A stretch of DNA of 64,000 bases from Psilocybe cubensis. Taxonomy: Eukaryota. The position numbers and the translations under genes are program-made. The notes beneath the pieces were generated by a model, which saw nothing but the letters and a program-made list of their open reading frames with translations, had not been told where the DNA came from and made no database searches. Positions 1 to 64,000 of the stretch are shown here, in pieces. Numbering within the stretch: the first letter of the stretch is position 1; each line of letters starts with the position of its first letter. The stretch spans positions 1,488,001 to 1,552,000 of the forward strand of contig CM039000.1 of assembly GCA_017499595.2 (NCBI GenBank). Direction: 5' to 3'.

Positions 1-1061
1 CGGACAAACCTGCTGCGCTGCAAGAGTTCCCAGTGCAGTGGACCAGTTGTCAGATTGAAAGCGCCCGGGTAAATCAGTACATGGCAGCCTGGGCCGTGAT
101 GAGTACCCTACTTGAACACAAAACAACAGGGCAATACCTTTTCGTGCCGCAATCATCGCCATTTCTGGGAAGCGGATGTCATAACATATTCCGAGCCCGA
201 TTCTGGCAAATTCTGGATGGGGCAACGTTAGTCGAGCTCTTTAAGATGGTTACAATTTCATACCTGTATCAAAGTGGTTGAGCGTTGTGCCTCCCGTCAG
301 CGTCTCGCTCTCCTAGTCATGATGTCTCGTCTTAATTTGGCTTTCCTCTTCTGACACTGCATCTAACCTTGAATTTGATCTTTCCTGGAATGTCAATATC
401 GAAAAGATGGACTTTGCGATGCATTGCGACAAGATCGCCTGGAGTTTGTTGACATTAATAACAAGTCGAACCAGAAAGTCGCAAACGCACCATTAGGATT
501 GTATACAGTACAGGTATTATAGATCTTATCGTCTGTAGCATCTCGTTCTGGGATCGAACCTGTGGTTTAATTTAATTGTATATCTGTGCGATCGCGAGTG
601 AATTCACGACTCGCACCTCCAATCAACCACGTCTTCAGCTCTTTCGCTACCGAAGAAAGCATCTTCACACTTTCGCTCGAACTGTTGGCGGCATCGTACG
701 CAGTCCCTGGTACATATCCTATGTTCTCCGCGTAGACTGGGAAGTGTGTATGTCCATAGGGCGAATTGAAGCATTCCTAATGATATGACAAACAATAAAA
801 TACCCGAGCCCCCAAGGTCATGTCAACATACAGGCAATACGATTAGATCAGGTTTTTTGGTGTGTCCTTGCCCGGTGGCAGCTTTAAGAATCATCTCGCG
901 AGCATGTAGCAGATTCTCTACTTTGTTGGATCCGACTTGTCCAAGCTGAATTAATGCGAGAGTGAAAGCTTTAAAAGATGGGATTGGCATAATGGCTTGC
1001 TATGTTCAGTAGCGAACTCCCAGAGGGGATTTTGAATATCCGATATTGAGAGGCCACCTGT

Positions 1062-1314
1062 TGTGACGGGGCGTGAGAGTCCCGGCACACTTCGAACCTC
1101 AGAAAGACTGGCTAAAATATGTCTATTCAAGGTCGAACTTCTACACTACTCTAACTACGTCTTTTATACCTTTCTACCTACCTACCTACGTCATAGACAC
1201 AGTCACTTGAATATCAAATACGAACACGATAGAAAATCGTAGAAAACTTAGTAATATTCCGGCAGTATTCTTGCCGTGATGGCTCGGCATCGACAATGTG
1301 ATGCCGCCGTCACA
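1062..1314 (-). repeat. 3' LTR (253 bp) of a Ty3/Gypsy chromovirus
   Basis: Perfect 8-bp inverted termini TGTGACGG...CCGTCACA. On the minus strand it is preceded by a PPT-like GGAGGGCGTA and lies downstream of the integrase/chromodomain ORF. Confidence 0.75.
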
Positions 1315-1798
1315 TACGCCCTCCAGGCATTCCCGCGGAATGGCTCTTGTGGCCTCGTTTGGCGTAAGGATGCACGCGGTGGAGAGCGGTATCAAGGACG
1401 ACCTGATTGACTTTCTTGATTTCTCAAACGCTTCCGTAAGAGGCAGCCAGTTCAATGGCGTTGGTGAGTTCGAACTCCGACGGAAAGTTGATGGTTAGCG
1501 GAAAGTGACCCTTTGCCTCCGAAATAATATTGCCACGGTCGTCGAATTGAGTCAGGCGATTGGCGGGGTTAGGGTCTCAATGTAAATAAGATACGAACTC
1601 CGTATAGCCAACTGGCATGAGCAAGTGAGTGTTGGGTGGCATGGGTTTGACAACACGATAGGCGAATGAAATGAAGTCCTTTAGTTGAGCCGCGTGAATC
1701 GATCGAACCGTGTTATTCTCGTTGATGATGCCATACTTGAATGGAAATATTTTGAACAAGAGTGCGAATCCGGCTAGAGGAATGCACAGAGTGAAAGG

Positions 1799-3086
1799 TC
1801 AAGCGAAGAAGTCACGCGGATACATTTGCGCAAGCATGAGACTGTAATCACGCATCACTGTTCTATAATTAACACGCAATATTAAATAGATAGGGGTGTT
1901 CACGCTACCGTGGTCATTTTCAAGTCTCGTTTGTTCTCCCTTCGACGTATCAGGTCCAGCAGGTGGATTGGACACGGGTATCATGTTTGATGAAGGCTCG
2001 TGGGACATGCTTTGTGCATGCTGGATGGCTGCAGTCGGCTGGACGTGGGAAACTTGAGAAGTTGTGTTTGCACCTGATAGTGGACTGATGTGCATGCTAC
2101 CTATCTGGTCCGTCATCGTAGCGTCCTGTTGTTGGGTAGTCGAGAAAGAGTTGGATATATAGTTGTATAAGATAGCTTTGAGTGTAGGGTAGGGATAGGT
2201 TTCTGGTTCAATATACCATTCTGTCCCCTTCTTATATCTCATATCTAACTTTTCAATTTCAAATTGTATCATACCAGAAAAAATATGCAAATTATCTGGA
2301 ACTTTCCTTTCATTATTCTTGGCAAGTTCAGTGACGTGTTTAATGCCCTTTGCATCCAGGTATTCTTCCAATTCTTGTAAATGTTTGATATCTTCATAAT
2401 TCACCCAAGTTTTGTCTCCTGATTTCCATTGAACTTCAAACTTCAAGGTGCCATTCACGTCATTTATATGATTACTAATTCTCTGTACTGCCCACTTGCC
2501 TTCCAGGTCTTCAGTCCTGAAGATCTGACTGTCCAGACGGCCTAGAAACAACCTATCATCATTTGGCACATGAATTCTCAACAAAGAAGCATGGAATACA
2601 TCATGCACTCTCCTTCGTTTTAAATCACTAGATAAATCAATACAATATGAGTTGTTATTAAAGTCTTTCATAATTTTGAATGGTCCTACAAAGCAAGGCG
2701 CTAATTTACGACTCAACCCCTTAGGTATATCAATATTAGCGGTAGAAATATAAACCAAGTCGTCTACTTTAAAGGGTGCACAAATGCGTTTCCTATTTGT
2801 ACCTCTAATGGACTTTACACAAAACGCAATGATTGAATCGTGAGCTTTCATCAGGGCAGACTTCATTTTCATGGCAAAGACTTTAACACCCGGAAAATCA
2901 ACTGGTTTATCCGAGTCCCATATAAATGAGCGAGGTAAGCGCCCATAATTAAGAAAGAATGGCACAAACCCAGTGCTCTCAGACCTGGCAGAATTAATAG
3001 CAAATTCAATTGCAGGCAACTTTATAACCCAATCACGCTGATTAGCTGAAATGCACTGCCAAAGCATCTGTCCAATCGTTTTATTA
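1799..3086 (-). pseudogene. Ty3/Gypsy pol 3' fragment (integrase C-terminus, GPF/Y region, chromodomain, read-through tail), 5'-truncated at the Tc1 element
   Basis: NKTIGQML..W...LPAIEFAINS..SESTGFVPFFLNYG; KLAP.FVGPFKI; HDVFHASLL; chromodomain W.VQRISNH...FEVQWKSGDKTW. Confidence 0.9.
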
Positions 3087-4691
3087 CAGTGGGCAAAAAA
3101 ACCGTTCGAGTATTGGTCACGTATGAAAAGATTAATTTATAACTTTGAAATTAAAAATGTTAAAAATATGAGATTATTCACAGATATACTATATGGTGTT
3201 AGCTAAAGGATGACACACTGATCATGTGATTTGTCCAAGAATTGACCAAACAGCAGCATACACAATTTGCTAAGTCATTCGAACAGTTTTTTTGCTAGTA
3301 ATTTAAATGCTATAAACTATATATTATCACATGACTTTGTTGATATACCAAACAACTATCAATAAAATCATGTGACTACATGTTGAATAGGTATATAATA
3401 GCTACAACCAACCTCTTTATCCCCCCAATCAAGCATGAAACCCCTCTCTAAAGCAACCATTGCTACTATTGTCTCTCTTCTTACTTCTAGTCACTCCTAT
3501 GCCTCTATCAAGGCCCAGACTGGAGCTAGTGCTGGTTCTATCACCAAGATTTGCCAAGACTACTGTCCTAAGGCAGTGGTTTCCCATGGAGGACGCCCAA
3601 AGAAGCTGACTGGTGCCAATATCACCTATACCAAGCATAGAATTCGAACTGGACAAATCAAGAATACTGTGCAAGCTGCCAAGTCTCTGGCTACTATTAA
3701 TGGCCAGAATATCAGTCCTCAAACAGTTAGAAATGCACTCAAATCAACTGGCATGGTCTCAGTGGCAAAACAAAAGAAGCCTTTGTTATCAAAAAAGCAT
3801 AGGAGGGCTATATTGGAGTTTGCAAAAAGGCACTTGGAGTGGACTGTGGATGACTGGGCAAGGGTCTGGTGGTCAGATGAAACCAAAATCAATATATTGG
3901 GTTCAGATGGCAGAAATCAGGTGTGGATAGACAAGGAAAACAGACAGGACCCCAGGAGAATCAAGCAAACTGTGAAGTTTGGAGGAGGAAACTTGATGAT
4001 GTGGGGTTGTATGGGATGGGAAGGAATTGGATTTGCCACTAGAATTGATGAGAAGATGGATGCTCAGTTATACACTGAGATCCTAGGTGATGAGCTCCTA
4101 AAATCCTTGGAGTGGTATGGTCAACAGGTAGAAGATATCCACTTTCAGCAAGACAATGACCCCAAGCACACCTCAAAATTGGCCAAGAAATGGTTTGAAG
4201 AGCAGAATTTTAGGGTCCTCATATGGGCTGCACAATCTCCAGATCTCAACCCCATTAAACATCTATGGGAATACCTCAAAAGAAGACTTAATGAACATGA
4301 AGTCCCACCAAAGGGTATCCATGAACTTTGGGAGAGGGTTGAGAAGGAATGGAATGGAATACCCAAGGAAGTGGTGCAGAATTTGATTGCTAGCATGCCT
4401 AGAAGGTGTGCAGCAGTGATTAAGGCCAAGGGTGGACATACAAAGTACTAGTAGATATGATTTATTAATACTCAAGTGTTTAGCAAAAAAACTGTTCAAA
4501 TGACTTAGCAAACTGTATATGCTCCTGTTTGGTCAATTCTTGGAAAAATCACATGATCAGTGTGCCATCCTTTAGCTAATACCCTCTAGTATACCTGTGA
4601 ATAATCTCATATTTTTAACATTTTTAATTTCAAAGTTATAAATTAATCTTTTCATACATGACCAACACTCGAACGGTTTTTTTGCCCACTG
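3087..4691 (+). mobile_element. Complete Tc1/mariner DNA transposon with 211-bp TIRs, flanked by TA
   Basis: CAGTGGGCAAAAAAACCGTTCGAG at 3087; its reverse complement ends at 4691. TIRs are 3087-3297 and 4481-4691; TA at 3085-86 and 4692-93. Confidence 0.95.
3435..4451 (+). CDS. Tc1-family transposase (DD34E), open frame but third catalytic residue is Lys
   Basis: WSDETK, TVKFGGGNLMMWGCM, FQQDNDPKH, SPDLNPIKHLW, KGGHTKY; 34 residues between the second D and the E position. Confidence 0.93.
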   Translation: MKPLSKATIATIVSLLTSSHSYASIKAQTGASAGSITKICQDYCPKAVVSHGGRPKKLTGANITYTKHRIRTGQIKNTVQAAKSLATINGQNISPQTVRNALKSTGMVSVAKQKKPLLSKKHRRAILEFAKRHLEWTVDDWARVWWSDETKINILGSDGRNQVWIDKENRQDPRRIKQTVKFGGGNLMMWGCMGWEGIGFATRIDEKMDAQLYTEILGDELLKSLEWYGQQVEDIHFQQDNDPKHTSKLAKKWFEEQNFRVLIWAAQSPDLNPIKHLWEYLKRRLNEHEVPPKGIHELWERVEKEWNGIPKEVVQNLIASMPRRCAAVIKAKGGHTKY

Positions 4692-5881
4692 TATTATCCT
4701 CTCGGCACTTCTTTTTTTGAGTCTTGTATGCCTTATTTGTTGCAGGCAGTCCCTCTATATTTAAACTTGTATCCGCAACAAACACACAAAAAACAATATT
4801 AGAATGGGTATTAGCATTGGCAAGGTGTCCATGTACAGCGTAGTCTTCTTTGTGCCATATTTTGCAAATATAATGGCTGAGAAGGATACCTGCTGGCCTT
4901 TTGCACTTATATAAATCCAAAAATGATAAGGCCTCCTTGTTTGCTTTGAAGAGCAGTGTTGAATATGGCAGTTGGCTGGTCAAATTCATGCCAACTAATA
5001 CATTCTCTAGAACAAAGCCTCCTTTGGACTCAAAAGACATGTCAATAGCAGTTTCCACCCACATTGCATTAAAAATAGCAATAGGCAGCTATAGGGCAGC
5101 AACCATAACCCACTAACAGGCTACATAGGTGTGCTTTGATTGTCTTTGTAGGGTTATAGTGAGGTCAACTGGCCTATCTTAAGCAAAAAAAGAATCCCAA
5201 TACCCTATAGCGTGCATAGTTACACAATGCCATAGGGGTACCTGCATAGAAGTCAGCTAAATGTATCATTATATGCATATTTATATTGGTGCCCATTGAT
5301 TATGGCATTCTACCATCTGAAACTCCTAGCCCAGGGATAAGCCTTGGTTTTTCAGATAGTAAAATATCTGTATTGTCACAATCCATTGCAGTAATATGTA
5401 AAATATGTCCATGGTGGCGATCCACATTAAAATATGCATGTATAATGATGGTTTGTGGTAATTAAAGTAAAGAATGTGGTAGTTCAAGTTAGATGGACGT
5501 GGAGACTTAAATAGATACATACTTCAATTCAAGATTTAATCAACACAAGTATTATGTGATCACGTGACACCCATATTGTCTTATTCTTGTTGGCCTTATT
5601 CTGTCAACTCATACTTCTTTTTCTGTCATATTGCATCAAAAGCCAATAGATCCAACAATAAAGAACACAAAGAGAATTCAGTAAATCACATTTATTACTC
5701 TACAGGTTAGTAAAATTACTTCTGTCTTTAAGATATTTAGGTAATTCAAGGCACTTCTCAATTAAAAATCCTTTGAAGCTGTCAATCTATTGCCTCTTGT
5801 CCGCCAATATTTTGGACAAAAAGTGGCTCCAAATTTTTATGGCCCAATTAAGATCAACCTATGACTTGTAGCTTCCAGCCA

Positions 5882-8760
5882 TATTATACATTTAAGATAA
5901 CTAGTTATATAGGAATTTGTTATCTTACCTTACATCTTTGAAATCATTTCATTAAGTTACCTTATTATTTCAATAGAGTGCTTGCAGTAGTACTGTTTTA
6001 TTTTATTACATACACCTGGTGGTTTTTTAATCTTATTAGTTTCATTGCTAGCAGAGCTTATTTTATTTTATTAAATCACTAATTTATTTCATTGTAGTGT
6101 GCTTTTATTAGAATTTATTCATTTTATTGTGGTATGCTTTCATTAGTGTCAATTCAATTTATTTCTGTACACTTTTATTAAAAATTGATTCCATTGTAGT
6201 ATATTTTCATTAACATTAATTGATTTTATTGTGATGTAGTGTTAATGTAAATTTTAAGTTCACCTGGATTTTACTTGATGGATTCAAGGTTTTAATCAAT
6301 TTGGTGTGTTTTTCATAAGTTTTCTCAAGTGCAAGTAAAGGTAGATATATATGGAGATTTTGGAAATGTGTTTTAAAGAAGTTAATCTAAAAAAAACATT
6401 TGTTTGTAATTTATATGTTTGAATTACATACCTAAAGCTTGGTATTTAGAGTAGCAATTTGATAGCTGGTTAGACTAATGGACAGACTTAATAGACGGAA
6501 CTGACAAATGAAACTGACAGACAGAACTGATGGACGGAACTGACAGACAGATTTAACAGACAGAACTAATGGACAGATGAGTAGTTAAACTGAACTGACT
6601 AAAGATTTAAACAAACTGATTGCTTTAGAAAGAAATACTGAATTTATAGTGATTCAATACTCTTTTTAACAGACAAGCAGAGTTTAGGTAGTATAAGTAT
6701 ATTGCAAAAAATAACTAGCAATTACAGCTTTTGAGTAAGTTTGGGGTGCTATTGAAAAAGAAAACTTAGCTACTGCCTAAATTTTCTGAGCCTTTATATA
6801 CTTTTTCCTATGCTTACATAATCACAATAGCAATTTCTATATAAGAATAGGCTGACTAAACTCTAAACCTTATTACCAATCCATTTCTATTGTTTTGGCT
6901 AATTTTGGCAGAATAAGTAAGCACCAGGTGGTGATTTATAAGTATTTCTATTGTATTCACTAAGCGCCAAGCAGAAGATTACTAATATGTATCATTATTA
7001 TTAGTTAATACAATATTCAACAATGTTGCCTTGATAACACATTAATTAGGCTGTATTGATTATCTATTTTTAGATTTGAGGCTATATGCTGTCTGATTGC
7101 TGCTCCCATGGCTGTGCTGGGTACTGATTATGCTTGTGGTCCATTAATCATATCTGATTTGGGTGCAGTTGTTATGTGACCATGCATAATTTTATCTTTG
7201 CAGATAACATATCTTTCCCAACAAGGTTGACTTAAGGTATTCTGTAAGTTTTGCCTGTTTTGTTATTGTTGGTTGGTGCAAGGAATATTATATTTTTATT
7301 CAAAACATTTTGCATGTCTTACAGTGGTTTTATCATAAATTTATTTTATTTAACTGGTATAATTAATTTTATCTATGATTAGGCAAGAATCTAGCACAAT
7401 TTTTGGTTTAGGAACTTAGACTAAATATATTAAAATTAAGGCTAACAGCCATTCCATTAAGGCTTTATCTCTACTCCTTCTTTTGGCTTTTAGCTCTATA
7501 AATAATGCTCATCGTATGCTACTTTTATGCATTGCTGGCAATGGATTGGGCACTTTTGGGAGCATTTCTGGACCATTTCTCCTAGTGTTTTTTAATAGTC
7601 CTATAGTTTTAATATGCTCTAATCCAAATCTGAAATCAAAATTGCAATATCATTGTTTATTATTATGTAATTAAGCATATAATGTTTTATTTCCCTTTAT
7701 TTCAAAGATATTTAATGCATATATGCTACTGTTTAGAGCAGATTTACATATTTATATATACTGAAAATGATCAATCTGGTTTACAATAAAATATACAAAA
7801 TCTGGGAAGGATGAGGGATAGTATCCTTCAATCTTGGAATTTGATCAAGATTAAAGGCTTTAAAAATTAGTATAATAAGCACCTAGTTAATTCTAGCTAG
7901 GCCTGAATTTATCTGATCAGGAAGGCATTTATACAAGGGGTAGGAGGAGGAGTACGATGAATATTCTAGTTCAATAGGTTCTACTACTCTAATTGAGCTG
8001 AAACTTGGCATCTATTTTATCTAATATAAATTAAAAATAATGAAATAACCCCTGGAGGGTACTATTAAAGGTGTACTTTTTGACCAAAATATTGTACATT
8101 TAATTGCACAATAATGAGTAAAGATATTGCAATTTTAATTTTAGATTTAGATTAGAACACATTAAAACTATAGGACTACTAAAAAACACTAAGAGGAATA
8201 GTCTAGAAATGTCTCCAAAAGTGCCTAATCTATTGCCAGCAATATACAAAAATAGCATATGATGAGCATTATTTATAGAGCTAAGGGCCAAGGGAAGGGA
8301 TAGAGACAGGATAATGGAATAGTTATTAGCCTTAATTCTAATATATTTAAGTTTTTGAACCAAAAATAGTGCTAGATTCATGCTTAATCATAGATAAGAT
8401 TAATTATACTAGTTAAATAAAATAAATTTATAATAAAACCACACCACAATAAAATCAATTTTTAATAATGTACACCAAAATGAATTGAATTAACACTAAT
8501 AAAAGTGTACCACAATGAAATGAATAAATTCTAATGAAAGCACACTACAATGAAATAAGTTAGTAATTTAATAAAATAAAATAAGCTCTACTAGCAATGA
8601 AACAAATGAGGTTAAGAAATTGCTAGGTGTGTATAATAAAATGAAACAGTACTACTATAAGCACTCTATTAAAACAGTAAAGTAACTTAATGAAATAATT
8701 TCAAAGATGTAAGGTAAGATAACAAATTCCTATATAACTAGTTATCTTGGATGTATGACA
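5882..8760. repeat. Two inverted copies of a decayed LTR-like repeat (arms ~5882-6239 plus 7328-7675, and ~8100-8760)
   Basis: AAGATAACTAGTTATATAGGAATTTGTTATCTTACCTTACATCTTTGAAA near 5895 is reverse-complemented near 8700-8747. The right arm terminus reads TGTCATAC on the minus strand. A third partial copy lies at ~51720-51970. Confidence 0.75.
6240..7323 (-). mobile_element. Decayed solo LTR of the Gypsy family at 55674
   Basis: Colinear reverse complement of 55674-56903 with many transitions. TSD is GTAG/GTGG (4 bp), checked against the uninterrupted inverted arm near 8430-8460. Confidence 0.88.
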
Positions 8761-10032
8761 CCAAATGGAACCTACTAGTGAACCTCTTTGGTCTTTTCAG
8801 CCTTGCATTTGCTTAGCTTGTTTTTCAATGAGTTACACTCAGCAGTGAGTTTCTGCATTTCCCACTTGAGTAACTAAACCTCCTTTTCTACATTTTTCAG
8901 CATTTGCTTGGCTATATCTTTTCCTGTTCTAGCTATTTTGCACTACTTGGCTGCACTGTGTGCATGATTTTGAGCCTCATTTTGGGCAGCAATGGCTTTA
9001 CTGCAAGCAGTGGCATATTTCTGTACCTGTTTTTTCACCTACCCTACCCACGTTACTCGGTTAATTACCCGACCAATCCAAATGGGTACAAGCCCATTAT
9101 TTAGCAAGCAATCCTCTTTGTTACCTTACTCGTGAATAGTTCAATTGTTAATTCTGCCCTTTGTCCTACAATTATGCCTGCCCGGTGACTCCAATCCCGA
9201 CTGCCCCGACTGTCACATTGACTCTATCTCGGTAAGTTCCATAAACTGTATAGTACCTCTACGTGTGCCGCAGTCCTTCCATATCCGTACAATATGGTTG
9301 ATTTTCCGCCACGTTGACCACTCGCCCACCGCCGACCTCCCGCCCCTCCCACCCTTCCCGCCCTTCTCTACTCCCGCCCTCCTCTACTCCTGCCCTCCCA
9401 CCCTCCTCTACTCCCACCCTCCCACCTCCTCTACTCCCGCCTGCTTCCCCTTTCACTCTCGCTCTCGCTCCCCTTCACTCTCGGCCTTTGTCTTCACCGT
9501 TTCCCTTGCCGTCTCCCTTATTGTTACTCTTACCCACCTCAACCATCGCTCTGGCCCTTACCCCTCTACCCGCGCCCTCTTACTCATGTCCCTTTCTGCC
9601 CTTCCTGCATAAGGCTTGCACTCTTACCCATCAGCGGGTCTGTTTGGAAAGCACGAAATTGGGAGCTGGCCTCCCTTCAACCAGTATCATTGCCTTCCCC
9701 AATACATTCTAAGCTCTATGTTCCCTATCACCACCCACCCATATTTGGTCCAGTATATCTTCTCTTTTACACCCTCTCCCCTCCCTCCCTTAGCACACTG
9801 GTCCCCCTCTGAAGACTGCGCTGCCACTGTCGCTCCGGTTCCGCACATAGGGTGATATCAATCTCCGTTAGTTTGAGCGCCCTCGGCAAATATGTCAGTT
9901 TCCATCAGCGCCCATCACATCTATTACATTGCTTTCATAATGACAGTACGTATTCTCAATTGGTACCTTTCCTTCCTTATATTGACTGGCCCTTTTAGTT
10001 CTTATCTTGTTCCGCTACAAAATCTCAAGACC

Positions 10033-13000
10033 ATGCCCAAATTGACAGGCTTATCGAAGGGCATTGCTATCCCTTATGGAGCTTCAAGAACCCGCGGACA
10101 TGGCAAGAGAAAGCATACAGTTGCGAACAAGTCTTTACGCCAGATTGAAAAGGAGAAAGAGGCGCAAGCATACGAAATTTCAGGTGAGTTGACCTTTGCA
10201 AGTTTGCATTGCCACAGTAATGTTGATTAAAATTTTTATTAATCAAGTACTCAGTTTTACTGAGCGGCAACGTCTGCTCTGGGCTGACCGGTTGCAGTCC
10301 GCGCATGACTCAGCTATGAATGTGGATGTCAACAAACCTACAGAAGACAGTGATTGGGAGGACGAGATGGAGGAAGGCTTGCGCCGTCCACCTCCCGGAG
10401 AAAAAGGGTTGCTGCAGAGCCATGCCGGGGGAGAGGCCGTTATGGAGGACATGATGGCTGCGTTGACACCTAAGTGAGTTCTTTACTGAATATCTTTCCT
10501 TTTTTGACACTTTTGCATAGCAAACGGTACGACTTACGGACACGGCGGAAGCGCATTCAACAACGGATCAATGCTTGGCAAAAGCAAGTGCCCCTTTTAG
10601 CCGCGCGATTTCTCGAGTGGAAGCACAATGATGGTGACTTTCCTTCTCCGTCGGAAGAAAAGCATAGCTGGAGCATCCAGGTAGTGTCATTTTCAGGTGC
10701 ATGGCAATAGCAATTCCCTGAGGGTTCATCGCTTAACCAAGACCATCCGATAGTATTTGGTGACCAATCTTTCCAACATCTTCCTGACATTTCGTACACG
10801 AACAAAACTCTCGTAAGGCACGGTTTCATAGGAGCAGCACCCGAAAAACCCACTATCGCATTTTCATTGGAGATGTTGGCAATTTATCGGCAATTACGTC
10901 GTGTGTGCCCACGGTTCAGCCTAGATGCACTAGCACGCGCACTGTGTTACATCCATCAGGTTAGTGTCCCAAAGCCTTATCCGTCAATCTACTCACCTGT
11001 ATCCAGCTTCCCTGCCAGCACAATTTGAGTGATCACTTGAGCTCTGCCTACGACTGCTACCTTGAAATTGACCGCCATATTTGCGAATGGCAACGTAATG
11101 CTCTTGGACGCTCGCCACGTTGGGAATGCAAGCATGTTTGCGCCCCGTGTCTGTATAAGACACAGGATAAGGCTCCCCTCAAGTACAGCATGTTGGCTGC
11201 CATGGATGGCAACAACTCCCTCAAAATTGTCGACACCCTCTTTTGCTCGGAGACCGTACGAGCCGATGACAGGGTTTCAACATCGTGGAAGTGGCTCACA
11301 CCGGAGGAGGCTGACGTGTTTAAAGATGAAGTCAATAAGAAGGTGCGTAATACATTTTCTAGACTAAGTTCTGTCTGACGTCATACAACAAAACACCTGA
11401 CGAAGGTCCATTGGCTTTGCACAATACTGCCGCCTCAACCGCTAGCGCGATGCCGTCTGCGACCCAACCCCCTCCCAACCTCAATGACAATGCAACACCG
11501 CCTCTGATCTCACTCTCTCTGGCCCTCAATGACAACATGGTTCCTGATAGTGATGACATTGACATTCCATGGCTCAACATTACCGAGCTGGACGAACTTG
11601 CCAAATGCGTAAATACCTGTGTTGAACGTTGGCGCAATGCAGGTCCGGAAGCACAAAAGAAAATGTTTTCATTATTCGCCATTGCTGGAATCTTCTTGAT
11701 TGTATGTCACCATGGTCATGTATTGGTAATGTGCGATATGATCAGAAGTGGTGAATTGTCAGTGTCCTCATTTCTATTTTAATCCACAATCACTGATCCA
11801 TTTTCACCAGAATGAAATATTCCCTTGCCGTCGTCGATCGCCTTATCCAGTTGTACGGTTCCGATATCTGCGTGGGCTATGATATTATGTGCGCTGAAGA
11901 TCGAAGTTTGTGATTGGTTATAAACTATATGTAATCCAACAAACACAAACCCCAGGGAAAGAGTGGTCCAGACTGGATAGGACAAAACCTTCTCCTAAGT
12001 TTCTTAAGGGAGGACGCTGCCTAGGATTTAAGTAGATTAGGATGGTGTGGATTGTGAAGGGTAACGAAAGCAAAATAGTAAGAAGAGGATAACCGGGTCG
12101 TCTGGGTACGATAGTAAATAAGCCTTCCGAAAATGGGATGGAACCGTGGAATTGGATGGCGGGTGTATATGGAAAGCGTGAAGAAGATGCGTAGAATGCG
12201 TATGAGAAATCAATAAATGTGAATCTTAGAGGGGTTGTCTGAAGTGAGTGGGGAATGTTCCGAGGGGAGATGAGGAGATGACTAGGAGTTGGAATGTCGT
12301 TAAATGGCTGAATCTTGATAAGCGGATGGTAAAGGCAAAAGTGTCCTTAAATTGACAATCTTTCTGACGCTTGGAATGAAGCTATACGTCGCAGGAGTAT
12401 CGACTAAATCGAGGGTGAAAGACTAAGTCTGTCTCAAATAAAATCACTCCAGATGAGTTGACGGAGGGAAAGGATGTCTTGAATACACTCCTAACGGCGA
12501 TGGTTGGAAGGTGTAGAAGGAGTAGGAGCGGTGACGGATTGAATGGAGGAGGGGAAGTAGGGAAGTACTGGATGTCTGGATAGAAGTTGGATATTCAACG
12601 CTGAGAAGAAGAGGCGTTGGATGAGAAGGATGACTGGTCTCGGATGAAATCCTCTCTTAATGGAAAGCGAGATGACTTCAGATGAATGGAAGTAAACTTG
12701 GTCTCGACGGAGGGTGGAACTGATGACTGAATTGGACTTGGGTTTGGGCTTGGCTTGAACTTGAACTTGGAATTGAAATGAATTGATGTGGATTGACTTG
12801 AAATTGACTTGACTTGGATGAAAATTGACTTGCTTTGAAGAAAGTGGGGACTGGGTGTAACTTTCCTGTCATTTCGTGTAATTCTACTACAGCTTTTATA
12901 CTAAAAGCTACGTGAACGAAATACCAATCTGAGCTACTGAAAACCGAGTCATATACTGTACAACGTGTCAAGAATGAGGCTACGCAAGTGTAACAATAAG

Positions 13001-15186
13001 CAAGAACAATAAGACATGTCAATATCGACACGACGACAGATAAGAAATGAATAGGATGAGTAAGAAAGAAGTGTATGACGAAGGTGAATGGTAATACAGA
13101 TTAGATAAAAGAAGCAAGGATGAGTCAGAAAGCATAGAAGATTGGTAAGACAAAGACAATAAAAGCGCAACAGACAATAGAAAAGATATAAATAAACACA
13201 AAAGGATGAGTAAGACAAACCAAAAATAAGTTGGAATGAGTAATCCGCAGCCTGACGCTGAGTAAGACCATTGAATTGATAAAAATAAAGTTGACAGTCC
13301 GGCTGTGCAAGGCAGTGTAGAAAGCTGTGCAGTTTGATGGTTGACTGATCCGTTGCATAGCCTTGATGATCCGACGAAGTGACATGATCTGGAATAACGT
13401 GGCTTCCATGTGACAAGTGTTGATAAGATAAGATGTGTGGATGACTTATGGAAAGAATGACTGCTTGGGTTGAGGGCGTTGTGTGTAGATCCAAAATGAA
13501 CATCTCATCTCCAATCAGGATTGGGGTATGATAGCGCCTTTACCAAAACGTTGTCGCATAGTGTCCTTGGCCCAAAGAAGGTTATGTTTTGGCTCGATGG
13601 CGTGGTTCCATCATTCCATGGGCACGCACATAATCGTGGCTGTCAGTTGGATTGGCATCCAATGTACCGGGAGGGAGTGGGGTTAGAGGATTTTGAGGAA
13701 TGCAAACGCACTTTTGGACGCTCAAATGAACTCGCTTCTGTTACGCGGCTTGCTTCCTCCTATCACTGTGTTTAGCATATCGATGAGCACTTCTCTTTCC
13801 ACGACGAAGATAAGCATGCCGGATCAGGTAGGTAACTAAGTTTAGTGCTCCACCTGAGATTAATTATGTGATCAGGAAATTTCATCTATCAAAACTATTG
13901 ACAGGCTCTCGAGCGAATTGACACCAAGTCTCACTATCTCGAGGCACTGGCGTCGCGCCTCAACACCGGCCCCAACAATTACAAGAGTTACTTACAAGCT
14001 GAACGTGCCCACCTCCTGTCATTGAAGTCGGAGCCTCCCGAAGTTCAAAGGGCCCTTGATTATATGGAGAAACTCAAGGAGTTTGAGCCGGTGAAGTAAT
14101 TGAATTACCTATTCCTGTTTTTTCTCTAACCCATTTTAGGAGGGAATATGATGCCGCAAAAAGGGACTATGACAATCTTGACTGGTCTGTTCGCTATCAG
14201 ACTCCGGCCATTGCAGCCATTAGGCAAAGGCACCAAACCTTGTTTAGAAAGTTGGAGCTCAAAGAACAGAGCTTGCTTATTTATGAAGAGGAACATGGCA
14301 TTACAGAAAGGTGGGATCCCAACTCCGAGTCGTACAAGCGGGGCGAGAAGCTTCTGCAAGAACGAAATTATCGCCATGCGGTTGACAACCTAGAGCGTCT
14401 CGTAGTGCAGAGATTATTCGAACTTATGAAGCTAAGGATGAACGGTGTTGGTAAGAGCTTTCTTTCATTTCAATAAATGTCACTTCTAATTGTGTATTAG
14501 GTTACAAGTTACGCGAGAAAATCAGTAAGGCACTACACGCAAGATCGGTAGCCATTCAGACAGCTTTGAAGCAATACAACACGGCGGCTTCCCTTCTTAT
14601 ACCCCCTCGCGAACCCTTGACATGGGCAACTGTTGTTCAGGCAGCCACTGTTGCCGACTTTGATCTTCTTCGTGATACCCGGAATGATATTTGTCAATTT
14701 CCTTGGACAGAACCATCGCGGCGTGAAGCTACTAATTTTTATTTCCGTATCAAGAGGGCCCGCAAAGAAATTGTACATCTTAATGTAGAGATCACCCGTT
14801 TGCTCACCTTCTTGTACAACACCCACGTTGATTACCAGCGAGCCATATGCAATAACAATGTTACAGATCTGCCGCTTGCATCATACCTATCTCGGGAATG
14901 GAACCGTCAAAACCGTATTGCTGAAGAGATCGTCAATCAGTTAGTGCAAACCTCTCGCCTTCATGGGTTCACCGGATCTTTGAAGATTGGGTCTCGGGTT
15001 GGTAGAGATCCTGAGTTGTGTGAAGGCATCCCGCCTCCTGCCTGGGCATCGCTTCTCATTGATCAACCCATGCCAATGACGGCGGCGCAGGAGTATTCAG
15101 CTGAAGACGAGATTGCCAGGGAGGTAGAACATGTAGATCTGAATCTTGTAGTAGAACTCATTGAACAAATCAGTATGTCGTCGTAG
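10033..15186 (+). pseudogene. KDZ transposase with CxC1-like domain, ~10 exons, disrupted
   Basis: Motifs LVRHGFIGAAPEKPTIAFSLEML, CAPCLY, AMDGNNSLK, GIFLIVCHHGHVL..DMIRSGE, GYDIMCAF, FHGHAHNRGCQL.WHP.YREGVGLEDFEEC. GT-AG introns at about 10184-10247, 10474-10520, 10697-10753, 10960-11006, 11343-~11390, 11758-11810, 13828-13875, 14096-14139, 14451-14500. In-frame stops near 13773 and 13898. Confidence 0.88.
11895..13533 (-). mobile_element. Solo LTR (1639 bp, probably Gypsy) inserted in the KDZ transposase
   Basis: GCGC TSD at 11891-94 and 13534-37. Removal restores GAT ATT ATG TGC GCC TTT (DIMCAF). Minus-strand termini are TATCATAC (decayed TGTCATAC)...TCTTCA. Confidence 0.88.
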
Positions 15187-16145
15187 CTGTGAATAGTTTC
15201 TGTAATTGGGACCTTTTGTAAATTGAATATATCTCATCTGTCATGTCTTTTGTGAACGTGAACAAATGATTGAATCGAAGGAGTGTTTCAATTTTTGTGC
15301 ATGTGCAGTACCAATCTGGGCGCTTAACTCGAGGTATTGGTTTGGACTGAAAATGACGCCAGACTACTCTTTTGGCTAACTGCATAATGGTATACATATT
15401 GCATCCATATAAAACTCTTAATATCAACATGTACTTCAGTCTTCCAATCACCACTTAGTTAGAACCAATAAAACAAGAGTGCTGTTTCAAAGTCTTAAGC
15501 AAACTACATATTGTGTTGTTTGAAACTATTCAACATGACTCGTTCAACGAAAACTTGTTAATGGTCAGTGGATAGTGAACTAAACGCCCATTCAAGATCA
15601 CAAAAATGGACAACAATATGAACCTAAAAGTAACTTGCATGTTATTTACCATAGTCAACCATGTAAAGTATAAAAACTGCACAATCTCCTTCGCAGAAAC
15701 GAAAGATTAACCAGTCGTTGTACTAAGAAACCGACAAATTCAAGTCAACGTGGCTGGCCTGCGTTCATTTGTACAACAGCATTGCGCAAAATTACTTCTT
15801 AAGACTAATACAATATAATGCTTTATGTATGTACACACTTTAAGCTATAAATCAAGCTGTATTCCAGAAAAGAAGTATTGTTGATACAAGTAGTGAACAA
15901 TTTACTAAATACCATAGGCCTAAAAATAGACGGCAATGTCCCGATCTGGTTGACAGATTAAGATCTCGTAGCAGGGTTGCGTACGTTTGGACTCATTACA
16001 TACATGAGGCCAGCCACATGAATTCTATCACTATTCGGAGATATGCGAATATTCATAAGTTCAATAAAGATGGCACACCGTCAAACAGCCATGAGAACAC
16101 CCCAACTTTCAGATTTTCCCCCTCATCATTTTGACTACCCTATAA

Positions 16146-17690
16146 TGCATTCGCCAAACGCAAATCAGCCTCCGTACATACTGCTCAAAAGCATTGAACG
16201 ACTGTTACGTCTCAGCAGCACTAAGGGCCAGGTTCCTCACTGGCGCGACATCAAATTCAGCGCGCTAGGACTGTACCAGCTACGTAGCTGGCTTGGAACG
16301 TACACTGCTGCACCGAATCTCTTTAACACCAATAAAAGTTGCTTCCGTGCCAGTGACATTGCGTTCTTTGCAGCAGGAGCGTCAACAGATGATTGTCACG
16401 ACCACGGCATCCAACATTTTTACTCGGATTGTGCCCCGTTCCGCAACGAGTTGACCTTCAAGATTGGCTACAGCACGGAGCCATTAAAGAAGGAGCGGAA
16501 CAAGTTGGAGGACGAAATTTAGGTTTTAACTCTGGGACATTGTATGTTTCAGCAGTGAAATTTATTTATATGCTATTGTTAACAACTTTGTATTACAGGC
16601 TGCGTTTCTTGACCGTCTGACCGGTGGTACGACCATGATAATGCGCCATGGCGGCACTGTTGTACCCGGCTCTTGCTTCCTTCCTGAATTTCTAAAAGTC
16701 CGCGTCTATCTCCCTCCTGCATTCATTGCCCACAACCCTGATTTACATCCGGCCATCTGCGATATTGTACAGCACTTTATTGAAACAGTAGCCGTTCGTA
16801 CTGCTGAAAAATGGTCTCCTCGTGCCAAGAGGACCTTGAATTACTCTATGACCCAGAAGGGAAGGCCCGTTCCAAATCCTTTTCCGTCTGTAAGCATTCC
16901 TCTGCCGGAGGAAGGGGCTGCCTGCTATATGTTCTTTGGCGGTCCGAGCGTTCATGATTCCATTTACCACTCCTCGCCCCCCCCTCCGATTGTTTCCATT
17001 TCCCATAATCGCAGTACCTCTCCGTCGCCATCGAATTCCTCTGATATGTATGCCGTCAAAAGCCTTTCCGACAGCGACTGCACCATTCTAGGCCTTCAGG
17101 AAGACATTAGTGCCTTACAAAAGGCAAACGAGGCCCTTTGTATTGAGCTGCAAGCTGCGTATGACCGATTGCACATCCTCGAGAAGCAGCTTATTGAAGC
17201 TCGGACCATCGTTCCAACTCATGTCCCCAGCACTCCCGCGCGTGCCTTCAATACATACTCTGGTATCTCTAAAACTCCTACCCATGTCCCAAAAACTCCA
17301 ACCCGTGACGTGAAAAAGGTGACCGCTCGCAGGAAGACTCCGTTGCGCAGTGCTTTTGAAACGCCATCCCATACTCACGCCTCCCCTGCCCCGGCCGCCT
17401 CACTGAGGTCACCATTTTCTGGGGCAGGGAGCTTTTGGGTCTTGTCTCCTTCAATTTCTACGGCTGATCTTTTTGACGATCCAACCGATTCATTTCTTAT
17501 GCTCCCTGTTTGCTTAGAGCAGCACAACATGTCTTCCCTTTTGCCCAAAATTCAGGAAATAGCTGCCTACCACCCAACAGAGGTGCACTTTGACGCATTA
17601 GTCAACTTGGGGCTGTTGAACAAGATTGCTCAGAAGATTGCCGCAATCATGGCAATTGATGCTTCTGTCTTGTCAAAGCAGGATCTGTGA
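16146..17690 (+). pseudogene. Cargo gene A of the KDZ element, unknown function; two exons, apparent frameshift and stop near the end of exon 1
   Basis: ORFs 16043-16522 and 16635-17690 joined by intron GTATGT...TTACAG (16542-16598). Globular-looking N-half, then Ser/Pro linker, coiled coil, TP-rich segment and helical C-terminus. Confidence 0.65.
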
Positions 17691-17983
17691 GTAGGTAATG
17701 AATTTTTTTGTAATTTTTTGTCCCTTCCTATGTTTTCCAATGACCCTTTTTTTTGTATACATTTTTGTAGGTCCGTTTAGGCTGTATGGCCAACAACCCT
17801 TTTGATTCGCACATCCATCCCTGACCTATGCCGTTCACCGAGTTATTCCTTTTTATTTTTTACAAAATTTACACTGTCAGCCCTTTCTAGGCTCCGTCGT
17901 TGGTATTGTAGCCTTATATACCTGGGTTTTACTGCACTTGAGATTTGCCCCACTTCTGTCTGTCCATACACGTACTTTTTGCA

Positions 17984-19395
17984 ATGTCTACCTTTCTCTC
18001 GTCGTCTACAATTCAATCTGTTTCTACCTGCCGTATTCGGCACACGAAAAGCAAGCCTGCTGCCCCAATGCCTGCTCAACTGAAGAAAGAGAAGGCTGCC
18101 CAGCGCAAGCAACTCAAGCGCTATTCAAGAGGCCGTAGACGAGTGGTTTTTGGCTACAAAAGCCAAGGCTAAGGAGCTAGCAGAACGGTTTGATCGAAAA
18201 CCGCGCTATTTCCTTGACCTATTTTTTCACGGCGGGGCACGCATGATCCACCAGCACGACAAGATTAATCTGTACAATGCGTTTATGAGCGTCAAGGCCC
18301 AACACCTTTGAGAATGTAAGCAACATTTCATTTTGCTATTAGATATTGGCTAATACTTGATGGCTAGCTGGAGATACAAAAAACCTTATTGACATGCAGA
18401 GCAACTTGAATAGGGAATACCATACTCTCAGTGAAGCTGAACGAGAGGAGATTGTTAACAAATATGAAACCAATAAGGCAGATAGTTGTATTGCACATAT
18501 TGCTCCCCGGGGACGAGTGCAGGACTTCTCAAATACTATTTGCAACATGATTGCACTTGTAAGTTTACTATTTAATTTAATGCACAATTCTCTACTAAAA
18601 AGCCCAGCTCAAAAGTTTGAAAACTCGCATAGGCGCCGAAGGTTTTTTTTGCATTGTACAAAACTCGCCTTCTTATCATATGGCACCCCAATGGCACTTT
18701 ACGTTTGAATCCCTTGAGAAGTATATGAAAGTGGCCACAAAATCATGGGCCACACACGACGTGGGTACTCGCATTGAGGCGTTCGCCATTGCAGGATGCG
18801 ACCCTATTAGTAATTGCTCGGATATTTTTTAGACATTCCAACTTGCTGACTTACACACCAGATCTTCTCACTTCTTCAAAGAAAAAGGCCGAGTACTACA
18901 AAACCAAAATCAGGGAGCTTATCGCTTCAAAGCTCCGTATGTATACATTATTACCTGACATTGATCTAAAACTGACATCTGTTACCACAAGGTGATATCA
19001 CAGGAAACCAAAATGCTGTAATGCAATACAGCCGCTATGATGAAGACATTGTCATGCGTTATGGAGTAGTTCTAGAAAGGTGGACTTACGAAAAACTCAT
19101 CAACCCTAGCGCCCTTAGCACATCCCTGCCATCTCTCAAAATGTTGCACGAGGCACTTAAGAAAGGTGACTGTAAGTTTGTTAAGTTGACAAGCGAACAG
19201 AAGAAGGAGTGGGAAAAGGCCTACATGGAACGTGTTCAAAAGGGTGAAGTAGAATGTTGTAAACGTAAAAAACGAAGTGACGCAGGTGTGCGCCGAAAGA
19301 CCAAGCGGGTAAGAAGCAATGACCAGGTCTCCTCCGATGATGATAAGGAAAATGACAGTGACGACGGGGACAACAGTGCGGATGCTAATAATTAG
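17984..19395 (+). pseudogene. Cargo gene B of the KDZ element, helical/HMG-like basic protein, 5 exons
   Basis: Introns 18316-18367, 18559-18607, 18810-18861, 18937-18991. Segments KINLYNAFMSVKA..EYHTLSEAEREEI, YDEDIVMRYGVVLERWT..NPSAL, RKKRSDAGVRRK, acidic tail. One frameshift (~18120) and one stop (~18309). Confidence 0.7.
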
Positions 19396-21003
19396 TTCTA
19401 CAGCCATTTCGGCCCAATGCTATATTAATACAATGGGCAGAAACTTGCCTATTTTGTCTCGATGAAATTACCAGAAAGAAGTCTAACCCCAAAAAAGCTA
19501 CGAAATGCACCTGGAATGGGAAGGTAAGTTCAACCGCATGAAACATAAAAACATACCACAGATGGGTATAACATTGTCGAACTTCCGAAAAGAACCGGCG
19601 TCTCTTACGGAAAGGTACCATATTAGAGTGCAAGTGCCAACCGCTATCCAAAGATATGGGGATAGTTGAAACAAAACATAAAAAAGGAAACAAAAGGTGA
19701 CTTAAAATAGAATTACACACATACTATCCGACTGTCGGCTACAAGAATGACCAACGGAATTTCAATTGCTCTGGTGGCGGGGTTAGAACACCAGGCTTAA
19801 CCAATTTGGTCCAAAATGCGCGTACATCACGTGTTAGGGCCATTGTCGGCGGCCGTGTTGGAGCACCAGTCCAGCCACTGCTGGAGGTGTCCAAATGCTG
19901 GTGTGCTCAGAGGATTACACCTAGAATATGGGCGGGCAACAATGTGTACAGTAAAACAGTTGTCAGAATATAAGTCTGTAAGTTAAGAGAAAATGTGCGC
20001 ACCAGTAAGATTAGTGGAAATAATGACAGTCGTTGACCCTCCTCCAAATGCATATTGTCCGTACATTCTAAGAGGAGATGAGCACCAATGGTGGGCAGGG
20101 CGACAGGCTGGTGGGACACAAGAGACATTATGCCATCCAGGTGCCACCTGGCAGAAAAAGAAGTTGAGGAGCATATGGTTTGCTGGGGCGATGCGGCAGA
20201 TAGGAGAGCGCGAGGTGATGAAGGGCTGTAGCAAAGGAAAGCTGACAGAGAGGGCCGGGAGGGAAGGGCAAGAGAGGGGAAGGACGGGAGTAGAGAAGGG
20301 CGGGAGGGGCGGGAGGGGCGGGAGGTCGGCGGAGGGCAAGTGGTCAATGTGGCAGAAAATCAACCATATTATACGGATATGGAAGGACTGCGGCACACGT
20401 AGAGGTACTATACAGTTTATGGAACTTACCGAGATAGAGTCAGTGTGACAGTCAGGGCAGTTGGGATTGGAGTCGCCGGGCAGGCATAATTGTAGGACAA
20501 AGGGCAGAATTAACAATTGAACTATTCACGAGTAAGGTAACAAAGAGGATTGCTTGCTAAATAACAGGCTTGTACCCATTTGGATTGGTCGGGTAATTAA
20601 CCGAGTAACGTGGGTAGGGTAGGTGGTCTTTTTAGCAACTTTTTCTGGTTATGTTCCTTTATCTAGGTCACAACCTTATTAACCTTGCCAAAAATGGCTT
20701 TCTGGAATTTAAAGGTGTGGTTTTAAGAGGAGATAGTAATATGATGTTGGAGATTGATTGCTTCAGAGGCTATAGGGGATAATGGTGGCAATGGCAGGTC
20801 TGCTTTAGATACTGGGTGTCTTTTCTTGGTACTGGATATAGATCTTTTCATATGAAATGGATTGTTCTTGTTAACAGAGCCTGTCTAGACTATTCCAAAG
20901 GTCAGTTTAAAATGCATGCTAAAAGACCAATTTACTTATCTCTCTACTTCTTAGTCTTTAGATGCACTGACTTTGATGGATTTTCTGGTCATTTATACAT
21001 AGG

Positions 21004-21749
21004 TGTGTGGAGAGTGGAGACAGGCTAGACACGGAGCCCGGCGAAACCTGACGACATCGGTCTGACATCTGAATACGTGAGGAGCCGCCACGAGCGACAG
21101 AGGATCCGACACAAGTGCGAGCCAAGGCGGAAAGTGCGCGTCTAAAAATAGGCGCGGTAGCAATAATTGGAGTACGCGACGCAGAACGCGCTCTTGTGGA
21201 CAAAACTCACGCGTAGCGGCCTGGCTTGTCCCGCGTTGGAATATAGTATGACGGCCTAAAGGTAGAGGCGCGGAGGAGTGGCCGCATGGAAGACATGAAC
21301 GTGCGACGGGAAAGAGGAACAAACTGAAAAGGGGTAAATTAGAAAAACCTGTATAAATACGAGGAAAGTAGATACGAGAAGGGCAGCGAATATCAGGACC
21401 AACTTATTCACTAAAATATCACCCCTAGAGCCTCTCGTCGAGCTTGGAACACACTCGTTTCGCTCCGAAACTAACGTACGTATAGCCATATTGGATTCGT
21501 CGTCTTTGTCACCATCTCATATAACCGCTATACCGTCGTCTCTCGCTTTCGTTTGATTATCTCCGCGTCTCGTCAACTCTCGTTTTTGTGCCAATACCTT
21601 TGCCATCCTTTGGCCTCGCCATACGCGCCTCAAAATCGTTTCCCGTCGTTTCACTTCTTACAAATTCCCAAACCACTCACTTCATACTTGCTGTTCTGTT
21701 TGGCGGACGCCACAGCATACTGTACCCACTCCATTTCTAACACCACACA
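21004..21749 (+). repeat. Probable solo LTR of another family
   Basis: Inverted termini TGTGTGG...CCACACA, TATAAATA at ~21352, CpG-rich against CpG-poor flanks. No TSD seen. Confidence 0.5.
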
Positions 21750-21769
21750 ATTCATCTATCTTACAGGTC

Positions 21770-24548
21770 TATTGAAGCAGGCAAGCTTGGGGCATTGTGA
21801 GCTACTTGGCTACCTAGTTATATAATGTAGGGCACAAGGATATGTGAGCACAAAGTGTCTGAAGTCCAAAGTGAGTAACTAGATGAATTGAGCAAAATGC
21901 TAATAAACTAACCTGAAGTCTAAAGTGAGTAACTGGGGACTTCAAGATATAAACTAGAGTGACTATATACTGTGTAGACTCAAATACTCTGGTCTATCTA
22001 GATCTATTCTGGTCCGGTCCAGACTAGTCTATAGACTGATAAATATCATGTGTCTAGAATGGTCTGGAGAGCAAATGAAGATAAGAAGAAAGTAATCTAA
22101 TCTGATAAGATAGCAAAGTGAGGGAGACATAGAGAGCAGTTTTAACACTCCCCCCTGTTCTGACAAGTCTCCAGAACAAAGAAAAATAAAGCAAAACAGA
22201 AAAAGAAAGATTAAAGTTTGAGACCCATTTTATCTCTACAAAAGTCCACTTTGGGAGGTGAGAGGGGTTTGGTAAGAATATCAGCAGCTTGCTGATCAGT
22301 AGAAATATAAGAAGGAGAAATCTTTCCAACACCAACAGCATCCCTAAGCCAATAATAGTGCAAATCAAGGTGCTTCATCCGTCCATGGTGCTCTGGATTC
22401 TTGGAAACACTGATAGATGACTGGTTGTCCATATGCAGCACAGAGGGCTTAGTGACTATGTAGCCAAACTTCTCAAGGATATTGCACATCCACACAATCT
22501 CCTTGGCTGCCTCCACCGCAGCAATATACTCTGCCTCAGTAGTAGACAGAGTTACAACAGTTTGGAGTTTGCTTGCCCAGCCAATAGCACCTCCAGCTAG
22601 AACGGTCAAATAACCACTTGTAGAGCATCCAGTATCTACACAATCACCATATGCAGCATCAGTGTAGGTGACAAAGTTATCATGGCCCACAGCGCCAGAA
22701 TAAGTCAACTTGTAATCCAGAGTGCCTTTGAGGTAGCGGAATAAATGTTTAACCGCAGCCCAATGCTTAGGCCCAGGATTGGAGTTGAAGCGTGCCAGAT
22801 AGGACACAGTAAAAGCAATGTCAGGACGGGTCATGGTGGCTAGATACTGCAAGGAGCCAACTGCATTGAGGTAGGGAACATTTCACATAAATTCCACCTC
22901 ATCTCTATTCTGAGGTCCATCTGCCTTGGACAGAACAGTGCCCACAACCATAGGTGTTTTGACCGGATTAGAATCAGTCATGCCATATGTATCAAGCATA
23001 TCAAGGATATACGGACGCTGATGCAAGGAAATGGTTTTAGCAACCATATCTTGCTTAATGGCAACACCAAGTAAATACTGTGTAGGACCCAGATCACGGA
23101 GTTCAGAACGCGCAGCTAGCTGCTTAACAGCTCTATCTATGGCGGCGTCCGATTTGGAGGCAAAGGTGATGTCATCAATGTAAATGGGAACAATAATCTT
23201 CACATTTCCATCTGAATAGATGTAGACAGAGCGATCTGATTCTATACACTTGAACCCCATATCTGACAATGCCTCATGCAACTTGAGGTTCCATTGACGT
23301 GCAGACTGCTTAAGACCATAGAGCGACTTTTTGAGTTTCAAAACCATGTTAGGACCACCTTGGTGAAATCCTTCAGGTTGTAGCATGTAAATCTCCTCGT
23401 CTAGGTCACCTTTAGTGAAAGCAGCTGTAATATCAACAGAGCGCAACTTCAAGTCTCCAATAGCGGCCAAAGCCACAATCAAGCGGAAAGTAGCAGGGCG
23501 GAAAGTAGGAGCAAAGACCTCATGGTAATCAATGCCAGGGCGCTGACTGTAGCCCTTGGCAACGATACGAGCCTTGTAGCGCTCTATACTGCCATCTGCA
23601 TTTCGCTTGATTTTAAAGACCCAACCACAGCCAATTGCCTTTTGACCCGGAGGGAGCTCAACTCGCTCCCAAGTTTGATTGTGCTGCAACAGATTGAATT
23701 CTGTATTAGCAGCCTCTTCCCACATGTGCGCATCAGGCGCTTTCATTGCCTGTTTGAATGTGCGCGGATCTGCGCTTGAAACAAGCCCAGCAAACTCCAC
23801 CTCTTCAAATCCAGGATCATTGGCTTCAGGTGGTTCAGGATCATGTGAGACCTTCCACCATTCACCAGGCTGCTTAGGAACGCAAGTAGTGCGTCTCAAC
23901 GTTGCAGGATCAACTGGAGCACGCTGGCGGCGTGCAGGCTTAGGAGGAGGTGCAGGAACGGCCTCAGGCTGTGGCGGTTCAGCTGGCTGTTCAGGAGGTG
24001 CAATAGGCACCTCTGGCTCAATGACAGGAATTGGAGTAGAGTCATCCTCATCATTATCAAAATTGAAGCCATTAGAGTCCCCCCATGAATTGGGAGGTGG
24101 TGCACTTGCAGAAGAAGTGGGAAGAAGGTTAAACTTTGGCATAGGGCCAGTGGACACCCCAGGAAAGCACCTTTTGTCGAAATCAGCTCTCTCAGAGATA
24201 ATGAACCTTTTGGTGACTGGGTTGTAAAACTCCCAGCCCTTGTACCCAGTAGGATACCCAACAAAGATACACTTCTCCATATGAGGCTGCAACGATTTGC
24301 GCTTATCTCCCTGAACATAAACATATGCAAGGCAACCCCAAACCCTCAAATGACTAACATCAGGTTTGCGCTTGTTCCAGCTTTCATACGGAGTCTTGTC
24401 TGGTAGAGGAGCTGTAAGAACACGATTCCATACATGCATGTATGCTGCAATACAGCGACCCCAAAACGAAGGTGGAACACGAGCCTCATTGAGCATGGAA
24501 GTAACATGTTTTGCCATGGTGCGATTTGCACGCTCTGCAACTCCGTTC
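21770..24548 (-). mobile_element. Copia family 1 copy A: 3' LTR (21770-22147) plus part IN, RT, RNase H; 5' internal region deleted
   Basis: ORFs 22883-24517 and 22211-22852 (RYKARIVAKGYSQ, YIDDI, ADILTKPL) split by a CGA>TGA stop; PPT at 22148-22155. Confidence 0.95.
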
Positions 24549-27500
24549 TGTTGAAGCAGGCGAGCTCGGGGCAGTGTGAGCTACTCGGCGACCTAGTTAT
24601 AGAACGTAGGGCGCAGGGATAAGCGAGCACGAAGCGTCTGAAGTCCGAAGTGAGTAACTGGGTGAATTGAGCAAAGTGCTAACAAACTAACCTGAAGTCC
24701 GAAGTGAGTAACTGGGGACTTCAGGATGTAAACTAGAGTGACTATATACTGTGTAGACTCAAGTACTCTGGTCTACCTAGGTCTACTCTGGTCCGGTCCA
24801 GACCAGTCTATGGACTGATAAATATCATGTGTCTAGAATGGTCTGGAGAGCAAATGAAGATAAGAAGAAAGTAATCTAATCTGATAAGATAGCAAAGTGA
24901 GGGAGACATAGAGAGCAGTTTTAACACTCCCTCCTGTTCTGACAAGTCTCCAGAACAAAGAAAAATAAAGCAAAACAGAGAAAGAAAGATTAAAGTTTGA
25001 GACCCATTTTATCTCTACAAAAGTCCACTTTAGGAGGTGAGAGGGGTTTGGTAAGAATATCAGCAGCTTGCTGATCAGTAGAAATATAAGAAGGAGAAAT
25101 CTTTCCAACACCAACAGCATCCCTAAGCCAATAATAGCGCAAATCAAGGTGCTTCATCCGTCCATGGTGCTCTGGATTCTTGGAAACACTGATAGATGAC
25201 TGGTTGTCCATATGCAGCACAGAGGGCTCAGTGACTGTGTAGCCAAACTCCTCAAGGATATTGCGCATCCACACAATTTCCTTGGCTGCCTCCACCGCAG
25301 CAATGTACTCTGCCTCAGTAGTAGACAGAGTTACAACAGTTTGGAGTTTGCTTGCCCAGCCAATAGCACCTCCAGCTAGAACGGTCAAATAACCACTCGT
25401 AGAGCGTCCAGTATCTACACAATCACCATGTGCAGCATCAGTGTAGGTAACAAAGTTATCATGGCCCACAGCGCCAGAATAAGTCAACTTGTAATCCAGA
25501 GTGCCTCTGAGGTAGCGGAATAAATGTTTAACCGCAGCCCAATGCTTAGGCCCAGGATTGGAGTTGAAGCGTGCCAGATAGGACACAGTAAAAGCAATGT
25601 CAGGACGGGTCATGGTGGCTAGATACTGCAAGGAGCCAACTGCATTGAGGTAGGGAACATTTCGCATAAATTCCACCTCATCTCCATTCTGAGGTCCATC
25701 TGCCTTGGAGAGAACAGTGCCCACAGCCATAGGTGTTTTGACCGGATTAGAATCAGTCATGCCATATGTATCAAGCATATCAAGGATATACTGACGCTGA
25801 TGCAAGGAAATGGTTTTAGCAGCCATATCTCGCTCAATGGCAACACCAAGTAAATACTGTGTAGGACCCAGATCACGGAGTTCAAAACGCGCAGCTAGCT
25901 GCTTAACAGCTCTATCTATGGCAGCGTCCGATTTGGAGGCAAAGGTAATGTCATCAATGTAAATGGGAACAATAATCTTCACATCTCCATCTGAATAGAT
26001 GTAGACAGAGCGATCTGATTCTATACGCTTGAACCCCATATCTGACAATGCCTCATGCAACTTGAGGTTCCATTGACGTGCAGACTGCTTAAGACCATAG
26101 AGCGACTTTTTGAGTTTCAAAACCATGTTAGGACCACCTTGGTGAAATCCTTCAGGTTGTAGCATGTAAATCTCCTCGTCTAGGTCACCTTTAGTGAAAG
26201 CAGCTGTAATATCAACAGAGCGCAACTTCAAGTCTCCAATAGCGGCCAGAGCCACAATCAAGCGGAAAGTAGCAGGGCGGAAAGTAGGAGCAAAGACCTC
26301 ATGGTAATCAATGCCAGGGCGCTGACTGTAGCCCTTGGCAACGATACGAGCCTTGTAGCGCTCTATACTGCCATCTGCATTTCGCTTGATTTTAAAGACC
26401 CAACCACAGCCAATTGCCTTTTGACCCGGAGGGAGCTCAACTCGCTCCCAAGTTTGGTTGTGCTGCAACAGATTGAATTCTGTGTTAGCAGCCTCTTCCC
26501 ACATGTGCGCATCAGGCGCTTTCATTGCCTGTTTGAATGTGCGCGGATCTGCGCTTGAAACAAGCCCAGCAAACTCCACCTCTTCAAATCCAGGATCATT
26601 GGCTTCAGGTGGTTCAGGATCATGTGAGACCTTCCACCATTCACCAGGCTGCTTAGGAACGCGAGTAGTGCGTCTCAACGTTGCAGGATCAACTGGAGCA
26701 CGATGGCGGCGTGCAGGCTTAGGAGGAGGTGCAGGAACGGCCTCAGGCTGTGGCGGTTCAGCTGGCTGTTCAGGAGGCGCAATAGGCACTTCTGGCTCAA
26801 TGACAGGACTTGGAGTAGAGTCATCCTCATCATCATCAAAATTGAAGCCATTAGAGTCCCCCCCTGAATTGGGAGGTGGTGCACTTGCAGAAGAAGTGGG
26901 AAGAAGGTCAAACTTTGGCATAGGGCCAGTGGACACCCCAGGGAAGCACCTTTCGTCGAAATCAGCTCTCTCAGAGATAATGAACCTTTTGGTGACTGGG
27001 TTGTAAAACTCCCAGCCCTTGTACCCAGTAGGATACCCAACAAAGATACACTTCTCCATATGAGGCTGCAACGATTTGCGCTTATCTCCCTGAACATAAA
27101 CATATGCAAGACAACCCCAAACCCTCAAATGACTAACATCAGGTTTGCGCTTGTTCCAGCTTTCATACGGAGTCTTGTCCGGTAGAGGAGCTGTAGGAAC
27201 ACGATTCCATACATGCATGTATGCTGCAACACAGCGACCCCAAAACGAAGGTGGTACACGAGCCTCATTGAGCATGGAAGTAACATGTTCTGCCATGGTG
27301 CGATTTGCACGCTCTGCAACTCCGTTCTGTTGTGGGCGATTTCGCGTTGTATGACGACGCTCAATGCCACACTGGTCAGTGAATTTGATGAAAGCATTTG
27401 ACATGTATTCACCAGCTTTGTCATCCTGCAGCGCTTTGATCTTAAAGCCTAATTTGTTCTCAGCCCATGCTTTGTACGTTTGAAACGCACTGAATGCATC

Positions 27501-29875
27501 GCTTTTGCGCTTAAGAAGCACAGCAGCTCTACTCTTTGTATGGTCATCAATAAAGGTTATCCAGTAGCGATAGCCTTCAGGAGTAGGGGGCGAGATAGGA
27601 CCTTTCAGATCTGAGAAGATAAGCGCAAGCGGAACATCTGATATGCTTGGTGAAGAAGGAAATGGATTGGAATGCATCTTGCCTGCAAGGCAAGGTTCAC
27701 AAATGGGGTCAGGCTGTTGCTGTGAATTCAGCTTGAGTCCGGTGACCATACCCTCTCTAATCATCTTCTGGATGTCAGTGTAGCTATGATGAGCAAACCG
27801 ACAATGCCAGAGACTGATATCAAGGGGTAGAGTAGAATTGGAGGAAATAAAGGCAGACTCCAAAATAGGAATTGTATAACCGTTCAATAAAGCGCAGTTT
27901 GATGTACTAACATCTGCAGAGAAGAGACAAGCTCCTTTGCGATGAAACTGCATCAGATTAGCATCAATAGTGATTTTAAAGCCTTTGTGCTTTGTGAGAT
28001 ATAGAACAGACAGTAGATTGTTTTGGAGATCTGGTACATGTAAAACTCTAGTTAACTCGATGCCTCTTGACTTTATTCTATTTACAACTGGTTCAAAGAA
28101 CACAGTGCCCACCCCTGCAGAATAAATAACTCGTTCATCTGCTAATCGGATTGGAATGCGAAGGGGGGTGTAATTTCTAACCCAATTGCGATGGGGCGTC
28201 ATATGAGAAGTCGCCCCTGTGTCTGCAATCCAATCGTCATTAGTTTGGGGTGAAATGGAAGAGGGAACATTGGTATTAAGAGCACTTGCATTTCCAGCAA
28301 ATTCCATGTCCTTGGACTCTTTTTCCTCACTGGATGCCTCTGAGGCCTTGTGCGCTCTATTGCCTTTGCGAGCCGCTTTGACACGCTCCTTCGCATCCTT
28401 TTGCGCAGCAATGAACTTGTGACACTTGTCCATTGCATGATTGGTCATATCACAAAATGCGCACTTGGGCTTGGATGCAGAAGGGGCTGGAGCGGTCTGG
28501 AACGCGGGTGGCGAGTGCAGGCAACTCCGAAGCGCGGCGATGTTGCTGTATGTCCCTTGTGACAAAGGCTTGATGAATTGTAGCCTTGTCCAACTTGTCC
28601 AAAAGAAGAAGTGAGGATGCAAATGAACTGTACTCTTTTGGGAGTGCCCTGACCAGAGCAAGCAAAGCAAGCTCTTCATCAAGCTTAGCCAGATCAAACC
28701 CCTTAGGGCGAAGCTGCTGAATTAGCAACATGGCTTGCTCAACTCTATTGATCAGGGTTTGAAGGTTTTCACCTTCCTCCTTTCGGATTGAGAACAGATC
28801 ATCATATGCATTAAAGCGGTTGCCAGGGCGCTTTTGCTGATGTACAGCGGCGAGGGCATCCCACATCTTGATACGATCATCCTTGATGGCTTCCACATGA
28901 ACCCTCTGATCATTCTCCAAACTGAGATAGATCAAACCACATGCTTTGTCTCTCTGCTCAAAGTAGGTTTCAAGCAAAGCTTCCTCCTGAGCAGTAGGCT
29001 TGTCTGAGAGCGTTGGCTGTGCTCTAGCACCGCTGACAATGCGCCATATCCCTTTAGACTGGAGATAGGCGGTCATCTGGCCTGCCCAGGTGTTGTAGTT
29101 GGTTGAGTTCAATGGAGTGATTTGGGGATCAGAAGTCATTATTGCGAATTGCGAAGGAACGCGTAAGCGGATGGATACGAGTGTTGGTAGTAATGTGTGG
29201 GGATGTGTAATGATGTGTGGAAACGAACTAGGCGTTACCCGGAGCTCGGGGTGCGATGCGAACGCAAGTGGAAAAGACGAAGTTAAACTAGCCTAATTTA
29301 AAAGGGTTACTTTTAACTAGAAATAACTCGGGGATTAGGCAACGGGGGCCCGCTCAACCGAGGTTAACAAGTCGCGTAAGGCGTGCTCGTTCAACCCTAC
29401 TAGCAGCGGCAATGTATGGCCGGGCCTGGTAGAGGATAAAAAGCAAAAAAGACAAAAATGACCGTTTTGTGAAAACTATGCAGAAAGCAACTTGGTTCGC
29501 AAAACACAGAATTGGAGCGCTTAGAGCGCGGGGCCCATAACCTGTTGAAGCAGGCGAGCTCGGGGCAGTGTGAGCTACTCGGCGACCTGAAGTCCGAAGT
29601 GAGTAACTGGGTGAATTGAGCAAAGTGCTAACAAACTAACCTGAAGTCCGAAGTGAGTAACTGGGGACTTCAGGATGTAAACTAGAGTGACTATATACTG
29701 TGTAGACTCAAGTACTCTGGTCTACCTAGGTCTACTCTGGTCCGGTCCAGACCAGTCTATGGACTGATAAATATCATGTGTCTAGAATGGTCTGGAGAGC
29801 AAATGAAGATAAGAAGAAAGTAATCTAATCTGATAAGATAGCAAAGTGAGGGAGACATAGAGAGCAGTTTTAACA
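24549..29875 (-). mobile_element. Copia family 1 copy B, full length (5' LTR 29543-29875, 333 bp; 3' LTR 24549-24926, 378 bp)
   Basis: TG...CA LTRs, PBS GGTTATGGGCCCC, gag-PR-IN-RT-RH order. Confidence 0.95.
24990..29139 (-). pseudogene. Copia gag-pol of copy B with a +1 frameshift near 28507
   Basis: Gag ORF 28450-29139 and pol ORF ending 24990 are in different frames; extra C (GCCACCCGCG vs GCCACCGCG in other copies). CAFCDMTNHAMDKC knuckle, WIADTGAT protease. Confidence 0.9.
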
Positions 29876-29914
29876 GAATATAGAGATACAATTTGGACGT
29901 TAGAGGGCCAACTT

Positions 29915-30247
29915 TGTTAAAACTGCTCTCTATGTCTCCCTCACTTTGCTATCTTATCAGATTAGATTACTTTCTTCTTATCTTCATTTGCTCTCCAGAC
30001 CATTCTAGACACATGATATTTATCAGTCCATAGACTGGTCTGGACCGGACCAGAGTAGACCTAGGTAGACCAGAGTACTTGAGTCTACACAGTATATAGT
30101 CACTCTAGTTTACATCCTGAAGTCCCCAGTTACTCACTTCGGACTTCAGGTTAGTTTGTTAGCACTTTGCTCAATTCACCCAGTTACTCACTTCGGACTT
30201 CAGGTCGCCGAGTAGCTCACACTGCCCCGAGCTCGCCTGCTTCAACA
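29915..30247 (+). repeat. Copia family 1 isolated LTR C (333 bp)
   Basis: Reverse complement of 29543-29875, separated from it by 39 bp. Confidence 0.95.
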
Positions 30248-31305
30248 TATTCTAGGACACTGCTACTAGTAACTGTGCTAAACAGCTTGTTGCTTGTTAG
30301 ATTATCTTCAAAGGCTGCCCTCTGTTCATATAAGCAGCCAGCAAGTTGCAGGACATCACTTTCTGCACAAGGTACTAGAAATAGGGTCACCCTCATATCT
30401 TGTATAGTGCACTTGCTGTGAGCTGCCCTTGGTACTCCAGTCCCCACAAGAATAAAAAACACTGCGCTGTTACAGGCTGCTGCAAAGGTAATCCTAATGC
30501 AGACCCACTAATTCTCTCTATACCCAAGGGGAAGGAGTGTCTGTATATTCTTTGCTTTTCCAAAGATTTTTTCTAATACACACTTCTTAGAATAGTTTGT
30601 TTCAATTTCACAAAGTTTGCACTTAGCATAAAAACTATCCTGGAATGTTGTAACTAGATGTTTGACAATTTCTTTATCCAAATGCCTCTATGGTGTTTTC
30701 AGAAGTCCATACTGTATCCTTTACCACTACAAAAAAAGGTGATGATATTATTGATGCACTACTGCACCCTGTATCAATGTTTATAGTGCACACACCTGAA
30801 CCCAATGCATATCCTCATATTATGGCCTATATGTCTAACTGCTTGAGTGTATACTAACTGTCTATGTATTGCAATCTTATTTATTATTATAATGTGCTTA
30901 TTCTGACTCTTTTTTTTTATGGCAAGTTATACAACCTTCTGAACATTTATTCTGACAATAGTAAGTTTACCTCTCCTTAATCAATTACTCATGCATGCAG
31001 CAGATATTTGGCTTGACTTTGTTTTTAGACTGTTTATCAACAAAGTTGCACAAGCCTTAAACAAAAAATATTTATTTAACACTGCTATTATCTTGACTAT
31101 CAAAAACCAACAAGAACCATTTCTATTCAAATGCCCACCTATCACATATCCAAGCCTAGTTCTATTCCCAGAAGAAGACTCAATCTCAACTACTTGAGTT
31201 GCTTCTGCCACCTTTGAGTTTTAACTACTATAACTAGAGCAGTCAGAGTCTGAATCTCTGGCACTTCACCATAACCTTTAACACATATGAAACAATACCT
31301 ACCTT

Positions 31306-34300
31306 TGTTAAAACTGCTCTCTATGTCTCCCTCACTTTGCTATCTTATCAGATTAGATTACTTTCTTTTTATCTTCATTTGCTCTCCAGACCATTCTAGA
31401 CACATGATATTTATCAGTCCATAGACTGGTCTGGACCGGACCAGAGTAGACCTAGGTAGACCAGAGTACTTGAGTCTGCACAGTATATAGTTACTCTAGT
31501 TTACATCCTGAAGTCCCCAGTTACTCACTTTGGACTTCAGGTTAGTTTGTTAGCACTTTGCTCAATTCACCCAGTCACTCACTCAGACGCTTTGTGCTCG
31601 CTTATCCCTGCGCCCTACGTTGTATAATTAGGTCGCCGAGTAGCTCACACTGCTCCGAGCTCGCCTGCTTCAACAGGTTATGGGCCCCGCGCTCTAAGCG
31701 CTCCAATTCCGTGTTTTGCGAACCAAGTTGCTTTCTGCATAGTTTTCACAAAACGGTCATTTTTGTCTTTTTTGCTTTTTATCCTCTACCAGGCCCGGCC
31801 ATACATTGCCGCTGCTAGTAGGGTTGAACGAGCACGCCTTACGCGACTTGTTAACCTCGGTTGAGCGGGCCCCCGTTGCCTAATCCCCGAGTTATTTCTA
31901 GTTAAAAGTAACCCTTTTAAATTAGGCTAGTTTAACTTCGTCTTTTCCACTTGCGTTCGCATCGCACCCCGAGCTCCGGGTAACGCCTAGTTCGTTTCCA
32001 CACATCATTACACATCCCCACACATTACTACCAACACTCGTATCCATCCGCTTACGCGTTCCTTCGCAATTCGCAATAATGACTTCTGATCCCCAAATCA
32101 CTCCATTGAACTCAACCAACTACAACACCTGGGCAGGCCAGATGACCGCCTATTTCCAGTCTAAAGGGATATGGCGCATTGTCAGCGGTGCTAGAGCACA
32201 GCCAACGCTCTCAAACAAGCCCACTGCTCAGGAGGAAGCTTTGCTTGAAACCTACTTTGAGCAGAGAGACAAAGCATGTGGTTTGATCTATCTTAGTTTG
32301 GAGAATGATCAGAGGGTTCATGTGAAAGCCATCAAGGATGATCCTATCAAGATGTAGGATGCCCTTGCCACTGTACATCAGCAAAAGCGCCCTGGCAACC
32401 GCTTTAATGCATATGATGATCTGTTCTCCATCCGAAAGGAGGAAGGTGAAAACCTTCAAACCCTGATCAATAGAGTTGAGCAAGCCATGTTGCTAATTCA
32501 GCAGCTTCGCCCTAAGGGGTTTGATCTGGCTAAGCTTGATGAAGAGCTTGCTTCGCTTGCTCTGGTCAGGGCACTCCCAGAGGAGTACAGTTCATTTGCA
32601 TCCTTACTTCTCCTTTTGGACAAGTTAGACAAGGCTACAATTCACCAAGCCTTTGTCACAGAGGACATACAGCAATGTCGCCGCGCTTCAGAGTTGCCTG
32701 CACTCGCCACCGCGTTCCAGACCGCTCCAGCCCCTTCTGCATCCAAGCCCAAGTGCGCATTTTGTGATATGACCAATCATGCAATGGACAAGTGTCACAA
32801 GTTTATTGCTGCGCAAAAGGATGCGAAGGAGCGTGTCAAAGCGGCTCGCAAAGGCAATAGAGCGCACAAGGCCTCAGAGGCATCCAGTGAGGAAAAAGAG
32901 TCCAAGGACATGGAATTTGCTGGAAATGCAAGTGCTCTTAATACCGATGTTCCCTCTTCCATTTCACCCCAAACTAATGACGATTGGATTGCAGACACAG
33001 GGGCGACTTCTCATATGATGCCCCATCGCAATTGGGTTAGAAATTACACCCCCCTTCGCATTCCAATCCGATTAGCAGATGAACGAGTTATTTATTCTGC
33101 AGGGGTGGGCACTGTGTTCTTTGAACCAGTTGTAAATGGAATAAAGTCAAGAGGCGTCGAGTTAACTAGAGTTTTACATGTAACAGATCTCCGAAACAAT
33201 CTACTGTCTGTTCTATACCTCACAAAGCACAAAGGCTTCAAAATCACTATTGATGCTAATCTGATGGAGTTTCATCGCAAAGGAGCTTGTCTCTTCTCTG
33301 CAGATGTTAGTACATCAAACTGCGCTTTATTGAATGGTTATACAGTTCCTATTTCGGAGTCTGCCTTTATTTCCTCCAATTCCACTCTACCCCTTGATAT
33401 CAGTCTCTGGCATTGTTGGTTTGCTCATCATAGCTACACTGACATCCAGAAGATGATTAGAGAGGGTATGGTCACCGGACTCAAGCTGAATTCACAGCAA
33501 CAGCCTGACCCCATTTGTGAACCTTGCCTTGCAGGCAAGATGCATTCCAACCCATTTCCTTCTTCACCCAGCATGTCAGATGTTCCGCTTGCGCTTATCT
33601 TCTCAGATCTGAAAGGTCCTATCTCGCCCCCTACTCCTGAAGGCTATCGCTACTGGATAACCTTTATTGATGACCATACAAAGAGTAGAGCTGCTGTGCT
33701 TCTTAAGCGCAAAAGCGATGCATTCAGTGCGTTTCAAACGTACAAAGCATGGGCTGAGAACAAATTAGGCTTTAAGATCAAAGCGCTGCAGGATGACAAA
33801 GCTGGTGAATACATGTCAAATGCTTTCATCAAATTCACTGACCAGTGTGGCATTGAGCTTCGTCATACAACGCGAAATCGCCCACAACAGAACGGAGTTG
33901 CAGAGCGTGCAAATCGCACCATGGCAGAACATGTTACTTCCATACTCAATGAGGCTCGTGTTCCACCTTCGTTTTGGGGTCGCTGTGTTGCAGCATATAT
34001 GCATGTATGGAATCGTGTTCCTACAGCTCCTCTACCGGACAAGACTCCGTATGAAAGCTGGAACAAGCGCAAACCTGATGTTAGTCATTTGAGGGTTTGG
34101 GGTTGCCTTGTATATGTTTATGTTCAGGGAGATAAGCGCAAATCGTTGCAGCCTCATATGGAGAAGTGTATCTTTGTTGGGTATCCTACTGGGTACAAGG
34201 GCTGGGAGTTTTACAACCCAGTCACCAAAAGGTTCATTATCTCTGAGAGAGCTGATTTCGACGAAAGGTGCTTCCCTGGGGTGTCCACTGGCCCTATGCC

Positions 34301-36623
34301 AAAGTTTGACCTTCTTCCCACTTCTTCTGCAAGTGCACCACCTCCCAATTCAGGGGGGGACTCTAATGGCTTCAATTTTGATAATGATGAGGATGACTCT
34401 ACTCCAATTCCTGTCATTGAGCCAGAGGTGCCTATTGCACCTCCTGAACAGCCAGCTGAACCGCCACAGCCTGAGGCCGTTCCTGCACCTCCTCCTAAGC
34501 CTGCACGCCGCCAGCGTGCTCCAGTTGATCCTGCAACGTTGAGACGCACTACTCGCGTTCCTAAGCAGCCTGGTGAATGGTGGAAAGTCTCACATGATCC
34601 TGAACCACCTGAAGCCAATGATCCTGGATTTGAAGAGGTAGAGTTTGCTGGGCTTGTTTCAAGCGCAGATCCGCGCACATTCAAACAGGCAATGAAAGCG
34701 CCTGATGCGCACATGTGGGAAGAGGCTGCTAACACAGAATTCAATCTGTTGCAGCACAATCAAACTTGGGAGCGAGTTGAGCTCCCTCCGGGTCAAAAGG
34801 CAATTGGCTGTGGTTGGGTCTTTAAAATCAAGCGAAATGCAGATGGCAGTATAGAGCGTTACAAGGCTCGTATTGTTGCCAAGGGTTACAGTCAGCGCCC
34901 TGGCATTAATTACCATGAGGTCTTTGCTCCTACTTTCCGCCCTGCTACTTTCCGCTTGATTGTGGCTCTGGCCGCCATTGGAGACTTGAAGTTGCGCTCT
35001 GTTGATATTACAGCTGCTTTCACTAAAGGTGACCTAGACGAGGAGATTTACATGTTACAACCTGAAGGATTTCACCAAGGTGGTCCTAACATGGTTTTGA
35101 AGCTCAAAAAGTCGCTCTATGGTCTTAAGCAGTCTGCACGTCAATGGAACCTCAAGTTGCATGAGGCATTGTCAGATATGGGGTTCAAGCGTATAGAATC
35201 AGATCGCTCTGTCTACATCTATTCAGATGGAGATGTGAAGATTATTGTTCCCATTTACATTGATGACATTACCTTTGCTTCCAAATCGGACGCTGCCATA
35301 GATAGAGCTGTTAAGCAGCTAGCTGCGCATTTTGAACTCCGTGATCTGGGTCCTACACAGTATTTACTTGGTGTTGCCATTGAGCGAGATATGGCTACTA
35401 AAACCATTTCCTTGCATCAGCGTCAGTATATCCTTGATATGCTTGATACATATGGCATGACTGACTCTAATCCGGTCAAAACACCTATGGCTGTGGGCAC
35501 TGTTCTCTCCAAGGCAGATGGACCTCAGAATGGAGATGAGGTGGAATTTATGCGAAATGTTCCCTACCTCAATGCAGTTGGCTCCTTGCAGTATCTAGCC
35601 ACCATGACCCGTCCTGACATTGCTTTTACTGTGTCCTATCTGGCACGCTTCAACTCCAATCCTGGGCCTAAGCATTGGGCTGCGGTTAAACACTTATTCC
35701 GCTACCTCAGAGGCACTCTGGATTACAAGTTGACTTATTCTGGCGCTGTGGGCCATGATAACTTTGTCACCTACACTGATGCTGCACATGGTGATTGTGT
35801 AGATACTGGACGCTCTACGAGTGGTTATTTGACCGTTCTAGCTGGAGGTGCTATTGGCTGGGCAAGCAAACTCCAAACTGTTGTAACACTGTCTACTACA
35901 GAGGCAGAGTACATTGCTGCAGTGGAGGCAGCCAAGGAGATTGTGTGGATGCGCAATATCCTTGAGGAGTTTGGCTACACAGTTACTGAGCCTTCTGTGC
36001 TGCATATGGACAACCAGTCATCTATCAGTGTTTCCAAGAATCCAGAGCACCATGGACGGATGAAGCACCTTGATTTGCGCTATTATTGGCTTAGGGATGC
36101 TGTTGGTGTTGGAAAGATTTCTCCTTTTTATATTCCTACTGATCAGCAAGCTGCTGATATTCTTACCAAACCCCTCTCACCTCCTAAAGTGGACTTTTGT
36201 AGAGATAAAATGGGTCTCAAACTTTAATCTTTCTTTCTCTGTTTTGCTTTATTTTTCTTTGTTCTGGAGACTTGTCAGAACAGGGGGGAGTGTTAAAACT
36301 GCTCTCTATGTCTCCCTCACTTTGCTATCTTATCAGATTAGATTACTTTCTTCTTATCTTCATTTGCTCTCCAGACCATTCTAGACACATGATATTTATC
36401 AGTCCATAGACTGGTCTGGACCGGACCAGAGTAGACCTAGGTAGACCAGAGTACTTGAGTCTACACAGTATATAGTCACTCTAGTTTACATCCTGAAGTC
36501 CCCAGTTACTCACTTCGGACTTCAGGTTAGTTTGTTAGCACTTTGCTCAATTCACCCAGTTACTCACTTCGGACTTCAGGTCGCCGAGTAGCTCACACTG
36601 CCCCGAGCTCGCCTGCTTCAACA
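31306..36623 (+). mobile_element. Copia family 1 copy D (5' LTR 31306-31675, 370 bp; 3' LTR 36291-36623, 333 bp)
   Basis: LTRs, PBS at 31676, PPT AGGGGGGAG, gag-pol. Confidence 0.95.
32079..36227 (+). pseudogene. Copia gag-pol of copy D; TGG>TAG in gag at 32355-57, remainder open (1246 aa from 32487)
   Basis: In-frame stop where copy B has Trp; all pol motifs present. Confidence 0.92.
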
Positions 36624-37681
36624 TATTCTAGGACACTGCTACTAGTAACTGTGCTAAACAGCTTGTTGCTTGTTAGATTATCTTCAAAGGCTGCCCTCTG
36701 TTCATATAAGCAGCCAGCAAGTTGCAGGACATCACTTTCTGCACAAGGTACTAGAAATAGGGTCACCCTCATATCTTGTATAGTGCACTTGCTGTGAGCT
36801 GCCCTTGGTACTCCAGTCCCCACAAGAATAAAAAACACTGCGCTGTTACAGGCTGCTGCAAAGGTAATCCTAATGCAGACCCACTAATTCTCTCTATACC
36901 CAAGGGGAAGGAGTGTCTGTATATTCTTTGCTTTTCCAAAGATTTTTTCTAATACACACTTCTTAGAATAGTTTGTTTCAATTTCACAAAGTTTGCACTT
37001 AGCATAAAAACTATCCTGGAATGTTGTAACTAGATGTTTGACAATTTCTTTATCCAAATGCCTCTATGGTGTTTTCAGAAGTCCATACTGTATCCTTTAC
37101 CACTACAAAAAAAGGTGATGATATTATTGATGCACTACTGCACCCTGTATCAATGTTTATAGTGCACACACCTGAACCCAATGCATATCCTCATATTATG
37201 GCCTATATGTCTAACTGCTTGAGTGTATACTAACTGTCTATGTATTGCAATCTTATTTATTATTATAATGTGCTTATTCTGACTCTTTTTTTTTATGGCA
37301 AGTTATACAACCTTCTGAACATTTATTCTGACAATAGTAAGTTTACCTCTCCTTAATCAATTACTCATGCATGCAGCAGATATTTGGCTTGACTTTGTTT
37401 TTAGACTGTTTATCAACAAAGTTGCACAAGCCTTAAACAAAAAATATTTATTTAACACTGCTATTATCTTGACTATCAAAAACCAACAAGAACCATTTCT
37501 ATTCAAATGCCCACCTATCACATATCCAAGCCTAGTTCTATTCCCAGAAGAAGACTCAATCTCAACTACTTGAGTTGCTTCTGCCACCTTTGAGTTTTAA
37601 CTACTATAACTAGAGCAGTCAGAGTCTGAATCTCTGGCACTTCACCATAACCTTTAACACATATGAAACAATACCTACCTT

Positions 37682-40600
37682 TGTTAAAACTGCTCTCTAT
37701 GTCTCCCTCACTTTGCTATCTTATCAGATTAGATTACTTTCTTTTTATCTTCATTTGCTCTCCAGACCATTCTAGACACATGATATTTATCAGTCCATAG
37801 ACTGGTCTGGACCGGACCAGAGTAGACCTAGGTAGACCAGAGTACTTGAGTCTGCACAGTATATAGTTACTCTAGTTTACATCCTGAAGTCCCCAGTTAC
37901 TCACTTTGGACTTCAGGTTAGTTTGTTAGCACTTTGCTCAATTCACCCAGTCACTCACTCAGACGCTTTGTGCTCGCTTATCCCTGCGCCCTACGTTGTA
38001 TAATTAGGTCGCCGAGTAGCTCACACTGCTCCGAGCTCGCCTGCTTCAACAGGTTATGGGCCCCGCGCTCTAAGCGCTCCAATTCCGTGTTTTGCGAACC
38101 AAGTTGCTTTCTGCATAGTTTTCACAAAACGGTCATTTTTGTCTTTTTTGCTTTTTATCCTCTACCAGGCCCGGCCATACATTGCCGCTGCTAGTAGGGT
38201 TGAACGAGCACGCCTTACGCGACTTGTTAACCTCGGTTGAGCGGGCCCCCGTTGCCTAATCCCCGAGTTATTTCTAGTTAAAAGTAACCCTTTTAAATTA
38301 GGCTAGTTTAACTTCGTCTTTTCCACTTGCGTTCGCATCGCACCCCGAGCTCCGGGTAACGCCTAGTTCGTTTCCACACATCATTACACATCCCCACACA
38401 TTACTACCAACACTCGTATCCATCCGCTTACGCGTTCCTTCGCAATTCGCAATAATGACTTCTGATCCCCAAATCACTCCATTGAACTCAACCAACTACA
38501 ACACCTGGGCAGGCCAGATGACCGCCTATTTCCAGTCTAAAGGGATATGGCGCATTGTCAGCGGTGCTAGAGCACAGCCAACGCTCTCAAACAAGCCCAC
38601 TGCTCAGGAGGAAGCTTTGCTTGAAACCTACTTTGAGCAGAGAGACAAAGCATGTGGTTTGATCTATCTTAGTTTGGAGAATGATCAGAGGGTTCATGTG
38701 AAAGCCATCAAGGATGATCCTATCAAGATGTAGGATGCCCTTGCCACTGTACATCAGCAAAAGCGCCCTGGCAACCGCTTTAATGCATATGATGATCTGT
38801 TCTCCATCCGAAAGGAGGAAGGTGAAAACCTTCAAACCCTGATCAATAGAGTTGAGCAAGCCATGTTGCTAATTCAGCAGCTTCGCCCTAAGGGGTTTGA
38901 TCTGGCTAAGCTTGATGAAGAGCTTGCTTCGCTTGCTCTGGTCAGGGCACTCCCAGAGGAGTACAGTTCATTTGCATCCTTACTTCTCCTTTTGGACAAG
39001 TTAGACAAGGCTACAATTCACCAAGCCTTTGTCACAGAGGACATACAGCAATGTCGCCGCGCTTCAGAGTTGCCTGCACTCGCCACCGCGTTCCAGACCG
39101 CTCCAGCCCCTTCTGCATCCAAGCCCAAGTGCGCATTTTGTGATATGACCAATCATGCAATGGACAAGTGTCACAAGTTTATTGCTGCGCAAAAGGATGC
39201 GAAGGAGCGTGTCAAAGCGGCTCGCAAAGGCAATAGAGCGCACAAGGCCTCAGAGGCATCCAGTGAGGAAAAAGAGTCCAAGGACATGGAATTTGCTGGA
39301 AATGCAAGTGCTCTTAATACCGATGTTCCCTCTTCCATTTCACCCCAAACTAATGACGATTGGATTGCAGACACAGGGGCGACTTCTCATATGATGCCCC
39401 ATCGCAATTGGGTTAGAAATTACACCCCCCTTCGCATTCCAATCCGATTAGCAGATGAACGAGTTATTTATTCTGCAGGGGTGGGCACTGTGTTCTTTGA
39501 ACCAGTTGTAAATGGAATAAAGTCAAGAGGCGTCGAGTTAACTAGAGTTTTACATGTAACAGATCTCCGAAACAATCTACTGTCTGTTCTATACCTCACA
39601 AAGCACAAAGGCTTCAAAATCACTATTGATGCTAATCTGATGGAGTTTCATCGCAAAGGAGCTTGTCTCTTCTCTGCAGATGTTAGTACATCAAACTGCG
39701 CTTTATTGAATGGTTATACAGTTCCTATTTCGGAGTCTGCCTGTATTTCCTCCAATTCCACTCTACCCCTTGATATCAGTCTCTGGCATTGTTGGTTTGC
39801 TCATCATAGCTACACTGACATCCAGAAGATGATTAGAGAGGGTATGGTCACCGGACTCAAGCTGAATTCACAGCAACAGCCTGACCCCATTTGTGAACCT
39901 TGCCTTGCAGGCAAGATGCATTCCAACCCATTTCCTTCTTCACCCAGCATGTCAGATGTTCCGCTTGCGCTTATCTTCTCAGATCTGAAAGGTCCTATCT
40001 CGCCCCCTACTCCTGAAGGCTATCGCTACTGGATAACCTTTATTGATGACCATACAAAGAGTAGAGCTGCTGTGCTTCTTAAGCGCAAAAGCGATGCATT
40101 CAGTGCGTTTCAAACGTACAAAGCATGGGCTGAGAACAAATTAGGCTTTAAGATCAAAGCGCTGCAGGATGACAAAGCTGGTGAATACATGTCAAATGCT
40201 TTCATCAAATTCACTGACCAGTGTGGCATTGAGCTTCGTCATACAACGCGAAATCGCCCACAACAGAACGGAGTTGCAGAGCGTGCAAATCGCACCATGG
40301 CAGAACATGTTACTTCCATACTCAATGAGGCTCGTGTTCCACCTTCGTTTTGGGGTCGCTGTGTTGCAGCATATATGCATGTATGGAATCGTGTTCCTAC
40401 AGCTCCTCTACCGGACAAGACTCCGTATGAAAGCTGGAACAAGCGCAAACCTGATGTTAGTCATTTGAGGGTTTGGGGTTGCCTTGTATATGTTTATGTT
40501 CAGGGAGATAAGCGCAAATCGTTGCAGCCTCATATGGAGAAGTGTATCTTTGTTGGGTATCCTACTGGGTACAAGGGCTGGGAGTTTTACAACCCAGTCA

Positions 40601-42999
40601 CCAAAAGGTTCATTATCTCTGAGAGAGCTGATTTCGACGAAAGGTGCTTCCCTGGGGTGTCCACTGGCCCTATGCCAAAGTTTGACCTTCTTCCCACTTC
40701 TTCTGCAAGTGCACCACCTCCCAATTCAGGGGGGGACTCTAATGGCTTCAATTTTGATAATGATGAGGATGACTCTACTCCAATTCCTGTCATTGAGCCA
40801 GAGGTGCCTATTGCACCTCCTGAACAGCCAGCTGAACCGCCACAGCCTGAGGCCGTTCCTGCACCTCCTCCTAAGCCTGCACGCCGCCAGCGTGCTCCAG
40901 TTGATCCTGCAACGTTGAGACGCACTACTCGCGTTCCTAAGCAGCCTGGTGAATGGTGGAAAGTCTCACATGATCCTGAACCACCTGAAGCCAATGATCC
41001 TGGATTTGAAGAGGTAGAGTTTGCTGGGCTTGTTTCAAGCGCAGATCCGCGCACATTCAAACAGGCAATGAAAGCGCCTGATGCGCACATGTGGGAAGAG
41101 GCTGCTAACACAGAATTCAATCTGTTGCAGCACAATCAAACTTGGGAGCGAGTTGAGCTCCCTCCGGGTCAAAAGGCAATTGGCTGTGGTTGGGTCTTTA
41201 AAATCAAGCGAAATGCAGATGGCAGTATAGAGCGTTACAAGGCTCGTATTGTTGCCAAGGGTTACAGTCAGCGCCCTGGCATTAATTACCATGAGGTCTT
41301 TGCTCCTACTTTCCGCCCTGCTACTTTCCGCTTGATTGTGGCTCTGGCCGCCATTGGAGACTTGAAGTTGCGCTCTGTTGATATTACAGCTGCTTTCACT
41401 AAAGGTGACCTAGACGAGGAGATTTACATGTTACAACCTGAAGGATTTCACCAAGGTGGTCCTAACATGGTTTTGAAGCTCAAAAAGTCGCTCTATGGTC
41501 TTAAGCAGTCTGCACGTCAATGGAACCTCAAGTTGCATGAGGCATTGTCAGATATGGGGTTCAAGCGTATAGAATCAGATCGCTCTGTCTACATCTATTC
41601 AGATGGAGATGTGAAGATTATTGTTCCCATTTACATTGATGACATTACCTTTGCTTCCAAATCGGACGCTGCCATAGATAGAGCTGTTAAGCAGCTAGCT
41701 GCGCATTTTGAACTCCGTGATCTGGGTCCTACACAGTATTTACTTGGTGTTGCCATTGAGCGAGATATGGCTACTAAAACCATTTCCTTGCATCAGCGTC
41801 AGTATATCCTCGATATGCTTGATACATATGGCATGACTGACTCTAATCCGGTCAAAACACCTATGGCTGTGGGCACTGTTCTCTCCAAGGCAGATGGACC
41901 TCAGAATGGAGATGAGGTGGAATTTATGCGAAATGTTCCCTACCTCAATGCAGTTGGCTCCTTGCAGTATCTAGCCACCATGACCCGTCCTGACATTGCT
42001 TTTACTGTGTCCTATCTGGCACGCTTCAACTCCAATCCTGGGCCTAAGCATTGGGCTGCGGTTAAACACTTATTCCGCTACCTCAGAGGCACTCTGGATT
42101 ACAAGTTGACTTATTCTGGCGCTGTGGGCCATGATAACTTTGTCACCTACACTGATGCTGCACATGGTGATTGTGTAGATACTGGACGCTCTACGAGTGG
42201 TTATTTGACCGTTCTAGCTGGAGGTGCTATTGGCTGGGCAAGCAAACTCCAAACTGTTGTAACACTGTCTACTACAGAGGCAGAGTACATTGCTGCAGTG
42301 GAGGCAGCCAAGGAGATTGTGTGGATGCGCAATATCCTTGAGGAGTTTGGCTACACAGTTACTGAGCCTTCTGTGCTGCATATGGACAACCAGTCATCTA
42401 TCAGTGTTTCCAAGAATCCAGAGCACCATGGACGGATGAAGCACCTTGATTTGCGCTATTATTGGCTTAGGGATGCTGTTGGTGTTGGAAAGATTTCTCC
42501 TTTTTATATTCCTACTGATCAGCAAGCTGCTGATATTCTTACCAAACCCCTCTCACCTCCTAAAGTGGACTTTTGTAGAGATAAAATGGGTCTCAAACTT
42601 TAATCTTTCTTTCTCTGTTTTGCTTTATTTTTCTTTGTTCTGGAGACTTGTCAGAACAGGGGGGAGTGTTAAAACTGCTCTCTATGTCTCCCTCACTTTG
42701 CTATCTTATCAGATTAGATTACTTTCTTCTTATCTTCATTTGCTCTCCAGACCATTCTAGACACATGATATTTATCAGTCCATAGACTGGTCTGGACCGG
42801 ACCAGAGTAGACCTAGGTAGACCAGAGTACTTGAGTCTACACAGTATATAGTCACTCTAGTTTACATCCTGAAGTCCCCAGTTACTCACTTCGGACTTCA
42901 GGTTAGTTTGTTAGCACTTTGCTCAATTCACCCAGTTACTCACTTCGGACTTCAGGTCGCCGAGTAGCTCACACTGCCCCGAGCTCGCCTGCTTCAACA
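37682..42999 (+). mobile_element. Copia family 1 copy E, near-identical tandem duplicate of D
   Basis: Constant 6376-bp offset from D; LTRs 37682-38051 and 42667-42999. Confidence 0.95.
38455..42603 (+). pseudogene. Copia gag-pol of copy E, same gag stop (38731-33)
   Basis: Protein matches D except SAFIS>SACIS. Confidence 0.92.
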
Positions 43000-44057
43000 T
43001 ATTCCAGGACACTGCTACTAGTAACTGTGCTAAACAGCTTGTTGCTTGTTAGATTATCTTCAAAGGCTGCCCTCTGTTCATATAAGCAGCCAGCAAGTTG
43101 CAGGACATCACTTTCTGCACAAGGTACTAGAAATAGGGTCACCCTCATATCTTGTATAGTGCACTTGCTGTGAGCTGCCCTTGGTACTCCAGTCCCCACA
43201 AGAATAAAAAACACTGCGCTGTTACAGGCTGCTGCAAAGGTAATCCTAATGCAGACCCACTAATTCTCTCTATACCCAAGGGGAAGGAGTGTCTGTATAT
43301 TCTTTGCTTTTCCAAAGATTTTTTCTAATACACACTTCTTAGAATAGTTTGTTTCAATTTCACAAAGTTTGCACTTAGCATAAAAACTATCCTGGAATGT
43401 TGTAACTAGATGTTTGACAATTTCTTTATCCAAATGCCTCTATGGTGTTTTCAGAAGTCCATACTGTATCCTTTACCACTACAAAAAAAGGTGATGATAT
43501 TATTGATGCACTACTGCACCCTGTATCAATGTTTATAGTGCACACACCTGAACCCAATGCATATCCTCATATTATGGCCTATATGTCTAACTGCTTGAGT
43601 GTATACTAACTGTCTATGTATTGCAATCTTATTTATTATTATAATGTGCTTATTCTGACTCTTTTTTTTTATGGCAAGTTATACAACCTTCTGAACATTT
43701 ATTCTGACAATAGTAAGTTTACCTCTCCTTAATCAATTACTCATGCATGCAGCAGATATTTGGCTTGACTTTGTTTTTAGACTGTTTATCAACAAAGTTG
43801 CACAAGCCTTAAACAAAAAATATTTATTTAACACTGCTATTATCTTGACTATCAAAAACCAACAAGAACCATTTCTATTCAAATGCCCACCTATCACATA
43901 TCCAAGCCTAGTTCTATTCCCAGAAGAAGACTCAATCTCAACTACTTGAGTTGCTTCTGCCACCTTTGAGTTTTAACTACTATAACTAGAGCAGTCAGAG
44001 TCTGAATCTCTGGCACTTCACCATAACCTTTAACACATATGAAACAATACCTACCTT

Positions 44058-47000
44058 TGTTAAAACTGCTCTCTATGTCTCCCTCACTTTGCTATCTTAT
44101 CAGATTAGATTACTTTCTTTTTATCTTCATTTGCTCTCCAGACCATTCTAGACACATGATATTTATCAGTCCATAGACTGGTCTGGACCGGACCAGAGTA
44201 GACCTAGGTAGACCAGAGTACTTGAGTCTGCACAGTATATAGTTACTCTAGTTTACATCCTGAAGTCCCCAGTTACTCACTTTGGACTTCAGGTTAGTTT
44301 GTTAGCACTTTGCTCAATTCACCCAGTCACTCACTCAGACGCTTTGTGCTCGCTTATCCCTGCGCCCTACGTTGTATAATTAGGTCGCCGAGTAGCTCAC
44401 ACTGCTCCGAGCTCGCCTGCTTCAACAGGTTATGGGCCCCGCACTCTAAGCGCTCCAATTCTGTGTTTTGCGAACCAAGTTGCTTTCTGCATAGTTTTCA
44501 CAAAACGGTCATTTTTGTCTTTTTTGCTTTTTATCCTCTACCAGGCCCGGCCATACATTGCCGCTGCTAGTAGGGTTGAACGAGCACGCCTTACGCGACT
44601 TGTTAACCTCGGTTGAGCGGGCCCCCGTTGCCTAATCCCCGAGTTATTTCTAGTTAAAAGTAACCCTTTTAAATTAGGCTAGTTTAACTTCGTCTTTTCA
44701 ACTTGCGTTTGCATTGCACCCCAAGCTCCGGGTAACGCCTAGCTCGTTTCCACACATTATTACACATCCCTACACATTACTACCAACACTCGTATTCATC
44801 CGCTTACGCGTTCCTTCGCAATTCGCAATAATGACTTCTGATCCCCAAATCACTCCATTGAACTCAACCAACTACAACACCTGGGAAGGCCAGATGACCG
44901 CCTATTTCCAGTCTAAAGGGATATGGCGCATTGTCAGCGGTGCTAGAGCACAGCCAACGCTCTCATACAAGCCCACTGCTCAGGAGGAAGCTTTGCTTGA
45001 AACCTATTTTGAGCAGAGAGACAAAGCATGTGGTTTGATCTATCTCAGTTTGGAGAATGATCAGAGGGTTCATGTGAAAGCCATCAAGGATGATCCTATC
45101 AAGATGTAGGATGCCCTTGCCACTGTACATCAGCAAAAGCGCCCTGGCAACCGCTTTAATGCATATGATGATCTGTTCTCCATCCGAAAGGAGGAAGGTG
45201 AAAACCTTCAAACCCTGATCAATAGAGTTGAGCAAGCCATGTTGCTAATTCAGCAGCTTCGCCCTAAGGGGTTTGATCTGGCTAAGCTTGATGAAGAGCT
45301 TGCTTTGCTTGCTCTGGTCAGGGCACTCCCAAAAGAGTACAGTTCATTTGCATCCTCACTTCTTCTTTTGGACAAGTTGGACAAGGCTACAATTCATCAA
45401 GCCTTTGTCACAAGGGACATACAGCAACATCGCCGCGCTTCGGAGTTGCCTGCACTCGCCACCGCGTTCCAGACCGCTCCAGCCCCTTCTGCATCCAAGC
45501 CCAAGTGCGCATTTTGTGATATGACCAATCATGCAATGGACAAGTGTCACAAGTTCATTGCTGCGCAAAAGGATGCGAAGGAGCGTGTCAAAGCGGCTCG
45601 CAAAGGCAATAGAGCGCACAAGGCCTCAGAGGCATCCAGTGAGGAAAAAGAGTCCAAGGACATGGAATTTGCTGGAAATGCAAGTGCTCTTAATACCAAT
45701 GTTCCCTCTTCCATTTCACCCCAAACTAATGACGATTGGATTGCAGACACAGGGGCGACTTCTCATATGACGCCCCATCGCAATTGGGTTAGAAATTACA
45801 CCCCCCTTCGCATTCCAATCCGATTAGCAGATGAACGAGTTATTTATTCTGCAGGGGTGGGCACTGTGTTCTTTGAACCAGTTGTAAATAGAATAAAGTC
45901 AAGAGGCATCGAGTTAACTAGAGTTTTACATGTACCAGATCTCCAAAACAATCTACTGTCTGTTCTATATCTCACAAAGCACAAAGGCTTTAAAATCACT
46001 ATTGATGCTAATCTGATGCAGTTTCATCGCAAAGGAGCTTGTCTCTTCTCTGCAGATGTTAGTACATCAAACTGCGCTTTATTGAACGGTTATACAATTC
46101 CTATTTTGGAGTCTGCCTTTATTTCCTCCAATTCTACTCTACCCCTTGATATCAGTCTCTGGCATTGTCGGTTTGCTCATCATAGCTACACTGACATCCA
46201 GAAGATGATTAGAGAGGGTATGGTCACCGGACTCAAGCTGAATTCACAGCAACAGCCTGACCCCATTTGTGAACCTTGCCTTGCAGGCAAGATGCATTCC
46301 AATCCATTTCCTTCTTCACCAAGCATATCAGATGTTCCGCTTGCGCTTATCTTCTCAGATCTGAATGGTCCTATCTCGCCCCCTACTCCTAAAGGCTATC
46401 GCTACTGGATAACCTTTATCAATGACCATACAAAAAGTAGAGCTGCTGTGCTTCTTAAGCGCAAAAGCGATGCATTCAGGGCGTTTCAAATGTACAAAGC
46501 ATGGGCTGAGAACAAATTAGGCTTTAAGATCAAAGCGCTGCAGGATGACAAAGCTGGTGAATACATGTCAAATGCTTTCATCAAATTCACTGACCAGTGT
46601 GGCATTGAGCGTCGTCATACAACGCGAAATCGCCCACAACAGAACGGAGTTGCAGAGCGTGCAAATCGCACCATGGCAAAACATGTTACTTCCATGCTCA
46701 ATGAGGCTCGTGTTCCACCTTCATTTTGGGGTCGCTGTGTTGCAGCATACATGCATGTATGGAATCGTGTTCTTACAGCTCCTCTACCGGACAAGACTCC
46801 GTATGAAAGCTGGAACAAGCGCAAACCTGATGTTAGTCATTTGAGGGTTTGGGGTTGCCTTGCATATGTTTATGTTCAGGGAGATAAGCGCAAATCGTTG
46901 CAGCCTCATATGGAGAAGTGTATCTTTGTTGGGTATCCTACTGGGTACAAGGGCTGGGAGTTTTACAACCCAGTCACCAAAAGGTTCATTATCTCTGAGA

Positions 47001-49420
47001 GAGCTGATTTCAACAAAAGGTGCTTTCCTGGGGTGTCCACTGGCCCTATGCCAAAGTTTAACCTTCTTCCCACTTCTTCTGCAAGTGCACCACCTCCCAA
47101 TTCATGGGGGGACTCTAATGGCTTCAATTTTGATAATGATGAGGATGACTCTACTCCAATTCCTGTCATTGAGCCAGAGGTGCCTATTGCACCTCCTGAA
47201 CAGCCAGCTGAACCGCCACAGCCTGAGGCCGTTCCTGCACCTCCTCCTAAGCCTGCACGCCGCCAGCGTGCTCCAGTTGATCCTGCAACGTTGAGACGCA
47301 CTACTCGCGTTCCTAAGCAGCCTGGTGAATGGTGGAAGGTCTCACATGATCCTGAACCACCTGAAGCCAATGATCCTGGATTTGAAGAGGTGGAGTTTGC
47401 TGGGCTTGTTTCAAGCGCAGATCCGCGCACATTCAAACAGGCAATAAAAGCGCCTGATGCGCACATGTGGGAAGAGGCTGCTAACACAGAATTCAATCTG
47501 TTGCAGCACAACCAAACTTGGGAGCGAGTTGAGCTCCCTCCGGGTCAAAAGACAATTGGCTGTGGTTGGGTCTTTAAAATCAAGCGAAATGCAGATGGCA
47601 GTATAGAGTGCTACAAGGCTTGTATTGTTGCCAAAGGCTACAGTCAGCGCCCTGGCATTGATTACCATGAGGTCTTTGCTCCTACTTTCCGCCCTGCTAC
47701 TTTCCGCTTGATTGTGACTCTGGCCGCCATTGGAGACTTGAAGTTGCGCTCTGTTGATATTACAGCTGCTTTCACTAAAGGTGACCTAGACGAGGAGATT
47801 TACATGTTACAACCTGAAGGATTTCACCAAGGTGGTCCTAACATGGTTTTGAAGCTCAAAAAGTCGCTCTATGGTTTTAAGCAGTCTGCACGTCAATGGA
47901 ACCTCAAGTTGCATGAGGCATTGTCAGATATGGGGTTCAAGCGTATAGAATCAGATCACTCTGTCTACATCTATTCAGATGGAAATGTGAAGATTATTGT
48001 TCCCATTTACATTGATGACATCACCTTTGCCTCCAAATCGGACGCCGCCATAGATAGAGCTGTTAAGCAGCTAGCTGCGCGTTCTGAACTCCGTGATCTG
48101 GGTCCTACACAGTATTTACTTGGTGTTGCCATTAAGCAAGATATGGTTGCTAAAACCATTTCCTTGCATCAGCGTCCGTATATCCTTGATATGCTTGATA
48201 CATATGGCATGACTGATTCTAATCCGGTCAAAACACCTATGGTTGTGGGCACTGTTCTGTCCAAGGCAGATGGACCTCAGAATAGAGATGAGGTGGAATT
48301 TATGCGAAATGTTCCCTACCTCAATGCAGTTGGCTCCTTGCAGTATCTAGCCACCATGACCCGTCCTGACATTGCTTTTACTGTGTCCTATCTGGCACGC
48401 TTCAACTCCAATCCTGGGCCTAAGCATTGGGCTGCGGTTAAACATTTATTCCGCTACCTCAAAGGCACTCTGGATTACAAGTTGACTTATTCTGGCGCTG
48501 TGGGCCATGATAACTTTGTCACCTACACTGATGCTGCACATGGTGATTGTGTAGATACTGGACGCTCTACGAGTGGTTATTTGACCGTTCTAGCTGGAGG
48601 TGCTATTGGCTGGGCAAGCAAACTCCAAACTGTTGTAACTCTGTCTACTACTGAGGTAGAGTATATTGCTGCGGTGGAGGCAGCCAAGGAGATTGTGTGG
48701 ATGTGCAATATCCTTGAGAAGTTTGGCTACATAGTCACTAAGCCCTCTGTGCTGCATATGGACAACCAGTCATCTATCAGTGTTTCCAAGAATCCAGAGC
48801 ACCATGGACGGATGAAGCACCTTGATTTGCACTATTATTGGCTTAGGGATGCTGTTGGTGTTGGAAAGATTTCTCCTTCTTATATTTCTACTGATCAGCA
48901 AGCTGCTGATATTCTTACCAAACCCCTCTCACCTCCCAAAGTGGACTTTTGTAGAGATAAAATGGGTCTTAAACTTTAATCTTTCTTTCTCTGTTTTGCT
49001 TTATTTTTCTTTATTCTGGAGACTTGTCAGAACAGGGGGGAGTGTTAAAACTGCTCTCTATGTCTCCCTCACTTTGCTATCTTATCAGATTAGATTACTT
49101 TCTTCTTATCTTCATTTGCTCTCCAGACCATTCTAGACACATGATATTTATCAGTCTATAGACTAGTCTGGACCGGACCAGAATAGATCTAGATAGACCA
49201 GAGTATTTGAGTCTACACAGTATATAGTCACTCTAGTTTATATCTTGAAGTTCCCAGTTACTCACTTTAGACTTCAGGTTAGTTTGTTAGCATTTTGCTC
49301 AATTCACTCAGTTACTCACTTCGGACTTCAGACGCTTCGTGCACACTTATTTCTGCGCCCTACATTCTATAACTAGGTTGCTGAGTAGCTCACACTGCCC
49401 CGAGCTCGCCTGCTTCAACA
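44058..49420 (+). mobile_element. Copia family 1 copy F (5' LTR 44058-44427; 3' LTR 49043-49420, 378 bp)
   Basis: LTRs, PBS, PPT, gag-pol; more substitutions than D/E. Confidence 0.95.
44831..48979 (+). pseudogene. Copia gag-pol of copy F, gag stop at 45107-09 and missense decay
   Basis: ECYKAC in place of ERYKAR; FINDH in place of FIDDH. Confidence 0.92.
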
Positions 49421-49600
49421 AAAAGAACTCACTTTTACTTTGTAAAAGTCTTGTAATAGTGCAATCAGCGTCAATCAAAACGTTAGATCCAGAGATCCCC
49501 ATCCACACATCGCGAGTACATATAATCATAGCAGCAACAAGCAATTTGGAAGACTAATATCTGTTAGAATCACTCAATCAGGTGATGACGGAAAAGATAC

Positions 49601-49671
49601 AGTCAGGACTGGAGTTGAACCAGTGACTTCTGGCTATATATGCCAATGCTCTACCACTGAGCTACATGACC
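49601..49671 (-). other. tRNA-like sequence (pseudo-tRNA or tRNA-derived repeat head)
   Basis: GGTCATG TAGCTCAGTGGTAGAGC ATTGGC ATATATA GCCAG AAGTC ACTGGTTCAACTCCAGT CCTGACT: A box, B box and cloverleaf stems, with a non-canonical anticodon loop. Confidence 0.65.
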
Positions 49672-49744
49672 CATGGATAGATAGAGAGTTACATATATGT
49701 CAGCAATATCCCCATTGATGCATGCTGAACACACACTTAGAAGC

Positions 49745-50545
49745 AACTGAAGTCAGCTCTAGAGCTTCAAAAAAGCTTGTGATAGACATAAAAGTACCAT
49801 GTGCAACCCAAGTCAGCACATCCAGAGGCAACCAAAGTCAGCCTCTGCAGCTGTTGAAAAAAATATAATAGTCGATTCACTGTGTGGCTGATTCAGACAA
49901 ACATGTAGAAAAAGGATGTAGAAAAGATAAACAAAAAACTGTGTGTGAGCATTGATGATGCTATACCAGATTCAAAGTCTATTTTTCAGGCAATGTGTTA
50001 CAAGGCCATTGGGGGACTTGATGTAATGAAATGTAGAGTCACTAGGTATGACCCTATAAACCTCTTTGTGGATCAAATGCATGAATAAAAAAAGTGACCA
50101 AATTCAGCCAGTCAGCACAATCAAGTGACCAAAGTCAGCCAGTCCAGAATGTTGCGGGGCAACCAAAGTCAGCCATATCGTTGTTTCACGTTGTATGGTA
50201 GAAACAGTAGGTCTAAGGTCAGAATACGGGTATAAATGTGACCAAAGTCAGCATAGTTAGCACAGCCAAAAACAACCAAAGTCAGTGCTTATCATGCGAG
50301 GCAACCCAAGTCAGCCATATTGTAAAGGTGGTAAGGACAGAAAATAGAAATAGGCAAGAAATAGGAGTGCATTGGTTCAGATTCCAATAGTCACGTGATT
50401 ATTTCACCGCCCCTGCTTACTGATGGTTGCCTTTGATGCTCTTGCCTTCACTTTCCACTCTAATTTTGAGCTGACTTTGGTTGCTCCTCTGTCCGTATAG
50501 CTAACTTTGGTCACTGTGCTTTTGCTCGGCTGACTTTGGTTGCTG
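49745..50545. repeat. Dispersed array of (CA/TG)ACCAAAGTCAGC motifs, about 9 direct then 3 inverted
   Basis: Direct copies near 49748, 49805, 49829, 50095, 50126, 50160, 50239, 50273, 50302; inverted copies near 50469, 50499, 50528. Confidence 0.75.
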
Positions 50546-51964
50546 ACTATCATTCAATAATGTTGTTGCACTTAATTAAGAACTCCTTGCTGTTTGTGCT
50601 GCTAACAATACCAGTCACATAATCAATTATAATATCAACGGAGATCTGATATATGTGCCTACAGCAATAAGAGGCATCAAAAATAGGAGAAACGCTAAAA
50701 TATGTTTGCCCAAGAGCATTGTGGCTTGAAAGTACAGTCTTGACAAATTTTAAACTTGTTTTTGTTGTGATTTTTGTATAATAGGGCGTAATTCTTGAGA
50801 TAATTAATGCAATGTAATGCCCTAAGCATCGGGAACGGGAAGTCCTGCTTCTCCAACGTGATGTAAGTTTTATTATTCAAATGATGACACTGTTTTCTCA
50901 TTGAATAATATTGTGCAGGCCATTTCTTTCTGGATTTAGCTTGAAAGCATGAAATATATTCACCGTTTCAAAAAAAATCGACCTGATTTATTGATATATA
51001 TTTCCATGATCAATGTGAGCATTTTTTTTCTCCCCCTCTTGATCTTCAAAAAAAAACCACACCCTCAAAACTAGACAATTCAACCATGCCTTTCAAACAA
51101 AAAGCCGATACCCAGAATAGGAGTTCTTCTCCCAAAGTAAGTATTCTATTATTTTTTTTCTCTTTTGTTAGCTAGATAAAAGCTTATTTGTGAATGCAAT
51201 CCCCCCATAGAGCCTTCTTGTTCCCCCTGATATCTCTGTGCCGGCTTGCAAGTGGTACTTACCACTTATATAATATAATTGTGGCAAATGCCAGCACCGG
51301 CATATATAGTTTGCCACAAGTTTAAAAGATATATATCAAATGTTTGCCTATGTTGAAAGAAAAATTTCTATTGTGATACAAATATTTATATTTAGCTGGC
51401 AAACTATTTATATCATTGCCTTATTTATGATTTTTCAATGATTGGCTGACATCTTTTTGAAAAGTTTTTTTCATTCAATTGCCAGTACTTTTTTCATTGA
51501 AAAATAAATGTTTCAATGTGATTTATCTTTGACAATTCCGATATATTATTGCTTTTTCAATAAATTTTTCAATCACTACCAGAGATATTTAAAATATGTA
51601 TATTTTTCATTTGCCAGGATTTTTTTATTCAGATAGCAATATCTACTTATCTTATCTATAATAGATAAAATTTGGAAATAAGCATCATGATTTATTTTTG
51701 GTTCAGAAACTTGGACTAAAAATATTAAAACTAGGTTTGATAGCAATTACATTAGGGCCCTGTCCCTGCCCCTTTCCTTGGCCCCTGGCTCTATAAATAA
51801 CACTTATTTTATGCTACTTTTGTGTATTGCTAGCAATGGATTGGGCGCTTTTGGGGGCATTTCTGGGCCATTTCCCTTGGTTTTTTCTAGTAGACCTATA
51901 GTTTTAAAGTGTCCCAATCCAAATCTAAAATTAGAATTGCAATAACTTTACTTATTTCCTGTGC

Positions 51965-54142
51965 AATAATGCATGGTTCACATTTGATGTTGTCATCCGT
52001 TACAGGTGCTTTCATGCTTCTTTGAACAAGCATGCATGTAGCTTTGCTCTCTAGGATCTCCAAGATAAAAATGATGAAGATGAAGAGTCTCTGGCATCTT
52101 GACAAACATAGCGTGCTTGACGGTAGACTCATCTTTAGGTACAAAGTCCATCCGATCCATTGCAAATAGACCAGAGTAAGTGACGCAGAGGCAAAAGGAA
52201 CACCCTTTTTCAAAAGATGGATACCAACTCCAGGATCAAAATTGCATCACATTTCTGCAATGAATAGTCAACTAACGGAGAGCAGATTTACAGTGGCACT
52301 AGGAGCATAAAGACAGTTGTTAAGTTTGAGTTTTATAGACCTTCCACAATACATGATATTCAGTATGCAGGTTTCTCCTCCTTGAGTTCTTAATGTTCCA
52401 AGATTTGCCGTCGTTACATTTCTGGCTTTGCTTTTGGAGTATGTGTGAAACAAAGAGTGCAACTTAATGATGTGAGAGATTGCACTGGAATCAAGCAAAA
52501 TGGATGTTGACAAAAAGGGCCTTGTGTTCACGGAGGTGGCAAGTGCTTTCATTTGTTCACCCTCAACTAGCTCTTCAATGAGGGCACATAATATCTCTCC
52601 ACTGTCTACCAACCCGGACTCCACTGTAACTGAGGCCATCTCCGTCTTTTTCACGGCCGCCGCTGCTCAATAGGCAGGGCTCTGCCCCTCCATTCCACCG
52701 CCCTTGGCCCAGCAATGCTCCTTGTCATGCGAGCAATTGCAGCAATTGGTGCATCAAACCCTATTTGGGTTATTTGCATGCTTGGCTATAGGGCAATTAT
52801 TGTTGGAAAAATTGGAGTATTCAGATCCTGGGGGATGACGCTTTGATCCTGCTTCTGCCTTCAGACATTGATATTCGATTGTCAGGCGTGCGGTAATTCT
52901 CTTGAGAGCAGTATTGGGCGCAGACGGTGTATGTCCTTCCTCTATTGCTGCCTTATCTTGATCTAAAGTGTCTTGATATAGCTGTATCATTAACTGCTTA
53001 AAGTTGGGCCATACCCTCAACAATAGAAGGCCACAAATGATATGATGGATAACATTTCCTTCTGGGTATTCAACGCCCATGTCTTTGAGACGCTCTCTGC
53101 TAGTGCGGAATTCTCCAAGGTATTTATCTATTTTAGTGTAGTCTTTGAGCTTGATAGACGCTAACTTTTCTTTTATGGTGAATTGGGCATTGATGTCGAC
53201 TCTAGCGTATTTTGCTATGATTTGGCTCCACATCATACAGGCAGTGACATCCTCCTCTGCATTCAGATTTGACTTGACAAGGGCGGAGACTTTTCTTGTT
53301 ATCTCAGTGTCTTTGCGCTATTGTTGTCACTCCACCACTTTCTGTAGGCGGCAATAACATTATTGAAAGTGTCTTCTGCCGGTTCTCTGGGCTTAGGTGA
53401 CATGGGGTATCTTGCAGTACAACTTTCAGAACCCTCAATGTGCCCATAAACTCCTCAGTCCTTTAGAATATTACGTATATTGTCCCTCCATGCAATGAAA
53501 TTCAAAGTTCCTTTGAAGTTGACAATGTGGTCAACTTTTGCATTTGCTGGTGTAACTTTAGTGTTCATTGTAATGTTGTTAATGGTTGTATGAGCAGTAG
53601 TTGGGACATCCCCTGCTGTTGTTGACATTTTGAAAGAATGAAATGGATCTGAATTTTAATGCTGGGAAACAGTAATCTCTTGAGAAAATATTGATTAAGA
53701 ATTGTAATTGAGTTCAATGGTATGTCCTTTCTATTCAGATGCTCTCGGGGCCCATAACCTGAAGGAAACTAAAAATACAATGAGCTCAGCCGAAGAGAAA
53801 AAAAGGCTTTTATTAACCTAAAGATACAATGAGCTACAAACTACATCAGCAATCTGTGTAAACAATTATGAAAGTGAATTCACCTCAGCCAAAGATAAAA
53901 AAAGGCTGAGGTGCAGAAAATAGGACAGGCCAGTATAAATGAGGTGTATATAGCTACAGAAGTTGATGAAAATATGGAAGGTGATGTGTTGGACGCTATA
54001 GGAAGGAGGAGTACTGGATTTGTATACAAACAGGGGCTACTGGACTAGATGGTCCAAATATTAATAAGAAAGAAGTGTCTCTAAAATAGGAAACGGAAAA
54101 GAAAGGTGCGGTTCTTGCAAAGTGAAAAGCGCGTAGTGCAAA
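51965..54142 (-). mobile_element. Copia family 2 relic: partial 5' LTR (53760-54142), PBS, gag (ATG 53628), protease, start of the pre-integrase region
   Basis: PBS GGTTATGGGCCCC next to ...TTCA; NFIAWRDNI; C..CSNCSHDKEHCWAKGG knuckle; ILLDSSAISH; NCLYAPSATVNLLSV; CEPC. Several stops. Confidence 0.85.
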
Positions 54143-55673
54143 TGTTGAAGCAGATGAGCTGGGGGCAGTATGAGCTACTTGGCGACCTAGTTATAGAACG
54201 TAGGGCACAGGAATAAGTGAGCACAAAGCATTTGAAGTCCAAAGTGAGTAACTGAGTAAATTGAGCAAAGTGCTAACAAACTAATCTGAAGTCTGAAGTG
54301 AGTAACTGGGGACTTCAGGATGTAAACTAGAGTGACTATATATTGTGTAGACTCAAGGACTCTGGTCTACCTAGGTCTACTCTGGTCCGGTCCAGACCAG
54401 TCTATGAACTGATAAATATCATGTGTCTAGAATGGTCTGGAGGGCAAATGAAGATAAGAAGAAAGTAATCTAATCTGATAAGATAGCAAAGTGAGGGAGA
54501 CATAGAGAGCAGTTTTAATACTTTCCCCTGTTCTGACAAGTCTCCAGAACAAAGAAAAATAAAGCAAAACAGAGAAAGAAAAATTAAAGTTTAAGACCCA
54601 TTTTATCTCTACAAAAGTCCACTTTGGGAGGTGAGAGGGGTTTGGTAAGAATATCAGCAGCTTGCTGATCAGTAGAAATATAAGAAGGAGAAATCTTTCC
54701 AACACCAACAGCATCCCTAAGCCAATAATAGTGCAAATCAAGGTGCTTCATCCGTCCATGGTGCTCTGGATTCTTGGAAACACTGATAGATGACTGGTTG
54801 TCCATATGCAGCACAGAGGGCTTAGTGACTATGTAGCCAAACTTCTCAAGGATATTGCACATCCACACAATCTCCTTGGCTGCCTCCACCGCAGCAATAT
54901 ACTCTGCCTCAGTAGTAGACAGAGTTACAACAGTTTGGAGTTTGCTTGCCCAGCCAATAGCACCTCCAGCTAGAACGGTCAAATAACCACTCGTAGAGCG
55001 TCCAGTATCTACACAATCACCATGTGCAGCATCAGTGTAGGTGACAAAGTGATCATGGCCCACAGCGCCAGAATAAGTCAACTTGTAATCTAGAGTGCCT
55101 CTGAGATAGCGGAACAAATGTTTAACCGCAGCCCAATGCTTAGGCCCAGAATTGGAGTTGAAGTGTGCCAGATAGGACACAGTAAAAGCAATGTCAGAAC
55201 GGGTCATGGTGGCTAGATACTGCAAGAAGCCAACTGCATTGAGGTAGGGAACATTTTGCATAAATTCCACCTCATTTCTATTCTGAGGTCCATCTGCCTT
55301 GGACAGAACAGTGCCCACAACCATAGGTGTTTTGACCGGATTAGAATCAGTCATGCCATATGTATCAAGCATATCAAGGATATACGGACGCTGATGCAAG
55401 GAAATGGTTTTAGCAACCATATCTTGCTTAATGGCAACACCAAGTAAATACTGTGTAGGACCCAGATCACGGAGTTCAGAACGCGCAGCTAGCTGCTTAA
55501 CAGCTCTATCTATGGCGGCGTCCGATTTGGAGGCAAAGGTGATGTCATCAATGTAAATGGGAACAATAATCTTCACATCTCCATCTGAATAGATGTAGAC
55601 AGAGCAATCTGATTCTATACACTTGAACCCCATATCTGACAATGCCTCATGCAATTTAAGGTTCCATTGACGT
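54143..55673 (-). mobile_element. Copia family 1 copy G: 3' LTR (54143-54520) plus RT C-terminus/RNase H, interrupted by Gypsy
   Basis: Same LTR and RT/RH sequence as copies A and F; breaks at CCATTGACGT|TGTAAGG. Confidence 0.93.
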
Positions 55674-56443
55674 TGTAAGGCATGCAAAATGTTTTGAATA
55701 AAAACATAATATTCCTTGCATCAACCAACAATAACAAAACAGGCAAAACTCATAAAACGCCTTAAGTCAACATCGTTGGGAGAGATACATTATCTGCAAA
55801 AGATAAGATTATATATGGTCACATGACAAATTGCACTCAAATCAGATAAGATTGATGGTCCACAAGCATGATCAGTACCCAGCACAGCCATGGGAGCAGC
55901 AATCAGATAGCGCATAGCCTCATATTTAAAAATAGATAATCAGCACAGCCTATTTGATGTGTTGTCAAGGCAACATTCTTGAACATTCTATTGACTAATA
56001 ACAATGACACATATTAGTAATCTCCTGCTCGGCGCTTAGTGAACACAATAGAAACGCTTATAAACCACCATCTGGCGCTTACTCGCTCTGCCAAAAGTAG
56101 CCAGAACAATAGAAATGGATTGGTAATGAGGTTTATAGTTTAGTTAGCCTATCCCTATATAGAAATTGCTATTGTGATTATGTAAGCATAGGAAAAGGTA
56201 TATAAAGGCTCAGAAAATTTTGGACAGTAGCTAAGTTCCCCTTTTCAATAGCACCCCTAAACTTGCTCAAACCCTGTAATTGCTAGTTATTTCTTGCAAT
56301 ATACTTATACTACCTAAAACTCTGCTTGTCTGTTATAAAGAGTATTGAATCACATTAAATTCAGTAGTCCTTTCTAAAGCAATCAGCTTGTTTTAAACCT
56401 TCAGTCAGTTCAGTCTAAACCACCTATCCAGCCATTCAAATCC

Positions 56444-56632
56444 ATCCGTCAGTTCCATCCGTCAGTTCTATCCGTCAGTTCCGTCCATCAGTTCCATCCG
56501 TCAGTTTTGTCCGTCAGTTCCGTCCGTCAGTTCCATCCGTCAGTTCCATCTGTCAGTTCCGTCTGTCAGTTCCATCCGTTAGTTCTGTCCGTTAAGTTCC
56601 GTCTATCAGTTCCGTCCGTCAGCTCCGTCCAA
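56444..56632 (+). repeat. 13-bp minisatellite (AGTTCCRTCCGTC, ~14 copies) inside the Gypsy LTR
   Basis: Directly visible tandem units; a shorter decayed array lies at ~6478-6577. Confidence 0.9.
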
Positions 56633-56990
56633 TAGTTTAACCACCCGTCAAATTTACCACTCTAAAACTAAGCTTTAGGTGCGTAACCCAAAACACATAA
56701 ATTACTAACAAATATTCTTTTCAGATTAACTTCTTTAAAACTCATTTCCAATATCCCTATACTTATCTGCCTCTAATTGCACTTGAGGAAACTTGTGGAA
56801 AACACACCAAATTGATTAAAACCTTGAATCCATCAAACAACTGGAATAACCTAATATTTGACTATCCGGTGAAACCCAGATGAACTTAAAATTCACGTTG
56901 ACATAATTGGAGCCCACCGCAAGGGATTCAAAACATAAATCAATTTATTTATACACATATTATTACATTCACTATACACTCTAAATTAAC

Positions 56991-59912
56991 ATGGCTGAAG
57001 GAAGCACTAATGCATCCAATGAAGATTCTGGTCATGCATATGGAATCATGTTTGGACCTGCAGGTATGCCTAGGCCTGGGTCTAGAGATGCATTTGAAAT
57101 CTTTGATGGGAGATATGATGAAGTGAAATCATTCCTTAAAGTTATAGATCAATTATATGCAAAATACAGAATCACATCTGCAGCTGATAAGGTTTCATTG
57201 GTTTTGGATTACTGTGCACCTGCAGTTAAAAACTACATCAAAGTTACCGAGGAATTTACTGCTAATAATTGGGAAAAGCTCAAGGACAATCTACTCAGAG
57301 CTTATGATGCAGAACAACAAGAACCCATTTATGACATGACAAAAATTCACTGTGCAGCAGAATGCCAATCTGAGAGACCTATCACCAACTTAAAGCAGTG
57401 GAAAAAGTATGTTGTCAAGTATACTACCCGAGCAGGACAGTTGTTAAAGAAAGGAAGGATGGGTGAGTATAACTACAATGGTTATTTTTGGTCAAGCATA
57501 CACAAGGATCTGCGCAGACTTCTTCAACCCATGTTATTAATAGAGGCCAAGGATCATGACCGCACTCAACCTTACAAGGTTCAGGATGTAATCAAGGTTG
57601 CAGAACAGCATTTCAAGCAAGATCAATTCAGTAACCTGATTCCCAAACATTCTACTACATACTCAAGAGAATCAGATACTGACTCAAGTACAGATTCTGA
57701 CAACTCTGATACTAGTGAATCAGAATCTGAAAGGCATTCTTGACGCAAGTGAAGTTCAAACCGCAAGGCTAGTTGCAAAAGGAAAGATCCTTACAAAAAG
57801 AAATATGAACGTCTCCGAAAAGAAGAAAAGGAAAGGAAAGAAGCTAAGCAAGAAACTTCTACCAAGCAAGCCACAAATTTGCCTAAAAGTGAAATGGATC
57901 ACTTGGTTGAAAGTTTAAACAAGATGACTCTGGTTGTTAAAAGCAATCATGAGACCATTACTCAATTAATGCAACAAATATATAATGTCCAGCCTAACAC
58001 AGGACCTTATCCCAACAATACAGCTCCGGTATCATTCACTCACAATAATTCCAATTTAACCACTCCAGTAAATTATTCTAATAATAGCACTAATCCGGCT
58101 ACTTACCCAAATAACATTCCCATTAATAATGCAAATCCCAACTACGCAAATATGCCTAGGGTTGCACCACATTGTTATGGATGTTTAAGTCCGGACCATT
58201 ATATGAATAATTGCCCAAAGCTTCAAGAGCTAATTCAGAATGGAATTTTGGAATATAATCCACAAATTAGGAAATATATCTTAAGGAATACAGGAAGTCA
58301 AGTATTCAAGAAATCAACAAAAAGTATCTATGATGCAGCCATGCGACAACATAATTCACCACCACCACCATCTGCTCCAACCAGAGTTTCACATTTTATT
58401 TCTGTAAACAAGTCTTCTGATGATGAGCTTCAAAATGAAGTGGTAAGCTATTATCAACAGCGACAATAAGACTCTGATTCTGATAATGAAAATGGAACTT
58501 ACTGGAGGACTGCAATGCACACTCAACAACAACACTACGGATCTTCAGACACAGAAGAAGACAGTGAACCAGATGCGCAAGCATATCTTGCAACTCGTAC
58601 TACTGGAAAACAAACTACAGAAGCAAGAAATAGAGCAACCAGAGTTCCAAGCAAGCCTGCAAAGAAGGTATTTGATGGTGTATACCCACCTCCAAGATCT
58701 GGAAATACAGGAACAAAGCCAAAGGTTACACCAAGTGCTCCAAAGACATCATCTAGTATTATTCCAATTAATGCAAGAAAGCTGCGGAATAATCAGGATA
58801 AGCCTATGGAAGTAGACGAAACAGTACCTCAAAAAGTTGCCCGTACTATTACTAAAAACGCACCCAAACATAAAAGTGCAACCAAGGAGAAAACACCAAA
58901 ACGACCGGGAAGACAGTCTGAAATCTCCAAGCAGGTCAAGGCCACCAAAGTATATCAACAATTGTTAAAGACACCTATGACTGTTACTTTGGAAACCATG
59001 TTGGGTATATCTCCTGAAGTATCCAGTATTCTATAGGATCAATTAAAAGTGCGAAATGCAAAACAAGTGGATATCATTGAATCCATTTCAGAAAATTTTA
59101 AACTAGTAGCAAAGGTGAATGCTAGTATTGGCAACATTTCTAAATTTGGAAATCTGATAAAAATATGTTTTCAACATAATGGGCAAAATGTGGTAAAAAT
59201 TATTGACTCCGGATCAGAACTCAATATTATCCAAAGTGATATAGCCAACAAGTTGCAGCTTCTAATTGACATAACTCAATCCATTAATATGAGTGATGCT
59301 AATGGAGGAATAGGAAAACTCACAGGACTTGCACAAAAGACAGATTTACATTGTGGTGCAGTGCAAACTATAGCTGATATATGGATTGGAGGTAATGAGG
59401 CACCCTTTGAATTGTTACTTGGAAGGGCCTGGATGACAGGTAATCTAGCTTCAGTAGTGGAGAAGAAAATGGGAACATATATTAGTTTTAGGGACAAGGG
59501 AACTGGACGGACAAAGTATGAAATAGCAGTGGATGGACCTACAAACGCCTATATGCCTAAATCAGGAAGTTCCAGTTTGGCTTGTTCATTTGCAACAATA
59601 GTACATACCAGTATACCGGAAAAACAAATTACAGATTCAGCCACAGAACTTAATCTACATAATCTATGCCCTAATTGCAATAACTCCACGCAGAAGAAAT
59701 CTGGAAATCTAAATATAATCTTAACAAAAGCAACAATGCAACAATCGGATAAAAATCTAAATCAATTAGGAACAACCAAAATACAGGACACAAGCTCCAT
59801 AAAGGCATATCAAACAAAAGGTGGAATGGAGTCAGAAGAGCAGGTCATGAGTCTAAGAATAAAACAGCTGCCCCTTCAAAACCTTGTGTCACAAGCGCCC
59901 AGAAAAGAGTAA
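56991..59912 (+). pseudogene. Gypsy gag-protease, interrupted by stops and frameshifts
   Basis: MPRPGSRDAFEIFDG gag start; CYGCLSPDHYMNNC knuckle; TLETMLGISPEV; IIDSGSELNII and FELLLGRAW aspartic protease motifs. Confidence 0.85.
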
Positions 59913-60098
59913 CGAGCGCCTAAGACAAGCGCTTATTTAGTTGCACCACTCTTGGCAATAAACCAAGTAAAATTCAATATAAATCAACAGTCAGCTGGTT
60001 AGGACCAAGGAAATGTCAGAATGAGTAAGGCAAGCCACCATCCCCGAGCCTAGGAAAAATTAAAAATTGAACAAGTCCTACCTGATTATATAAGCATT

Positions 60099-62785
60099 TT
60101 GAAAAGGTATAAAAGCCAGCATTCTGCATTAGCACACAGCAGTAATTTCTACACCTCTATCTATCCAAGCAGACTCCTCACAATGACCACTGCAGCAGAT
60201 CTTGTACCCACAGCCTTTGAGGAGCAGCCCCGAGGCAGATTTGCACCTCTTACTCTGGGTAGCATTGAAGCCGAATTACTCAGCATCAAGCCGGATCCCC
60301 GGTTCCCACACCTCAGCTTAGTATGGCTCCAATTCCCCAATGCTGGCTTAACTTACAATCGTGATGGTGAGCGGATCACAGCTACAGGTACGGCACATGC
60401 ATGCTTCCACTTCCGAAACAATCAACCCTTTGTTTATTGGATGGCCGAACGTATGTCTATCAACGCCGACTTGCTTGACTTTCCCCAACCGGACGATGCC
60501 GAGATGTTGGATCCAGAATCTGACCTTGAATACCTGCCGGAGCCGGCTTCGGATCAATCTGAACCAAATGTCACGAGACTTAACGCGGGTGGTGCACCTT
60601 TGATTAGTATTGTTCAATAGTACTGTTCTCACCCTCTCACTACAGCTTCCCCTGCGCTCCCCATTGATCCAGGCAACAAACGTCATGTCCCAGCCCTTAA
60701 AAACAATCATGCGGGACAATATGATTCACGTGCTTCCAACCACACCTTCACACCCAATAAAATAATGGTACAGGACAACACAGATACAAAAGACAACACA
60801 ACCACACTCAATAACCCGTCGGAACGTAACCTTCAAGTTCTATTTACAACACAGTCAATCAAGGATGCCTTAGGACAATTGGAAGGCACCGCACAATCAC
60901 AACGGAGAGAAGAATTGGCAGGATTTAAAGGAAAAGTTAACAAAGAGGGTCAAGGTACAATTTCAGGTGCGCACATTGCAATACTTGAGGCTTGCCAGCA
61001 TTTTTTTACCATGCGCTGCTTTTCAGTCCATGTCAATTCTAATTCAGAAGACAATGCGCTTAAAGAAACCCCACTTCCCAGTGTCCAAGACGCAATATGG
61101 AGGTATGTACCATGCATGGACTTGTTGTTTTCACGAGAATTTTCAGATAACATATGCATTAATACGGAGTCGGGACCAAAATATTTTACCCCTCCTTTTA
61201 CTATCCAAGCCTGGGTGGAAACACATCATTTATATTTGCCCGTTCCCGAACGAAAATACAATGCTATCTGGTACCCAGACCTCTTTCATTATGAATTCTC
61301 GTACGACGAACAACAAATCATATGGGCTATCTATCAACAGCTTCAGAGAACTAACAACATAACGGACACCATTCCAATGCACTTCAGGGAAGGGGGATAT
61401 ATAGAGGGGTATTACGAGTCAATACCGCCTATCTGGGCGCCATTTGTATGTATCCGTTTTCCGATTCTCAACCGGTTACTCGCTTGTGTTGCAGACGTAT
61501 GGCCTACCTCAATATTTGGTTCCTTTGTGGCCTTAAAACAAGCCAAACCGCTTGCTTCAGTCGTAAACAAGTCTCAGCAACAAGAATCTGAACCCAATGA
61601 ACTACATTATTCCACTGCACCTCGATCCAGCCCCATCTCCTTACCAGAAGATACTGAACTTCAACCTCACACATTCACTACCCCCATACACATTTCATAC
61701 CACCTGCTAGGATGAATTAACCACATGCCAAATACCAAAATCAACGTCAGCCTCCGAACGACGCCATCTTGTCTCCCGAAATTTGGTTACCCTTTTCACA
61801 AGGTTATCTTCCCAGGCAATCACAATCTTGACACCTGCCAACAACGCCCACGGACTCAGACATGGTCAAATGGGTACTCACCACCTTGCATGAAGTTCCA
61901 GGAATATCAAACTCACCAACAAATGGAGTAACCATTTAGGAGCAAAAAGGACAGCCTGATGAAGAACGCTTACCGATGAGCCCGTCTCACAATTTTGAAG
62001 AAATTATTACTCACCGCAATGTCTCACCTTATAGCAACTTGGGATTTTCAAGCGACGGCGAGAGTGTTAGTCAAGATGGGTATGACATTCAAAACCCACC
62101 TATTGTCAGCATTGTAGGGGTGAATGCAGGTGAAGAAGATCAACTGGCAGGAGCACAGCAAGTTATACAGGGAATACAAGAGGTGTGTGACCAAAACCTT
62201 TCCCTACGACATGATAACAACATTCAAATCTATCAGAACTCATTACTGTTTCAAACTCGATCACAACAAAGAATGGCACGGCGACAGCTAGAAGAAGCGA
62301 CTCTGACCACACTTCGCAACATGTTCAATGATTTGCGAGTATCTCGCGGATCATCAGGCATTAACGCACGTGAAAGAGGCATTGGAAATGATGAGATGCA
62401 GGCAGAATCTGCCACAACATCTGATTCAATGCCGGGTCTAGAAACCGCGAGCTCGTTTAGCCCCCTATTCAGTCCCATTCTATTCCAATCCACCACTCCC
62501 TCAAGACCACCTACAGTTTGAGCCTTCTTGGCTCAAGCCAACACGTTAACTCCAGCCTCCGAAACTGAAGATCCGCCTCCCAATTATCATGCTGAGTACA
62601 TCCATGTACACAAAACTATCAAACATTACTTTGACCATCCCTTTCAACGTCCCAAGTATCCCATCACTCGCCCTCGATCACTGATTCTTCACCCCGCCAG
62701 GATGTATCGCTCTCTTTCTACTAAACAATATCCTCATAATGTCGAAATTCAGCAACAAGTCAATACACACCTCAACAAGCTTTAG
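60099..62785 (+). other. Co-oriented broken ORFs downstream of the Gypsy protease, no recognised domain
   Basis: ORFs 60099-60620, 60765-61715, 61976-62521, 62528-62785; no YXDD or RT motifs seen. Confidence 0.45.
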
Positions 62786-64000
62786 AAGCTTGTCAAAGGG
62801 TTATCCAGAGTCCAGTTCGGACAGCAACAAAGCCCCTGGCAGCATTTCCAGGTTCAAGACTATATCACCCCTTTGCAGCTCCGTTATCTGTTTCCTGATT
62901 ACGGATCATATGGGGCCATCTATCGTGCTACATCCCTCAGCTCCCCTACGTCACCTAACAAATGGATATGTCATATCCCAAAACTAGTGGCACTTCAATG
63001 AGCTTTAACCACTGCGCTCAAATCCTTATCCGACTTACCGTATGGTTATGGTTACAAGTCCGACGGTTTACGCCAATACATTGAATACCACCAATATGCC
63101 TGAATTTCACTTCAACGACGTAGCATGCACCCCTTACTCACACACATGGAAAGCAAGTTGATTTGTAGCGCTGAGTATTTTCTTTATGATTACAATTTCA
63201 CCTCTGAGCTGCTCATACTTCAATCTATCCTCGCAATTCGGTTTCGTGAACACAATGCCCTACGACTCCTTAACCAAGTGGTGCTATCACGACTTGTTCC
63301 TTTCAACCTCTGCTTGGCATTATTTCCTACTCATTAGGCTCTACAAAGGCAAGTATTATGATCGATTTAACACTTCCTTACTCATAAAAGAACTTAGATT
63401 TCATCTTGTGAGAAATGATGAGAGTGCAGAGCATGTTCTGATCTCAGTCTTCCAACTTCAAAACAACAAATTTTATTTATCTGTATCAATCCCTGTCTAC
63501 TTCCCTGTTCTCCACTCGACCTCGCACATACACAGGCACTATAGTTTACTTTTATTTGTTTGTACCTTGTTCTTTGAACCATCATTTTTCATGCGCACCA
63601 TTCTGCCCAAATTCAAATCAAGATCGGAAAAGAAATTTAATAAAGGTAACACATTTCAACTTCAAATAAAATCGGAAATTCAAGTTATTCAAAAATCAAA
63701 GTCTTATATCGAGAACTTGAAAAATTTCATGTTTTTGCACCAAGCTAAAAATAGACTGAACTTAAACTTAATCACGTTTTCCGCGCATAACAATGCACGG
63801 ACCAACTTTGCACCTTTTGTTAACAATCAAAATCAAATTTGCTACATATTCTGCACCTTAAAACTACCTATAGAGATATACAAAAACCCATCCTGCATAT
63901 TACTGGAAGACAAAATACTCTGGGAGAAACCGTACAAACCCGACAACAACGACGAATTCATTCTGTATCCTAATACTCAGCAACCAAGCAGCAATCACGC

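Follow-up and report, generated by a model that had tools for sequence, protein, structure and literature searches.

A probable decayed KDZ-superfamily DNA transposon, most likely of Kyakuja type, at a strain-polymorphic site in Psilocybe cubensis

The question raised by this locus is what kind of unit occupies positions 9036-20625 of the window (the whole analyzed stretch of 64,000 nucleotides, positions 1,488,001 to 1,552,000 of Psilocybe cubensis contig CM039000.1), and whether it represents a system that has escaped description, as a preliminary description of the sequence had proposed. The unit is an element of 11,590 bp bounded by inverted repeats. It is best explained, with a probability of about 0.85, as one decayed cut-and-paste DNA transposon of the KDZ superfamily, most likely of Kyakuja type, whose working form would have encoded three proteins. 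The anatomy of a cut-and-paste element was found in full: defined ends, a target-site duplication (TSD) and an empty site elsewhere. The features of the element are summarized in Table 1.

Table 1. Features of the element in window coordinates, with the evidence for each
Feature	Start	End	Strand	Evidence or remark
Left TSD copy	9029	9035		GTTTTTT; the empty allele (X6, X12) has one copy only
Left terminal inverted repeat (TIR)	9036	9399	+	364-nt arm, 95% complementary to 20262-20625; starts CACCTA
Subterminal short repeats, inner edge of left TIR	9338	9441	+	9-mer TCCCGCCCT and 16/24-nt variants; Tandem Repeats Finder
KDZ transposase pseudogene, about 9 exons	10322	15186	+	Colinear tblastn to full-length KDZ proteins; Pfam PF18758
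Nested high-copy repeat, 1,639 bp	11895	13533		4-bp duplication GCGC at 11891-11894 and 13534-13537
Accessory gene A	16070	17690	+	tblastn to P0077; relatives of 460-500 aa
Accessory gene B, divergent, weakly HMG-like, 5 exons	17984	19395	+	Exon-by-exon match to relatives
Right TIR	20262	20625	-	364-nt arm; terminus ends TAGGTG
Right TSD copy	20626	20632		GTCTTTT; one T>C relative to the empty allele

Both ends of the element are readable from the TIRs and from the terminal sequences at 9036 and 20625 (CACCTACCC... at the left, ...GGGTAGGTG at the right), and the CACCT...AGGTG termini given earlier were read again at both. The TIRs are real, and their measured arms are slightly longer than the 341 bp first assigned to them. 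Aligned with blastn, the arms span 370 columns with 17 mismatches (15 of them transitions) and 3 gaps. The subterminal 9-mers of the left arm are mirrored by an array at 20298-20325; these repeats are candidate transposase-binding sites.

The flanks differ at a single base, as had been noted, and the two TSD copies agree at six of seven positions. Independent confirmation of the 7-bp length came from the intact empty site that the preliminary description had suggested looking for. It is present in two other runs with the same species label, as one 612-nt contig in X6 and as 12 raw reads (11 start points) in X12, in all of which position 9035 is followed by right-flank sequence. Between the two sides of these junctions stand 16 letters identical to window positions 20633-20648, so that the empty allele lacks 9036-20632, a stretch of 11,597 bp. 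The occupied allele thus exceeds the empty one by 11,590 + 7 bp, which proves a 7-bp TSD for the window copy, a length that rests on this one insertion. In the empty allele the sequence is a G, seven T and AGCAAC, so that the C in the right TSD copy either arose later by a T>C change or is polymorphic. A different argument had been offered for a duplication of 3n+1 bp, namely that removal of the element and one TSD copy joins a reading frame. It is uninformative and without weight, because the junction was spanned by an open frame, 38-45 aa long, whether 0 or any number of bases from 2 to 10 were removed. None of the four flank ORFs scanned had a Pfam match.

It was considered whether no insertion had taken place and the segment had instead been deleted between short repeats in the other strains. 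In principle, a direct repeat of 7 bp could support such a loss, but the missing segment matches to the base a TIR-bounded unit encoding a transposase, and in the empty allele exactly one 7-mer is left, without any footprint, as at a classical never-occupied site; the deletion is accordingly very improbable. The site of insertion is AT-rich and unique; some strains carry the element there, whereas others with the same species label lack it cleanly and retain the site intact and empty. Outside the nested repeat, the depth of the element was 0-1 per strand in X12 and 0 in X6. Element contigs had depths of 56-57 and flank contigs of 57-64 in X1; the element appears to be single-copy in the holder genome, contig depth not being a formal copy number. 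A second copy, about 95% identical and lacking the nested repeat, was found in X5. There the inner parts of the TIRs are joined to the transposase, so that the linkage of these two parts is also seen outside the window copy.

The transposase aligned colinearly in tblastn, over residues of about 11-911, with three proteins of 880-942 aa (P0001, P0002 and P0007). PF18758 was matched on two exon pieces, 11363-11782 (2e-14, profile positions 42-101) and 13521-13772 (3.1e-23, profile positions 127-205), which bears out the earlier KDZ assignment; the domain is carried by 74 of the 75 relatives of the C-terminal exon. The N-terminal region matches CxC1 with 7.8e-5 and 23.2 bits, below the Pfam cut-off of 26.9, and close relatives score similarly (e.g., 26.5 bits for P0003). 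A CxC3 match in the window has an E-value of 0.0053. The introns are GT-AG and keep the frame at every junction tested, where 13829/13875 was judged by eye and the junction of the nested insert was left out. Two in-frame stops, TAG at 13773 and TGA at 13899, lie at conserved positions. The coding region is furthermore interrupted at 11894/11895, within the KDZ core, by the nested repeat; in the X5 copy, positions 11891-13533 are missing and 4 letters are ambiguous.

Gene A has a TAG at about 16523, where a relative has Q, and a 1-nt frameshift just after it. Its relatives number 275 at E<=0.001. A public protein of 351 aa (P0076) is identical to residues 38-386 of the A ORF and starts downstream of the lesion. 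No Pfam match for A was found in the window ORFs, nor in six of ten relatives scanned; two of the ten had HMG-box matches, in the B-like part of fused models, and one had weak coiled-coil-type matches, all of them below the cut-off. According to the structural model, A is a confidently folded protein (pLDDT of at least 90 for 290 of 499 residues) without a known fold, fold searches having given no significant match. The exons of gene B match the B exons of six loci (L001, L002, L004, L005, L007 and L009) and also P0243 and P0247, and its first exon contains a frameshift at about 18103-18106. Fused gene models from two Mycena species and Hygrophoropsis (P0128, P0200 and P0211) contain A and then B, in the order of the window. 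The three co-oriented genes of the preliminary description are correct as anatomy, and all three are broken in the window copy.

Judged from its sequence, the window copy is dead, a fossil no longer able to move on its own, because it contains the nested high-copy repeat and stop or frameshift mutations in all three genes. It cannot serve as a working reference copy, and no functional consequence of it is apparent. One might regard it as intact, autonomous and currently active, given that the insertion is polymorphic between strains, that most exon frames are open and that the GT-AG introns keep the frame. The repeat inside the KDZ core, the two transposase stops at conserved positions, the lesions of A and B, TIR arms that are 5% diverged and a single-copy depth in the holder genome all stand against this, and current activity is hardly credible.

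A and B had been read as cargo, a reading that is disfavored by the recurrence of the order transposase-A-B outside the window and by the fusion of A and B in Mycena. This order is shared by the window element, the loci L001, L002 and L004, two contigs of Pluteus and two Crassisporium copies. Of the seven metagenome loci that extend at least 1.4 kb upstream of A, four have a KDZ gene there, and six of the seven that extend at least 1.5 kb downstream of A have B on that side. Crassisporium has A and then KDZ as consecutive accessions, twice (KAF8164964/65 and 67/68), and Pluteus has KDZ, one gene and then B on contigs of 9,263 and 11,112 nt. As far as gene order can tell, A and B are conserved accessory genes of the lineage, not incidental cargo. 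If they were captured host genes, carried by chance and without a function in transposition, the lack in A of a known transposition-related domain would be accounted for, as would the three loci with sufficient upstream sequence in which A stands without a KDZ gene (L005, L006 and L010) and the one without B (L008); in addition, the context of the 275 relatives of A is known for a minority only. Such a capture is nevertheless unlikely, since order and orientation are kept across transposases only 53-69% identical to that of the window, contigs with A relatives are often of element size (8-12 kb), and the transposase-less L005 is a truncated copy of the L004 family. Additional KDZ-encoded proteins, including one with a divergent HMG domain, were reportedly noted by Iyer and colleagues in 2014. 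The inverted ends of L004, the only other complete relative, are about 870 nt long. Its left end starts with CACCTA, as in the window; its right end reads ...TAGGGC, not ...TAGGTG, and so does not end in TG, and no TSD was found at this locus.

Among the lineages of the superfamily, the element is most likely of Kyakuja type, as judged by TSD length and termini only. Kyakuja is described with a 7-bp TSD and 5'-CA..TG-3' termini (Kojima 2025, Biology 14:1741, PMC12730594), and both are found in the window element. In the same account no TET-carrying KDZ lineage other than Kyakuja was found in Boletales, Polyporales or Russulales, and Zisupton-1_PGr of the Dileera lineage has an 8-bp TSD. The 7 bp in the window differ from the latter, a soft distinction; they are also not exclusive to Kyakuja, because the duplications of KDZ2 and KDZ3 of Cryptococcus, which belong to the Dileera clade, measure 4-8 bp (10.1101/2025.05.19.654958). 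It is possible, if rather doubtful, that the element belongs to Dileera, like Cryptococcus KDZ1-3, its TSD falling within the range of that lineage. The architecture of KDZ1 is similar, with TIRs, a CxC1+KDZ transposase and two genes of unknown product (PMC11343200); CxC1, reported in KDZ1-3, is the domain matched below the cut-off here; and Kyakuja-1_LB and Kyakuja-2_LB of Laccaria are described as having no inverted ends (PMC12730594). Against this placement are the 8 bp of both Zisupton-1_PGr (PMC12730594) and KDZ1 (PMC11343200), the agreement with Kyakuja in both TSD and termini (PMC12730594) and, circumstantially, relatives from Boletales, Polyporales and Russulales in addition to Agaricales.

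Kyakuja families resemble the element in KDZ transposase, 7-bp TSD, 5'-CA..TG-3' termini and Agaricomycete host; the two Laccaria families carry a TET/JBP gene (PMC12730594), whereas the window element has its long TIRs and genes A and B and no TET/JBP gene. The absence of a recognizable TET/JBP gene had been noted before and holds: there was no Tet_JBP match in 28 ORFs scanned in or overlapping the element, which make up a part of its six reading frames, and there is no room for such a gene, because the spacers beside the three genes (about 920, 880 and 865 bp) are each under about 930 bp. [quoted passage not shown] 2024, PMC11343200). The Cryptococcus elements, of about 9-11 kb with TIRs of 139-241 bp, move in the laboratory and have TSDs of 8 bp (KDZ1) or 4-8 bp (KDZ2, KDZ3) (PMC11343200; 10.1101/2025.05.19.654958). 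They share giant size, long TIRs and a KDZ transposase with the window element, and KDZ1 likewise has two further annotated genes; the Cryptococcus elements were caught moving, whereas the window copy is dead and has a 7-bp TSD. Zisupton (Bohne et al. 2012, as cited in PMC12730594) belongs to the same superfamily by its Pfam KDZ domain and has inverted ends and a TSD, but of 8 bp. It contains CxC4 and SWIM domains (PMC11343200), neither of which was matched at E<=0.01 in Pfam searches of the window exons and of P0001, P0002, P0003 and P0007. In Marasmius oreades, likewise of the Agaricales, TIR motifs of KDZ elements (Dileera and Kyakuja) were characterized by manual curation (Hiltunen et al. 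2021, PMC8290104, supplementary figure S3).

The claim of an undescribed system therefore does not stand: the TSD length and termini are those already given for Kyakuja (PMC12730594), 9-11 kb KDZ elements with long TIRs and, in KDZ1, three genes were known (PMC11343200), and KDZ end motifs had been characterized earlier in Marasmius (PMC8290104). What the locus provides is a KDZ insertion of a mushroom-forming fungus that is documented cleanly, its two ends, empty site and TSD length all being established, and the 7 bp agree with the rule published for Kyakuja in 2025. The recurrent order transposase-A-B across Agaricales, Boletales and soil metagenome contigs goes beyond the published accounts, to the extent that these were available, and speaks for a pair of conserved helper proteins, of which one has an unrecognized fold.

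A working element would have carried, between its long TIRs, three genes in the same orientation. Their products would be a transposase that combines an N-terminal CxC-like region with the KDZ domain; protein A of about 470 aa, in which a folded N-terminal domain is predicted to be followed by a long coiled coil and a small helical bundle at the C terminus; and protein B of about 400 aa, divergent HMG-like and probably DNA-binding, with a basic/acidic tail. The transposase would recognize the CACCTA terminus and the subterminal TCCCGCCCT-type repeats, cut at the CA...TG ends and integrate with a 7-bp stagger, the repair of which would leave the 7-bp duplication. A possible role of B is to bend the long ends so that they can synapse. 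It is tentatively suggested that transposition in a widespread Agaricomycete KDZ lineage needs the transposase, an HMG-like DNA-binding B, and A, which has no detectable relative among solved structures. In that case the copies in the window, L004, Crassisporium and Pluteus would be the first set to define the TIRs, the CACCTA terminus and the three-gene unit of this lineage.

The nested repeat had no Pfam match in its 5 ORFs. Its raw-read depth in X12 was about 495-804 per strand, versus 8-12 in the unique left flank, and loose read ends accumulated at both of its borders (640 at 11895 and 552 at 13533).

Positions 9036-20625 hold an insertion bounded by inverted ends and a 7-bp duplication, polymorphic among strains, which carries a KDZ transposase gene and a conserved pair of accessory genes, A and B. 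The inverted arms, located with a repeat search of the window, span 9036-9399 and 20262-20625 (364 nt, 95% complementary, 10,862 nt between them). Alignment of one arm with the reverse complement of the other (blastn) gave an alignment of 370 columns containing 3 gaps and 17 mismatches, of which 15 are transitions. The outermost letters are CACCTACCC... on the left and ...GGGTAGGTG on the right. A second copy of the inverted ends or of the element was not found elsewhere in the 64-kb window (blastn).

Public sequencing runs were queried with sampled words from window positions 8236-18235. Four runs of one study contained 0.91-0.92 of the words, other runs small shares; no RNA run was among the listed holders, which is not informative on expression. 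Holder run X1 and runs X5, X6 and X12 (raw reads, same species label) were compared over positions 7500-21700. In X6 a single 612-nt contig (325 nt of left flank, 234 nt of right flank) connects 9035 with the right flank, and in X12 the same connection is made by 12 reads with 11 start points. The 16 letters seen between the flanks correspond to window positions 20633-20648, after which comes a T indel of 1 nt, so the true empty-site junction is 9035|20633. In the empty allele the sequence is G, seven T, AGCAAC; the occupied allele reads GTTTTTT directly left of the element, and GTCTTTT and then T on its right. X6 and X12 lack 11,597 bp, i.e., the 11,590-bp element plus 7 bp, and a 7-bp duplication for the insertion at 9036-20625, with one later T>C change, is proven. 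Outside a nested repeat, X6 has no coverage of the element, and X12 has a depth of 0-1 per strand.

The 7-bp target duplication of the preliminary description is thereby borne out; its coordinates for the inverted ends were also correct, and the repeat extends about 23 nt further inward. Its argument from a minus-strand frame, rejoined in a way that fits a duplication length of 3n+1, did not hold up: a 38-45-aa open frame spans the junction at each removal length tried (0 or 2-10 bases), and the frame argument is therefore without evidential force. No Pfam family was matched by the four flank ORFs scanned.

In X1, error-free contigs cover the element at a depth of 56-57 and the flanks at 57-64, and the collapsed inverted-repeat contig has a depth of 100. 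These depths fit one element copy per genome, contig depth not being a formal copy number, and no second copy is evident in this run. Compared with the window, the empty-site alleles in X6 and X12 are one T shorter in the right flank (window 20649), and about 2-3% of their flanking positions are different (6 of 325 nt, 7 of 234 nt), so strains under the same species label are fairly diverged. Directly left of the insertion site, 7500-8447 is repeated sequence, with a depth of ~1,400-2,000 in the summed contigs of X1 vs ~57 in unique sequence, and of 38-96 per strand in the raw reads of X12. Positions 7399-7661, which overlap this repeated flank, reappear at 51694-51956.

The transposase gene was recognized by Pfam matches to KDZ (PF18758) on 11363-11782 (2e-14, profile positions 42-101) and 13521-13772 (3.1e-23, profile positions 127-205), and by a CxC1 match on 10711-11028 below the Pfam cut-off. 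A search with the C-terminal exon returned 75 longer proteins, 74 of which contain PF18758; the best relatives, from Crassisporium, Pholiota, Agrocybe and Mycena, are 47-57% identical over the exon. When six relatives (P0001-P0005 and P0007) were compared with the window by tblastn, a colinear gene emerged at ~10322-15186, corresponding to residues ~11-911 of P0001. Frame-keeping GT-AG introns are found at seven of nine exon junctions; 13829/13875 was judged by eye, and the junction at the nested insert is outside the count. Three lesions interrupt the gene (see table). TAG at 10708, considered as a further stop, was dropped because it lies inside a likely 57-nt GT-AG intron.

Features of the window element and gene content of the metagenome loci that carry relatives of gene A
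Feature	Position	Remarks
Transposase lesion 1	11894/11895	1,639-bp insert in KDZ core, ~residue 430 of relatives
Transposase lesion 2	13773	TAG; Q in relatives
Transposase lesion 3	13899	TGA; H in relatives
Gene A	~16070-17690	full-length relatives 460-500 aa
Gene B	~17984-19395	5 exons, exon-by-exon match to B genes of six metagenome loci
L001, L002, L004		transposase, A, B; order and orientation as in window
L003		transposase, A; at contig end
L005, L007, L009		A, B
L006, L008, L010		A alone

The first lesion is a high-copy repeat nested in the gene and flanked by a 4-bp duplication, as follows from three observations: the insert (11895-13533) is bordered by GCGC on both sides; the element copy of X5 skips it, with 4 ambiguous letters at the junction; and in X12 depth over it rises to ~495-804 per strand, compared with 8-12 for unique flanking sequence, and read ends hang loose by the hundreds at both 11895 and 13533. 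Five of its ORFs gave no Pfam match. The repeat shows a strong GC skew, neither inverted nor TG..CA ends were seen, and it has tens of copies in other strains, yet occurs only once in the 64-kb window.

In a representative protein library gene A has 275 relatives at E<=0.001, 130 at <=1e-10 and 7 at <=1e-30. Compared with its relative P0077, it has TAG at ~16523 in place of Q and then a 1-nt frameshift, which is why the public gene model, a 351-aa protein identical to residues 38-386 of the A ORF, begins downstream. Pfam assigned no family to the window ORFs of A or to six of the ten A relatives scanned; the other four have matches below the cut-off, either weak ones of a coiled-coil type or HMG-box ones that fall in the B-like portion of fused models. 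The AlphaFold2 model of P0077 (42 sequences) has a mean pLDDT of 77 and reaches 90 or more at 290 residues. It predicts an alpha/beta domain and a helix of 50 residues, then a linker, disordered and rich in Ser, Pro and Thr, and a helical bundle at the C-terminus. Foldseek returned 0 matches of this model to the PDB at E<=0.001 (best 2.7), and the protein atlas nothing at 0.9 or above.

Gene B carries a frameshift at ~18103-18106. No relatives came up when proteins were searched with just the window exon; a profile built from five B exon translations found 23 proteins. Pfam gave nothing credible on individual exons, and HMG-box matches, all below the cut-off, only on the fused Mycena models P0128 (0.0055) and P0200 (8.4e-4). 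The predicted structure of the B relative P0243 (mean pLDDT 75) has a folded core at residues 28-351; a fold search against the PDB yielded 0 matches at E<=0.001, the top matches, all weak, being NRF1, GTF2I, MADS and an HMG-box-like domain. In the protein atlas B matched only unnamed Basidiomycota clusters, with similar weak themes. Iyer et al. (2014) reportedly state in their abstract that several KDZ elements encode additional proteins, including one with a divergent HMG domain, which we take to be, probably, the counterpart of B.

Since transposase, A and B all carry lesions, every gene of the window copy is disabled; the copy is dead, and none of its three proteins can be supplied. The X5 copy lacks 17276-18143 (868 bp, the end of A and the start of B). 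It is 95% identical to the window element and it, too, is without the nested repeat seen as an insertion at 11895. Because no X5 reads fall on the unique sequence flanking the element in the window, this copy may have a different location.

JGI metagenome contigs were scanned with a 9-sequence alignment of A, and the ten loci found were annotated by tblastn with KDZ, A and B queries (see table). Where a locus extends far enough to judge, A is preceded by a KDZ gene in four of seven cases and followed by B in six of seven. One contig of Crassisporium funariophilum carries the closest A relative (KAF8164964, KAF8164967) and the closest transposase (KAF8164965, KAF8164968), each in two copies with identical proteins. 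In Pluteus cervinus, KDZ and B genes occur together on a 9,263-nt contig (TFK59155, TFK59157) and on an 11,112-nt contig (TFK59430, TFK59428). Three annotated proteins, from two Mycena species and Hygrophoropsis, are single fused models of A and B in the window order. The recurrence of the transposase-A-B unit across loci and genomes, together with the fused models, makes A and B look like lineage-specific accessory genes and not chance cargo.

Locus L004 is a complete relative with inverted ends of ~870 nt (553-1428, 12530-13409). Its left terminus also begins CACCTA, its right end reads ...TAGGGC, and no target duplication was seen around it. L005 belongs to this family too, as a truncated copy without the transposase side. 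About 3 kb between B and the right inverted end of L004 (9512-12473) are absent from L005; the four ORFs of at least 120 aa in this stretch gave no Pfam match.

Before Kojima 2025, Zisupton was the sole well-characterised lineage (PMC12730594). Kyakuja-1_LB and Kyakuja-2_LB have 7-bp duplications and 5'-CA..TG-3' termini, without inverted ends (Kojima 2025, PMC12730594); the window element has the duplication length and the termini in common with them, but it alone has inverted ends. On two published criteria the element is labelled Kyakuja, with a probability of about 0.6-0.7. Membership in Dileera instead is less probable. Cryptococcus KDZ1 (10,944 bp), a mobile element of the Dileera clade, has inverted ends of 236 bp and an 8-bp duplication (Huang et al. 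2024, PMC11343200), the length also described for Dileera itself (Zisupton-1_PGr; Kojima 2025, PMC12730594). Besides the gene for a CxC1+KDZ transposase, the KDZ1 region contains two genes whose products are unknown and a pair of annotated non-coding RNAs (PMC11343200). For Cryptococcus KDZ2 and KDZ3, inverted ends of 139-169 bp and duplications of 4-8 bp are described (10.1101/2025.05.19.654958), and for Marasmius oreades the motifs at the inverted ends of both KDZ and Plavaka elements are characterised in a supplementary figure (Hiltunen et al. 2021, PMC8290104).

From these publications, KDZ elements were already known to be giant, to have long inverted ends and to carry extra genes whose function is unknown, and their duplication length and termini had been described as well. 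The preliminary description thus named the right kind of element, a KDZ transposon, of which this copy is dead, and its proposal of an undescribed system fails. Neither an A-B pair combined with long inverted ends and a 7-bp duplication nor a statement on A was found in the published text consulted; supplements, Repbase and Iyer 2014 may have them. The interest of the element rests mainly on the conserved A-B accessory pair.

By analogy with DDE/RNase H-type cut-and-paste transposases, the transposase of an element of this kind would bind the CACCTA terminus and subterminal TCCCGCCCT-type repeats as candidate sites, cut out the element at CA..TG and integrate it with a 7-bp stagger. More speculatively, B might aid bending or synapsis of the long ends, and A might act as a scaffold or regulator.

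Elsewhere in the window, 29915-49420 is a tandem array with 6,376-bp spacing. It contains three near-identical copies of a 1,289-aa ORF (32358-36227, 38734-42603, 45110-48979) with shared 300-nt repeats between them, and looks like head-to-tail LTR retrotransposons with shared LTRs. Inverted partial copies lie at 21.8-29.6 kb and 54.1-55.7 kb. A 13-nt tandem repeat of ~16 copies, with a unit close to TCAGTTCCATCCG, occupies 56410-56617.
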